Shown here: positions 1 through 64,000 of the stretch, one piece after another
Layout: each line of letters opens with the position of its first letter
Numbering within the stretch: position 1 is the first letter of the stretch
Assembly (NCBI GenBank): GCA_965238225.1
Contig: OZ250183.1
Location: 1,024,001 to 1,088,000 of the forward strand
DNA: 64,000 nucleotides
Direction of reading: 5' to 3'
DNA from: Gammaproteobacteria bacterium
GTDB taxonomy: Bacteria > Pseudomonadota > Gammaproteobacteria > Eutrophobiales > Eutrophobiaceae
Program-made: the position numbers and the translations under genes
The notes under the pieces: model-generated
Database searches by the model: none
What the model was told of the DNA's origin: nothing
Seen by the model: only the letters and a program-made list of their open reading frames with translations

Positions 1-505
1 GCATTTGAGCAATATTTTTACGATGAATAACAATATTTAACACCATTGGATATTCGTACGCCTTAACTATCCTGGCCATTTCTTTTTTATGTTCGAAGCT
101 CTTGGTGCCACCAAGAAAATTATTAAGCTCTTCATTACTCGCCTGGAAACTGATTTGGATATGATCAAGGCCAGCATTCTTGAAGCGTTTTACCCGTGCT
201 TCATCCATACCGACACCTGATGTAATGAGGTTGGTGTAATAGCCGAGATGATGCGCCTCATAGATGAGCTCTTCAAGATCCTGACGCACCAGAGGTTCGC
301 CGCCTGAAAAACCCAATTGAGTTGCACCCATCTTGCGCCCCTGCCGCATAACGCGCAGCCAATCTTCGGTTGAAAGTTCATCTTGATATTTAGAAATCTC
401 AAGCGGGTTTGAGCAATAAGGGCATTGCAGAGGACATTTGTAAGTTAACTCCGCCAATAACCATAAGGGCGGATTTATTTTACCGTTTGTTTCTAATCCA
501 ACCAT
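1..505 (-). CDS. pqqE: PQQ biosynthesis radical SAM protein PqqE, N-terminal part (runs off window)
   Basis: Manual translation of minus strand: [34 protein letters not shown] with CxxxCxxC motif; overlaps the end of pqqD. Alternative ATG at 511. Confidence 0.93.
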
Positions 506-755
506 TGGCATAGGCCGTCTCCAAAAAATTCATAACATCATCTTCCAGATTATTTTCTGAAAAAATAGTCTCTAACTTTTTAATTATAGTATCTATCGAG
601 TGCTTGCTGTTAATACGCTTTATGATTTCTCCGGCACTGCTGCTCAATTTAACCATACCTTCTGGATATAAGATCACATAGCAATTTTGAACCTCTTCCC
701 ATTGTACGCGGAAAATGGGAGCAATCTCAGGGATATCCGTTTTACTTATGCCCAT
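480..755 (-). CDS. pqqD: PQQ biosynthesis peptide chaperone PqqD
   Basis: 91 aa, [23 protein letters not shown] motif; lies between pqqC and pqqE. Confidence 0.95.
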
Positions 756-763
756 TACAATAA

Positions 764-1501
764 CTAACAGTTATGAAAAGGCGGTTTGTTTTCGATATAG
801 GCCATCCACATACAATCAAGCATAGCCCATAGAATATCCAGTTTAAATTGTAAAATATCCAGCATCTTTCTCTGTTCTTCTCTAGTCTTATAATAATCAA
901 GTGTGATATCCAGCCCATGCTGTACATCACGTCTTGCTTCATTGAGTCGTTTGCGAAAATAGTTATAGCCTTTCTCATCAATCCATGGATAAACCTGCGG
1001 CCAGTTATCCAGTCTTTTTTGGTGAATTTTTGGTGCGAAAAGTTCAGTGAGTGATGAACTTGCCGCCTCTTGCCATGGGGCGTTACGTGCAAAATTTAGA
1101 TAGGCATCAACCGCAAAACGAACGCCGGGCAAAACATGTTCGCCAGAAAGTATTTCTTCGCGTGTTAGGCCGACTGCTTCGGCCAATTGCAGCCAAGCTT
1201 CAATGCCGCCATCTTCACCTTCTTCGCCATCATGATCAATAATCCTTTGTACCCATTGGCGCCTGATGGCTCTATCGGGACAGTTCGCCATAATCGCTGC
1301 ATCTTTAACGGGGATCGTCGTTTGATAATAAAAGCGATTAGCCACCCAGCCTTGTATGGCTCGTTTGTCCAGTTTTCCAGTATCCATTAAAATATGAAAT
1401 TCATGATAGATATGATAATACCTTTCTTTATCACGAATCTTTTGTTCAAATTTATCTCGCGTCCACGGTATTTGTTTGGGAATATTTTTTTTGGCACTCA
1501 T
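764..1501 (-). CDS. pqqC: Pyrroloquinoline-quinone synthase PqqC
   Basis: [43 protein letters not shown] motifs. Confidence 0.97.
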
Positions 1502-1520
1502 GTATTCATTCCCTCATGAT

Positions 1521-2435
1521 TCATATAATAATATCCATACCATCGTAGGCCACTTCAATTCCGACATCATTTAATGATTGTCGTTCTTCGGATTCTTCAT
1601 CAAGGATAGGGTTTGTATTATTGATATGTATTAGAATTTTTCTGGGTTTGGTAAGTGAACCCAATGTATCCTTAATTCCGCCTTTACTGGATTGATCAAG
1701 ATGTCCCATTTTGCTGGCCAGTTTATTACTGATGCCGTGTCTAGACATTTCATCATCAGTCCAAACTGTACCATCAATCAAGACAAGGTCGGCATCTTCC
1801 ATGTATCCATAAACATGCTTTTCTATCTCGCCTAGTCCTGGAGCATAGAAAAGATTTTTACCTGTAGAGGTATCTTCTATCTTAAAGCCAATGTTGTCAC
1901 CGGTAACAGGATTTCCTCGATGTGGAGAATAGGGCGGCGCCTCACTTTTTAAGGGTACAGCAGTAAAGATCAGCTTGTCTGCCTTGGGGATGGTGAATGA
2001 GGATTCATCTGTGTTGACTTCATGCCAGTTAACACCACGAAAATGCCCAAGAATATTGAAAATGGGATATCCTGTAGTCATATCTTCATGAACACTGGCA
2101 GTACAATAAACATCCCAGGGTTTATCGTGTTCCCTGAGAATGATAAGCCCCGTGGTGTGATCAATCTGACCATCACACAAAACAATAGAGCAAATACCCG
2201 TGTCTCTTACTTTGCGTGCTGGCTGTAGAGCAGGGAAAGATTCTATTTGCGCCCGAATGTCAGGCGATGCGTTAAATAAAACCCAATCTTCGTCATTACT
2301 GCTGACAGTGATGGAAGATTGAGTTCTGGGCGAACTTTTAATTTCACCGCTGCGAATACGGCTGCAATTATGACAATTACAATTCCATTGCGGAAAGCCG
2401 CCGCCAGCACCCGTACCCAATAAATGTATGTGCAT
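1521..2435 (-). CDS. pqqB: PQQ biosynthesis protein PqqB (metallo-beta-lactamase fold)
   Basis: LGTGAGGGFPQWNCNC, RTQSS, NASPD, HINNTNP motifs. Confidence 0.97.
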   Translation of the reverse strand: MHIHLLGTGAGGGFPQWNCNCHNCSRIRSGEIKSSPRTQSSITVSSNDEDWVLFNASPDIRAQIESFPALQPARKVRDTGICSIVLCDGQIDHTTGLIILREHDKPWDVYCTASVHEDMTTGYPIFNILGHFRGVNWHEVNTDESSFTIPKADKLIFTAVPLKSEAPPYSPHRGNPVTGDNIGFKIEDTSTGKNLFYAPGLGEIEKHVYGYMEDADLVLIDGTVWTDDEMSRHGISNKLASKMGHLDQSSKGGIKDTLGSLTKPRKILIHINNTNPILDEESEERQSLNDVGIEVAYDGMDIII

Positions 2436-2736
2436 AAGTATTTATTTTTTTATGATTAAGATCATTAAGCAGTGCGAGCGAATATCATGCCATGTTACTT
2501 AAAGCAAAGTTTTATTATCGAATTATTTTAAATTTATATATAAAACAATAATATAGTAAATATATAGAATGTTAATTCTAGGAATATTGACACTTTTGAG
2601 CAAAAATGAATACTGAACTTGGACTGATACCCCCCCTGTTATTGGCTGAAATAAACCAATTAACAATCAGGCCAATGATAGCCATTTATCAATTGCAGTC
2701 ATTTGCAGGTAAAGTCCCAATGTATAAGGAAAAATC

Positions 2737-4290
2737 ATGAGCGAAACACAAGAACACATACTTTTTTTGACCGGAAAATTGGCCGAGAAACGATTGCATA
2801 GAATACTTGAGGATATGAATCCTACCGATTTTACTTATGAGGTTGAGAATATCGGCGTGAATGTTGCAGCATTAATGACAGCAAAAATGATAAAGCGCCG
2901 CCTAACCATGTTAGACAGTCCCGACAGAGTCATCGTTCCAGGTTTGTGCTGCGGAGATCTGCAAGCAATCGGTGAGTATTTTAAGGTGCCATTTATTCGC
3001 GGACCTGTTGATCTCAAAGATATGTCCATATTCTTTGGTCACGATTGTAAGGCTCCAGATTTAAGCGAGCATAATGTTTTGATTTTCGCTGAAATCGTTA
3101 ATGCAGCCAATATGACTGTAGAAGAAATCTTAACGCGCGCTGAAAAATATCGAAATGATGGTGCAAATGTTATTGATATTGGTTGTTTGCCAGACGCGCC
3201 ATTTCCTCATTTAGAAGAATGTATTGAGGTCTTGCATGACGCTGGTTTTAAAGTCAGCGTTGATTCATTACAAGACAGTGATCTCTTGCGCGCGGGCGCA
3301 CGGGGTGTAGATTATTTACTGAGTCTGAGCGAAGATACGCTCTGGATAACTGATGAAGTTTCTTCCATCCCTGTATTAATTCCTGATAAACATGGTGATA
3401 TGAACTCCATGTATCGCGTCATAGAAAAATTTGCTGAAAAAAACAGGCCTTTTTATGCAGACTGTATTCTTGATCCAATTCATTTTGGGTTTACAGAGTC
3501 TTTAATACGTTATCGTGATCTAAGGCAACAATGTCCTGATGTTGAGATTATGATGGGCGTAGGTAATTTAACTGAACTCACAGAGGCAGATACCACCGGG
3601 ATTAACGCAACTTTATTTGGAATAATTTCCGAATTGGGACTTAATGCAATTTTGGCAACAGAAGTGAGTCCACATGCACGCACCGCAGTAAGAGAGGCAG
3701 ACTTTGCAAGAAGGATGATGTATGCCGCCAAAAAAGAAGGCAGTTTGCCGAAAGACCTTGATGGATCATTATTAACGACACATGCCAGAAAACCGTTTCC
3801 TTACACAGAAGATGAGATTTATGAACTGGCTTCTGAAATAAAAGATCCCAGTTATCGCATACAGGTAAGTGAAACGGGCATTCATGTATATAATAGAGAT
3901 GGCATAATAGACGCTAAAAATCCATTTGCATTATTTTCGGAACTTAATTTAATACAAGAAGACGCACCTCATGCATTTTACATGGGCGTAGAGTTGGCAC
4001 GCGCACAAATTGCTTGGCAGTTAGGTAAACGCTATATGCAAGATGAGGAATTAACATGGGGTGTCGCTGTTCACCTTGATAGAATTTGTGATTTGGAAGA
4101 AACGTCAAAAGCAGCGCATGCTTTAAAGGAAGAAAATCAAAAGAAAAGTACAAGCAGCACAGAATATAAAACTTGCGGGACAACCTTACAAGCGCGCAAA
4201 AGCAATAAGACAATAAAAAGTCAGGCTAAGAAGAAAACCCAGAAGAAAATTAACACAAATATCGGGAAAAAATCCTCAACAAAAAAATAA
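2737..4290 (+). CDS. Dihydropteroate-synthase-like tetrahydromethanopterin biosynthesis protein (Orf20/DUF6513 type)
   Basis: LFLTGKLAE, GVNVAALMT, GANVIDIG, MGVGNLTELTEADTTG, HAFYMGVELARAQIAW...YMQDEELTWG; clustered with DUF447 and mfnB. Confidence 0.85.
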   Translation: MSETQEHILFLTGKLAEKRLHRILEDMNPTDFTYEVENIGVNVAALMTAKMIKRRLTMLDSPDRVIVPGLCCGDLQAIGEYFKVPFIRGPVDLKDMSIFFGHDCKAPDLSEHNVLIFAEIVNAANMTVEEILTRAEKYRNDGANVIDIGCLPDAPFPHLEECIEVLHDAGFKVSVDSLQDSDLLRAGARGVDYLLSLSEDTLWITDEVSSIPVLIPDKHGDMNSMYRVIEKFAEKNRPFYADCILDPIHFGFTESLIRYRDLRQQCPDVEIMMGVGNLTELTEADTTGINATLFGIISELGLNAILATEVSPHARTAVREADFARRMMYAAKKEGSLPKDLDGSLLTTHARKPFPYTEDEIYELASEIKDPSYRIQVSETGIHVYNRDGIIDAKNPFALFSELNLIQEDAPHAFYMGVELARAQIAWQLGKRYMQDEELTWGVAVHLDRICDLEETSKAAHALKEENQKKSTSSTEYKTCGTTLQARKSNKTIKSQAKKKTQKKINTNIGKKSSTKK

Positions 4291-4300
4291 CACAATCATC

Positions 4301-4885
4301 ATGATAAATGAAACAATCGTGACAACATTAAACGAAGATGGATCAGTTCATATTGCGCCTATGGGGGTAAGGCGTGAAGATGATTTATTTGTTATAGCGC
4401 CATTTAAACCATCAGCAACCTTGGAAAATCTTGAGCGCAGCGGCGAGGCCGTTATTAATATGACAGATGATATGCGTATTTTCGCCGGTTGTCTTACGGG
4501 TCATTATGAATGGCCGACAATAGACACTGTAGTTATCAATGGAAAAAGATTGGAAGTCGCCTTGAGTCATGCTGAGATTAAAGTAATACGTCAAAAAGGC
4601 GATGACCTTCGTCCTCGGTTTTATTGTTCTGAAAGATACATACAGACGCATAGACCATTTATGGGCTTAAATCGTGCTAAAGCAGCAATACTGGAAGCGG
4701 CGGTTCTTGTCAGTCGGTTGCATATGCTCACCGCTGATAAAATTGATAATGAGCTTCAGTATTTGCAAATTGCCGTTGATAAAACTGCCAGTGAAGATGA
4801 TCTGGAGGCATGGAGTTGGCTCATGAATCATATTGAGATATTTAGAAAACAAAACCTAAATAAAAAACAAGGACGTTCAACATGA
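4301..4885 (+). CDS. DUF447 family protein (Orf19-type, C1/H4MPT cluster)
   Basis: MINETIVTT...HIAPMG, PFKPSATLENL, GLNRAKAAILEAAVLVSRL, IAVDKTA motifs. Confidence 0.85.
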   Translation: MINETIVTTLNEDGSVHIAPMGVRREDDLFVIAPFKPSATLENLERSGEAVINMTDDMRIFAGCLTGHYEWPTIDTVVINGKRLEVALSHAEIKVIRQKGDDLRPRFYCSERYIQTHRPFMGLNRAKAAILEAAVLVSRLHMLTADKIDNELQYLQIAVDKTASEDDLEAWSWLMNHIEIFRKQNLNKKQGRST

Positions 4886-5604
4886 CAGGCATGTTGGCCA
4901 GTATTTCGAATCTGGAAGAGGCGAAAATTGTACTACAGGAAAATGTCGATATTATTGATTTAAAAGACCCTCTGCAAGGTGCCTTGGGCGCAGTCACAAC
5001 TGCAACCGCACGGGAAGTTGTAGCGTTTGTCTCAGGTCGATGTTTTGTCAGCGCCACCATTGGCGATTTGCCTATGCAGGCAACAGCGATTAAGAAGGCT
5101 ATTGTCAGGATGGCATCAACAGGTGTTGATATCATAAAGGTCGGTGTATTTGATGCCTTGACCGACAAAGTGATTGCCACTTTAAAAGAACAAGCGATTA
5201 AAGGCGCAAAAGACACGAATGGCAAACAATTTACCATCGTTATGGTGTTTTTTGTTGATAAAGATTTAAACTTAAAGAAGATAATTGATTTGGCGAAGGT
5301 CGGAGTCAGGGGAGTTATGTTAGACACTGCTGAAAAAATGCAAGGAAATTTAAGAATGCATATGCAAGATAAAGAATTACGAGCCTTTGTAAAACAGGCA
5401 AAATCATATGGTTTGCTGGCAGGGCTTGCAGGTTCTTTAAAAGCTTGTGATATTGCGCCTTTGCTCAAAGTAGAGCCGGATTATCTTGGTTTTCGTGGCG
5501 CGCTGTGTCGGGATAATTTGCGCACTGAAACTTTGAACGTTGCTGCTGTTAGAAAAATTCGTTTTTTACTTTCAAAAGCGCAAAATAGCCGTCTACCTAT
5601 GTAA
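4882..5604 (+). CDS. mfnB: (5-formylfuran-3-yl)methyl phosphate synthase (methanofuran biosynthesis, Orf22 type)
   Basis: MLASI..LEEA, DIIDLKDP..GALGA, VSATIGD, GVMLDTAEK, GLAGSL, PDYLGFRGALC. Confidence 0.88.
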   Translation: MTGMLASISNLEEAKIVLQENVDIIDLKDPLQGALGAVTTATAREVVAFVSGRCFVSATIGDLPMQATAIKKAIVRMASTGVDIIKVGVFDALTDKVIATLKEQAIKGAKDTNGKQFTIVMVFFVDKDLNLKKIIDLAKVGVRGVMLDTAEKMQGNLRMHMQDKELRAFVKQAKSYGLLAGLAGSLKACDIAPLLKVEPDYLGFRGALCRDNLRTETLNVAAVRKIRFLLSKAQNSRLPM

Positions 5605-5635
5605 AATTAGATTCATAATCAGGAGGTATTGCGAA

Positions 5636-6028
5636 ATGGCACAGTGGAGAAAAAAAGAAAAAGACGCAACTTACAGCGATGCAGAGATTAAATCACGTTT
5701 GGAAAAAGAATTGCCTGCATGGTATTACGAAGACGGATGGATCCGTAGGAAATATAATACCAGTGGTTGGAAGAGCACTTTAATGGTCATCAACACGGTG
5801 GGTCATTTATCAGAGGCAGCTTGGCATCATCCAGATATCGCAGCCTCTTATGCGTTTGTCATAGTGAAACTTATGAATCACGCTGCCAAAGGTGTCACCA
5901 ACAAAGATTTTGAGTTAGCAAAAAAAATTGAAGAAGTCATCATGTGGCAACCGGGTGCTGATGAAGATAATGCGCTTACGGGCACGCCGGATGATCCTAG
6001 ATTTAAATATATTAAATACAATAAATAA
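5636..6028 (+). CDS. Pterin-4a-carbinolamine dehydratase (4a-hydroxytetrahydrobiopterin dehydratase)
   Basis: EAAWHHPDI and H..KGVT.KDFELA motifs; AGGAGG RBS precedes ATG at 5636. Confidence 0.88.
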   Translation: MAQWRKKEKDATYSDAEIKSRLEKELPAWYYEDGWIRRKYNTSGWKSTLMVINTVGHLSEAAWHHPDIAASYAFVIVKLMNHAAKGVTNKDFELAKKIEEVIMWQPGADEDNALTGTPDDPRFKYIKYNK

Positions 6029-6029
6029 T

Positions 6030-6181
6030 ACGGCAGTGCCACACACAACTTGAAGTTTGGTGTCGGTGTTGAATATAAAGCCCAAACCGGCGCTTATGGT
6101 TCAGTAGGCTATGAGCGCACTGAGATCATAGACTCAGGGCACACCGACAGTTTTGACTTAGAGCTTGGTCTTGAGTTTTAG
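6030..6181 (+). pseudogene. Orphan 3' fragment (last ~49 codons) of an autotransporter gene
   Basis: Matches 9572-9723 with 2 differences; encodes GSATHNLKFGVGVEYKAQ...LELGLEF*; no start or upstream part. Confidence 0.9.
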
Positions 6182-6230
6182 GCTTTAGAGTAATACCGCA
6201 TCTTTTAAGCATTAACATTCTTAACAACCA

Positions 6231-6303
6231 AGATGTTTGCTATAATCGCAAAGTCGTGCAGAACTCTTAAAGTCATCGACTACAGCCTATTTCGAGGAAT
6301 GTT
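6231..6303 (+). promoter_or_regulatory. Putative sigma70 promoter (TGnTATAAT) and RBS of autotransporter 1; duplicated upstream of autotransporter 2 (about 9783-9855)
   Basis: TATAAT at 6241-6246 and 9793-9798; near-identical leader ending GAGGAATGTTATG in both copies. Confidence 0.55.
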
Positions 6304-9300
6304 ATGGTAATGTTGAACAGTAAGCCTATGCAGTTGATGAGTAGATTAATTATGAGTAAATTAATTATTGGTAAATTAAGCGCCAGCATAAACGATAGCC
6401 CAAGTAGTACGTTTGGTCTTGGCAGCACAATCAACTTAACAAAACGCTTGGCACTGGTCTTTTTTCTTGTAGGGCTTTTTGCACAGGCGGCACATGCTGT
6501 CACGGTGGATAAACTAACGACCAAGGATACCACACCAACAATCACCGGCACACTTGCGACAGGTGAAACACTAAACTCTGTAACGGTAAACGGTGTTGCT
6601 ACCAATACACCTGTTGTTGATACCAGCGGAACCCCAATCACATGGCTTGCGGAAGTAGATGTTCTTAATGTACTTAATGACGGCACTTACCAAGTCATTG
6701 CAACAGTCACTGATACAGGAGGCAGTGTACTAACAGACACCTCAACACTTACAGTAGACAACATAGCTTCTATTGCCACATTTACTTATTATATAAAATT
6801 GCCAGACGGCAGCAATAATTTTCTAGATACTACGCTAACTGCAGTAAAAGAAAACGATAGGGTTACCATCTTTGCCAACTTTGATAAAGACATAGCAGCT
6901 ACGCCTCCCATGAAAATCACAGGCACTGGTGTACATACTATCTCTGCTACCAACATGACAAGATTTGATGCAGATACCTATATCTATACTTGGACAGTAG
7001 GCACAGGTGATGGCATACAAACATTTACCTTAAGTAACGGCACAGACTTAGCAGGCAACGAAGTCACTCCCACACCGACCTCCGGTGCCGTAGTTAAAGT
7101 AGATAACACAACCCCTATTATTGTACTTACGATCGATAGCACATCACTTCTAACCAACAGCCAGAGACCTACAATCACAGGTAGGATCAGTGAGCTACTT
7201 GCTGATGGCATAGGAATTCCTTCAGTTGAGAGGCTTTCTGTAACAGTAGGCGGTACTCTTACCAGTGGAGCTGATTTTAGTAGAGGTGATGGTTTATGGA
7301 GAGCGAGAGTAAGCGCAGGCACTGCACTTCTCACTGATGGCACCTATGAAGTCGTTGCAATAGTTATTGATGCAGCAGGCAACACCAGTTCCACAGCAAC
7401 TGCTACCTTAACCGTAGACAGCACCGCACCAGTATTGGTATCCTATTCATTCGGAGATGGCAGGCAATATCTACCTAGCGAAACAGCAACAAATGTTGCC
7501 ACCAATGCCAATATTGTCTTGACCTTTGATGAGGCAGTCATGAAAGTGGCGGGTGGCGGTCTCACAATTCGATCAAGCGTATCAACAGCTACACCTACAG
7601 AAGAAATTATTCTCAGCGCAGACCCACGCATCACAGTGGCTGGCAATACAGTCACCATCAATCCAAGCATCAACTTTGCTGCGGGTGACAGTGTTGAATT
7701 AGCTAATATCGGAACAGTAGTCTCTGACCTTGCTGGCAATTCCGCCGGCGGCAGCATAATTGCCTTTCTTGCATCAGCCACAGCATCTACCCCCACCGAT
7801 CAAGACACAGTCTTTGCCAGCGCAGTCAGTGGCATGGCTAACGCAGCGATTACTGTTGTAGGTTCTGGCAATGCTGATGATAGCATCTGGTTTGCACCAC
7901 AATCTACGCAAAACTTTACAGAAAGCGTAACCATCACCCGTGCTGCGGGTAATGCTACTTCTATTTACGCCCCACAAGCCAGTGGCACTTATAGATTATT
8001 TGTACAAGACCGCGCTGGTAATGTTTCCAGCCCATCAAATGCTGTCTTGACTGTCACCGCTGATACCACCAGTCCGAGCTTAACTACCTACGCATTTGGT
8101 AGAGACAATACAAGCTATGCACTTACAGACAGTGCCACAGAGGTGCCAGCCAATGTTGATATTATCCTGAATTTCAGTGAGCGAGTCAGCGCCGGCACAG
8201 GTACCATCACCTTAACCCCTACAGGCGGCACCGCCATAGCACTTGATGTGACAGGCGCACAAGTCACAGCCAATGATACTGATGCTGTCACCATCAACCC
8301 GTCCAACAATCTTGATCTGAGTACAGAATACACAGTCAATATCCCAGCAGGCGCATTTGTAGACCGCGCAAGCCGTGATGCGACGCAAGCTACTTTTAGC
8401 TTTAGCGTATCAGCAACACCGCCCACCCCTGACCCTGCAACAGTTAAAGATGTTGTGTCTGGTGTTAACATGCAAGCTGATATAGCAGTCGACTGGACTA
8501 AGACCTCAGTAACCACCATTACCAACCGCATGAACTGGTTACGCCGCCACAAAGGCAGCAACAACCTGTCTCATCAAGGCATAACCTTAAACTTTGCACA
8601 TCCGACACTGGACGCACTCTTTAAGGCAGAATATAAGGCCAATAATCCCAAAGAAAATAGCCTTGTGAGCCAAGCACGCCTTGCCAACATGGCAAGAACA
8701 CTGGCCAATAATACCAAGCATAACGCCGACCACAGCACGTCTGTGTTTGCTGCGCTCAAACAAGAGCTTAGCGACCGTGCCGCCAATGAATTTGCCAAAC
8801 TGGCACACAATACTTTAGACAATACTTTAGGCCATCTGACTGCCCTAAACCCCTTAAGCGGTAACAGCATCAGTGATACTTGGGCAATCTGGACTGCCGG
8901 CAATATCACCCTAGGTGATTATGATGCAACCACCACCACATCTGCACAGGACAGCTTCTCACAAAACATCTCCTTAGGCGTAGACAGATATACAGCCAAT
9001 GACAAACAGCTTTTAGGTGTTGCCGTAAGCTTAGGCAGGGGTGATGTTGAGATTGGCAATAACGACACAACACTGAATTCAGATGCCATAAGCTTCGCGG
9101 TCTACACTGCCCTAGACTTGTACAAATACACTGTCTTTGAAGGTATGACTGCCATTGAAGGTATGATAGGTGTAGGCGGCATTACTGTAGATACAAAACG
9201 CCGTGGTGATGACAATATATTACTCACAGGCAGCCGTGACATAAGGCAAATATTTGCATCCTTGACCTTCAGAGGTAAATTCCAACAAAAGGATATAAAC

Positions 9301-9723
9301 CTCTCTCCCTATGGCAGGGTTAATGTGTCACACAGCAGGCTGGGAGACTTTGCTGAATCTGGTTCAGACTTTGCACTGACTTACAACAAACAAGATATAA
9401 ATAACCTGGTGCTGTACACAGGGCTTGATGTAGACTATCTCATTGAGCTTAATCAAGGCGCACTGAGACCCTTCGGTGTGGTTGAATACGGTGCTGATAT
9501 AAGTCCGAGCTCTGACGCTGTGCTTTATTACCTGAGCGACCCAACCAGACAAATATACACCCTGTCTACAGACGGCAGTGCCACACACAACTTGAAGTTT
9601 GGTATCGGTGTTGAATATAAAGCCCAAACCGGCGCTTATGGTTCAGTAGGCTATGAGCGCACTGAGATCATAGACTCAGGGCACACCGACAGTTTTGACT
9701 TAGAGCTTGGTCTTGAGTTTTAA
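6304..9723 (+). CDS. Autotransporter-type outer-membrane adhesin 1 with Ig-like passenger domains
   Basis: Signal-peptide-like KRLALVFFLVGLFAQAAHA; Thr-rich Ig-like repeats (DxTxP...D.AGN); C-terminal amphipathic beta-barrel ending LELGLEF. Confidence 0.85.
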   Translation: MVMLNSKPMQLMSRLIMSKLIIGKLSASINDSPSSTFGLGSTINLTKRLALVFFLVGLFAQAAHAVTVDKLTTKDTTPTITGTLATGETLNSVTVNGVATNTPVVDTSGTPITWLAEVDVLNVLNDGTYQVIATVTDTGGSVLTDTSTLTVDNIASIATFTYYIKLPDGSNNFLDTTLTAVKENDRVTIFANFDKDIAATPPMKITGTGVHTISATNMTRFDADTYIYTWTVGTGDGIQTFTLSNGTDLAGNEVTPTPTSGAVVKVDNTTPIIVLTIDSTSLLTNSQRPTITGRISELLADGIGIPSVERLSVTVGGTLTSGADFSRGDGLWRARVSAGTALLTDGTYEVVAIVIDAAGNTSSTATATLTVDSTAPVLVSYSFGDGRQYLPSETATNVATNANIVLTFDEAVMKVAGGGLTIRSSVSTATPTEEIILSADPRITVAGNTVTINPSINFAAGDSVELANIGTVVSDLAGNSAGGSIIAFLASATASTPTDQDTVFASAVSGMANAAITVVGSGNADDSIWFAPQSTQNFTESVTITRAAGNATSIYAPQASGTYRLFVQDRAGNVSSPSNAVLTVTADTTSPSLTTYAFGRDNTSYALTDSATEVPANVDIILNFSERVSAGTGTITLTPTGGTAIALDVTGAQVTANDTDAVTINPSNNLDLSTEYTVNIPAGAFVDRASRDATQATFSFSVSATPPTPDPATVKDVVSGVNMQADIAVDWTKTSVTTITNRMNWLRRHKGSNNLSHQGITLNFAHPTLDALFKAEYKANNPKENSLVSQARLANMARTLANNTKHNADHSTSVFAALKQELSDRAANEFAKLAHNTLDNTLGHLTALNPLSGNSISDTWAIWTAGNITLGDYDATTTTSAQDSFSQNISLGVDRYTANDKQLLGVAVSLGRGDVEIGNNDTTLNSDAISFAVYTALDLYKYTVFEGMTAIEGMIGVGGITVDTKRRGDDNILLTGSRDIRQIFASLTFRGKFQQKDINLSPYGRVNVSHSRLGDFAESGSDFALTYNKQDINNLVLYTGLDVDYLIELNQGALRPFGVVEYGADISPSSDAVLYYLSDPTRQIYTLSTDGSATHNLKFGIGVEYKAQTGAYGSVGYERTEIIDSGHTDSFDLELGLEF

Positions 9724-9855
9724 GCTTTAGTTTTTTAGTTTTTAATGTAATATTACATCTTTAGGTATTGTATTCTACAATAAGATGTTCGCTATAATCG
9801 CAAAGTCGTGCAGAACTCTTAAAGTCATCGACTACAGCCTATTTCGAGGAATGTT

Positions 9856-12800
9856 ATGGTAATATTGAACAGTAAGCCTATGCAGTTAATGAGTAGATTA
9901 ATTATGAGTAGATTAATTATGAGTAGATTAATTATGAGTAGATTAATTATGAGTAGATTAAGCACCACCACAAACGATAGCCCAAGCAGTATGTTTGACC
10001 TTGACAGCATGATAAGCCTAACAAAACGCTTGGCACTGACCTTTTTTCTTGCAGGGCTTTTTGCACAGACATCATATGCTCTCACGGTTGATGCACAAAC
10101 AACCAACGATACAACGCCAACAATCACCGGCACACTTGCGACAAATGAGACACTAAGCTCTGTAACAGTAAACGGTGTTGCTACCAATACACCTGTTGTT
10201 GATACCAGCGTAACCCCAACTACATGGCGTGCGGAAGTAGCGGTTTTTAATGCACTTAATGAAGGCACTTACGCAGTCGTTGCAATAGCCGCACTTTCAG
10301 GACTTGGAGGAGGCACCGTCACAAACACTGCCAGCATCACCATAGACAACACAGCCCCAAGCAATCAAAACACAGTCTTTAATTCTAATATCACTGTTGC
10401 CGGCAGTGCGACAGTCACCATCATAAGCTCAGGCGTAGCCAGTAACAGTGTTTGGTTTGCCCCAGCCACCACTACAAACTTTAGTGCAAGTAGCACCATC
10501 ACCCGCGCTGCAAGCGGCACTGCCACTTCGATTACAGCACCTGCAACAGATGGCACCTATAAATTATTTATACAAGACAGCGCAGGTAATGTTTCTAGCC
10601 CATCAACGGCCACCTTAACCGTAGTAGCAGACAACACAGCCCCAACAGCCACACTCGCCTATACCTATGGTACGGGTACTAATACTGCCACACGCGTAAG
10701 CCAAGGCACCAGCATTACCATCACTGCTGACTTTAATGAGGACATAGCATTATTCCCTATCCCGCAGATTACAGGCACTGGTGCACATACTGTCTCTGCC
10801 GCCAACATGACAAGGGTTGATGCAACAAGCTATACCTATGTTTGGACAGTCGGTACTGGTGATGGCACACAAACATTCACCCTAAGCGACGGCACAGACT
10901 TAGCAGGCAATACCATCACCGCGACCCCTGTCTCAGGTGCCAGCATCATCGTAGACAACACAGCCCCCACAGCCACCCTTGCTTATACCTATGGCACAAG
11001 CACTAATACTGCCACGCGCGTAAGACAAGGCACCAGCATCACCATCACTGCTGCCTTTTCTGAGTCTACGAAAGGTAACCCCGCCATGCGCATTGCCGGC
11101 ACTGGCGCACATACTGTCTCTGCCGCCACCATGACAAGGGTCAATGCAACAACCTACACCTATGCTTGGACAGTCGGTACTGGCGATGGCACACAAACAT
11201 TCACTTTAAGCCAAGGGCAAGACTTAACAGGCAATACAGTCACCGCAACCCCCACATCTGGTGCCAGCATCACCGTAGACAACTTAAGCCCCAGCAATCA
11301 AAACACAGTCTTTAATGCTACCAGCAGGGCTGTTGCCGGCAGTGCGACAGTCCCCATCATAAGCTCAGGCGTAGCCAGTAACAGCGTTTGGTTTGCCCCA
11401 ACAGGCACCACAAACTTTGTTGCAGGCAACACCATCACCCGCGCCACAGGCACTGCCACTTCAATTGCAGCCCCTGCAACAGCAGGCGACTATAAATTAT
11501 TTGTACAAGACAGCGCAGGTAATGTCTCTAGCCCATCAACCGCGAGCTTAAGCGTAGACACACAAGCGCCCACCAATCAAAACACAGTCTTTGCTACCAG
11601 CAGGGCTGTTGCCGGCAGTGCGACAGTCGCCATCGAAAGCTCGGGCGTAGCCAGTAACAGCGTTTGGTTTGCCCCAGCAGGCACCACAAACTTTGTCATA
11701 GGCAACACCATCACCCGTGCCACAGGCACCGCCACTTCAATTACAGCCCCCACAACCACAGGCGACTATAAATTATTTATACAAGACAGCGTAGGCAATG
11801 TCTCTAGCCCATCAACCGCCACCTTAAGCGTAGACAATACAGCCCCCACAGCCTACCTGCGCTATTACTTGAAACAAACTGGCGGTAATATCATTGTCAG
11901 TGTCGTAAAAGCAGGGGATGCCATAATTGTTAATGCCAAATTTGACGAGCCCATAGCAGATAGCCCTGTCATGCAAATCACAGGCACTGGTGTAGAGAGC
12001 ATTGCTGCCGCCAACATGACAAAACACAATGCAACAACCTATAACTATGACTGGACAGTAGGCACAGGTGATGGTGCACAAAGCTTCACCCTAAGCACAG
12101 GCACAGACTTAGCAGGCAACACCATCACCGCGACCCCTACCGCAGGGACCAGCATTACCGTAGACAACACAGCGCCTGTACCCACAGTTGACGCACTAGC
12201 CACCAATGACACCACCCCAACCATCACCGGCACAACAGACACAGGCGCAGGGCTTGGCACAGGAGAAAGCCTTTCTGTGACGCTAAACTCTATTACCTAC
12301 ACACCTACTGTTGCTACAGATGGCACTTGGTCTTTTACAGTGGCAAGTGCCAATGCACTTGCTGATGGCAGCTATGAGGTTAGTGCAACATTCACCGATG
12401 CAACCGGCAATACCAGCACAGACACCAGCAGCAACGAACTCACCATAGACAGCACCGCACCAGTATTGGTCTCCTATGCCATCGGAGATGGCAGGCAATA
12501 TCTACTTAGCGAGGTAGCAACAAATGTTGCCACCAATGCCAATATTGTCTTGACCTTTAATGAGGCAGTCATGAAAGGGTCAGTGGTGGGTGCTGGTCTC
12601 ATACTTCGATCAGACGTATCAAACACAGGCGCACAACTTGTAACTACTATACCTGAGGGTGTCATCACCGGCACAGACCCACGCATCACAGTGGCTGGCA
12701 ATACGGTCACCATCAATCCAAGCCTCAACTTTATTGTGGGTAAACATACTTCATTAGCTATCGGATTAGGACTCTTCTCCGACCTTGCCGGCAACGCTTT

Positions 12801-14784
12801 TCCAAATGTGGACAGTCCCTTTATCTTTACTGCATCAGCCACAGCGTCTACCCCCACCAATCAAGACACAGTCTTTGCTGTGAGCGTAAGTGCTATGGCT
12901 AACGAAAAAGTCACCATTGTAAGTTCTGGCAATGCTGATGATATCATCTGGTTTGCACCGGTATTTACTACAAGCGCAGACTTTGTCGAAGGCTCGACCA
13001 TCACCCGTGCTGCAGGTAATGCTACTTCTATTTACGCACCGCAAGCCAGTGGCAGCTATCAATTATCTGTACAAGACCGCGCTGGTAATATCTCCAGCCC
13101 ATCGAAGGCTGCCTTGACTGTCACCGCTGATACCACCAGTCCGAGCTTAACTACCTACGCATTTGGTAGAGACAATACAAGCTATGCACTGACAGACAGT
13201 GCCACAGAGGTGCCAGCCAATGTTGATATTATCCTGAATTTCAGTGAGCGAGTCAGCGCCGGCACAGGTACCATCACCTTAACCCCTACAGGCGGCACCG
13301 CCATAGCACTTGATGTGACAGGCGCACAAGTCACAGCCAATGATACTGATGCTGTCACCATCAACCCGTCCAACAATCTTGATCTGAGTACAGAATACAC
13401 AGTCAATATCCCAGCAGGCGCATTTGTAGACCGCGCAAGCCGTGATGCGACGCAAGCTACTTTTAGCTTTAGCGTATCAGCAACACCGCCCACCCCTGAC
13501 CCTGCAACAGTTAAAGATGTTGTGTCTGGTGTTAACATGCAAGCTGATATAGCAGTCGACTGGACTAAGACCTCAGTAACCACCATTACCAACCGCATGA
13601 ACTGGTTACGCCGCCACAAAGGCAGCAACAACCTGTCTCATCAAGGCATAACCTTAAACTTTGCACATCCGACACTGGACGCACTCTTTAAGGCAGAATA
13701 TAAGGCCAATAATCCCAAAGAAAATAGCCTTGTGAGCCAAGCACGCCTTGCCAACATGGCAAGAACACTGGCCAATAATACCAAGCATAACGCCGACCAC
13801 AGCACGTCTGTGTTTGCTGCGCTCAAACAAGAGCTTAGCGACCGTGCCGCCAATGAATTTGCCAAACTGGCACACAATACCCTAGACAATACTTTAGGCC
13901 ATCTGACTGCCCTAAACCCCTTAAGCGGTAACAGCATCAGTGATAGTATTAGTGATACTTGGGCAATCTGGACTGCCGGCAATATCACCCTAGGTGATTA
14001 TGATGCAACCACCACCACATCTGCACAGGACAGCTTCTCACAAAACATCTCCTTAGGCGTAGACAGATATACAGCCAATGACAAACAGCTTTTAGGTGTT
14101 GCCGTAAGCTTAGGTACAGGTGATGTTGAGATTGGCAATAACGACACAACACTGAATTCAGATGCCATAAGCTTTGCGGTCTACACTGCCCTAGACTTGC
14201 ACAACAACACTGCCATTGAAGGTATGATAGGTGTAGGCGGCATTAATGTAGATACAAAACGCCGTGGCAATGACAATATATTACTCACAGGCAGCCGTGA
14301 CATAAAACAAATATTTGCATCCTTGACCTTCAGAGGTAAATTCCAACAAGAGGATATAAACCTCTCTCCCTATGGCAGGGTTAATGTGTCACACAGCAGT
14401 CTGGGAGACTTTGCTGAATCTGGTTCAGACTTTGCACTGACTTACAACAAACAAGATATAAATAACCTAGTGCTGTACACAGGGCTTGATGTAGACTATC
14501 TCATTGAGCTTAATCAAGGCGCACTGAGACCCTTCGGTGTGGTTGAATACGGTGCTGATATAAGTCCGAGCTCTGACGCTGAACTTTATTACCTGAGCGA
14601 CCCAACCAGACAAATATACACCCTGTCTACAGACGGCAGTGCCACACACAACTTGAAGTTTGGTATCGGTGTTGAATATAAATCCCAAACCGGCGCTTAT
14701 GGTTCAGTAGGCTATGAGCGCACTGAGATCATAGACTCAGGGCACACCGACAGTTTTGACTTCGAGCTTGGTCTTGAGTTTTAG
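9856..14784 (+). CDS. Autotransporter-type outer-membrane adhesin 2 (1642 aa, multiple internal Ig-like repeats)
   Basis: Same architecture as adhesin 1; repeated NQNTVF...SSPSTA and DNTAPTA...GASI modules; last ~1.67 kb near-identical to adhesin 1. Confidence 0.87.
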   Translation: MVILNSKPMQLMSRLIMSRLIMSRLIMSRLIMSRLSTTTNDSPSSMFDLDSMISLTKRLALTFFLAGLFAQTSYALTVDAQTTNDTTPTITGTLATNETLSSVTVNGVATNTPVVDTSVTPTTWRAEVAVFNALNEGTYAVVAIAALSGLGGGTVTNTASITIDNTAPSNQNTVFNSNITVAGSATVTIISSGVASNSVWFAPATTTNFSASSTITRAASGTATSITAPATDGTYKLFIQDSAGNVSSPSTATLTVVADNTAPTATLAYTYGTGTNTATRVSQGTSITITADFNEDIALFPIPQITGTGAHTVSAANMTRVDATSYTYVWTVGTGDGTQTFTLSDGTDLAGNTITATPVSGASIIVDNTAPTATLAYTYGTSTNTATRVRQGTSITITAAFSESTKGNPAMRIAGTGAHTVSAATMTRVNATTYTYAWTVGTGDGTQTFTLSQGQDLTGNTVTATPTSGASITVDNLSPSNQNTVFNATSRAVAGSATVPIISSGVASNSVWFAPTGTTNFVAGNTITRATGTATSIAAPATAGDYKLFVQDSAGNVSSPSTASLSVDTQAPTNQNTVFATSRAVAGSATVAIESSGVASNSVWFAPAGTTNFVIGNTITRATGTATSITAPTTTGDYKLFIQDSVGNVSSPSTATLSVDNTAPTAYLRYYLKQTGGNIIVSVVKAGDAIIVNAKFDEPIADSPVMQITGTGVESIAAANMTKHNATTYNYDWTVGTGDGAQSFTLSTGTDLAGNTITATPTAGTSITVDNTAPVPTVDALATNDTTPTITGTTDTGAGLGTGESLSVTLNSITYTPTVATDGTWSFTVASANALADGSYEVSATFTDATGNTSTDTSSNELTIDSTAPVLVSYAIGDGRQYLLSEVATNVATNANIVLTFNEAVMKGSVVGAGLILRSDVSNTGAQLVTTIPEGVITGTDPRITVAGNTVTINPSLNFIVGKHTSLAIGLGLFSDLAGNAFPNVDSPFIFTASATASTPTNQDTVFAVSVSAMANEKVTIVSSGNADDIIWFAPVFTTSADFVEGSTITRAAGNATSIYAPQASGSYQLSVQDRAGNISSPSKAALTVTADTTSPSLTTYAFGRDNTSYALTDSATEVPANVDIILNFSERVSAGTGTITLTPTGGTAIALDVTGAQVTANDTDAVTINPSNNLDLSTEYTVNIPAGAFVDRASRDATQATFSFSVSATPPTPDPATVKDVVSGVNMQADIAVDWTKTSVTTITNRMNWLRRHKGSNNLSHQGITLNFAHPTLDALFKAEYKANNPKENSLVSQARLANMARTLANNTKHNADHSTSVFAALKQELSDRAANEFAKLAHNTLDNTLGHLTALNPLSGNSISDSISDTWAIWTAGNITLGDYDATTTTSAQDSFSQNISLGVDRYTANDKQLLGVAVSLGTGDVEIGNNDTTLNSDAISFAVYTALDLHNNTAIEGMIGVGGINVDTKRRGNDNILLTGSRDIKQIFASLTFRGKFQQEDINLSPYGRVNVSHSSLGDFAESGSDFALTYNKQDINNLVLYTGLDVDYLIELNQGALRPFGVVEYGADISPSSDAELYYLSDPTRQIYTLSTDGSATHNLKFGIGVEYKSQTGAYGSVGYERTEIIDSGHTDSFDFELGLEF
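9889..9960 (+). repeat. 15-bp tandem repeat ATGAGTAGATTAATT x4.8 (MSRLI) in the N-terminus of adhesin 2
   Basis: Read directly; about 3 degenerate copies at 6337-6381 in adhesin 1. Confidence 0.95.
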
Positions 14785-15195
14785 ACTTTAGAGTTTTAGT
14801 TTTTAATGTTTTAGTTTTTAATGTAATATTGACTTAACACATAACAAAAAACCAGCAACACACCGACTGGGCTGCGGCGCACTGATAAAGGATTTAATAG
14901 GCGGGTTTTTTGGTTTTGCTCATCCGCACATTGCACATCCCCCATCGGGTCTTTAGGTTTATAAACAGGGCTTATAAACAGGGCTTATTAATAGTTTCGT
15001 TCAAGTATTTTTTATGCTGGCGCGTGCTTAAATAAGCAGCAATGATTATTACCGATGTCAATTAAAGATGAAGCCTTGCATGTTGGCACATGAGAATTCG
15101 ACCCTGTCTTGAGTGTGTCGGCACCAAAACGACCAATAGTTTTTTTGCTGAATACAAGATTGCAAATAAAGATTCCGGGAAAACGGTCGTGCGTA

Positions 15196-15834
15196 ATGAA
15201 CTATTTTGATCCGAATTGTCGTGCCTGCCCACGCTTGGCAGCGTTTCTTGACGAGGTCAAAAGAAAATATCCTGCTTATCACGCAAAACCTGTCGCACCA
15301 TTTGGTGTGGATGATCCAAGATTGCTCATTGTCGGGCTTGCGCCCGGGATGCATGGCGCAAACGCAACAGGCAGAACCTTTACTGGCGATTATGCGGGTA
15401 TTTTATTGTATAAGGCACTTTACCAACACGGTTTCTCAAATCAGGAATCAGCGACTCATGTTGACGATGGTCTGGAATTGATTGATTGCAGAATAAGCAA
15501 TGCCGTAAAATGCTTGCCGCCTCAAAATAAACCAACAGGGGATGAGGTTAATATTTGTAATCAATTTTTAAAAAGAGAATTAACAACACTTAGAACGGGG
15601 ACTGTCATCTTGGTGCTGGGTACGATTGCACATAGAGCGGCCATTGCAGCGCTTGGTCTTAAGCAGAAGGATTATATTTTTAAACACGGCAATGTTGCGC
15701 CCTTGAGCAATAAAAAATGGCTAATAGATTCCTACCATTGCAGTCGGTATAATACGCAAACGCGCCGATTAACTGAAAAAATGTTTTTCGATATTTTCAA
15801 GAAATCACTTGAATTAATTAACTTAAACTATTAA
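15196..15834 (+). CDS. Uracil-DNA glycosylase, family 5 (UdgB-like, Fe-S)
   Basis: CRACPRL, VGLAPGMHGANATGR.FTGD, NAVKCLPPQNKP, YHCSRYNTQT motifs. Confidence 0.88.
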   Translation: MNYFDPNCRACPRLAAFLDEVKRKYPAYHAKPVAPFGVDDPRLLIVGLAPGMHGANATGRTFTGDYAGILLYKALYQHGFSNQESATHVDDGLELIDCRISNAVKCLPPQNKPTGDEVNICNQFLKRELTTLRTGTVILVLGTIAHRAAIAALGLKQKDYIFKHGNVAPLSNKKWLIDSYHCSRYNTQTRRLTEKMFFDIFKKSLELINLNY

Positions 15835-15850
15835 TTATAAAGGTATTTAT

Positions 15851-17770
15851 ATGTCTAGTTTATCGACAGAACAGTCATCATCCAGCCTTTCTAAAAAAGG
15901 TATATTCGAGGCGACTGTTTTTTTACAGGCCTTGACAAGCAAGCCTGGGGTCTATCGGATGTTAGATGAGCTTGGCGAAGTGCTTTATGTTGGCAAGGCG
16001 CAAAACCTAAAAAAGCGGGTTGCCAGTTATTTCACCGGTGCTGATACCACGCCGAAGACACGCGCTATGATTGCACGGGTAAAAGACATTGAGGTTACAG
16101 TAACGCGCACCGAAAAGGAGGCTCTGATTCTTGAAAACAATCAAATTAAACTACTGAAGCCTCGTTATAATATCTGCTTCAAGGATGATAAGAGTTATCC
16201 CTATATTTATCTTTCCGCGCAACTAGATTTCCCCAGACTCAGTTATCATCGTGGTGCCAAAGCCAAAACAGGGCGTTATTTTGGTCCGTATCCCAGTGCG
16301 GGCGCGGTTCGCAACACGTTAAATTTAATGAAAAAACTCTTCATGGTTCGACAATGTACAGATAGCTTTTTTGCAAATCGCCAACGCCCTTGTTTGGCAT
16401 ACCAAATTAAACGTTGCTCGGCACCTTGTGTGGCGTTTATTGGCAAAAAAGATTATCAAGAAGATGTCAAACGCAGCATTCTATTTTTACAAGGCAAAAA
16501 TGATCAAGTTATGGATGGTTTGCTTTATCGCATGCAACAGGCCTCTGATGCGCTTAATTATGAGCGCGCTATGCGTTATCGAGACCGAATTAAAAACCTT
16601 AGAAAGGTTCAGGAAAATCAGTACATTACCACTGAAAAAGGCAATATCGACGTGATTGCCTGCGTCTATCGCGAGAATATTGCCTGTGTGTGTGCGTTTT
16701 TTATTAGAAACGGCTTAAATCAGGGCAGCAAGACTTACTTCCCCGAAGACGCGCTTAATACGACTCCAAAATTGATAATAGAGGCCTTTTTAGCGCAGTT
16801 TTACCTGAAAACTTATATGTTTGGCGACTTGCCCGATGAAATATTACTAAGCCATGCGCCTTACAACAGCAAACTCTTAGAAGAGGTGATTAGAGGTCAT
16901 GCGCAAGATAATAAAACTACGCAAGGCGATAAAGCTACGCAAAGGCAGATCAAAATAAAAAACCATTGTCGCGGTGAGCGGGCTAAATGGGTGAAGATGG
17001 CATTGGAAAATGCAGAGCTTTCCCTTCGGCTATGCCTTGCAAATAAAGAAAGTCAGCATCGTCGTACTCGCGAATTAATGCGATTGTTAAATCTTGAGAC
17101 ACCCATTCAGAACATGGAATGTTTTGATATTAGCCACATGAGCGGCGAAGCGACCGTTGCCTCTTGCGTGGTATTTGATGCCAAGGGGCCAAAAAACGCG
17201 GATTATCGTAGATTCAACATCACCAACATTACGCCGGGGGATGATTATGCTGCGATGGAACAGGCTATTACACGAAGATACGCACGTGTAAAAAAAGAAA
17301 ATGCCAAGATACCAGATATTATTTTCATTGATGGGGGGAAAGGGCAGGTGAGTAAGGCGCAAAAGGTTTTGAAGGCGCTGCAGCTTAATGAGCCTATATT
17401 GGTGGGCATCGCCAAGGGGTCTTCCCGTCAGGCAGGTGTAGAGACTTTGATCGTACAACATGGTAAAAATGCTAAAAAATGCCTGCATTTACCCCATGAT
17501 TCACCCGCCTTACATCTGATACAGCACATCAGGGATGAATCTCATCGATTTGCCATTACAGGACACCGACTGCGACGCAAGAAGGCAAGGAATCGGTCGC
17601 CGCTTGAGAACATTGACGGCATAGGTCAAAAACGCCGACAAAATTTGTTGCAATACTTCGGTGGGCTGCAAGGCGTTAGCTCCGCCGCCGCTGAAGACCT
17701 CGCCAATGTTCATGGAATCAACAAGCATTTAGCGCAGAAGGTATATGATACCTTTCATGAAACTCTATGA
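15851..17770 (+). CDS. uvrC: Excinuclease ABC subunit C
   Basis: GIY-YIG N-terminus (PGVYRM...LYVGKA), ECFDISH, DDYAAM, IRDESHRFAI, HhH C-terminus. Confidence 0.98.
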   Translation: MSSLSTEQSSSSLSKKGIFEATVFLQALTSKPGVYRMLDELGEVLYVGKAQNLKKRVASYFTGADTTPKTRAMIARVKDIEVTVTRTEKEALILENNQIKLLKPRYNICFKDDKSYPYIYLSAQLDFPRLSYHRGAKAKTGRYFGPYPSAGAVRNTLNLMKKLFMVRQCTDSFFANRQRPCLAYQIKRCSAPCVAFIGKKDYQEDVKRSILFLQGKNDQVMDGLLYRMQQASDALNYERAMRYRDRIKNLRKVQENQYITTEKGNIDVIACVYRENIACVCAFFIRNGLNQGSKTYFPEDALNTTPKLIIEAFLAQFYLKTYMFGDLPDEILLSHAPYNSKLLEEVIRGHAQDNKTTQGDKATQRQIKIKNHCRGERAKWVKMALENAELSLRLCLANKESQHRRTRELMRLLNLETPIQNMECFDISHMSGEATVASCVVFDAKGPKNADYRRFNITNITPGDDYAAMEQAITRRYARVKKENAKIPDIIFIDGGKGQVSKAQKVLKALQLNEPILVGIAKGSSRQAGVETLIVQHGKNAKKCLHLPHDSPALHLIQHIRDESHRFAITGHRLRRKKARNRSPLENIDGIGQKRRQNLLQYFGGLQGVSSAAAEDLANVHGINKHLAQKVYDTFHETL

Positions 17771-18318
17771 ATCTGCCTAACATACTGACGCTTAGTAGGA
17801 TTGCCTCGATTCCTATTTTTGTTATTTTTTTCTATTTGCCTGTCAGTTGGAATTACTTGGCAGCTTGCGTGATATTTACTCTTGCAACGATTACCGATAG
17901 CTTAGACGGCTATTACGCACGCAAACTCGGGAAAATATCGCCGTTAGGCATCTTTTTAGACCCAGTCGCCGATAAACTTGTCATCGCAGTGGTGTTAGTA
18001 TTGCTGGTTGAGGATGAGCCTTCGGTTTGGCTGGCTTTGCCGGCAGCGGTTATTATTGGGCGTGAAATTGTAATCTCTGCCTTGCGTGAATGGATGGCGG
18101 AGCTTGGAAAAAGTAGTAAGGTTGCCGTTTCAACTTATGGAAAATTGAAAACCACTTGCCAGATGATAGCCTTAGGCTGTTTGGTTTATCACAATTCTTT
18201 ATTTGGTATTCCTGTTTATATGGTCGGTATGATTTTACTTTATATTGCCACTGTATTGACCTTATGGTCTATGGTTCTTTACATGCGAGCGGCTTGGCCT
18301 CAATTAAAAGACAGTTAA
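17767..18318 (+). CDS. pgsA: CDP-diacylglycerol--glycerol-3-phosphate 3-phosphatidyltransferase
   Basis: NLPNILTLSRI, TD.LDGYYAR...G.FLDPVADK; conserved uvrC-pgsA-tRNA order. Confidence 0.96.
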   Translation: MNLPNILTLSRIASIPIFVIFFYLPVSWNYLAACVIFTLATITDSLDGYYARKLGKISPLGIFLDPVADKLVIAVVLVLLVEDEPSVWLALPAAVIIGREIVISALREWMAELGKSSKVAVSTYGKLKTTCQMIALGCLVYHNSLFGIPVYMVGMILLYIATVLTLWSMVLYMRAAWPQLKDS

Positions 18319-18364
18319 CTTAATATAAAAACAAGTTAATATAGACTCTGACGTTGCAGGTTTC

Positions 18365-18398
18365 TTGACAGTCTGCGGGTCACAGCTAGAATGTGCGC
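18365..18398 (+). promoter_or_regulatory. sigma70 stable-RNA promoter of the tRNA operon
   Basis: TTGACA (18365-70), 16 bp, TAGAAT (18387-92), then GC-rich discriminator GTGCGC. Confidence 0.75.
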
Positions 18399-18404
18399 TC
18401 TTTT

Positions 18405-18479
18405 GCGGGAATAGCTCAGTGGTAGAGCACAACCTTGCCAAGGTTGGGGTCGCGAGTTCGAATCTCGTTTCCCGCTCCA
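18405..18479 (+). tRNA. tRNA-Gly(GCC)
   Basis: GCGGGAATAGCTCAG...CCTTGCCAAGG...TTCGAAT...CCCGCTCCA. Confidence 0.98.
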
Positions 18480-18521
18480 ATATTTTTAATTTTATTAAAA
18501 AGGTTTGTCATTTAAGGGTAT

Positions 18522-18595
18522 GGCTGAGTGGCAGAGTGGTTATGCAGCGGCCTGCAAAGCCGCGGACGCCGGTTCGATTCCGACCTCAGCCTCCA
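18522..18595 (+). tRNA. tRNA-Cys(GCA)
   Basis: GGCTGAG...GGCCTGCAAAGCC...GGTTCGATTCC...CTCAGCCTCCA. Confidence 0.97.
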
Positions 18596-18658
18596 TTAAT
18601 TTATACGATATAATCATTATTTCATGGCAAGCCTTAACTAATCACGTACGTTGCCCTT

Positions 18659-18744
18659 GCCCGGGTGGCGGAATTGGTAGACGCAAGGGACTTAAAATCC
18701 CTCGATCATTGATCGTGCCGGTTCGATTCCGGCTCCGGGCACCA
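18659..18744 (+). tRNA. tRNA-Leu(TAA)
   Basis: GCCCGGG...GGGACTTAAAATCCC, long variable arm, ...CCGGGCACCA; Gly-Cys-Leu order as in glyW-cysT-leuZ. Confidence 0.97.
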
Positions 18745-18889
18745 TTTCAGTATTCAGATGAGCAGAAGGTCAGGATTAAGGCTCGTCAAATCTGTTCATA
18801 AAGTTTTTTCGTTACAGTTAGTCTGCGGCATTACAGGCTTAAGCGTTATATGCTGATGTCACCAGAGACGCGCTACAAAGATCGTGTTT

Positions 18890-19351
18890 TTAATTCATAA
18901 ATTCACAGGGCGTACCCGTTTTGAAATACTTATGATACTGCGGAGGTACATCTAAAATAAGACACCGCCAAGGAGGACTTTCGCCAGCATAATATCTCCA
19001 GAGAAGCACGCCCCCGTCAAAGATCCCCTTATAGAGAAAGCACTTAACAGCGAACTGATTCGCGTCTATTCTGCATACGCTGTCGTAAGTCATAGTTTTT
19101 AAACCAATCCAGCCAGGATCGTTTGGGTCAGCGCTTGGTGTATGTCCCATAGCGATTACCATGTCAGCGCCTTTCTTGGCATGTTGAAGTTCTAACATAG
19201 CGACCGATATCTCCGCTCTTCTAGAATAATCTTGATAAGCTGGCAGTGCGATTGTAACCAAAACACCAATGATCGCCATTGTGATCATGAGTTCTACCAA
19301 GGTAAAACCCTGTTGATTCTTTTGCTGTTTGTGTTGTTGTTTATTTCTCAT
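18890..19351 (-). CDS. Type IVa pilin (copy 1)
   Basis: QQG|FTLVELMI prepilin cleavage site with E5, ALPAYQDY, four Cys in C-terminal half. Confidence 0.9.
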
Positions 19352-19620
19352 GAAAGTCTGTCATCTGGGGTGTTTTTTTTATTGTTCTCCGCTTTACCTT
19401 AATGATGATCTAAATAAAATTGATCCATAAATATTAGCCGCTGTCCGTTATCCTGTTCTGTAAGTACCACACTACGCCCCTATTGCGGCTTAATCAATAA
19501 ATCTTTACCCCGTTTTTTTTGAATACTTTCTCGAATACCTTTACTAAAGTATAAAGTCAATCTAGCGACAAAGGGCGCAACATATCCTACGAAGAACGTA
19601 CAATCTTAGGAAGTAAAACC

Positions 19621-19655
19621 AGCCACCGTATTGCTGATTTAGCAATACGGTGGCT
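19621..19655. other. Perfect 15-bp inverted repeat with 5-nt loop
   Basis: AGCCACCGTATTGCT-gattt-AGCAATACGGTGGCT in the divergent pilin1/adhesin3 intergenic region. Confidence 0.9.
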
Positions 19656-19884
19656 CAATCGCTAATGCGGCTTGTGTTGAAAAATTTAAGGTGTTTACGA
19701 GAGACTTAACAGCTGTCAAATACCCGTAAAACTTGGATATTAAAGCCTTTTAAATTAAGGTTTTAATATAAGTCTTTAGAATTGATGGTTTTTCAGTGAT
19801 TTTAAATGTAGAATCGCTAAGATATGATGTTTAAGAATTCTAGTAACTCCTAAATACAGGACAATCTGGCAAAAACCAAACAGT

Positions 19885-21912
19885 TTGTTTATTAAGATTA
19901 GTTTTATGAAGTCAGTCGATACCACCCTATCCAATATGTTTATGTGCGCAATGGTTTTATTTGAACGCCTTGCGCTGGTCTTTTTTCTTGCAGCTTTGTC
20001 TGCACAGGCGGCTCGAGCTGTTACGGTTGATACACTAACAACCAACGATACAACGCCAACAATCACCGGCACACTTGCGACAGGTGAGACACTAAACTCT
20101 GTAACGGTAAACGGTGTTGCTACCAATACACCTGTTGTTGATACCAGCGGAACCCCAACCACATGGCGTGCGCAAGTGGCAAGTGCGCTTGCTGAAGGCA
20201 CTTATCAAGTCATTGCAACAGTCGCTGATTCAGGAGGCAGTACACTGCAAGACACTACAACAAACGAACTAACGGTGGATACCACTCGCCCAAGCCTGTC
20301 ATCACGGGCACCCGATGGCGGCGAAGATTTTCCGGCAAATAGCAATGTTATTTTGGTGTTTGATGAGCCAGTGCGTACCGGTGCGGGTAATATCACCATT
20401 ACCGGAGCAGGCTCCAGTATACGCATTTCTGCAAATGATACATCCCAAGTCACAGGCAGCGGCACTGCTGACATTGTCATCAACCCAAGCAACGATCTTG
20501 ATCTGGGGCAAGGTTATGAGTTGAGCATTTCAACAACAGCCTTTACTGACCTTGCAGGTAATGCTTACGGCGGTGGCAGTGTTAATTTTACTGTAGTCGC
20601 GGCAACGTCCCCTCCTGACCCAGGGACTCCCGTCTCTAACACGGCAATTAATGAAGATATAGCGAGCCTTATTGAAACCCAAGCTGATATGGTAGTGCAG
20701 TGGGCGTATACCTCGATGAGCCCCATGACAGACCGTATGAGTTGGTTACGTCGCAACAGATGCAGCAAAGATATATCCCAGAAAGACATCAAGTACAGGT
20801 GTAGAAAAGAGCTATCTCATCAGGGTATTCGTCTTAATTTTGCAAACCCAGCACTGGATGCGCTCTTTAATGCACAGCTCAAAGAAAATAGTCGGTTTAC
20901 CCAAAAACGGTTTGCAGATATGGCAAAGACACTTAGCCATCATCATGGCAATTCCACAATAAATGAGCTCAAAAAAGAGCTGGGCAGGCACGCCATTAAT
21001 GAATTTGCTAAATTAAAGCGCGACACCTTAAATAAATATCTAGGCAAACATATTGCGCTAACACCGGCAATAGGCATCAGTGATACTTGGGCAATTTGGA
21101 CAGCAGGGAACGTCACTTTTGGTGATTTTGATAAAACGGGCACGACCTCCAAACAAAAGACACGCTCAAACAGCATTTCTTTTGGCGTAGATAGATACTT
21201 AGGCAATGATCACCTCTTAGGTCTTGCTGCAAGCCTGGGGACTATTGATGCCGATGTCAACGCTGCCAGCACTGCGGAAATAAAGTCAGACGCTTATAGC
21301 CTGTCAGTTTACAGTGCCTTTCAACAAGATAATAACGTCGCCATCGAGAGTATTGTGGGCATGGCTCGCATTGATGCGAATACTCAAAGACGCGACAGTA
21401 ACAATGTGTTGCTGACAGGCAGCCGTGATATAAAACAACTGTTTGCATCCTTAACCTTTAGGGGCAGCTTCCAACAGCAGGCAATGAATCTCTCTCCTTA
21501 TGGCAGGATGAGTGCCTCCTATACCCGATTAGACGGCTATGCGGAATCTGGTTCAGATGCTGCGCTTGTCTATGCACACCAAAGCATTAACGATGTAGCG
21601 CTATACACAGGGCTTGATATCGACTATCTAATCGCAATGCACAAGAGCACACTTAGACCCTATGCCCTTATAGAGTATGGTGCCAATTTAAACCTTGGCT
21701 CTGACGCTAATCTCTATTACCTTAGTGTGCCAGGCGAAACACCACGCACAATAGCGACAGATGATGACACGACACATAACTTGAAATTTGGTGTGGGGCT
21801 TGAATATCAAGCTCAAAACGGCGCTTATGGGTCGGTAACTTACAAGCGTACTGAGATTATAGACTCAGGTCATACAGATAGTTTTGACCTAGAGCTAGGC
21901 TTTGAGTTTTGA
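19885..21912 (+). CDS. Autotransporter-type adhesin 3 (short, about two Ig-like domains); start uncertain
   Basis: RLALVFFLAALSAQAARA signal-like segment, N-terminal domain shared with adhesins 1/2, beta-barrel ending LELGFEF. Confidence 0.85.
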   Translation: MFIKISFMKSVDTTLSNMFMCAMVLFERLALVFFLAALSAQAARAVTVDTLTTNDTTPTITGTLATGETLNSVTVNGVATNTPVVDTSGTPTTWRAQVASALAEGTYQVIATVADSGGSTLQDTTTNELTVDTTRPSLSSRAPDGGEDFPANSNVILVFDEPVRTGAGNITITGAGSSIRISANDTSQVTGSGTADIVINPSNDLDLGQGYELSISTTAFTDLAGNAYGGGSVNFTVVAATSPPDPGTPVSNTAINEDIASLIETQADMVVQWAYTSMSPMTDRMSWLRRNRCSKDISQKDIKYRCRKELSHQGIRLNFANPALDALFNAQLKENSRFTQKRFADMAKTLSHHHGNSTINELKKELGRHAINEFAKLKRDTLNKYLGKHIALTPAIGISDTWAIWTAGNVTFGDFDKTGTTSKQKTRSNSISFGVDRYLGNDHLLGLAASLGTIDADVNAASTAEIKSDAYSLSVYSAFQQDNNVAIESIVGMARIDANTQRRDSNNVLLTGSRDIKQLFASLTFRGSFQQQAMNLSPYGRMSASYTRLDGYAESGSDAALVYAHQSINDVALYTGLDIDYLIAMHKSTLRPYALIEYGANLNLGSDANLYYLSVPGETPRTIATDDDTTHNLKFGVGLEYQAQNGAYGSVTYKRTEIIDSGHTDSFDLELGFEF

Positions 21913-22117
21913 ATGTGCAGCTCAGGCCTTAGGTAAAGCGGCATTCACAGGCGGTCTATAGTCTTTTTAAGTTATTAAAGCTACAGGTTGGGGATGATTC
22001 TGGTGTTTATTTTTAAGGGGGTTGTATCACTTCTTTTTTGTGCACAGTCTCATATTCTTTAAAGGTCTCAGCGTGCCATACAGATGCCGCCCATCTTTAG
22101 TGCTGTAATTTAACCTC

Positions 22118-22603
22118 TTAACAGGCTGTCATGTTTTGCAGTTTTATATATTGCCTATACTCGGCAGGTATATTCCCTGTAACAGCACATGCCCATGATC
22201 CTGTACCATCAGGTCCAATTGTAATGAGCGCTCCTGCAAAGGGCCCTCCATTAATTTGGCAAGTTATTCGATTGGCGAATATAGTTTGAAATGCGCATGC
22301 GCCATCACTGCTTTGTGTCGTCATACCAATCCAGCCACGGTCATTTGGATCCCAACTCGGCGTTTGTCCTGAATTTTCTGCCAATTCAAATCCTCTCTTG
22401 GCATGCGTAAGCTCTGTCACAACGGTGGCTAATTGCGCCTTTTTGGTATAATTTTGATAGTTTGGCAATGCAATTGAGGATAAAATACCAATGATCGCAA
22501 CTACAATCATCAATTCAATCAAGGTGAAACCCTGTTGCTTGGTTTTCACTGGTTGCTTGGTTTTCACTAGTTGCTTGGTTCTCACTGGTTGCTTGGTTCT
22601 CAC
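22118..22603 (-). CDS. Type IVa pilin (copy 2); GTG start, leader built of 18-bp repeats
   Basis: QQG|[24 protein letters not shown], four Cys. Confidence 0.9.
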
Positions 22604-22604
22604 T
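22535..22604 (-). repeat. 18-bp tandem repeat x~4 (GTGARAACCAAGCAACYA on minus strand)
   Basis: Read directly; encodes [24 protein letters not shown], each unit starting with GTG. Confidence 0.93.
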
Positions 22605-22837
22605 AATTTAACCTCTCATCTACATTAATATATATTTTAATTTAATGTTTTAATATTAACATATCAATTTGTTTTTTTTAAGTTATTGTAGATGCATGTA
22701 GAGACAAAGACTGTATGATCAACAGTCTCAGTGCCACCACAACGCAGACTTTGCCGGTCTTCAGCACCATAAACTAACCTTAAATTATAGTGCCCGCCAA
22801 AGGAAACAGCAACACAACAGACTAAGGCAGCCTGAAT

Positions 22838-22867
22838 AAAAAAAAGGGATCTGTATAAGATCCCTTT
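22838..22867 (-). terminator. Rho-independent terminator of RTX protein 1
   Basis: AAAGGGATCT-5 nt-AGATCCCTTT stem with T-tract on minus strand. Confidence 0.75.
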
Positions 22868-22919
22868 ATTGTATAACTTAAAGCTTTATTTCACTTAAGA
22901 ATCCAGTGTGATTGCACTA

Positions 22920-24197
22920 TTACGCAGCAGCAGCACCGTCTTGCCAAATAGTATCCACTAAGTTTGGAGATGCTTCGGTAAATCCTTGCGCTATAACACT
23001 GCCTGCACCAAGCGGTACATCATAAGCTGCCATGGCTTGAACCAATATGCCGACCCCTTCTCTTGATAATGTTAAGAGTGAGTCAGGCGCTCCGCCTACT
23101 CCGTCTATATTGGTTTCGATACTGTCTAGTTTGAAAACATCATTTGCGTACCAGCGCTTGACCGTCACTTGATCATCGGTGCCAACAATGGTGATCAGTA
23201 AATCTGTATTATTTTTGCTAAACCATAGGTCTTCTATTGATACATTGTCATATTTCAATTTATCTTCACTGGTTGAGCCTGCATCATAATTATTAATGAT
23301 TGCACTATCGTCACCTCGGGAGAACAGATAAGTATCGTTACCCCTGCCTCCAGACAAGGTATCCGTACCAGCACCACCGCTTAGGGTGTCATTGCCGTTA
23401 CCGCCATTCAAGGTATCGTTACCAGCACCTCCACTCAAGGTGTCATCATCGTTACCGCCATATAGGGTATCGTTGCCGTCACCGCCATTTAAGATATCGT
23501 TGCCGTTACCGCCATACAGGATATCGTTGCCGTCACCGCCATTCAAGGTATCATTGCCGTTTTGTCCATAAAGGGTATCGTCACCCGCACCACCGCTTAG
23601 GGTGTCATCATCGTTACCGCCATACAGGGTATCGTTACCCGTACCGCCATTTAAGATATCGTTGCCGTTACCGCCATACAGGATATCGTTGCCGTCATCG
23701 CCATTTAAGGTGTCAGCGCCGTTTTGTCCATACAGCTTATCGTCACCCGCGCCGCCATTTAAGGTGTCATCGTGGTTACCGCCATACAGCTTACTATCGT
23801 TACCCGCACCGCCATGAAGCGTATCATTGTCGTTACCGCCATAAAGCTCATCGTTACCGTCATCGCCATGAAGCGTATCATCGCCGTTTTGTCCATACAG
23901 CTTATCGTTGCCCGTATCGCCTTCAAGCGTATCGTCGCCGTTACCGCCATAAAGGGTATCGTTACCGTCACCTAAGCCTACTAAGCCATTGTTGCCGTCA
24001 CCTCCCTGCAAGTTATCGTTACCATCACCGCCATACAGGGTATCGTCACCGCCATTTCCCACCAATAAATCTGCACCTTGACGCCCATACAAGCCATCGT
24101 TACCCGTACCGCCACTTAAGATATCACCTGCATCACTTCCATACACATCCTCGCCATCATCGTGGGCGGCTTGAAAAACTGCTTGTTGGTGTGCCAT
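22920..24197 (-). CDS. RTX calcium-binding repeat protein 1 (probable type I secretion substrate)
   Basis: About 30 GGxGxDxLx nonapeptides plus C-terminal [26 protein letters not shown] domain; GGAGG RBS before ATG 24197. Confidence 0.88.
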
Positions 24198-24544
24198 CAA
24201 TAAATCCTCCAATATTATTACGTTTTAATTATTACGTTTTAAAATAAATTTTTGTTAAGCTTGCTATCTTTTTTAATACTTAATTCTTTCAAATCTTAAT
24301 CTTAAAGTAAGTCGATAATCCAGTGAGTTGATAATCTTAAAGTCTGCATCTTTGGTTGCCATTTAAAGCATTTTTAAGAAAAAATCCCGCAATGTATAAG
24401 GCGGAAGATACCCTAAAAAATCATTATATGAAAGTAGAAAATACACCTAAAACCCCTTAAGCTTTGACGTATGATCAAAGATTGGTGCAAAAGTTTCACA
24501 CTGATTTCGGTTATGCTAAACCTGAATTATACCCGTGGTGCTTA

Positions 24545-24619
24545 GTAATGAAATGGTAATGAAATGGTAATGAAATGGTAATGAAATGGTAATGAAATGG
24601 TAATGAAATGGTAATGAAA
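24545..24619. repeat. 11-bp tandem repeat GTAATGAAATG x6.8 upstream of RTX1
   Basis: Read directly; only ~1.7 degenerate units at the paralogous site (about 26320-26338). Confidence 0.95.
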
Positions 24620-24720
24620 AGATTAAAGTTGCTCATTTTTATACAGTGAATACCCATACAGTGAATACCATTATTTTTTCATCAAAAAAGCCAATTACAT
24701 TAGACTAAGGCAACCTGAAT

Positions 24721-24746
24721 AAAAAAAGGGATCTACACAAGATCCC
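24721..24746 (-). terminator. Rho-independent terminator of RTX protein 2
   Basis: GGGATCT-5 nt-AGATCCC stem with 7-T tract on minus strand; paralog of 22838-22867. Confidence 0.75.
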
Positions 24747-24804
24747 CTTCATATATATAACTTAAACCTTTAATTTCACTTAAGAATCCAGTGTGATTGC
24801 ACTA

Positions 24805-26169
24805 TTACGCAGCAGCAGCACCGTCTTGCCAAGTATTATCCACTAAGTTTGGAGATGCTTCAGTAAATCCTTGCGCTATAACACTGCCTGCACCAAGCGG
24901 TACATCATAAGTTGCCATGGCTTGAACCAATGTGTCGACCCCGTCTCTTGATAATGATAAGAGTAAGTCAGGCGCTCCGCCTACTCCGTCTATATTGGTT
25001 TCGATACTGTCTAGCTTGAGAACATCATCTGAGTACCAGCGCTTGACCGTCACTTGATCATCGGTGCCAACAATGGTGATCAGTAAATCTGTATTATTTT
25101 TGCTAAACCATAAGTCTCGTGCGTCTACAGCCTGAAATAGTAATTTATCTTCACTCGCTGGGCCTATATCATAATTATTAATGATTGCACTATCGTCACC
25201 TCGGGAGAACAGATAAGTATCGTTACCCCTGCCTCCAGACAAAGTATCGTTACCAGCACCACCGCTTAGGGTGTCATTGCCGTTTTGTCCATAAAGGGTA
25301 TCGTTACCAGCACCACCGCTTAGGGTGTCATTGTCGTTACCGCCATACAGGGTATCGTTACCCGTACCGCCATTTAAGGTATCGTTGCCGTTACCGCCAT
25401 ACAGCTTATCGTTGCCGTTACCTCCATTCAAGGTATCGTTACCGTTTTGTCCATACAGCTTATCGTCACCCGCATTGCCGCTTAGGGTGTCATCGTCATT
25501 GCCGCCATACAGCTTATCGTTGCCGTTACCTCCGTTTAAGATATCGTTACCGTTACCGCCATAAAGCTCATCGTTGCCGCTATCTCCATTCAAGGTATCA
25601 TCGCCGTTTTGTCCATACAGCTTGTCGTCACCCACGCCGCCTGCAAGCACATCATTGCCGTTGCCTCCATACAGTTTGTCGTTACCGGTACCGCCTTTAA
25701 GCGCATCATCACCGTTATCTCCGCTTAAGGTATCATTGCCTGTCCAGCCGCTTAGGGTATCGTCACCGTCACCTCCGATTAAATAATCGTTACCGTTACC
25801 TCCCTCTAGGGTATCGCCACCCGTACCGCCGTCTAAAATGTCGTGACCGTTACCGCCATACAGCTTATCGTCACCGTTACCTCCATTTAAGGTATTGTTA
25901 CCCTTCCAGCCATACAGCTTATCGTTACCGTCACCTCCATTTAAGGTATCGTCACCACCGCCTCCCCACAACCTATCGTTACCGTCATCTCCATTTAAGG
26001 TATTGTTACCGTTAACTCCATTTAAGTAATCGTCACCGTCACCTCCATTTAAATAATCGTTACCGTTACCTCCGATTAAATAATCGTTACCGCCAAGTCC
26101 ATACAAGGACTCGCCGTTATTATTGGCAACGAGAAAGTCAAATCCATTACTGCCTATTTGTGTAGTCAT
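24805..26169 (-). CDS. RTX calcium-binding repeat protein 2 (paralog of RTX1)
   Basis: About 34 nonapeptides plus near-identical C-terminal domain ending WQDGAAAA; GGAGG RBS. Confidence 0.88.
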
Positions 26170-26473
26170 CAATTAAATCCTCCAGTTATTATATATTTGT
26201 GTATTAGCTATAAGAAACGTACAAATCCCCTAACCATTAGACGTTATGACCAAAGATTGGTGCAAAAGTTCCATACTAGTTTCGGTTATGCTAAACCTGA
26301 ATTATACCCATGGTGCTTAGCAATGAAATGGTAATAAAAAAATTAAAGTTGCTCATTCAAATTCTCTTAGGGAGTATGTATACAGCTGAAAGCGATGGCA
26401 ACAACTATTAACAAACTTAAGAAGTGTGGTCGTCTAAATGCACTGCGGGTAACCTTAACTAAGACTTAAGTCT

Positions 26474-26920
26474 TTACTCGGGGCAGGCTGTCATATTACC
26501 TAGCTTTATATATTTCTTATACTTAGGAGGTAAAGATGCAGACATACATGTCCAAGTCGAAGATGTAGACCTGGAGCCGATTATAATGAACGTTCTTGCA
26601 AAGTGTCCTCTGTTAATCAGGCAAACTATTACATCGGATGTGTCGGATTGTATATCATAAAACCTGCATGCGCCATCACTGCTTTGTTCAACCATACCAA
26701 TCCAGCCTGAGTCGTTTGGATCCCAACTCGGCGTTTGTCCCGAATTTGTTGCCAATTCAAACCCTCTCTTGGCATGCTCAAGCTCTGCCACAACGGCGGC
26801 TAATTGCGCCTTTCTGGTATAATTTTGATAGGTCGGCAGCGCAATTGTAAACAAAACGCCAATAATTGTGACTACAATCATCAATTCAATCAAGGTAAAG
26901 CCCTGTTGTTTGTTGTTCAT
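26474..26920 (-). CDS. Type IVa pilin (copy 3)
   Basis: MNNKQQG|[18 protein letters not shown]; close paralog of copy 2. Confidence 0.9.
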
Positions 26921-27223
26921 GCTGTAACTGCCGCGCATTTATACCAACGCATCATTATATCACCATCATTGTGATCTACAACATTTTCCGTCAAACTCTA
27001 TTATATTTCAGTTAATTTAGATGACTCATTATAACCGATACTGTGTTTATAACACATACCTCAATAGAAAAATCAGCCGAATAGAACAGCTTTTATAGTT
27101 GCCTGCACAAAAGACATCTTACAAAATATTAAAAGAGCAATTATAATGATGATTCTTAAAATTAATGTGTCGTAGGTCATGTGTATGTTAAAAATAGACA
27201 TACGTCTGGGGTAAAAAACGAAT

Positions 27224-28393
27224 ATGAATCTGCACGAATATCAGGCCAAACATTTATTATCAGAATACGATATCGCTATCCCGTTCGGGAAACCAGCGCA
27301 GACTGTTCCTGAGGCATTGTCACATGCTAAATCAATAAAGGGCAATGGTTGGATCGTTAAAGCTCAGATTCATGCTGGAGGCAGAGGCAAAGGAGGTGGC
27401 GTAAAATTTGTTCGTGATTTAAAAGAATTAGAATACACCTCAAAACAATTACTCGGTTCAAAACTGATTACAAAACAGACAGATGCAGAAGGGCAGCCCG
27501 TTAATTGTGTTTTAATTCAAGAACCAATTGAAATAAAGAAAGAGCTTTATTTAAGTTTACTGCTTGACCGTTGCAAGGAACGTATTAGCATTATCGCATC
27601 ATTAGAGGGTGGTGCGGATATTGAAGAAGTCGCCGCATCTTCCCCAGAAAAGATAAAAACGATTCACGTAGATCCGCTTTTAGGTCCGCAGCCTTTTCAG
27701 TATCAGCTGCTTTGCGGAATTTTAGAGCTTGTTAAGGAACAAAAGAAACAATTTTCGCAAATAGTTGACCAACTCTACCAAATGTTTATTGATAAAGATT
27801 TAAGTCTAATCGAAATCAATCCGCTCGTTATTGACGATAAAGATAATTTATTGGCATTGGATGCTAAAATCAGCGTTGATGACAATGCTTTGCCTCGGCA
27901 AACTACACTGGCAGAATGCTTTGACGCATCACAAGAAAATGAACAAGAAATTGAAGCGAGACGTTATGACCTCAATTACATTAAATTAGGCGGTGATATA
28001 GCTTGCATGGTAAATGGCGCAGGCTTGGCTATGGCAACAATGGACATTATCAAATTGTATGGAGGAGAACCGGCTAATTTTCTTGATGTAGGCGGTGGGA
28101 CTGATGCCGATAAAGTCAAAAAAGCCTTTAAAATCATTTCTTCGACACCTGATTTGAAGGCAATCCTGATTAATATCTTTGGCGGCATTGTCCGTTGCGA
28201 TCTGGTCGCAACCGGCATTATTAATGCTGTTAAGGATATCGGTATTCATGTGCCTATTGTGGTTCGTTTAGAAGGCACTTATTCTGGAGAAGCAAAAAAA
28301 ATATTGCATGACAGCGGATTAAAGATCATTGCGGCCAACGACCTTGCTGATGCCGCAGAAAAAGTGGTTGCCGCTTCTCAAGGGAAATCTTAA
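27224..28393 (+). CDS. sucC: Succinyl-CoA ligase beta subunit
   Basis: [54 protein letters not shown]. Confidence 0.98.
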
Positions 28394-29271
28394 TGGCAAT
28401 TTTAATAAACAAACAAACTAAAGTTATATGTCAAGGTTTTACGGGCAAACAAGGCACTTTTCATTCACAACAAGCACTGGATTACGGAACACAATTAGTC
28501 GGCGGTATTACACCCGGTAAAGGCGGTGAAAGGCATCTTAATTTACCGGTTTTTAATACCGTTTATGAAGCTATGGAAAAAACAAATGCCGATGCCAGCA
28601 TGATCCTTGTGCCACCGCTTTTTGCGGCAACTGCTATTTTCGAAGCAGCAGATGCTGGAATTCTACTCATTGTTTGTATCACAGAAGGTATACCAGTTTT
28701 GGATATGTTAAAGATAAAGACCAGTCTAAAACAATACCCAGATACCAGATTGGTCGGCCCTAATTGTCCTGGCGTTATTACACCGGGCGAATGCAAGATA
28801 GGTATTATGCCTGGAAGTATACATTTGCCAGGAAAAATTGGTGTTGTTTCACGTTCTGGCACGCTGACCTATGAAGCTGTACATCAAACGACACAATTAG
28901 GTTTAGGGCAGAGCACTTGTGTCGGTATTGGCGGCGATCCTATTTACGGGATGAACTTCATTGATTGTTTAAAATTGTTTAATGATGATCCTGCGACTGA
29001 AGGCATCATCATGGTCGGTGAGATTGGCGGTACGGCTGAAGAAGAGGCCGCCCACTATATTAAAGCACACGTCAAAAAACCCGTTGTCAGTTATATAGCG
29101 GGAGTAACCGCACCTCCGGGTAAGCGCATGGGACACGCGGGCGCTATTATTGCAGGCGGGAAGGGGACAGCTCAGGATAAATATGCTGCACTTGAAGCTG
29201 CTGGTGTCAGTATTGTTTCTTCGCCTGCTGATATGGGAATGCAAATAAATAAATTATTAAAGAGCGCCTGA
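28393..29271 (+). CDS. sucD: Succinyl-CoA ligase alpha subunit
   Basis: [34 protein letters not shown]. Confidence 0.98.
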
Positions 29272-29530
29272 TTTTATTCTTAAATGCTCGTAATAAAGCA
29301 AATATACCAGTGAATATACCAAGGGTTTAATTTTTACGGAATTTCCTAGTTTAAGGTGTTAATGCGGAAGATTATATTTTTTACTAAGATTCATTCAAAT
29401 CTCTTCCAATTTGGTGAAGGCCTCATTAAAGCAATGACTGCGGCAAGATGTTCTTTCAGTAGAGGGTGACCATAATTAGTATGATGACTAATAAGCTTGG
29501 TGTTCTTGGTTTTTTGCCACTTCCTCTGTT

Positions 29531-29558
29531 ATTTAACATAATATACATTATGCGCATA
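29531..29558 (-). other. Chromosome dimer resolution site dif (XerC/XerD)
   Basis: Minus strand TATGCGCATAA-TGTATA-TTATGTTAAAT, 26/28 identical to E. coli dif; intergenic, genes converge here. Confidence 0.93.
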
Positions 29559-29625
29559 TATTATTAGAAAATATTATCAAATCAGAGTTTTTGAAAATGC
29601 CAGACACCTTAAATGTGGCAGCTCT

Positions 29626-29787
29626 CATTATGTTTAGAACTTGAAATTATCGATAAATAACTTTAGATATTAGATTTATCTATTTGAATTTAATAATATT
29701 ATTACATTATGTTTAGAACTTGAAATTATCGATAAATAACTTTAGATATTAGATTTATCTATTTGAATTTAATAATATTATTACATT
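29626..29787. repeat. 79-bp AT-rich perfect tandem duplication
   Basis: CATTATGTTTAGAAC... starts at 29626 and again at 29705. Confidence 0.9.
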
Positions 29788-29809
29788 CATTTAATATCGT
29801 TTATTAAGC

Positions 29810-30574
29810 TTATTTCATTTTAAATAGAGTGAAAAAATTAACTGTTGTCTGCCTTGCGACTTGTTCAAGACTAAGACCCTTTAATTTGGCAATAAATTCA
29901 GCGACATAGCGCACGTATCCTGGCTGATTAGGCTTTCCGCGATAAGGCGCAGGCGTTAGATAAGGCGAATCAGTCTCTACCAACATCCGCTCCAATGGAA
30001 TCCGTTTGGCAACTTCCTGAACCTCTTTGGCATTTTTGAACGTTACTATTCCAGAAAATGAGATATAGAAATTCATATCCATCGCTTTTTTGGCAGTTTC
30101 CCAATTTTCAACAAAGCAATGCATCACACCGCCAGTCTCATCTGCACCTTCTTCCTGTAAGATGCGCGTTATGTCTTCACCGGCTTCACGGGCATGTATG
30201 ATCAGGGGTTTGTTGACTAATTTTGCAGCCCTTATATGCGTGCGAAATCGTTCTCGCTGCCAGTCAAGACAGCCTTCGCTCCTGAAATAGTCTAAACCGG
30301 TTTCACCAATAGCGATAACATGCTCATTTGTCGCCAATTCAGTCAGTGTTTCTAGGGAGACCTCGTCTGGCATCCTTGTATTTGGATGTACGCCACAGGA
30401 TGCATAAATACGATCGTATTTTGCGGCTAGGTTTAAAATCTCAGGGTATGTTTCCAGGTCGACCGAAACGCATAGCATATGTTCGACACCTAATGTCTTT
30501 GCATCGGCAATGATTTTGTCGACATTCACTTCCTCGCCAAGCAAAGGAATGTGGCAATGCGAATCAACAAGCAT
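29810..30574 (-). CDS. TatD-family DNase (YcfH-like)
   Basis: DSHCH, GVHP, GETGLDY, HCF, ETDSPYL motifs. Confidence 0.93.
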   Translation of the reverse strand: MLVDSHCHIPLLGEEVNVDKIIADAKTLGVEHMLCVSVDLETYPEILNLAAKYDRIYASCGVHPNTRMPDEVSLETLTELATNEHVIAIGETGLDYFRSEGCLDWQRERFRTHIRAAKLVNKPLIIHAREAGEDITRILQEEGADETGGVMHCFVENWETAKKAMDMNFYISFSGIVTFKNAKEVQEVAKRIPLERMLVETDSPYLTPAPYRGKPNQPGYVRYVAEFIAKLKGLSLEQVARQTTVNFFTLFKMK

Positions 30575-30691
30575 GTTTAGTTTTGGAGTGAATGAGTGAG
30601 ACGAATACTGGTTAAGGTATGCGCCATGAATAATTACTGCGCCTCGTTTTCTTATATTTTAGTATGGTGGATGATTTTAAACGAGCGATGA

Positions 30692-31051
30692 TTACATCGT
30701 GTGTGTAGGGCGGTCAGATGATAAGGCACCTGCCAGATATCTCTCAACCTTGGATTTGGTTGCACCCTTATCTAATTTACTAAACTGTACGCCAATACCG
30801 ACAGTTTTATTGCCTTGAGCGCTTTTGCTGGTTATCCAGGCAACACGCCCAGCAACAGGTAATTTTTGATTATCTTCCATTAAATTTAATAACATGAACA
30901 CTTCATCGCCCAGTTTATAAGGCTTTGCGGTGGGAATGAACAAGCCACCATTGTTGATAAATGGCATATAAGCAGCATAAAGCGCACTCTTTTCACGTAT
31001 GGTTAACGACAAAATACCATGCCGTGGATCACGACCTTTGGGTGTGCTCAA
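30692..31051 (-). CDS. pilZ: Type IV pilus assembly protein PilZ
   Basis: GILSLTI...LYAAYMPFI.NGGLFIPT...GIGVQF...RPTHTM; downstream of holB. Confidence 0.93.
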   Translation of the reverse strand: MSTPKGRDPRHGILSLTIREKSALYAAYMPFINNGGLFIPTAKPYKLGDEVFMLLNLMEDNQKLPVAGRVAWITSKSAQGNKTVGIGVQFSKLDKGATKSKVERYLAGALSSDRPTHTM

Positions 31052-31055
31052 GTCT

Positions 31056-32096
31056 TTATCCTCCTGTTTTTTGGTCTATTCTTCGGTGATTATCGTTTAA
31101 ACTTTGCCATAAGACAACAACATCCTCCAGCAATCCCTGTGTATTATAACCAATTGTGCTTGCCTCCATACCATACTTTTCAAGCAGCAAGTGATAAAAC
31201 CCTGTTAACTCATACAATTCTAACTGTTCTATCAATTCTTGCAAACGATCTATTGTTGTTGAATCATAAATTCCAGCTGGTTGCGCCTTTAGTTTAATTC
31301 GAACCATTTCAGCAAATAACTGAGACAGCCACAATAAAACCTGTAACGCATCATAAGATTTCCATTTTTCCGCGATTTTAATAGGGTCTTCTAGCCTTCT
31401 TTTTAAGCTGAATAAATCATCAAGCATATTCTTATGATGCCCCAAGGCATTACTTTCCAACATATCTTCAATTGCCAAAGGCGCGCCACCTGCCATGTTT
31501 AGCAGATATTTTGCATCTTTTTTTTGTTGTTTGTGATGCTTATTTACCCAGCGTACTGTTTCTTCATCAAAAGCAGGCTTAAACCTGACGTACTGACATC
31601 GGCTTTTGACGGTAATTGGCAGTAAATTTGGTTTGTGACTTAAAAGTATCAGCAATGAGTGCTCAGGTGGCTCCTCAAGTATTTTTAGTAATGAATTTGC
31701 AGCATTTCGATTCATTGCATCAGCGGGAGTAATCACAGCGATTTTATAACCACCGTATTGGCTTTTAAGATGAATGTAATCAATCAGCTTCCTCACCTCA
31801 GAAACCTTGATTTGTTTGCCCGTGTGTTCAGGGGCTACATTGAACAGATCTGGGTGGCTTTCACCCTGAATCAAATGGCATGAACGACAATTTCCACATA
31901 TATGAAGATTATCGTTTGAGTTTTGACACAATAAGCTTGTTGTCAAACATTTAGAAAAATGTTGCAAACCGATGCCGACTGGTCCGGTAAATAAAATAGC
32001 ATGCGCCATCTTGCCTGTTTGATTCGCGAGACATAAATTATGCCAGTGCTCTTTTTGCCACGGAAATGGTTTCATGAATGTGCATTCAAATGTCAT
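31056..32096 (-). CDS. holB: DNA polymerase III delta' subunit
   Basis: FPWQ, HAILFTG, CGNCRSC, HPD, NAANSLLKILEEP, SRC; start may be 32075. Confidence 0.95.
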   Translation of the reverse strand: MTFECTFMKPFPWQKEHWHNLCLANQTGKMAHAILFTGPVGIGLQHFSKCLTTSLLCQNSNDNLHICGNCRSCHLIQGESHPDLFNVAPEHTGKQIKVSEVRKLIDYIHLKSQYGGYKIAVITPADAMNRNAANSLLKILEEPPEHSLLILLSHKPNLLPITVKSRCQYVRFKPAFDEETVRWVNKHHKQQKKDAKYLLNMAGGAPLAIEDMLESNALGHHKNMLDDLFSLKRRLEDPIKIAEKWKSYDALQVLLWLSQLFAEMVRIKLKAQPAGIYDSTTIDRLQELIEQLELYELTGFYHLLLEKYGMEASTIGYNTQGLLEDVVVLWQSLNDNHRRIDQKTGG

Positions 32097-32753
32097 TCAA
32101 CTTACGTTAATTAAACCTTGTTCGAGCAAAACTTCTAGGATTGATGATTGAACGGTTTCTAAGGGTTGTTCGGCATTAATAATTTTAACTCGATCTGGAT
32201 CATCTTGCGCAATTTTTAAGTAAGTCTTTCGCGCACTCTGGAAAAAATTTATAGTTTCAATTTCAAAACGATCAATTTCGCCTCTAGCTTTGCTGCGAGA
32301 TAATCCGGTTTCTACAGATAGATCCAGCAATAAAGTAAGGTCAGGTCTAAACCCTGATAATTCTCCAGAAAATAACCATGTCTCCAGCTTTTTAATTTTT
32401 TCATTAGAGATTCCTCGCCCACCACCTTGATAGGCATAACTTGAATCAATAAACCTGTCGCAAATTACAATCTTAGCGGCAATCATCGCTGGCAAAATAA
32501 CCTTTTGCACATGTTCTGCTCTGGCTGAAAACATTAAAAGCAATTCTGTCTCTTTTGACATTTTTTCCGAGTTTTTTTTAAGTAAAAGATCGCGTATACC
32601 CTCACCTAAAGGTGTTCCGCCTGGTTCATGTGTTGACGACACTTCTTTGCCTGCTTGTTGTAATTTTTTAGAAATAAAGTCCATGTGACTACTCTTTCCA
32701 GCACCATCGATGCCTTCTAATGTAATCAAATAACCTTTTTTTGATGCGTTCAT
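32097..32753 (-). CDS. tmk: Thymidylate kinase
   Basis: EGIDGAGKS, EPGGT, CDRF..SSYAYQG. Confidence 0.96.
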   Translation of the reverse strand: MNASKKGYLITLEGIDGAGKSSHMDFISKKLQQAGKEVSSTHEPGGTPLGEGIRDLLLKKNSEKMSKETELLLMFSARAEHVQKVILPAMIAAKIVICDRFIDSSYAYQGGGRGISNEKIKKLETWLFSGELSGFRPDLTLLLDLSVETGLSRSKARGEIDRFEIETINFFQSARKTYLKIAQDDPDRVKIINAEQPLETVQSSILEVLLEQGLINVS

Positions 32754-32759
32754 GAAAGA

Positions 32760-33782
32760 TTATCTATCTAATTGATATTTGCCTACAGCACGGTTGTGCT
32801 CTTTAAGGGTTTGTGAAAAATAATGCGTTCCATCTTTTTTTGCTACGAAATATAAGGATACTCCATCCTGAGGATGTAATGCTGCATGTATTGCCTCAGC
32901 ACCAGGCAATGCGATCGGAGTTGGCGGCAATCCTGCATAAAGGTAGGTATTATACAGCGAAGCTATCTTTAAATCTTTGCGTCGTATATTGCCATTGTAA
33001 TCATCACCCATGGCGTAAATGACCGTAGGATCTGTTTGTAATCTCATCTTCTTTTGCAACCTTCTAACAAATACACCGGCTATTTGGGCGCGTTCATCTG
33101 TAACCGCAGTCTCTTTTTCAATAATGGAAGCCATGATTAATGCTTCATCAGCGGTCTTGTAGGGTAAATCTTTTTCCCTTTGTTGCCATTCTTCATTTAG
33201 AACACTTATCATTTTTTCATATGCTCGTTGCAAATATTCTACATCTGTCATGCCATAGGGGAAGTGATAGGTATCAGGAAAAAAACGACCTTCCGGATGC
33301 ACGCCAGCATAACCTATTGCTGACATAACAGTTTTACTATCGGTGTCACGTAAGGTCTTTACAAGTATTTTATTATTACTTACCGCGTGTATTGCTTGCC
33401 TGTACGACCAACCTTCTATCAAGGCTAAGGTATGTTGTATGACCTCACCCGACACAAATTTATTTAACAGTTGTCGTTGTGTTATTTTTGAATCCAAGCG
33501 GTACTCTCCTGCCTTGAGTCTTGATGCGCTACTATGCAATCTGGCTTCTAACGTAAAATAATAAGGATTATTTAATATCTCCTTTTGCGTTAAATCCTGT
33601 ACAATTTGTTGCAGACTCATTCTCGGTTTAATTGTATAAATCAGAGGGGTGTTTGCTTTAATCTTAATAGGAAAATCTAACTGCGTTTGCATATCAGACC
33701 AGACCCAGTATGTCGTTACTCCTCCTGCAACGAACAATAAAACAAGCAATGCCGTAATTATTTTTTTATTAGTATGAGTCAT
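32760..33782 (-). CDS. mltG: Endolytic transglycosylase MltG
   Basis: N-terminal TM, EG.FFPDTY, ASIIEKE, MRLQTDPTV, YNTY. Confidence 0.95.
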   Translation of the reverse strand: MTHTNKKIITALLVLLFVAGGVTTYWVWSDMQTQLDFPIKIKANTPLIYTIKPRMSLQQIVQDLTQKEILNNPYYFTLEARLHSSASRLKAGEYRLDSKITQRQLLNKFVSGEVIQHTLALIEGWSYRQAIHAVSNNKILVKTLRDTDSKTVMSAIGYAGVHPEGRFFPDTYHFPYGMTDVEYLQRAYEKMISVLNEEWQQREKDLPYKTADEALIMASIIEKETAVTDERAQIAGVFVRRLQKKMRLQTDPTVIYAMGDDYNGNIRRKDLKIASLYNTYLYAGLPPTPIALPGAEAIHAALHPQDGVSLYFVAKKDGTHYFSQTLKEHNRAVGKYQLDR

Positions 33783-33798
33783 GGTAGCAAGGCACGCT

Positions 33799-34620
33799 TT
33801 AAACAGGCGCGATAATCTTTTTTGAGATCAGAAATTTATTAATTTCATTGGCAGCAAGTTGTGAATGGAATCTATTATTTCCCAATTGTTTAACAGGCAT
33901 AATGCCTGCGATGCTGTTACAAAAAAATATTTCACTAGCAGAACAAACATCTTTCAATGATAATTTTCTTATTTCACTTGTGTAAGATAATTCTGTCGAG
34001 TGGTTTAATATGTATTGCCGAATAATACCTCGAATACCGCAGAGAGAAAGATCTGGTGTGATTAATTTTTTATCAGGAAAAACTATAAATAGATTGCTCA
34101 TAGTGCCTTCAATAACATTGTCATCAATATCCATCATCAATCCTTCGCTTGTATCAGTATCATCCCATTCATTGCGAGCTAATACCTGCTCCAGCCTGTT
34201 TAAATGTTTTATGCCTGCAAGTTTAGGGCTGTGCCCTAACTTATTAGAGCACAGAAAGACATGTATTCCTTGTGTTGAATAATTGTCTGGATATTTTGGC
34301 CAAGGGTATATTGTTAGCAATCGCGTAGGTTTTAACTCTAGACTACTTCTTTTATAACCTCTATCTCCTACCCCACTGGTAATGATAATCTTTAGAACAG
34401 CTCGATCAATATTTTTACAAATAGAAATAATTTCTGATTCAAGAATTTCTACATCATTGAAATCCAGCTTTAATTCCACGCATCCTGATAACAGTCGTTG
34501 AAGATGCTTGCTTAAGCAAAGCGGTTGTTCATTGATGACTGCAATTGTCTCGAACAGACCATCGCCATAATGTAAGCCTCTATCTAAAACATTCAGTCCA
34601 TCTATGTTTTTCCCATTCAA
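33799..34620 (-). CDS. pabC: Aminodeoxychorismate lyase
   Basis: DRGLHYGDGLFET, KHLNRLEQV, EGTMSN; between fabF and mltG. Confidence 0.93.
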   Translation of the reverse strand: MNGKNIDGLNVLDRGLHYGDGLFETIAVINEQPLCLSKHLQRLLSGCVELKLDFNDVEILESEIISICKNIDRAVLKIIITSGVGDRGYKRSSLELKPTRLLTIYPWPKYPDNYSTQGIHVFLCSNKLGHSPKLAGIKHLNRLEQVLARNEWDDTDTSEGLMMDIDDNVIEGTMSNLFIVFPDKKLITPDLSLCGIRGIIRQYILNHSTELSYTSEIRKLSLKDVCSASEIFFCNSIAGIMPVKQLGNNRFHSQLAANEINKFLISKKIIAPV

Positions 34621-34656
34621 GAGAAATATGGTGATTGCTTGTGTAATTTGAATTAG

Positions 34657-35898
34657 TTACTCAGTTCGTCCGAATATCAGTGTGCCATTAGTCCCACCAA
34701 ACCCGAATGAGTTTGACAAAACAATATTGATTTTCATTTGTCGTGCTTCATGTGGCACAAAGTCCAAGTCACACCTTGGGTCAGGGTTATCTAGGTTAAT
34801 TGTTGGCGGCGCAATACAATCACGTAAAGCGAGTACAGAAAAAATAGCTTCTACACCACCTGCTGCACCCAGCAAGTGACCTATCATAGATTTGCTTGAA
34901 CTTACAGCAAGTTTGGCTGGTTTGGCACCAAATATTTTTTTTAGTGCACGTGTTTCTGCAATGTCGCCTGCAGGCGTAGAAGTCCCGTGGGCATTGATAT
35001 AATCAATTTGTTCTGGATTAAGCTCAGCATTATTTAGTGCATTTTTCATACAACGCGCAGCACCGTCACCGTCTTTTGATGGTGCAGTCATATGATACGC
35101 ATCACCACTCATGCCATAACCAAGCATCTCTGCGTAGATATTTGCCTCGCGCTTCTTTGCATGCTCATACTCTTCCAGCACCATCACGCCTGCACCATCG
35201 CCGAGTACAAACCCATCTCTATCTCTATCCCATGGCCGACTGGCGGCTTCCGGAGCATCATTGCGTGTCGATAATGCCTTTGCCGAGGCAAAGCTGGCCA
35301 AACATGTCTCTGAACTTGCCATTTCTGCACCACCTGCAACCATGATATCGGCATCTCCATATTCAATTAGCCTAGCCGCATCGCCAATATTGTGCGTTCC
35401 CGATGTACATGCTGTAACGATAGCAAAATTAGGACCCTTAATTCCATATTTGATGGAAAGATTGCCCGATATCATATTGATAATAACACTGGGCATAAAG
35501 AATGGAGAAATCTTACTAGGTCCTTTATTTAAAAATTGTTTGGTGCATTTTTCAATGCCGGCTAGACCTCCAATCCCCGATCCAATAGCAACACCAATTC
35601 TATGTGCATTTTCCTCGGTAATCTCCAAGCCAGAATCTTCAATGGCATGACTCCCTGCGACCATCCCATAATGGATAAATGGAGTCATTTTTTTTATATC
35701 TTTACGGGGGATATATTGAGCTGCATCAAAATTTTTGAGGAACCCGCCAATACGCACAGAAAACTCAGATGTGTCAAAACGATCGATGAGACCAATGCCA
35801 CTGACACCATTTTGAATATTGCCCCAAGTCTCTTTGACGCTATTGCCAACAGGCGTTAAAAGCCCAAGGCCAGTAACTACCACACGCCTTTTACTCAA
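34657..35898 (-). CDS. fabF: 3-oxoacyl-ACP synthase II
   Basis: [37 protein letters not shown]. Confidence 0.97.
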
Positions 35899-35976
35899 TC
35901 TCTTTAATCCTTGTTGCTTTACAAACCATGTTACATATAACAGTAATTCTATTACTACATTTACCTCTCATAACAG

Positions 35977-36011
35977 AAAAAGGCCGCATCATTCTTTCTG
36001 ATGCAGCCTTT
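35977..36011 (-). terminator. Terminator downstream of acpP
   Basis: Minus strand AAAGGCTGCATCA-7 nt-TGATGCGGCCTTTTT. Confidence 0.7.
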
Positions 36012-36032
36012 CATGCCATGTAGCAAATGGCT

Positions 36033-36269
36033 TTACTCCATATGCGCATTGATGTAATCAATCGCAAGCTGAATTGATGTAATCTTCTCTGCTGCTTCAT
36101 CGGGAATTTCCGTCTTAAACTCTTCTTCAAGAGCCATAACCAGCTCGACTGTATCCAACGAATCTGCGCCTAAATCATCTATAAAAGAAGCTTCATTCGT
36201 TACTTCATCTTCTTTGACTCCCAGCTGTTCTACAGTAATTTTTTTAACGCGTTCTTCAACACTACTCAT
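36033..36269 (-). CDS. acpP: Acyl carrier protein
   Basis: [11 protein letters not shown]...[20 protein letters not shown]; GGAGG RBS before ATG 36269. Confidence 0.97.
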
Positions 36270-36428
36270 GATGGAATTATCCTCCTTAACGACCAAGCCG
36301 GCCGAACAGCGGGTCTAGTTTAGTGAAATACAGGTAACTTTCAACCCAGATATTGTAATAAATAATCTTTTTCTTTTCTAATCAAAAAGATAGTTTAATT
36401 ACTTAATGATTTAAATATTGAATAATAG

Positions 36429-37172
36429 TTATCCCATATACATACCACCGTTCACGTTGATTGTTTCTCCTGTGATATAAGCTGCGTCATCTGATGCCAA
36501 AAAACTGACTGTTGCAGCAATTTCATCTGCCTTACCCAGTCGATTCAGTGCTATTTGCTTGAGCAATGATTCCTTTTGTTTGCCCTCCACAGCACCGGTC
36601 ATATCTGTTTCTATAAATCCAGGTGCGACTGCATTGACAGTAACCCCGCGTGAACCAATCTCTTTGGCCAAAGATCGCGTAAAACCTATCATTCCCGCCT
36701 TTGATGCCGCATAATTCGTTTGTCCGGGATTTCCAGACATAGCAACTACTGAGGTGATATTAATAATTCTTCCTGATCGTGCCTTTAACATGCCACGCAG
36801 GCACATTTTTGTGGTTTGGTAAATGGCATTTAGATTGGTATTAATAACATCTTCCCATTCCTCATTTTTCATACGTATCAGGAGATTATCCTTAGCGATT
36901 CCTGCGTTATTGACCAATATATCTGGGACATAAGCGGTTTTTTTTAAGGTATTCTTAAACTCATTAATGGAGGAATTGTCTGCAACATCTAAAACATAGG
37001 CGCTACCTTTCAAACCATTATCAGTAAATATTTTTTTTATGGATTCAACGCCATTTTTTGAGGTGGCGGTACCAATAACATGAGCTCCAGCCTTGCCTAA
37101 TGCCAACGCAATAGATTGACCAATGCCTCGGCTTGCACCCGTTACCAGCGCAGTTTTTCCTTCAAGTTTCAC
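36429..37172 (-). CDS. fabG: 3-oxoacyl-ACP reductase
   Basis: TGASRGIG, NNAG, YAASKAG, NGGMYM. Confidence 0.96.
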   Translation of the reverse strand: MKLEGKTALVTGASRGIGQSIALALGKAGAHVIGTATSKNGVESIKKIFTDNGLKGSAYVLDVADNSSINEFKNTLKKTAYVPDILVNNAGIAKDNLLIRMKNEEWEDVINTNLNAIYQTTKMCLRGMLKARSGRIINITSVVAMSGNPGQTNYAASKAGMIGFTRSLAKEIGSRGVTVNAVAPGFIETDMTGAVEGKQKESLLKQIALNRLGKADEIAATVSFLASDDAAYITGETINVNGGMYMG

Positions 37173-37191
37173 TATTTGATCCTCATGCTAA

Positions 37192-38124
37192 TCACTTCAA
37201 TTTCATCAGAGTTTTTTCCAATGATGCTAAGTCAAAAATTGGAAAACTATCGAGGTTCCGATCAATCCTCTTAATCAAACCACTCAACACCTTGCCCGGA
37301 CCGCACTCAATGATAATCTTGATGTTTTTTGTAACCATTTTCTGAATGGTTTCAAGCCAGAGAACTGGTTTGCAAAGCTGATCTTGAAGTATCAATTTTA
37401 TCTCACGTACATCATGTCGTTCAGCAGCATCAACATTATGCAAAACCGGAATATCAGGCTGCTTAAAATCAATTGTATCCATATATTTTGCAAATTTATT
37501 TGCTGCTTTTTCCATGAGTGCGCAGTGAGAAGGCACACTCACTGGCAAGATAACTGATCGCTTAGCCCCTTGTGTTTTTGCTAAACAAACAGCACGTTGA
37601 ACGGCTTCTTTATGTCCTGAGATGACTACTTGCTCGGAAGAATTATAATTTGCTGCAGAAACTATTTGCCCTTTTGCAGCTTGCTTACATATTGCTTCAA
37701 TTTGATCGTTTGTAAGACCCAAAATCGCCGCCATGCTACCAGTTCCTTCTGCAACAGCGTCTTGCATATATGCTCCTCTGCAAGCAACCAATTTGATGGC
37801 ATCGGTAAAATTGAGAACGCCCGAACAGACCAATGCCGAGTATTCGCCCAGACTATGTCCAGCCAATATGACTGGTTTGTCTTGAGATAATTCATTCCAA
37901 ATACGCCATGTGGCAATACTGCTTGCCAGTAGCGCTGGCTGAGTTTTTATTGTTTGATTGAGTTTGGCTTCAGGACCTTGTTGTACGAGCTGCCATAAAT
38001 CATAGCCAAGCACATCAGAAGCTTCTGTAAATGTAGATTTAACCGTTTGATAGGAAACGGCCAATTCGGCCATCATGCCTAATGATTGAGAACCTTGTCC
38101 GGGAAATACAAAAGCAATGGTCAT
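37192..38124 (-). CDS. fabD: Malonyl-CoA:ACP transacylase
   Basis: FPGQGSQ, GHSLGEY, VSVPSHC, GPGKVL. Confidence 0.96.
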   Translation of the reverse strand: MTIAFVFPGQGSQSLGMMAELAVSYQTVKSTFTEASDVLGYDLWQLVQQGPEAKLNQTIKTQPALLASSIATWRIWNELSQDKPVILAGHSLGEYSALVCSGVLNFTDAIKLVACRGAYMQDAVAEGTGSMAAILGLTNDQIEAICKQAAKGQIVSAANYNSSEQVVISGHKEAVQRAVCLAKTQGAKRSVILPVSVPSHCALMEKAANKFAKYMDTIDFKQPDIPVLHNVDAAERHDVREIKLILQDQLCKPVLWLETIQKMVTKNIKIIIECGPGKVLSGLIKRIDRNLDSFPIFDLASLEKTLMKLK

Positions 38125-38227
38125 ATTGTATAAGTATAATAAAGTTAAAAATATTATCTCAGATAGCAAGTCATTTTTTTAATTAGCACCTTCATTTATT
38201 ATATCTGCTGCACCGGTTTTATTTAAG

Positions 38228-39196
38228 TTAATAATCCAGCAGCGCTGAACCCCAGGTCAATCCACTTCCAAAGGCTTCAAGCAATAACTTGTCACCGCGT
38301 TGTATTCTTCCATCTTTGATTGCTACATCTAACGCTAATGGTATTGATGCTGCTGAGGTATTACCATGTTCACCCACTGTTAAGACAACCTTATCCATAG
38401 ACATATCGAGTTTTTTTGCCATCGCTGAAATGATCCTTATATTGGCCTGATGAGGCACCAGCCAATCTATATCTTTTTCCTCAAGATTATTTGCTGCCAG
38501 AGTTTCATCAGCGACCTTGCCTAAGGTATTCACAGCTATTTTAAATATTTCATTGCCCTGCATCTGTATATAGGTATTGCCATCTTTGAGTGATGCATAA
38601 TTTGAAGAAATGCCTGTAGGAACTTTCAGCAAGTCCTTATATTGACCGTTGGCATGCAGAACAGTCGAAATGATTCCAGGCTGGAGGTTCGCCTCCAATA
38701 CAACAGCACCTGCACCATCGCCAAATAGCACACAGGTATCCCTGTCTGTCCAATCAATGATCTTGGATAAGGTTTCAGCACCAACTACTAGGACTTTCAC
38801 GGCGCTATCTGTTTTTATAAATTTGTCGGCGATACTAAGTGCGTAAATAAAACCTGCACATACTGCTTGCACATCAAAGGCAGCTCCACCGCTTATGCCC
38901 AAACGCTCTTGTAATAAACAGGCGCTGCTGGGGAAAACGAGATCAGGGGTAGTTGTTGCAAAAATGATTAAATCAATTTCATCTGCATTTATTGAAGCAG
39001 TTTGCATAGCAAGCTGTGCTGCATGTTCGGCAAGATCGCAAGTGGTTTCATGCTCAGCAGCAATATGCCTCCTGTGAATACCCGTTCTATTTTTAATCCA
39101 TTCATCGGAAGTATCTATCATTCGCTCTAGTTCGGCGTTTTCCATAATACGCTCTGGTAGATAGCTGCCTACGCCTGCAATCTTTGAATAAATCAA
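38228..39196 (-). CDS. fabH: 3-oxoacyl-ACP synthase III
   Basis: AVCAGF, LFGDGAGA, PHQAN, GNTSAAS. Confidence 0.96.
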   Translation of the reverse strand: MIYSKIAGVGSYLPERIMENAELERMIDTSDEWIKNRTGIHRRHIAAEHETTCDLAEHAAQLAMQTASINADEIDLIIFATTTPDLVFPSSACLLQERLGISGGAAFDVQAVCAGFIYALSIADKFIKTDSAVKVLVVGAETLSKIIDWTDRDTCVLFGDGAGAVVLEANLQPGIISTVLHANGQYKDLLKVPTGISSNYASLKDGNTYIQMQGNEIFKIAVNTLGKVADETLAANNLEEKDIDWLVPHQANIRIISAMAKKLDMSMDKVVLTVGEHGNTSAASIPLALDVAIKDGRIQRGDKLLLEAFGSGLTWGSALLDY

Positions 39197-40215
39197 ATTG
39201 GTTCGCGCTCCGTCAGTAATTCTTCAAGTCTGGCATTAATCTTTTCCGGGACATTTTTCTTAACCTCGGCAATGGCTTCTTCAATGGCATGCGCAAAAGA
39301 TATCTTATCAGCACTGCCATGGCTTTTTATAACAATCCCTCTAAGCCCTAATAAGCTTGCACCATTATAACGTCTGGGATCAAGTTTGTGTTGAATGCCT
39401 TTGAATATTGGCATGGTTATCAAAGCCGCCAATCTGCCATAGAAAGACTTCTGGAATGTATTTTTTATATGTTGACTTATGAATTCTGCTACACCTTCAC
39501 TTGCTTTTAGTGCAATGTTACCAACAAATCCATCACACACAATGACATCAAATTTTCCGCTATATATATCTGTGCCTTCGGCAAATCCAACATAGTTAAG
39601 ATGGCTGTCAGATAGAAATGTTGCTGCAAGTTTAATACGATCATTGCCTTTCATTTTTTCAGAGCCAATGTTTAATAATGCAACAGTTGGGCTATTAATA
39701 TCCTTGGTAGCACTGGATAATTCTGTACCCATTACTGCAAACTGCAATAGCTGTTCAGCACTTGAATCAACATTTGCGCCTAAATCAAGTAAATACGTTT
39801 CACCGTCCAATGCTGGCATGACAGAACAAATGGCGGGGCGGTCAATTCCCGGCAGCATTTTCAGAACAAATCTAGATATGGCCATTAAGGCACCTGTATT
39901 TCCAGCACTGACGCAGGCTTGCGCCTCGCCTTCATGAACCATGTTGATAGCAATCCGCATTGATGAATTTTTTTTATTACGCAATGCCTTGGAGGGTTGT
40001 TCATGCATCTCTACTACTTCAGGCGCATGCTTAATACTTAGTTGCTTGTTCGATGTGGCATTATTTTCCAAGAGTGTTTGTAGCAGAATTTCGTCTCGCC
40101 CAACAAGGATAAGATGCAGGTTGCTATACCTATCCAATACACTGAGTGCGGCGGGAATAATCTCGGCTGATCCGTGATCACCGCTCATGGCATCTAACGC
40201 TATGGTGACTTCCAA
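39193..40215 (-). CDS. plsX: Phosphate acyltransferase PlsX
   Basis: ALDAMSGD, SAGNTGA, LDLGAN, CDGFVGN, KSHGS. Confidence 0.96.
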   Translation of the reverse strand: MEVTIALDAMSGDHGSAEIIPAALSVLDRYSNLHLILVGRDEILLQTLLENNATSNKQLSIKHAPEVVEMHEQPSKALRNKKNSSMRIAINMVHEGEAQACVSAGNTGALMAISRFVLKMLPGIDRPAICSVMPALDGETYLLDLGANVDSSAEQLLQFAVMGTELSSATKDINSPTVALLNIGSEKMKGNDRIKLAATFLSDSHLNYVGFAEGTDIYSGKFDVIVCDGFVGNIALKASEGVAEFISQHIKNTFQKSFYGRLAALITMPIFKGIQHKLDPRRYNGASLLGLRGIVIKSHGSADKISFAHAIEEAIAEVKKNVPEKINARLEELLTEREPI

Positions 40216-40340
40216 AATAACCTCACTGGTGTGGAAAATATATCCTGTCCAATCAATAATTCAGACAGATAGAATTTAAAAATGATAATAAACTGAGAAG
40301 TTGACAGAAATTGATAGTCTAAAATTTAATCAATCTAGAT

Positions 40341-40520
40341 CTAAATTTCTTTATTTTCTACGACTTTATTGCCGCGGTAGTAACCGTCTGCGCTAACATG
40401 ATGACGCCTGTGTGTTTCACCTGTATTTGGTTCAATAGACAATGTTGCTAGATTAAGCTTGTCGTGGGAACGCCTCATACCACGACGTGAAACAGATTTT
40501 TTACTTTTTTGAACAGCCAT
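40341..40520 (-). CDS. rpmF: 50S ribosomal protein L32 (59 aa, below ORF-track cutoff)
   Basis: Manual translation [59 protein letters not shown]. Confidence 0.96.
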
Positions 40521-40544
40521 GGCTGATTTTCTCCTAACTAGTTA

Positions 40545-40920
40545 CTTAATTTTAATTTTTCTAACTCAACAAAACGATTTTTGTCCTTAATTGCTCAGAT
40601 TTAAATTTGTTTGCTTTTTCTGCATTCCTGTTTTTCACGCGGCAAGTTCTCATGCAGTGAAACATAAGGACATCGCCAGCAACAATTCATCACATGGCGC
40701 AAACCCAGCCGGTAGATTTTCTGCCTCTACTGCAGAGGTTCCATACAACGCTGGCAAACCTGAGGCAGTGTCGTTTACACATGCCCAGCCATACTAAGAA
40801 ATCGATTTTTGTTACCCCTGTTAAAGTTTAAATCTAGAAAGTTTTAATATAGAGAACTCAAGCCTGAAGCGTACTTGAGCCTTAAAACCGCCTTCTAATA
40901 ACGCATTTATGTGATCAAAT
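40545..40920 (-). pseudogene. yceD: Degraded yceD (DUF177) gene
   Basis: Minus-strand remnants GHV*TTLPQVCQRCMEPLQ*, DELLLAM and NRFVELEKLK with in-frame stops and frameshifts; canonical position upstream of rpmF. Confidence 0.8.
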
Positions 40921-40937
40921 TGGCGCGAATTATAGCA
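40920..40937 (-). promoter_or_regulatory. Putative extended -10 promoter of the yceD-rpmF-plsX-fab operon
   Basis: Minus strand TGCTATAAT followed by GC-rich discriminator TCGCGCC. Confidence 0.55.
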
Positions 40938-41103
40938 CCTGAGAATTTTTTGCCCATTTTTGCGAGTCGCATCGGGTTGATTGTTATTTGGTAGCCCAGC
41001 CGGCGAAGTGTATCGACACGGGGTGTAGCTGTCAAAATTTCATAGTTTTCTAACTAAGCCATTGACCTGATGAGCATTTATCAGCTTTAATCAGAGTTTA
41101 CTT

Positions 41104-41703
41104 ATGAACCTCAAGGGGAAAATTCCTATCAATCTTATCTTGGCATCATCATCTCCCTACCGCTCCTTACTCTTACAAAGGCTGGCAATCCCCTTCAAGC
41201 GTGTATCGCCAGACATAGATGAGTCACAACTTAAAGGTGAAACGCCAAGAGACTTGGTGTTGAGACTGGCAGAAATGAAAGCTGTTGCAGTTGCCTCAGC
41301 ACACCCAAGGTCGCTGATTATTGGTTCTGATCAGCTTGCCATTTCCGGTGATGAAATTTTAAACAAACCGGATAATTATAAAAATGCGAAGATACAATTA
41401 AACAAGCTGAGTAACGAATCAATTGTATTTCTCACTGGTCTTTGCGTGATTAATACAGCGAATGACAAGAGACAAAAAGACTGCATTAGCTATACCGTAC
41501 ATTTTCGTCATCTAACAGAAGGTGAGATAGAGCGCTATCTTCTTCAGGAAAAACCCTATGATTGCGCAGGCAGTTTTAAGTCTGAAGCTTACGGGGTCTC
41601 TTTAGTCCAAAAGATGGAAGGAGACGATCCGACAAGCCTGATTGGTTTGCCGCTTATTAGACTGTCTCAGATGTTAAGGAATGAAGCGCTAAATATTCCT
41701 TAA
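41104..41703 (+). CDS. Maf-family nucleotide pyrophosphatase (YceF-like)
   Basis: LILASSSPYR, IGSDQ, PYDCAGSFKSE, LIGLPL. Confidence 0.93.
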   Translation: MNLKGKIPINLILASSSPYRSLLLQRLAIPFKRVSPDIDESQLKGETPRDLVLRLAEMKAVAVASAHPRSLIIGSDQLAISGDEILNKPDNYKNAKIQLNKLSNESIVFLTGLCVINTANDKRQKDCISYTVHFRHLTEGEIERYLLQEKPYDCAGSFKSEAYGVSLVQKMEGDDPTSLIGLPLIRLSQMLRNEALNIP

Positions 41704-41727
41704 AAATAGCTTTTGATGTATTTCACA

Positions 41728-42684
41728 TCATTTGAGCTCAAATGATGTCAGTATTGATTTCATCGAACTTGCAAATCTTGCGCCGATTTCATTTGCGAGC
41801 CGCTCCAAAACAGTATCTTGTCTGGTAAAGTTAACAATCTCTTCGACACCGATTATCTCTCTTGCAACATAACCAGGACTGCCAAGGGCATCAACAAGAC
41901 CCAATTCTACTGATTGTGCGCCAGTCCAGATCAGACCTGAAAAAATATTTTCATCATTGCTTAGTTTGTCGCCGCGCCCTTTTTTCACTACATCGATGAA
42001 TTGATGATGAATATCTGCGAGCAATGTTTTAACGTGCGCAACTTCTTTTGATTTCAGGGGAGAAAAAGGATCGAGAAATCCTTTGTCCTTGCCCGCGTGC
42101 AGTAATCGACGTTCAATACCAAGTTTCTCGATTGTATCAACAAAGCCAAAGCTGGATATTATGACACCTATTGAACCCACAATACTGGCCTTATCGGCAT
42201 AAATTCTATCTGCCGCTGCTGCGATATAATAACCACCCGAAGCACATACATCAGTAATCACAGAATAAAATGGTATGTCGGGGTATTTTCCCCGTAATCT
42301 GTATATCTCGTCATTCACATAACCGGACTGCACAGGGCTGCCGCCGGGGCTGTTGATCCGCAAAATAATGCCTGCGGTATTTTTATCCTCAAAGGCAGCG
42401 CGTAAGCCACTACTGATGTGGTCTGCATTGGCTGTCGATTCTGCTGAAATTATACCAGAGATATCGATCAAAGCGGTATGTTCTCCCCCTCCTACTGAGG
42501 TACCGTCCCAATCATATCCAACAAGATACGCTAATGTAAATACTGAAATATACACCACCACAAACAGCTTAAAAAAAACGCCCCACCGTCTTGCGCGACG
42601 TTGTTCTTTAATAGCTTCTGTTGCTATTTTGTTAACCAGCGCTTGTTCAAATTTTGACTGATTGTCGGCTTGTTGTTCGCTCAT
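41728..42684 (-). CDS. S49 family signal peptide peptidase (SppA-like)
   Basis: RRARRW..FFK TM segment, RINSPGGS, CASGGYY, GSIGV. Confidence 0.92.
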   Translation of the reverse strand: MSEQQADNQSKFEQALVNKIATEAIKEQRRARRWGVFFKLFVVVYISVFTLAYLVGYDWDGTSVGGGEHTALIDISGIISAESTANADHISSGLRAAFEDKNTAGIILRINSPGGSPVQSGYVNDEIYRLRGKYPDIPFYSVITDVCASGGYYIAAAADRIYADKASIVGSIGVIISSFGFVDTIEKLGIERRLLHAGKDKGFLDPFSPLKSKEVAHVKTLLADIHHQFIDVVKKGRGDKLSNDENIFSGLIWTGAQSVELGLVDALGSPGYVAREIIGVEEIVNFTRQDTVLERLANEIGARFASSMKSILTSFELK

Positions 42685-42819
42685 TATATTAATAATAACC
42701 TCTATTTATAATTTAATCATGCCAAATGCCATTATAGCAAATACCCGTGCAATGTATGTCTATACAAGCCCAGATAGTTCGGTACGAGGTGCTGGTGAAG
42801 TGTGACAGCTCAAGATACG

Positions 42820-43770
42820 CTATGACAATCTATCTAGACATTGTTGAAGTTCATTGGGTAGCTGTGTTGTAAGACTAATCTGTTTTCCTGTATTGGGCAT
42901 CTCAAAAGACAATTTTTCTGCATGCAGAAATAATCTTTTGAGTCCTGATTTTTTCATTGTACGATTAAATTCCCAATCACCATATTTCTCATCACCAGCC
43001 AGTGGATGGTTAATAGCTACAGCATGCACTCTTATCTGGTGTGTTCTTCCGGTCATGAGTTCAACTCGAGAAAGTGAGGCAGTATTAAAACCTTCCAATA
43101 AATGAAAATGTGTTAATGCCCGTTTTCCTGCCTTATCAATTCTGACTTTTCTATTGTCTGATGCTGTCTCTTTTTTACTCAAAGACAAAGAGACTGTTTC
43201 TAATCTATTCATCAATCGTCCTTTCAAAAGGGCAAGATAGGTTTTTTTTACTTTGCCATTCTTCAAAGCGCCATGTATCCCTGTAAGGGTTTGGCGATCT
43301 TTTGCAATGAGCAGGCAGCCAGATGTGGCTCTATCCAAACGGTGTGCCAGCTCAAGAAAATTGGCCGCAGGTCTTTGCCAGCGCAGAATTTCAATTACTC
43401 CATATTGCACGTTACTGCCACTATGCACCGCTATATTTGTGGGTTTATTGACGACAAGAAGATGATCATCTTCGTAAATGATACTATTTTTGATTAACCG
43501 AGACAGATTTTCCGGCGGTTTATAAGGATTTTCACGGGAGCTTATGTGTGCAGGGGGAATTCTAACCATATCCCCAGTCTGCAGGCGATAATTTTGCTTA
43601 ATCCTGCCTTTATTGACCCGCACCTCGCCTTTTCTTATCATTTGATAGATTCTAGACCTAGGAAGACTGCCAAAATGGCTTATAAGGAAGTTATCCAGCC
43701 GCCTTTTGATCTGTTCTTCTTCCACTGTGATGAAGGAAACCTGCCGTTGTTCAATTTTTTTTGCCATCAT
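42820..43770 (-). CDS. rluC: 23S rRNA pseudouridine synthase C
   Basis: S4 domain, HRLDRATSG, TGRTHQIRVH; divergent from rne. Confidence 0.93.
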   Translation of the reverse strand: MMAKKIEQRQVSFITVEEEQIKRRLDNFLISHFGSLPRSRIYQMIRKGEVRVNKGRIKQNYRLQTGDMVRIPPAHISSRENPYKPPENLSRLIKNSIIYEDDHLLVVNKPTNIAVHSGSNVQYGVIEILRWQRPAANFLELAHRLDRATSGCLLIAKDRQTLTGIHGALKNGKVKKTYLALLKGRLMNRLETVSLSLSKKETASDNRKVRIDKAGKRALTHFHLLEGFNTASLSRVELMTGRTHQIRVHAVAINHPLAGDEKYGDWEFNRTMKKSGLKRLFLHAEKLSFEMPNTGKQISLTTQLPNELQQCLDRLS

Positions 43771-44239
43771 AATTGCAGGAGTATATCAACATTGTTATAT
43801 TAGTCTCTGGAATACGGATATTTTCGGATATTTGACGACGACAAACGACACAAGCTGATGTTGTGAAGCCGGCAGCGACGGTGACGGTGACGGTGATGGC
43901 AGATGAAGCACAATTTCTGTCTCCCCACCTCTTCATGGTCAGTGAATGCCTGCGAGATATTCAGGCCATGCAAATGGCTGAAATATTCCTGAAGAACAGA
44001 GGGTTTTGATGTAGTTACTAACATACTAGATTAATAGCGAATGAAAATTAAGTGACGGAACAGATCCTCGTAACATAAACGGTTTAATTATCACTCAAGT
44101 GGATGTAAATGAGTGGTAAAGGCGCTCCCGATAGCCCAACAGATGTTTGCTGATAGAACATTTGTTATCTCAGGATGTTCAAGATATATTTTTGTCTGGG
44201 TACGGCTAGTGGTAGAGCGCACGCATTAAGGAATACAAA

Positions 44240-46360
44240 ATGAAAAGAATGCTGATTAACGCAACTCAGCCCGAAGAGATGCGTGTGGCGCTGGTTGATG
44301 GTCAAAAACTGTACGATCTGGATATTGAATCTACCAGTCAAACCCGAAAGAAATCTAATGTATACAAAGGTCGTGTGGTTCGTGTTGAGCCGAGTTTAGA
44401 AGCTGCTTTTGTTGACTATGGCGGCAATCGTCATGGTTTTTTACCGTTCAAAGAAATTTCCCGCAACCTGTTCAAAAAGAAGCCTGAATCTGAACGGCGA
44501 GGTCGCGCCAATATCAAAGATGTGATTGACGAAGGCCAAGAATTTATCGTTCAGATTGAAAAGGAAGAACGTAGCAATAAGGGAGCCGCCCTAACGACAA
44601 TGATTAGTCTGGCTGGTCGATATATGGTGCTCATGCCAAACAACCCTCGTGCAGGTGGCATTTCACGCCAAATTGAAGGGGCAGACCGTGCTGAAGCACG
44701 TGAAGTCATGGACGAGCTCAATATTCCGCAAAACATAGCAATTATCCTCAGAACGGCGGGTATTGGTAAATCCAAAGAAGACTTACAATGGGATACCGAC
44801 TATCTAATCACTTTATGGGAAGCCATCACAAAAGCAGAAAATGAACGCCCTGCCCCATTTCTGATATACCAGGAAAGTGAGATAATTATTCGTGCAATTC
44901 GAGACTATCTGCGTACCGATATCGCAGAAATCTGGGTAGACGATAAAAAAGTTTATCAGCGTGGCAAAGAGTTTATGGAACAGGTCATGCCCCACAATCT
45001 TCATAAACTTAAATTGTATGAGGAAGAAAATGATCCGCTGTTCACAAGATATCAAATTGAAAGTCAAATCGAATCAGCATTCTCCAGAGAAGTGCATTTA
45101 CCTTCCGGGGGTTCATTGGTTATTGACCACACAGAAGCCATGCTAAGTATTGATATTAACTCAGCACGTGCAACCAAAGGCGGCGACATTCAGGAGACTG
45201 CACTCAATACAAATTTAGAGGCCGCCGATGAGATTGCCAGACAACTAAGATTACGTGATTTAGGTGGGCTCATCGTCATTGATTTCATCGACATGATGGC
45301 TAGCAAAAATCAACGAGAAGTAGAAAGTCTCATGAAAGATAGTTTACGTCTCGATCGTGCAAGAGTCCAAATAGGCAAGATATCCCGATTCGGATTATTA
45401 GAGATGTCACGACAAAGATTGCGTCCTTCTTTAGGGGAATCTCGTCATTTGCCCTGCCCTAGATGTCAAGGTCAAGGATCTATTCGGGATATTGAATCTC
45501 TTTCTTTAGCTATTTTAAGAATTATTGAAGAAGAAGCCATGAAGGATTCAACAGCCAAGGTTATTGTTAACTTGCCCGTGTCAGCAGCAACGTTCCTTTT
45601 GAATGAAAAACGTCAACCGATCAATGAATTACAACAAAGACTTGATGTTGATATTGTCATCATCCCATCTCCTGTGATGGAGACACCTCAATATCAGGTG
45701 TCAAGAGTGCCTTTATCAAAAGCCAATGAAGTACAACATCAACAAGCGAGCTATAACCTTATTGATGAGACAGGCAATGTAGATTTAAAGGGTCACGATC
45801 TGCGCACACATACGACGATTATTGAACAACCTGTTGTCCAAAAAATTATCCCTGAAAATTATACTGTTACCCAAAATAAAGCTATGAAAAGTTCAGGGCT
45901 TATTGCAAGAATAATTAAACGTTTATTTGGCTCATTCAAAAAAGAAACTGAAAAACCTAGAAATAGCAGCAGAAATCATTATTCTTCAAATCGCAATCGC
46001 AACAATAGAAACAGGACAAACCAGCATAATCATTCTGGAAACCGTCAACGCAACAATACCGACAGAAGAGCCAAACAGACAGAAAGATCGACTAACAATA
46101 CAAAAAGATCGACTAACAATACAAATACTGCTAAAAAAACCCATGCGGACAATTCAGCCAATCTGGCTGGTAGCGATACGGCAAACCCAAATGCGGGTTC
46201 ATCTCGCCGCGGAAGAAGGGGTGGGCGCAACAGACGTCCTCGTAACACAGAACAGGATCAAAAACAGAAAAAAACTCAAGAACAAGATGTAGTCTCTGCT
46301 ACTCAAGCTGAGTCAAAACCTGAATCATCAACAACAAGCGATATCAAAAATGATTCATAA
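44240..46360 (+). CDS. rne: Ribonuclease E (short C-terminal scaffold)
   Basis: [14 protein letters not shown]1 domain, IDINSA, DFIDM, CPRC Zn link, amphipathic [12 protein letters not shown], Arg-rich tail. Confidence 0.97.
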
Positions 46361-46361
46361 C

Positions 46362-46640
46362 TTTGCCAATGGAGACAAATACGTTGGTGAATACAAGGAT
46401 GGCAAACCGCACGGACAAGGTACCTTAACCTCAGCCGATGGAGGAGTGCTTCAAAAAGGGATATTTGAAAATGATAAATTTCTTTAAGTCAAAAAAACTA
46501 CACCCACAGTTATTGCTAAGAAATCGCATAAGCCTGATTCAGTAATCATCAGGTTCAGTTTTTTTATCTCTAAGCTAGGTCATGTCATCACCAATCAACA
46601 CATTGTCAGTGATTACGGAAAGGTAACGGTGGGAGATCAT
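46362..46640 (+). pseudogene. Fragment of a MORN-repeat / trypsin-like protease gene
   Basis: Manual translation FANGDKYVGEYKDGKPHGQGTLT...KGIFENDKFL* then FFISKLGHVITNQHIV; no start, internal stop. Confidence 0.7.
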
Positions 46641-46757
46641 TTAAAGTTTTGATTCAATAGGCTATAGACCAAGCTTGTTGTATCAAACCGACGAAGAGCC
46701 AAGTCGTTTTCTTTCACTGTTAACAGGACAATGGAAGAATCACAATCTAAGGCGATA

Positions 46758-48344
46758 CTACTGGTTAGCGGTCTGTTCACACGTTACCGTAAATTCTATT
46801 TTTGGCCAGCGTTCAATGACAAGATTCAAGTTCACCATAGATGGTGCAATGTAAGCCAATCGATTACCTCCATCCATGGCTAGATTTGATGAGGTTTTAT
46901 TTTTAAATTTTAGTAAAATTTTTTCATCATCACAGAATATCCATCTGGCAGTTACCGCGGGTATATGATGGTAAACACAGTCGACACCGTATTCCTGTTT
47001 CAGGCGTGCCGCTATCACATCAAACTGTAAAATACCGATAGCGCCAACAATCAGATCGTTATTATCTAATGGTCTGAATACTTGCGTTGCACCTTCCTCA
47101 CCTAACTGAATTAGACCTTTAAGTAAAGCTTTGGCTTTAAGAGGATCTTTGAGTTCAACCCGACGAAACAATTCAGGTGCGAAAAACGGAATGCCCTTGA
47201 AGGATAAAGACTCACCTTCAGTAAAGGTATCGCCAATCTGAATCGTGCCATGATTATGTAAACCAATAATGTCACCAGCCCATGCATTATCTGTCTGGCT
47301 TCGACTTCCAGCTACAAAGGTTAAGGCATTGGATACTCGTATGTCTTGCCCTATTCTGACGTGTCTCATCTTCATGCCTTTTTGATATTGGCCTGAACAT
47401 ATTCTTAAAAATGCAATCCTGTCTCGATGTGCCGGATCCATATTTGCCTGTATCTTGAAAACAAAGCCGCTCAGCTTCTTTTCATCAGCTTTTACCTTTC
47501 TTTGAATTGCGACCCTTGCCTGAGGCGCTGGCGAATGCTTCATTAAACAATCGAGAAACTCGGCAATACCAAAATTATTCAAAGCTGATCCGAAAAAAAC
47601 CGGGGTTTGTTTGCCTCGCAAAAAAACCTCAAGATTAAATTCTTCAGACAAACCACGAACCAATTCAATTTCTTCCTTAAAATCGTCAATATCTGTAGAT
47701 AATAATTCTTCAGTTTCTTTAGAATCCAGACCATTAACAATCTTCCCGTGTATGTTTTCATTTCGTTTATTATAGATACGAATATAGTCGTCATTAAGAT
47801 GATAAATTCCTTTGATACGATTACCCATGCCTGTTGGCCAGGTTATTGGCGCACATCTAATCTTGAGTTCACTTTCTATCTCATCCAGTAATGTAATTGG
47901 ATCTTTACCTTCCCTGTCTATTTTATTCACGAAGGTAATGATTGGCGTGTTGCGCAGACGACATACATCCATTAATTTACGCGTGCGTTCTTCAACACCT
48001 TTACTGACATCAATCACCATCAAAACAGAATCAACTGCCGTTAATGTTCTGTAAGTATCTTCAGAAAAATCGGCGTGCCCCGGGGTATCCAGTAAATTTA
48101 TAATATGATTATCATATTCAAACTGCATAACAGAGCTGGTGATAGAGATACCTCTTTCTTTTTCCATTTCCATCCAGTCGGAAGTTGCATATCTTGATGA
48201 TTTTCTAGCCTTTACTGTACCTGTTTCCTGTATCACACCGCCACACAATAGGATTTGTTCAGTAATTGTTGTCTTCCCTGCATCTGGGTGAGAAATAATG
48301 GCAAATGTACGGCGCTTGGAGACTTCTGAATGTAAATTACTCAT
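46758..48344 (-). CDS. prfC: Peptide chain release factor 3
   Basis: [35 protein letters not shown]. Confidence 0.97.
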
Positions 48345-48360
48345 AGCGTGTTATGCGTTA

Positions 48361-49077
48361 CTATGCGCTTGATTCACAGATGATGGTTTTTATTTCTCTG
48401 ATAGCTGCGTCTAGACCGGCAAACACTGCTCTTGCAATAATTCCATGACCTATATTTAATTCGTCAATATCTGAAATTTGAGCAATCTGCCCCACGTTTT
48501 GGTAATTTAAACCATGCCCTGCGTTTACTTTGAGCCCTAAAGACTTTGCCAAATTAACGCCCGATATGATTTTTGCCAATTCAGTTTCGTCAGCAAGGGC
48601 AGCATCCGCAAAATGACCTGTGTGAAGTTCTATAACTTCTGCGCCAGAATCTCTGGACGCAGAGATTTGTTTATCATCTGCATCGATAAATAACGATGCG
48701 CGTACTCCAGCCTTTTTTAATCTTGCGCAGGCTACAGCCACTTTATCTATTTGCCCAGCTACGTCCAAACCGCCCTCGGTAGTAAGCTCTTCTCTATTTT
48801 CAGGAACCAGACAACAAAACTCTGGTTTGATACGCTCTGCAAATGACAACATCTTCTCAGTTATCGCCATTTCTAAATTCATTGGGGTCAGCATAATCTG
48901 GCGCAGTAAATCAATATCTCGTTCTTGAATATGTCTTCTGTCTTCTCGTAAATGTACCGTAATGGAATCTGCGCCGGCCTGCTCTGCAATTTGAGCGGCA
49001 AATACGGGATCGGGGTAGCGCGTTAGCCGCGCTTGCCTAAGCGTAGCAATATGGTCAATGTTCACACCTAATAACAT
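48361..49077 (-). CDS. pdxJ: Pyridoxine 5'-phosphate synthase
   Basis: [40 protein letters not shown]. Confidence 0.97.
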
Positions 49078-49232
49078 ATTTTTCGCCTGTCTTTACCTAT
49101 CCTATTCGCGCCCTATTCGCGATGAAAATGGCACATTTTAGCGTATTCACGGAAAGAGTTTGCAACAGAAACAGAGATTTATCATCTTGCTGTAAAATAT
49201 GATGTTAAGCATGGCGTTAAATAGGTAAATTT

Positions 49233-49949
49233 TCATATAGCTTTACATAAGTAAGCCTTGTATAAGGCTCTACTGGCCAAGGGTTTAGTGCCCAGATGAT
49301 GTTGCAGTATAAAACGCATCAGTTTTTTTGCCTCTTCTGATTCTGATTTATTCTTCAATACTACTTTCTCCAAGGCTAACAAGCTATTGCCTGTAATTTC
49401 GATATAGTTTCCTGTTGGAGGGGTATTTTTCATTGGTCCTGAGCCGATAAGGTAATAATATTTTTCATCTGCTTTGACAGTATGGTTATTACTAACATCA
49501 TGATCCAGCACCAGTCCGTAACCAAGCGCCTTGAGCAAGCCTTTTTCAAATAATCTAAGAACTGTATCAATGTTTTTTTCAGAAGAGAGGCAGGACATGG
49601 TTTTATTATATAAGTCAAATAACTCAGGATGTGATTCATGCTTATGTAATAACCGAACTAACAATTCGTTCACATAGAAGCCTGCAATAACTTTTGCATC
49701 TGATAAATCATATGGCTCGATATCTACTTCGACATCTATCAAAGTCATTAGCTCGCTTTTTCCTCGCCATGCCATTAATAATCTCTGGTAAGGTTGCAAG
49801 AGTCCGGAAAAGTGAGATTTTTCCCGTTTCGCACCTTTTGCTATTATGTTCAACCTGCCATATTTCATGGAGAAAATATCCAGTATTAAGCTGGACTCAA
49901 GGTAAGACCTAGAGTGAAGGATAAAGCAGGGGGTTAATTCTACATGCAT
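49233..49949 (-). CDS. recO: DNA repair protein RecO
   Basis: FILHSR.Y.ESSLI, LQP, YVNELL, LRLFEK.LL..LGYG; era-recO-pdxJ order. Confidence 0.93.
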   Translation of the reverse strand: MHVELTPCFILHSRSYLESSLILDIFSMKYGRLNIIAKGAKREKSHFSGLLQPYQRLLMAWRGKSELMTLIDVEVDIEPYDLSDAKVIAGFYVNELLVRLLHKHESHPELFDLYNKTMSCLSSEKNIDTVLRLFEKGLLKALGYGLVLDHDVSNNHTVKADEKYYYLIGSGPMKNTPPTGNYIEITGNSLLALEKVVLKNKSESEEAKKLMRFILQHHLGTKPLASRALYKAYLCKAI

Positions 49950-49959
49950 AAATATGGTT

Positions 49960-50871
49960 TCAAGAATTGAAGCCAAGCTGTTTTATGTCCAGTTCACTGT
50001 CTACCCACTTAACCTTGATCTTGACCCATACCCTTAAAAAAACCTTATTTTCAAACATTCGCTCCATATCCTTACGCGCCCGTTCCCCAACAGCCTTTAA
50101 GCCTGCACCTTTTTGACCAATGACTATCGTTTTTTGACCTTTGCTTGCAACCCAGATAATTGCATCAATATTAATTATTTCTTCTTTTTCAGTAAATGAA
50201 TCAATGGTAACCGTTGTTGTATAGGGCAGCTCTTTGCCTAATCTTTTTATTAATTTTTCACGGATAAATTCTGCTGCAAAATATCGTTTAGGTTTGTCTG
50301 TTATTTGATTATCTGGGTATTGAAATACCCCGGCAGGTAATAATTCTTTTATAGATTGTTCTAAGGATTTCAGATCTTTTTTAGATAATGCAGAGATAGG
50401 AATGATCTGTTTAAAATTCATCTTTTCCGAAAGCTCTTTTAAGAAAGGTAGCATTATTTTTTTATCTTTAATTTTATCTATTTTATTTACTGTCAGAATA
50501 ACTGGGGTAGTTTTATTTTTAATCAAATCTAATATATATTCATCAAGCGCAGTCCATTTTAATATTTCAATCATGTGCACCAAAATATCAACACCAGTTA
50601 ATGCATTTGTTGCCTCTTTATTCATATATCTATTTATGGCATTTGTTGGTGAGGTTTGCAGCCCCGGGGTATCGATATAAATAATCTGACAATTCTTGTT
50701 TGTGTTCACGCCAATTGTACGGTGTCTGGTTGTTTGCGGTTTTCTTGAGGTGATGCTCAGTTTTTCCCCGATCAAATGATTTAGCAATGTCGATTTACCG
50801 ACATTTGGGCGACCAAGAATGGTTACAGAACCGCAATAAGTTTGATTGTTTTTTAAATTTTTTTTCTGCAA
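49960..50871 (-). CDS. era: GTPase Era
   Basis: GRPNVGKS, QTTR, DTPG, NKID, KH domain. Confidence 0.97.
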   Translation of the reverse strand: MQKKNLKNNQTYCGSVTILGRPNVGKSTLLNHLIGEKLSITSRKPQTTRHRTIGVNTNKNCQIIYIDTPGLQTSPTNAINRYMNKEATNALTGVDILVHMIEILKWTALDEYILDLIKNKTTPVILTVNKIDKIKDKKIMLPFLKELSEKMNFKQIIPISALSKKDLKSLEQSIKELLPAGVFQYPDNQITDKPKRYFAAEFIREKLIKRLGKELPYTTTVTIDSFTEKEEIINIDAIIWVASKGQKTIVIGQKGAGLKAVGERARKDMERMFENKVFLRVWVKIKVKWVDSELDIKQLGFNS

Positions 50872-50886
50872 AATTTTTACTGCGTA

Positions 50887-51570
50887 TTATTTTAATTTAT
50901 TTTCTAAAACAAGTAAGGCTTGCTCAGCAGCAGATTGCTCGGCTAGACGTTTACTGCGACCTTCAGCTTGCACTGAAACAGCTAGTTCTGCGATCGTACA
51001 TGTGACGTTAAAAAGCCGATTATGCGCATCACCACTTTCTAATGATACGCGGTAAACAGGCAATTCTAATTTTCTCGACTGTAATAATTCTTGCAGAGTG
51101 GTTTTTGAATCTTTGCTGAGTTTGTCGAGAGACATTTCCAGAAGTAATTGGCGATAGAGATAAATCACGCATTTTTGACAAATACTCATATCGGCATCAA
51201 GGTAAACTGCGCCAATTATTGCTTCAAACGTATTTGCAAGAATTGAATTGCGGCGCCAGCCACCGCTTTTCATTTCCCCTAAACCAAGCTTAATGTAGTT
51301 ACCAAGATCCAGTTCTCGTCCTAATTTTGCCAGCGTTTCTCCTTTAACTAAAAAAGATCTAAGGCGAGTCAGTTCGCCTTCTGTTGCCTGGGGGAATTTC
51401 TGAAATATCGTATCTGCAATAATGAAGCCTAAGACGGCATCACCAAGATACTCAAGCCGCTCATTATTGCCACGACCGTGACTACGATGCGTCAATGCGG
51501 TTTCTAACAGTATCTCATCATGAAATTTATAATCAATTATTTTTTCTAGCTTAGATAAGGGTTCATTCAT
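50887..51570 (-). CDS. rnc: Ribonuclease III
   Basis: ALTHRS, NERLEYLGDAVL, dsRBD. Confidence 0.97.
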   Translation of the reverse strand: MNEPLSKLEKIIDYKFHDEILLETALTHRSHGRGNNERLEYLGDAVLGFIIADTIFQKFPQATEGELTRLRSFLVKGETLAKLGRELDLGNYIKLGLGEMKSGGWRRNSILANTFEAIIGAVYLDADMSICQKCVIYLYRQLLLEMSLDKLSKDSKTTLQELLQSRKLELPVYRVSLESGDAHNRLFNVTCTIAELAVSVQAEGRSKRLAEQSAAEQALLVLENKLK

Positions 51571-51986
51571 CCAGAATCTGTTCTACCTAGTTCAACCTTA
51601 TGATCAAAAGGAAGTGTAAAATATAAATCTTTATAAAATAGCTTCCTTCCTTCATAAGCAACACGCAAATATCTTTTGCCTTTTCTTGTTTTTTTTGTGA
51701 CTTTAACCAATTTTTTAAGAGATTTTTCATTGCTAAAACGTTTATAACTTGAAGATATTTCTATATTTCTTCTGAAGTAGGTTCGTATTTGTTTTTTAGA
51801 CATCAACCCGGTATCAGGCATGGTCGCAACGGTTTGCATTGCTGCAAGAACTATAAGCTTTTCCCCGTATAAAGGAACAACCTTTATTCCTGTAAAAACA
51901 AATATTGCCAAGGAGCACAATGCAAAAAGCCAAGCCAGCATACCCATGCCATGCTGTTTATTTTTCATATTTTTCATATTTTTCAT
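51567..51986 (-). CDS. DUF4845-like protein with prepilin-like N-terminus
   Basis: KQHG|MGML...hydrophobic segment; conserved lepB-X-rnc position; MKN x3 start. Confidence 0.7.
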   Translation of the reverse strand: MKNMKNMKNKQHGMGMLAWLFALCSLAIFVFTGIKVVPLYGEKLIVLAAMQTVATMPDTGLMSKKQIRTYFRRNIEISSSYKRFSNEKSLKKLVKVTKKTRKGKRYLRVAYEGRKLFYKDLYFTLPFDHKVELGRTDSG

Positions 51987-52006
51987 TAATGCTGCTTAAT
52001 TGTTAA

Positions 52007-52795
52007 TTAGTTGTGGTCAATCATTTTTCCAATCCTGTTCCAGTCTATACCGCCATTTCTACTGTCCCAATTCATCCAAATCATAAATGCGCGGCCAACG
52101 AGATTCTTGTCCGGAACATAACCCCAATAACGACTGTCTTTACTGTTATCACGATTATCGCCAAGAACTAAATAATGCCCTTTTGGGACGACACCTTCAA
52201 CATGCTGCGATGGCCTGCTTGGCGCACGTAGAATTTCATATTTTGCGTCGCCCAGTAATTCTCTGCTCAATATTGCTCCATCCATCATTACCCCTGACCC
52301 CACGGCTCCGTAAGTACCTATATCTAATTGCTGGATCGGTTTGTTGTTTATATACAATACCTTATTCTGATATTTAAATATATCATCAGGCAGCCCGACA
52401 ACCCGTTTGATAAAAGGGATGCTCGGGTCAATGGGATAGCGAAAAACAACAATATCTCCACGCTTCGGAGTTCTATTCTCAATAACCTTTATATTGAGCA
52501 TAGGTAAGCGAATACCGTAATCATACTTATTTACCAAAATAAAATCACCTATTAACAGTGTTGGCATCATGGATGCAGAAGGAATCTTAAAAGGTTCTAC
52601 GACAAATGAACGCAATATTAAAACAATGAGAAATACAGGGAAAAAAGACTTAGAAAAATCAACAATGGCGGGTAAAACCAACCTGCCATTATCATCCCTG
52701 TTATTTTTATCAGCAAAAAAAAGTACGCCAAGTAGCCAAACAAGGCCGCTAATCAATGTTAAAACAACCAAAACAGATGAAAAATCTATATTCAT
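52007..52795 (-). CDS. lepB: Signal peptidase I
   Basis: [30 protein letters not shown]. Confidence 0.97.
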
Positions 52796-54588
52796 TTATC
52801 TTTACCTATGTGCAGTATGGCCATAAAAGCATTCTGTGGAATCTCTACAGAGCCAAATCGTTTCATCCGTTTCTTGCCTGCTTTTTGTTTTTCCAATAAT
52901 TTGCGTTTGCGACTAATGTCACCGCCATAGCATTTTGCTGTCACATTTTTTCGCAATGCTTTTACAGAGTGCCTTGATAGAATTTTTGACCCAATTGCAG
53001 CTTGAACAGCGACATCAAACATTTGCCTAGGAATAAATTCTTTAATTTTAGCTGTTAGCTCATGTCCTTTATTTCGAGATCGCTCTTGATGCGTAATAAT
53101 AGAAAGTGCATCCACTCGGTCACCGTTAATTAATATATCCAATTTCACCAATGAGGATGCTTCAAATCTCACAAAATGATAATCAAAAGAAGCATAGCCT
53201 CGGCTTGCTGATTTAAGACGATCAAAAAAATCAAGAACAACCTCGCTCATAGGCAACTCAAAATTTAATGAAATTTGATTACCGAGATACTGTAATTTCT
53301 TTTGTACGCCACGTTTTTCGATACACAATGAAATGACATTGCCTAAATAATCCTGTGGCACAAGAATATCAGCGCAAATAATTGGTTCACGGATCTCCTT
53401 AATTTTATCTGCAGGAGGTAGTTTTGCAGGATTATCAACCGTAATTATCTCTCCATTGGTAGTTTCAATCTCATAAATTACCGTTGGTGCAGTAGTAATT
53501 AAACTCAAATCATATTCACGTTCAAGTCGTTCCTGAATAATTTCAAGGTGCAACATCCCTAAAAAACCGCAACGAAAACCAAAACCCAGCGCCTGAGATG
53601 TTTCAGGTTCAAAACGAAGTGCCGCATCGTTTAATTTTAATTTAGTCAAAGCTTCGCGAAAAGCTCCATAATCATTGGAATCAACAGGATACATACCTGC
53701 AAAAACCTTAGGTTTTATTTCCTCAAACCCCAGTAACACCTCTGATGCGGGGTTTTCTGCCAACGTTAAGGTATCGCCAACAGGCGCACCCTCAAGATCT
53801 TTAATGTTGGAAATTACATAGCCAATTTCACCGGTATTCAATACTGTCTGAGCGCACCGTTTCGGTGTAAACACGCCAACTTCATCAATCAAATGATCTC
53901 TGCCTGTACTCATCACGCGTATTTTTTTTCCTGTCGGAAGACAACCATCAACGATTCTTACAAGTGAAATGATGCCTCTATAATTATCAAACCAGGAATC
54001 AATAATCAATGCCCGAAGCGGCGCATCTTCCACACCTGATGGTGCAGGAATGAGGTCTATAATTCGCTCAAGCAAATTTTCTACTCCCAGACCAGTTTTG
54101 GCGCTTACTTGCATTGTATCTGTAGTATCAAGACCAATTATTTCTTCAACCTCATTTAACACACGTTTGGGGTCTGAGTATGGAAGGTCAATTTTATTCA
54201 ACACAAGCAATACTTCCAAATCGAGTTCAATGGCGGTCATGCAATTTGCAACGCTCTGCGCCTCAACACCCTGCGTTGCATCTATAACCAGTAATGCGCC
54301 ATCACAAGCAGCAAGAGAGCGCGAGACTTCATAGCTGAAATCTACATGACCCGGCGTATCAACAAAATTTAACTGATAAACCTCTCCATTTTTAGCTTTG
54401 TATTTAAGGGCAACGCTCTGGGATTTTATAGTAATACCGCGTTCACGTTCCAGATCCATAGAATCAAGCACTTGATCAGCCATTTCTCGTTCAGTCAATG
54501 CGCCACAATACTGTATAAACCGATCAGCCAATGTGGATTTGCCGTGATCTATGTGTGCAACGATCGAAAAATTACGAATATTCTGCAT
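52792..54588 (-). CDS. lepA: Elongation factor 4
   Basis: [42 protein letters not shown]. Confidence 0.98.
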
Positions 54589-54938
54589 TTGCTTATGTCT
54601 TTGACCGATATAAGAGGTGACTCACCATGTAAAAGATGTAGTAATTTTAGATTGCTAAAGGTAGGCAATTTTAGCTTATCCGAAAACTTATATACAGCTA
54701 TGAGTGGCATCAAAGATAAATAATGCAGAAAAAAGAAATTGTTATATTTTTATTGTTTTCTTCAATATATTATTTTCTTTAATTATTATTCTGTTTGTTC
54801 CGAACTAAGCTATAGTCCTGCAAGCCACCTTTATATCACATCCCTCTTAGCTATCAACATCCATAAGAGATAAAGTGCAGAGAATCCATGCCAGCGGTTA
54901 CCCCTCCTGATAAAATTCCAATGAATACTATGTCTTGA

Positions 54939-56372
54939 TTAGGAATCATCTTTCAATTTTAAGGCAAGAAAAATAGGCGTTCCTCTTCTGTGAATTAAGA
55001 TAGGGACTGACTTGTCTTTAGATAAATGATTAACCAGACTGTTAAAATGTTTCGCATTTTTCACCTTGACGTTATTAATCAGCAGTATAATGTCACCATT
55101 TCGCACGCCTGCTTTGTAGGCAGATCCTAGTGAAATATGGCTGACAATTACGCCATGATTTTTGATTTCTAATTTTTTTCGTTGATCCTTTGTTAAATCT
55201 TCAACGAGCACATTTAATGGATTTTGTTTTTTACTTTTATGTTTATCTGATGAAGATAATCTAATATTCTCATCAGTAGGTAATTCTGCAATTTTAATCT
55301 TAATATTTCTTCGTTTTCTATTGCGAATAATTGTAACTGGCACAGTTTTACCTGCTTTTATACTACCCACCATTGGCGGAAGGTCGGATGAGGTATTTAT
55401 TTTACCCCCATTAAAATTTACAATAATATCACCAACTAGCATTTTCGATTTTTCAGCGGGGCTGTCTTCTAAAATTTCTGCAACAAGCGCACCATGCGGC
55501 TTTTTCATACCAAAAGATTCAGCTAATTCTCTAGTCACATCCTGTATTAATACACCCAACCAGCCACGTGAAACATAACCTTGTTCTCTTAATTGTTTAT
55601 AGATATCTTTAACAACCTCAATAGGTATCGCAAAAGATATGCCTATATAAGTATTTGTACGAGCAGTATAAATATGGGAATTAACGCCTATGACCTCACC
55701 TTGCAAATTAAATAATGGTCCGCCAGAATTACCAGGATTGATTGCAACGTCTGTTTGGATAAACGGCACATAATTTTCACTTGGCAAATTTCGACCTATT
55801 GCACTTACGATTCCTTGTGTAACAGAGTGATCAAATCCAAAAGGAGAGCCGATAGCCAACACCCATTCACCGACTTTTAACGCAGAAGAATCGCCCAGCT
55901 TTAAAACTGGTAATTTACCAGCTTCAATTTTTAATACAGCAATATCACTGCGTACATCAGTGCCGATAACTTCAGCTATGAATTCTCTCCTGTCATTAAG
56001 GCGCACGATGATTTCATCTGCATCTTTCACAAGGTGGTTATTGGTGATGATGTAACCATCCCTAGATACGATAAAACCAGAACCAAGCGAAGTTCTCTGC
56101 TGATTAGGAGCTGTGCCATCAGGGACTTCTCTAAAAAATTTATTGAATAAATCATAGAATGGGCTATTTTTCGGAATGTCAGGCATATTATATCTTTGAA
56201 TCGACTTATTCTTTTTTAAGGTTGTGCTAATATTGACGACCGCAGCAGAGTTTTTTTCTGCCAGTTCAGAAAAATCTGGTAACGAATATACCTGTGAAGA
56301 TTGGGTAGATAAAACAAAGAAAACAAAAATAAGCCTTACAACGTTTTTAGGAAATAGTATTTTGTGTTCCAT
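54939..56372 (-). CDS. DegP/MucD-family periplasmic serine protease with two PDZ domains
   Basis: LGSGF, TNNHLV, INPGNSGGPL, PDZ domains; in rpoE operon. Confidence 0.93.
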   Translation of the reverse strand: MEHKILFPKNVVRLIFVFFVLSTQSSQVYSLPDFSELAEKNSAAVVNISTTLKKNKSIQRYNMPDIPKNSPFYDLFNKFFREVPDGTAPNQQRTSLGSGFIVSRDGYIITNNHLVKDADEIIVRLNDRREFIAEVIGTDVRSDIAVLKIEAGKLPVLKLGDSSALKVGEWVLAIGSPFGFDHSVTQGIVSAIGRNLPSENYVPFIQTDVAINPGNSGGPLFNLQGEVIGVNSHIYTARTNTYIGISFAIPIEVVKDIYKQLREQGYVSRGWLGVLIQDVTRELAESFGMKKPHGALVAEILEDSPAEKSKMLVGDIIVNFNGGKINTSSDLPPMVGSIKAGKTVPVTIIRNRKRRNIKIKIAELPTDENIRLSSSDKHKSKKQNPLNVLVEDLTKDQRKKLEIKNHGVIVSHISLGSAYKAGVRNGDIILLINNVKVKNAKHFNSLVNHLSKDKSVPILIHRRGTPIFLALKLKDDS

Positions 56373-56438
56373 AGGCGCTCCATAAAAAAATTTTAGATTA
56401 TTAATGGTACTGATTTTAAATAAAGGAAAATAATAAAA

Positions 56439-57461
56439 TTATTTGTTTGAAACGATAGATTTGGCAAGTAATTTCACAGTATCTTTAGGAACTTCGCCAA
56501 TGGCAGTGATAAGATGGCCATTGCTTATCGTCGAAAATGTGTTCACGCCACCTATACTCGAGAAACCAGTCACAACATCCTCAGACTTATCAAGTTTTTC
56601 GATAAATACTGAAATCATCGCCATATCATCTGAATATATCAGATGCTCAATTGGTGTTTCATTTTTACCAGAACTCTGTTTTTCTTTACTACTCATGGTA
56701 AAGCCATCAGGTGCCCATGTTGCTTTCCATGAGGCATCTCCCTCATGCATTAGAAAATTTTTCGAGGAGTTATCATGCCAAGTATATTCTGTATATCCTG
56801 CACCTGATATTTCAGGCTTTAATAGTTCATCAGAAATTTCTTCAACAATTTTCAATTCTGCAAAAAATAATTTTTCAAGCGCGATACCTTCCCTGTTTTT
56901 TAGTTCAGATTTCAGTAATAACTTTGATTTCAGATCAATCCACAACTGATATCCATAACGGTAATCATCTTTGGGCAAAATATCTACTACCAATGCAGAG
57001 CGGTTAGCAATACGGTCTTGCCCAGCAATTGAAATAGTGTAGTATCCAGAAACCTTGCTCATTTGTTCAGATAATTGACTGATATTAAATTGTCTTGGAC
57101 GACTTTTTTCTACCATAACGGATTCATCATCGGGAAAAATGTAAGTCACAGAGTTTTTATTACGCAAAACTTCATAAGCAAAGCCTGTTAATGAAACAAT
57201 CCTTTCTTGTATTTCGTCTTCATCAACTTTATGGATAATACGCATAGCATCTACTTTTCCCTGATGTTGATAAATAAGAATACCTTCATAGCTCAATTTG
57301 TGATTCGCCTCAGACATTTGTCTAATGAGTTGTTTTACAGGCAATACTTCATCAACGGCAAAAAGCGATTTTGAGGCCAGTATTAAAAACGAGAATAGAA
57401 AACACGACAACAAGATTTTATCAGGTTTTTTTATAAAAAAATCAGCAAGAAATTTTTGCAT
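56439..57461 (-). CDS. rseB: Anti-sigma E regulator RseB/MucB
   Basis: LSYEG, DRIANR, PKDDYRYGYQLWID, HLIYSDDMA.ISVF, GEVP. Confidence 0.92.
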   Translation of the reverse strand: MQKFLADFFIKKPDKILLSCFLFSFLILASKSLFAVDEVLPVKQLIRQMSEANHKLSYEGILIYQHQGKVDAMRIIHKVDEDEIQERIVSLTGFAYEVLRNKNSVTYIFPDDESVMVEKSRPRQFNISQLSEQMSKVSGYYTISIAGQDRIANRSALVVDILPKDDYRYGYQLWIDLKSKLLLKSELKNREGIALEKLFFAELKIVEEISDELLKPEISGAGYTEYTWHDNSSKNFLMHEGDASWKATWAPDGFTMSSKEKQSSGKNETPIEHLIYSDDMAMISVFIEKLDKSEDVVTGFSSIGGVNTFSTISNGHLITAIGEVPKDTVKLLAKSIVSNK

Positions 57462-57599
57462 GTAAATTTAAGAATCTCACAATAATTGATTAAAACGATA
57501 TTACAGGTAGCGCATATCTTCCCGTTCCACACTCCATTATATCCAACTTCATCAAATTTTTAAGATATATCGTGCGCAAAATTTCTAGAATAAACCCCA

Positions 57600-58187
57600 T
57601 TATCGGCTTGAATCTAAGCCATTAGCAACCATTCTCACGTGCGGTAGCATTCCATTTATGTTTGTATTTGAGCGATACTCGCTATAGTTTATCAAGTATC
57701 GATTTAGGCGCAGATCAAAGTTTCTGGTTTGAGAAAGCTCAACCCTTCCCTTTTTCTGAGCCACTAACTGCCAGTTCGCTATTGAAGAAACCGAAGATAA
57801 CGGGCTTGTAGTAATACTGGGTTGTGCAACAACAGATTGTTCTGTCCTTGGAATTTGTTTGTCTTGTTGAATGTTAAAAATAACGGCCACTGTAACCGAA
57901 GCGGCAATGGCAAATCCCATGACTGGCTTGACAAAATATGAAAATTTCTTTCTTGGAGCAAGTACTGTCGGCTCTAAAGCAATTGCCTGAGTCACATTAT
58001 CTGAAATATCCTTTAGGCGTTTAGGCAAACAACCGCGTAATGAATCACCGATTATATGGTATCGCTCCCAGGTTTTTTTGGCCTTATCGTCTTTCAATAA
58101 ACTATCGACCGCAGACGATATATCATGAGTCAGTTCATTATCTACTAGAGCTGACAATTGCTCACGCTTTTGTTCGTTAGATTTCAT
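57600..58187 (-). CDS. rseA: Anti-sigma E factor RseA/MucA (intact)
   Basis: EQLSALVDNE, WERYHIIGDSLR, TM with AIAASV, periplasmic RYL..Y. Confidence 0.93.
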   Translation of the reverse strand: MKSNEQKREQLSALVDNELTHDISSAVDSLLKDDKAKKTWERYHIIGDSLRGCLPKRLKDISDNVTQAIALEPTVLAPRKKFSYFVKPVMGFAIAASVTVAVIFNIQQDKQIPRTEQSVVAQPSITTSPLSSVSSIANWQLVAQKKGRVELSQTRNFDLRLNRYLINYSEYRSNTNINGMLPHVRMVANGLDSSR

Positions 58188-58250
58188 TTTATTTTGTAGT
58201 GTTGCTCAGTATATTAATTAATTTAGAATTTTAACGTTCAATTAATAGTT

Positions 58251-58457
58251 TTAGTTTTTGTCTATCACTAAGCGTGCTCTAAATATACGCTTAGGCAAAC
58301 AACCGCGTAATGAATCACCGATTATATGGTATCGCTCCCAGGTTTTTTTGGCCTTATCGTCTTTCAATAAACTATCGACCGCAGACGATATATCATGAGT
58401 CAGTTCATTATCTACTAGAGCTGACAATTGCTCACGCTTTTGTTCGTTAGATTTCAT
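58251..58457 (-). CDS. Truncated RseA N-terminal domain copy with RpoE-derived tail (mini-RseA A)
   Basis: First 57 aa identical to RseA, then IFRARLVIDKN; retains native upstream region. Confidence 0.6.
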   Translation of the reverse strand: MKSNEQKREQLSALVDNELTHDISSAVDSLLKDDKAKKTWERYHIIGDSLRGCLPKRIFRARLVIDKN

Positions 58458-58520
58458 TTTATTTTTTAGTGTTGCTCAGTATATTAATTAATTTAGAATT
58501 TTAATGTTCAATTAATGGTT

Positions 58521-58727
58521 TTAGTTTTTGTCTATCACTAAGCGTGCTCTAAATATACGCTTAGGCAAACAACCGCGTAATGAATCACCGATTATATGGT
58601 ATCGCTCCCAGGTTTTTTTGGCCTTATCGTCTTTCAATAAACTATCGACCGCAGACGATATATCATGAGTCAGTTCATTATCTACTAGAGCTGACAATTG
58701 CTCACGCTTTTGTTCGTTAGATTTCAT
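58521..58727 (-). CDS. Truncated RseA N-terminal domain copy with RpoE-derived tail (mini-RseA B)
   Basis: Identical protein to 58251-58457; directly follows rpoE. Confidence 0.6.
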   Translation of the reverse strand: MKSNEQKREQLSALVDNELTHDISSAVDSLLKDDKAKKTWERYHIIGDSLRGCLPKRIFRARLVIDKN

Positions 58728-58770
58728 TTTATTTTTTAGTGTTGCTCAGTATATTAATTAATTTAGAATT

Positions 58771-59349
58771 TTAATGTTCAATTAATGGTTTTAGTTTTTT
58801 GTCTATCGCTGCGCGCGCTCTAAATATGCGCGATCTTACAGTGCCAATCGGACAGTCCATAGCAGTCGCAATATCTTCATAATTCATCTTTTCTATCTCT
58901 CGTAAGATAATTGCAGTCTTCAGATCTTTAGGTAACGCCTCAATCGATTTGAAGATAGTTTCCTGCACCTCGTCCCTTAATAACAAACGTTCCGGGGTTT
59001 CTTGGGATATTAGAGTGTGATCACCATCTATTTGTTCCATACTATCGATATTATATGCTGATTCGAGGGGGGTTCTGGACTTTGCCGCCAAGTAATTTTT
59101 GGCTGTATTGACCGCAATACGGTACATCCAAGTGTAAAAAGCACTATCACCTCGAAAATTCGACAGCGCTGTATAGGCCTTAATAAAGGCTTCCTGAGCG
59201 ATATCCTGCGCATCACTAGGATTATGGACAAATCTTGAGACTAGATTGATAATGCGCTGCTGGTATTTTAATACCAGAAGATCAAAGGCCTGCTTATCAC
59301 CACTTTGCACTCTTTCCACCAGCTGTTTGTCAGTGATGCTTTCGTTCAT
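58771..59349 (-). CDS. rpoE: ECF sigma factor sigma-E (RpoE/AlgU)
   Basis: DKQLVERVQ.GDKQAFDLLVLKYQ, FRGDSAFYTWMYRIAVNTAKN, CPIGTVRSRIFRAR. Confidence 0.97.
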   Translation of the reverse strand: MNESITDKQLVERVQSGDKQAFDLLVLKYQQRIINLVSRFVHNPSDAQDIAQEAFIKAYTALSNFRGDSAFYTWMYRIAVNTAKNYLAAKSRTPLESAYNIDSMEQIDGDHTLISQETPERLLLRDEVQETIFKSIEALPKDLKTAIILREIEKMNYEDIATAMDCPIGTVRSRIFRARAAIDKKLKPLIEH

Positions 59350-59459
59350 TATTAAGGGAGCCCCCGTCTAGGCAAATACTCTGCTATAATTCTTACTGCA
59401 TTAAGATCCTTGAAATTACGGCTTCTATATTGACCGAAATAAATGGCAGGAACCTGAAA

Positions 59460-59486
59460 CCAGAGCTACCTTGAAATTAGAGTTCA
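59460..59486 (-). promoter_or_regulatory. Possible sigmaE-type autoregulatory promoter of rpoE
   Basis: Minus strand GAACT-16 nt-TCTGG, an imperfect match to GAACTT/TCTGA. Confidence 0.3.
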
Positions 59487-59559
59487 GAAATAAATTTTTC
59501 AGCAATAGCTTACATTCATCCTCGGGCATATTACCTTAAGTTAGATGACGCGCCAATAC

Positions 59560-60141
59560 CAACATGCAATGTGTTTATCTGGATATTAGCCATCAACCGA
59601 AAGATTTTATTATTTCTCACTTTCCAAACATTTATCAAAAATGCCTGTGTTTTGGGTTTGATTTAGCCAAACAAGCTGTTCCAGTGGTTCCTGCGGCACA
59701 TTACACCTGCGGTGGTGTGCTTGTCGATATGTATGGCCGAACAGATATGTCATGCTTGTATGCGGTTGGTGAAGTGACGAACTCAGGATTGCACGGCACT
59801 AATCGTATGGCCAGCAATTCGCTGCTTGAATGTATTGTGTTTGCACATTCTGCTTATAAAGACATACTAAGTCCAGGTTAGCAAAAGCGCATGAGTCTTG
59901 CCAATTACCTGCTTGGAACGAAAGCCAAGTCACGGATTCTGATGAAGAAGTCGTGGTTTCTCATAATTGGGACGAGATCCGTCGCTTCATGTGGGATTAC
60001 GTGGGTATCGTCAGAATAACGAAGCGATTGCGCAAAAAAAGCCGAGGTTTGCACTATTCGCTTGATTATCTTCATCTCAACGATAGTAAGACACCTGCAA
60101 ATACAATACTTACCCCTGCAAAAAATAATGAAAATGGTTGA
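59560..60141 (+). pseudogene. nadB: L-aspartate oxidase remnant (C-terminal fragments only)
   Basis: [36 protein letters not shown], then separate fragment [18 protein letters not shown]...SRGLHY; N-terminal FAD region missing; canonical position divergent from rpoE. Confidence 0.9.
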
Positions 60142-60303
60142 TACTGTAAGCTTAACAACAAGGCTTAATTATTATTAATTTAATTAATAAACAATTATAT
60201 ATATAATACACTTAATGTTTATTATAGTTTAATCAATCATAAAGCATTTTAACAATAGTCGCACAAGTATTCTATTAGCGCCAAGACTCAACCTTGGTTA
60301 AAC

Positions 60304-63100
<2,797 letters not shown>

Positions 63101-63171
63101 GTTTCTTTAATTGAACTCGTAAAGATATTTATGAGTATCTATTTTTGAAGGTATTCTCTGCGCATTATTCA

Positions 63172-64000
63172 TCAAGCTATCTGTGCCATCTCAATAGCTT
63201 CATCAACATCAACAGAAACCAGACGCGAAACACCAGGTTCATACATAGTTACGCCAAGCAATTGATTCGCAATTTCCATTGTGATCTTATTGTGTGTAAT
63301 AAATATAAATTGAATATTTGTTGACATTTTTGCCACCATATCACTATAGCGCCCAACATTTGCGTCATCTAAAGGTGCATCAACCTCGTCGAGAATGCAA
63401 AAAGGCGCTGGATTAAGCTCAAAAAATGAAAACACCAGCGCTACCGCAGTAAGTGCCTTCTCTCCACCTGACAACAGGTGAATTGTACTGTTACGTTTTC
63501 CGGGAGGTCTCGCCATAATAGTAACGCCCGTCTGCAATAAATCTTCACCAATTAACTCAAGATACGCATGTCCACCACCAAATAATTGAGGGAATCTCTC
63601 TTTAAGTTTAGTGTTGAGTTTATCAAATGTTTCTTTAAATCTTGTTCTTGTTTCTTTATCAATTTTTCGGATTGCATTTTCCAGTATATTCAGAGCTTTA
63701 TCTAAGTCTTCATTTTGACTGTCAAGATAAGTCTTCCGTTCTGATAAATGTGAAAATTCATCAATTGCAGCAAGATTAATTAGTCCTAATCTTTGTATTT
63801 TCCTAGCAAGTCCTTGTAGACGTTCTTTCCAAACATCAATGTCAGCATTTTCTGCCAATTGCTCAAGCACCAAGGCGACTTTATGTCCGTCAGATTCAAG
63901 TTGTTCCTCGACAGTCTGTAGTCGAATGTGTCTTTCTTGGGTCGCTAATCGTGCCTTTGTTAGGAGATCTTGCAATTCCTGCTGTTTTTGACCCTTGATA
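63172..64000 (-). CDS. smc: Chromosome segregation protein SMC, C-terminal part (partial)
   Basis: LLSGGEKAL signature, [13 protein letters not shown] Walker B/D-loop, FITH. Confidence 0.96.

Follow-up and report, generated by a model that had tools for sequence, protein, structure and literature searches.

A 270-nt tandem amplification across the rpoE/rseA boundary encodes two small membrane-free RseA fragments, candidates for a signal-blind sigma-E brake

The window, the whole 64,000-nt stretch of DNA that we analysed, carries a sigma-E operon on its reverse strand. Gene rpoE (58771..59349) is intact and encodes 192 aa ending in …IFRARAAIDKKLKPLIEH, with Pfam domains Sigma70_r2 and r4_2 and a match to the NCBIfam RpoE equivalog TIGR02939 (285 bits versus a cut-off of 236). 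Full-length rseA (57600..58187) encodes 195 aa with an N-terminal anti-sigma domain (Pfam RseA_N), a membrane block and a C-terminal block, the latter two conserved in relatives, and rseB (56439..57461) encodes 340 aa with the N and C domains of Pfam MucB_RseB. Next in the same orientation is a gene for a Do-family (DegP/MucD-like) serine protease (54939..56372; NCBIfam TIGR02037, 485.6 bits versus a cut-off of 416). The 90% cluster of this DegP-like protein holds a 41-aa member (P0251) without similarity to it, which we regard as a clustering oddity. The neighbouring nadB is a pseudogene remnant. Between rpoE and full-length rseA lie two further genes on the reverse strand, mini-rseA 1 (58521..58727) and mini-rseA 2 (58251..58457), and these are the subject of the present analysis.

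Both mini genes lie within a repeat array at the rpoE/rseA boundary. A repeat search of the window revealed three head-to-tail units of 270 or 271 nt at 58021–58831 (spacing 270 and 270), and Tandem Repeats Finder described the same interval as 3.0 copies of period 270 with 98% matches and a score of 1557. Repeat identity over 811 nt cannot be chance. On the reverse strand, unit C (58561..58831, 271 nt) comprises the native rpoE end, a 43-nt spacer and rseA codons 1–57. Unit A (58021..58290, 270 nt) contains a decayed tail, a variant spacer (58196 G, 58235 C, 58247 A) and rseA codons 1–57 that run into full-length rseA. Unit B (58291..58560, 270 nt) is a hybrid with a decayed A-like tail and a C-like spacer. 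In a gapped comparison, the only differences between units A and B were at 58196, 58235 and 58247 (58466, 58505 and 58517 in unit B), exactly the spacer differences claimed in the first-pass annotation, and the differences between units B and C were confined to the tail. The 167 nt derived from rseA were identical in all three units, in agreement with the earlier statement that the RseA part is essentially unchanged; none of the nine differences between units A and C fell inside this part (P = 1.8e-04 if uniform over sites, 9e-05 over G/C sites). The array therefore has three distinguishable unit types in head-to-tail order, one junction type, and a hybrid unit with a single marker switch, as in tandem amplification. 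We concluded that the array is real and lineage-specific, a 270-nt segment spanning the rpoE/rseA boundary having been amplified in tandem. Inserted, the term used earlier for the mini genes, is the wrong word: a segment running from the rpoE 3' end through the spacer to rseA codon 57 was duplicated in tandem, and one unequal crossover came later.

The two mini ORFs encode the same 68-aa sequence, RseA residues 1–57 and then IFRARLVIDKN (junction peptide …CLPKRIFRARLVIDKN). In mini-rseA 1 the RseA part comes from unit C and the decayed RpoE-derived tail from unit B, and in mini-rseA 2 they come from units B and A, respectively; the last 10–11 rpoE codons are the source of the tail. Repeat search, Tandem Repeats Finder and ORF list thus bore out the proposed derivation of two 68-aa RseA(1–57)/RpoE-tail ORFs from a 270-bp triplication. 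The same translation start region is present in the units, so that each mini gene keeps the native rseA upstream region as had been claimed. There is no clear Shine-Dalgarno sequence upstream of the mini genes; relatives have GAGTGA there.

Residues 8–56 of mini-RseA matched Pfam RseA_N (PF03872; E = 1.1e-13, 51.9 bits versus a cut-off of 24), a match that spans only positions 3–49 of the 87 in the profile, and no second Pfam domain was found in the protein. The native fourth anti-sigma helix (DISDNVTQAI) is missing, and IFRARLVIDKN stands in its place after residue 57; the caution that this helix had been replaced holds in the ORF sequence. The AF2 monomer (mean pLDDT 77) placed helices at residues 4–15, 23–31, 34–50 and 56–67, the last of which is of foreign origin and modelled with low confidence (block pLDDT 63–68). 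D16 never varies across 122 aligned sequences and R42 is present in at least 90% of them; mini-RseA has both residues. The protein ends before the GFAIAASV membrane block and the C-terminal block, both of which occur in full-length RseA and 33 relatives. Of the features that define the family, it has the position downstream of rpoE in an rpoE-rseA-rseB operon and lacks the single membrane segment and the periplasmic C-terminal domain where RseB binds and DegS cuts. A fold search with the mini-RseA model returned RseA, MucA and RsiW as best matches, with none of 14 at E ≤ 0.001, in a search weakened by the small size of the protein. Soluble class I anti-sigma factors, such as RsrA and ChrR, combine an anti-sigma domain with a cytoplasmic sensing element of their own (a zinc/thiol site or a sensor domain). 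Such an element was not found in mini-RseA, whose sole cysteine is C53 and which has no H/C-x-x-C motif.

A second, diverged assembly carries the same fusion. Its contig of 69,112 bp encodes a 75-aa protein (P0002) consisting of RseA 1–57 followed by IFRARAAIDKKLKPLIER; the junction is that of the window, and the tail is intact and identical to the end of this sister strain's own RpoE. Across 10 other proteins the two strains differ at 60 of 3955 residues, or ~1.5% protein divergence. In the sister strain the derived residue H8 is common to the mini and full-length RseA copies, and in general the copies within one strain are closer to each other than are orthologous copies between strains. The search of relatives for the same fusion, as suggested in the first-pass annotation, was thus positive in this second assembly and negative elsewhere. 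Although rpoE directly precedes rseA in 80/80 related loci, none of these 80 related species loci had a second RseA-N match, and the sigma-tail motif occurred in 0/148 representative matches and 0/120 RseA homologues. Twenty-five of the 148 representative matches were 120 aa or shorter; the 19 inspected look like contig-end or frameshifted fragments, and the sigma tail was in none of them. Apart from its own cluster, a near-length search with mini-RseA recovered nothing but a 104-aa fragment on a 446-bp contig. None of the papers searched joined rseA, tandem duplication and anti-sigma.

The tails themselves record how the array changed. Compared with the native rpoE end, both junction tails have five common substitutions (native positions 58808, 58811, 58812, 58816 and 58828), all from G/C to A/T, and have lost one base in the T-run at 58795–58800, as had been reported from the first reading. 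Each junction also contains a perfect 8-bp inverted repeat, CTAAGCGT / ACGCTTAG, with an 11-nt loop, located at 58538..58564 for the B/C junction (RNA fold −14.7 kcal/mol, z −2.1) and at 58268..58294 for the A/B junction (the same repeat; z −1.8). This repeat is absent from the native rpoE end: four of the five substitutions fall in its two arms, raising complementarity from 6/8 to 8/8. When sets of five substitutions were simulated, a perfect repeat of at least 8 bp arose in 23 of 5000 random sets and in 12 of 5000 sets limited to G/C-to-A/T changes. Clustered changes that raise the complementarity of an imperfect repeat are characteristic of quasi-palindrome template switching, and two sources (PMC7202029; bioRxiv 10.1101/2023.08.09.552703) attribute both template switching at quasi-palindromes and −1 frameshifting in homonucleotide runs to errors of recombination or replication. 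The likeness to the system in PMC7202029 lies in a substitution cluster that perfects an imperfect inverted repeat; here the mutations are deduced from a comparison of natural sequences rather than seen in a reporter, and one arm change must precede the templated event. As judged from sequence, the cluster appears to bear the marks of template switching rather than selection. Selection for a stabler hairpin was not supported, as a hypothetical unmutated junction already folds at −13.1 kcal/mol versus −14.7 kcal/mol, and 1344 of 5000 random sets (124 of 5000 for G/C-to-A/T changes only) fold as well.

These observations suggest the following history. An illegitimate duplication, flanked on each side by a CGC codon, would have fused codon 57 of rseA in frame with codon 175 of rpoE, yielding a 75-aa chimera of the form still present in the sister strain. 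In the lineage of the window, a template switch may then have perfected the quasi-palindrome, with two further G/C-to-A/T changes in the tail, and a −1 slip in an A-run would have shifted the stop codon to give 68 aa. Lastly, one unequal crossover between two units, at 58518 to 58536, probably generated hybrid unit B. At 58235 unit A has CGT (Arg) where the native rpoE of the window reads CAT (His). Since Arg is also the last residue of the sister RpoE, the duplication is older than the CGT-to-CAT change. The head-to-tail units, single junction type, hybrid unit and within-strain likeness are those of tandem gene amplification with concerted evolution, with the difference that the unit here is sub-genic (270 nt) and by chance in frame, such that every unit gained brings a whole small gene, start region included. 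Because concerted evolution is evident from H8 in both sister copies and from hybrid unit B, the shared identity of the RseA part cannot be counted as a sign that the mini protein is under selection. The shared tail substitutions and the unchanged RseA part, which had been offered as hints of selection, fit template switching and concerted evolution, respectively. With its in-frame junction, concerted evolution, template-switch mutation cluster and crossover hybrid, the locus is an unusually clean record of sub-genic tandem duplication making a new small gene.

Signals of separate expression were sought around the array. No promoter-like or terminator-like site was called inside 58018–58831, and we therefore rejected a promoter or terminator belonging to the repeat unit; in 56300–59700 there were 10 promoter-like sites versus 11.5 expected and 3 terminator-like sites versus 2.3 expected. 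The sigma-E promoter motif is GAACTT, 14–18 nt, TCNNA. The window contained two matches to this motif versus 2.87 expected by chance, and neither is near the locus. Because the units have no promoter or terminator of their own and each has the rseA translation start region, the mini genes are probably co-transcribed with rpoE-rseA-rseB and translated.

We used a complex model to compare docking of mini-RseA and RpoE with that of controls. The score was 0.78 versus 0.00 for the best of three controls, although like complexes (1OR7, 6IN7, 8Z6G) have been solved and the result may be memory; the mark for this score is reached by 116 of 157 solved complexes and by 2 of 215 mismatched pairs. Model runs agreed in at least 66% of contacts with partner pLDDT of at least 74, and the lowest-error modelled contacts set mini-RseA 9–16 and 39–49 against RpoE 172–187. 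The structure prediction suggested in the first-pass annotation thus supported docking, with the reservation just given, and the model shows likeness to solved complexes while being silent on affinity. The best fold match of the mini-RseA model was 1or7_C (TM 0.55–0.57), the E. coli RseA cytoplasmic domain in its complex with sigma-E. The N-terminal domains are homologous (phmmer E = 2.1e-07 over mini-RseA residues 7–57), and the modelled docking likewise sets mini-RseA against both sigma regions 2 and 4. Unlike E. coli RseA, mini-RseA stops after helix 3 and continues into a foreign RpoE helix, and it lacks a membrane segment, a periplasmic part for RseB binding and a protease-made C-terminus.

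RseA/MucA-type control is textbook regulated intramembrane proteolysis, in which destruction on signal is what makes the inhibitor useful. Flynn and colleagues reportedly found in 2004 that the new C-terminus of RseA(1–108) is a degradation tag, making the fragment transient. RseA(1–108), which is released by RseP and destroyed by ClpXP, resembles mini-RseA in being a membrane-free N-terminal fragment, bound there to sigma-E according to PMC8595263; mini-RseA instead ends in ...VIDKN (...PLIER in the sister strain) and is without the adaptor-binding region. C-terminally truncated MucA alleles of P. aeruginosa (mucA22; engineered 1–50, 1–62 and 1–75) are same-family fragments that keep partial sigma inhibition. 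According to bioRxiv 10.1101/2020.08.17.253617, MucA 1–62 and 1–75 are sufficient for viability, 1–50 is sufficient and poorly tolerated, and 1–40 is insufficient, and neither D15A nor R42A is tolerated. Those MucA alleles stand in place of the full-length gene and lead to de-repression (mucoidy), whereas the mini-RseA copies are chimeric extras that arose by tandem duplication beside an intact rseA.

We propose that mini-RseA may be a soluble four-helix protein whose first three helices are those of the RseA anti-sigma domain and whose fourth, at the helix 4 site, is foreign. It would probably still dock on sigma-E, mainly at region 4. With no membrane anchor, periplasmic sensor or RseP-made C-terminus for the DegS/RseP/ClpXP cascade to act upon, it would be a signal-blind and probably weaker extra inhibitor. 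Such an inhibitor would raise the threshold of the envelope-stress response in a dose set by repeat copy number. Helices 1–3, Asp16/Arg42, the complex model, the MucA fragments and the uninterrupted operon make the soluble, degron-free and signal-blind inhibitor of the first-pass annotation plausible; its wording of a rewired brake we retain only as a proposal. Tandem amplification with the history given above and a soluble signal-blind sigma-E brake, taken as one account, seems to us evenly poised between right and wrong. If it is right, extra membrane-free sigma-binding copies beside an intact system would show a threshold shift without touching the sensor, and naturally evolved minimal anti-sigma fragments of 68 and 75 aa would become testable.

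The signal-blind brake is plausible, and a neutral by-product is nearly as likely. On the neutral explanation, toward which we lean somewhat less than halfway, the array is real, young and harmless, and the mini ORFs have no selected role, their peptides being rapidly degraded or too weak as binders; the rseA part would be intact only through unequal crossover or gene conversion overwriting it from the selected full-length copy. The observed concerted evolution agrees with this, and the tail changes are only G/C-to-A/T plus a −1 frameshift, with four of the five substitutions explained by a quasi-palindrome correction that is rare in the simulations and is among the errors known from the sources cited above. 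Tail decay of this kind, as in unselected sequence, counts against the brake, as do the loss of helix 4 with all that follows it, the upstream region without a clear Shine-Dalgarno sequence, and the adjoining nadB remnant, which suggests that the genome tolerates decay. Moreover, the strains are so close that survival of a 207-nt ORF needs no selection. Against neutrality, a translation start region and operon position like those of authentic rseA make synthesis likely, the complex model would support binding, and MucA fragments of similar length retain activity in vivo in the study cited above. The rseA part also escaped all nine A–C differences, although conversion limited to that part would give the same result, and the speed of RpoE evolution (below) suggests changed sigma-E biology. 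If the neutral explanation is right, the locus would be a warning against taking a conserved ORF plus shared substitutions for selection.

Improbable in our judgement is an effect at the level of the operon or RNA, whereby extra cistrons, junction hairpins and a longer stop-to-start distance alter RseA and RseB output relative to RpoE, in either direction. Each junction hairpin folds at −14.7 kcal/mol and the native rpoE end has none, and by ORF coordinates rseA now starts 63 nt after the preceding stop codon, versus 43 nt in the original rpoE-rseA spacer; according to PMC8595263, E. coli RseA synthesis is tightly tuned via its 5' UTR and a promoter inside rpoE. However, hairpin z-scores are modest (7 of 200 and 13 of 200 shuffles fold as well at the two junctions), the hypothetical unmutated junction already folds at −13.1 kcal/mol, no U-tract follows the hairpin, no terminator-like site was called, and a known RNA family was rejected with 0 Rfam matches at E up to 1 in 55500–60500. 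An assembly artefact, in which one or two units are real and a third reflects mis-assembly, is highly improbable and was rejected: copy number is classically prone to error in short, nearly identical tandem repeats, but the units are mutually distinguishable, a hybrid unit would not arise from erroneous collapse or expansion, the window's contig is 1,722,049 bp long, and the earlier case against a pure artefact is strengthened by an independent diverged assembly with the same RseA(1–57)|IFRAR... junction ORF.

We also compared RpoE itself between the two strains. A bolder version of the brake proposal, which we consider unlikely, would make the array a recombinational rheostat in which each unequal crossover adds or removes one complete gene for a signal-blind, degron-free inhibitor, letting lineages adjust the set-point of the envelope stress response through copy number; the fast RpoE evolution in both carrier strains would then reflect escape from, or accommodation to, permanent soluble inhibitors. 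Co-evolution at the interface was rejected, because 2 of the 12 RpoE strain differences fell among the 53 modelled interface residues versus 3.3 expected, showing no enrichment. The fast change of RpoE may be read from sequence as consistent with weakened sigma-E constraint. RpoE was the fastest evolving of the 11 proteins compared, with 12 differences in 192 residues versus 60 in 3955 for the 10 others (Fisher p = 9e-05), and its changes include the otherwise invariant sites G154, S156 and E180.

A repeat search found three head-to-tail copies of a 270-nt unit at 58021–58831, with spacings of 270 and 270 nt, and Tandem Repeats Finder returned a period of 270, 3.0 copies, 98% matches and a score of 1557. 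The genes here all lie on the minus strand: rpoE (58771–59349; 192 aa, Pfam Sigma-70 regions 2 and 4, NCBIfam equivalog at 285 bits against a cut-off of 236), mini-rseA 1 (58521–58727), mini-rseA 2 (58251–58457), full-length rseA (57600–58187; 195 aa, Pfam RseA_N) and rseB (56439–57461; 340 aa, Pfam MucB_RseB N and C domains). The two mini genes are identical 68-aa ORFs, each joining RseA residues 1–57 to IFRARLVIDKN, a tail derived from RpoE; the native RpoE C-terminus ends ...IFRARAAIDKKLKPLIEH. Together with the ORF listing, the repeat analyses bear out the 270-bp triplication and the two RseA 1–57 fusions described in the first-pass annotation. A Do-family protease gene follows rseB, and then lepA, lepB, rnc, era, recO and pdxJ (NCBIfam). 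At 56373–56438 rseC is absent, the protease gene starting 66 nt past rseB; the same was seen in the relative L002.

A gapped comparison was made of unit A (58021–58290), which runs into full-length rseA, unit B (58291–58560) and unit C (58561–58831, 271 nt), which holds the native rpoE end. Units A and B differed only at 58196, 58235 and 58247, the very spacer positions noticed on first reading. Differences between B and C were confined to the rpoE-derived end: five substitutions, at native positions 58808, 58811, 58812, 58816 and 58828, all five from native G/C to A/T in the copies, and a run at 58795–58800 that was one base shorter in B. The tail substitutions and 1-bp deletion reported as common to both copies were thus recovered, and the RseA part, described as unchanged, was identical over 167 nt in A, B and C.

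An exact look-up showed that the mini protein's 90% cluster had a second member, P0002, a 75-aa mini-RseA from a sister strain represented by a second assembly. It was reported from a 69,112-bp contig, as were the sister RseA, RseB, LigA and RpoE. P0002 consists of RseA 1–57 followed by IFRARAAIDKKLKPLIER, with the junction as in the window and the tail undecayed. Because the sister RpoE (P0130) ends ...KPLIER, the sister mini tail is that strain's own RpoE end. In the window the protein was shortened from 75 to 68 aa by a −1 slip. The two strains are close yet distinct, differing at 60 of 3955 aligned residues in ten proteins (RpoE excluded); the exact RecO and PdxJ sequences were listed on two contigs.

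In gene orientation the junction reads ...CCTAA/GCGT..., and the corresponding places are AAA-CGC in rseA and TCG-CGC in rpoE. We infer an illegitimate join at the CGC codon common to both genes, with the frame kept by chance. Position 58235 yields CGT (Arg) in unit A and CAT (His) in the native gene and unit B; since the sister RpoE also has Arg, the duplication appears older than the Arg-to-His substitution. Unit B combines the tail of A with the spacer of C, which points to one unequal crossover in an ancestor that had only units A and C, and the exchange point would be between 58518 and 58536. The order would be duplication, then the substitution at 58235, then the crossover that formed B.

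At both junctions lies an inverted repeat of 8 perfectly matched bp, CTAAGCGT / ACGCTTAG, enclosing a loop of 11 nt (58268–58275 with 58287–58294, and 58538–58545 with 58557–58564), and one arm crosses the junction itself. Four of the five tail substitutions fall in the arms: two replace GC by bases complementary to the rseA-derived TT, and the remaining two, one per arm, are complementary to each other. Together the four raise complementarity from 6/8 to 8/8. In simulations that started from a hypothetical unmutated junction and used sets of five substitutions, a perfect repeat of at least 8 appeared in 23 of 5000 sets drawn at random and, when only G/C-to-A/T changes were allowed, in 12 of 5000. 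We read the tail mutations as largely one mechanical event, a probable quasi-palindrome correction by template switching, a mechanism described in PMC7202029. As typical errors of recombination-associated synthesis, bioRxiv 10.1101/2023.08.09.552703 names mutations at quasi-palindromes together with −1 frameshifts in runs of one nucleotide, and the window has both.

RseA relatives shared at most 64% identity and all came from uncultured Gammaproteobacteria; the species representatives searched did not include the genome of the window. At 80 of 80 related loci rpoE was directly followed by a single rseA, and a second RseA-N match occurred at none of the 80. When proteins of near length were searched with the mini protein, its own cluster and one 104-aa fragment on a 446-bp contig came up, and nothing else. 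HMMER, run exhaustively over 1.84 billion representatives, gave 202 matches, of which the best 150 were listed and 148 screened. Among these 148 there were 25 of at most 120 aa, and the 19 inspected resemble end-of-contig or frameshifted fragments; the sigma-tail motif occurred in 0 of the 148 and in 0 of 120 RseA homologues. The fusion that the first-pass annotation had suggested seeking in relatives was thus recovered from the sister strain (P0002) but from none of the 80 loci or of the 148 screened among the best 150 matches. The locus is a tandem array carrying a fragment homologous to RseA, present in two strains and restricted to one lineage.

Pfam RseA_N matched residues 8–56 of the 68-aa ORF (E 1.1e-13; profile positions 3–49 of 87), and residues 7–57 aligned with the 1OR7 RseA chain (E 2.1e-07) and, weakly, with chains of MucA. 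The fragment belongs to the RseA/MucA family in part: the domain matches, but helix 4 is gone, and so are the membrane segment and the domain in the periplasm. The AF2 model (122-row alignment, mean pLDDT 77) had helices at 4–15, 23–31, 34–50 and 56–67, the foreign tail being modelled as helix at lower confidence (pLDDT 63–68). Its best fold matches were 1or7_C, 6in7_A, 8z6g and RsiW (TM 0.55–0.63), none of them reaching E 0.001. Structure prediction with RpoE, proposed in the earlier reading as a check, returned the verdict 'supports binding', with a complex score of 0.78 (runs 0.83, 0.75, 0.78) against 0.00 for the best of three controls; because like complexes have been solved, this score attests likeness to them, not binding of this copy. 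Among solved complexes 116 of 157 attained that mark, as did 2 of 215 mismatched pairs. Contact agreement between runs was at least 66%, and partner pLDDT at least 74. The tightest modelled contacts joined mini residues 9–16 and 39–49 to RpoE 172–187, and further ones involved RpoE 4–52 and mini residues as far as 63. In a study of the orthologous MucA system (bioRxiv 10.1101/2020.08.17.253617), MucA 1–75 and 1–62 were enough for viability, 1–50 served poorly and 1–40 failed, and D15A and R42A were not tolerated. Mini-RseA keeps the aligned residues, Asp16 and Arg42, and residue 57 lies between the marginal and sufficient lengths of MucA.

The 43-nt spacer upstream of the mini genes is the authentic rseA spacer, bar 58196, nine bases before the start. 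The array spacer lacks the GAGTGA block that precedes the relatives' start codon, so initiation may be weak, alike for all three genes. No promoter-like or terminator-like site was called inside the array, and there was no Rfam match. In E. coli rseA has a second promoter inside rpoE, over 230 nt upstream (PMC8595263); a promoter equally far away here would fall outside the 270-nt unit and would drive mini1, mini2, rseA and rseB together. Upstream of rpoE (~59490–59530), alignment with eight relatives showed that the window deviates in two short, otherwise nearly invariant blocks (GGAAAC... and ...TTAGAA in the relatives), which may, speculatively, mark a changed promoter element.

We give about an even chance to the proposal that the mini proteins act as sigma-E inhibitors. 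That is, they would be produced from the operon transcript, would dock on sigma-E via helices 1–3, and their dose would vary with repeat copy number; having no membrane anchor, sensor part or protease-made degron, they would be extra, signal-blind and probably weaker inhibitors. Mini-RseA would work like truncated MucA alleles and the transient RseA(1–108) intermediate, but unlike these it is chimeric, comes in tandem copies and exists alongside an intact gene. No paper that brings rseA and anti-sigma together with tandem duplication came up in our literature search.

The leading alternative, with a substantial chance that stays short of even, is a neutral by-product that concerted evolution maintains. 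Units A and C differed at nine positions, none in the 167-nt rseA part. The chance of 0 of 9 there is 1.8e-04 if changes are uniform over sites and 9e-05 over G/C sites, or 1.2e-03 (all sites) and 9e-04 (G/C sites) with the templated changes taken as one event, and purifying selection on the mini protein could explain it. In the sister strain, His8 occurs in mini and full RseA alike, where at least 90% of aligned sequences have Arg; this derived state in both copies indicates that the change was copied between units. With the hybrid unit B, it indicates that the array evolves in concert, so that the intact rseA part can be explained without selection on the mini gene. An effect by way of operon spacing or RNA structure is improbable: the junction hairpin gains little stability over the hypothetical original (−14.7 vs −13.1 kcal/mol) and its z-scores are modest (−1.8 and −2.1; native rpoE end +0.6), values that do not support selection for hairpin structure. 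An assembly artefact is very improbable and was rejected, because a diverged strain would not repeat a mis-assembly and the three units in the window can be told apart; the P0002 junction strengthens the case first made against it.

RpoE differed between the two strains at 12 of 192 residues, the most among 11 proteins compared (ZipA 11/255, RseA 7/195, RseB 6/340; RpoE against the pooled 60/3955 of the ten others, Fisher p 9e-05). Among relatives the reverse holds, RpoE being the slowest-evolving operon protein (93–99% identical, vs RseB 78–93% and RseA 68–93%). Derived states were spread over both strains. Of the 12 differences, six are at positions with at least 90% conservation among 118 relatives, and both strains share departures at six further such sites (R60T, P63S, R93T, I128V, L155M, E180A), P63 and E180 being without variation in those relatives; G154, the same residue in all 118, has K in one strain and E in the other. 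The modelled interface showed no enrichment for the differences (2 of 12 vs 3.3 expected). Relaxed constraint on sigma-E would fit this pattern better than interface co-evolution. It might be expected if sigma-E were chronically held down, and equally if the response were becoming dispensable.

Beyond rpoE, a nadB remnant lies at 59545–60141 (plus strand). Its start region is conserved with relatives, and it retains the last quarter of the FAD-binding domain (59564–59881) and, in another frame, a C-terminal domain piece (59953–60141), nothing more; in L002 an intact nadB (544 aa) occupies this divergent position. At 22920–24212 and 24805–26172 (minus strand) are two proteins made mostly of 27- and 54-nt (9-residue) calcium-binding RTX-type repeats, scoring 230 and 256 bits with NCBIfam 'RTX family hemolysin', far under its cut-off of 1000. 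A perfect 11-nt repeat (24545–24619, 6.8 copies), of a unit length that is not a multiple of three, lies ~330 nt upstream of where the RTX-repeat ORF ending at 24212 starts, and could be a slippage switch. Tandem 15-nt repeats starting ATG (6337–6379, 2.9 copies; 9889–9961, 4.9 copies, perfect) lie ~33 nt inside the 5' ends of two very large ORFs of 1139 and 1642 aa, the latter with an adhesin-type repeat and with internal 276- and 324-nt repeats at 10629–11836. An AT-rich intergenic region holds a perfect 79-nt direct repeat (29626–29787, 2.1 copies). At 764–6028, pqqB and pqqC (PQQ synthesis) adjoin matches to dihydropteroate-synthase-like, (5-formylfuran-3-yl)methyl phosphate synthase-like and pterin dehydratase models, which hints at a methylotroph-type cofactor set.
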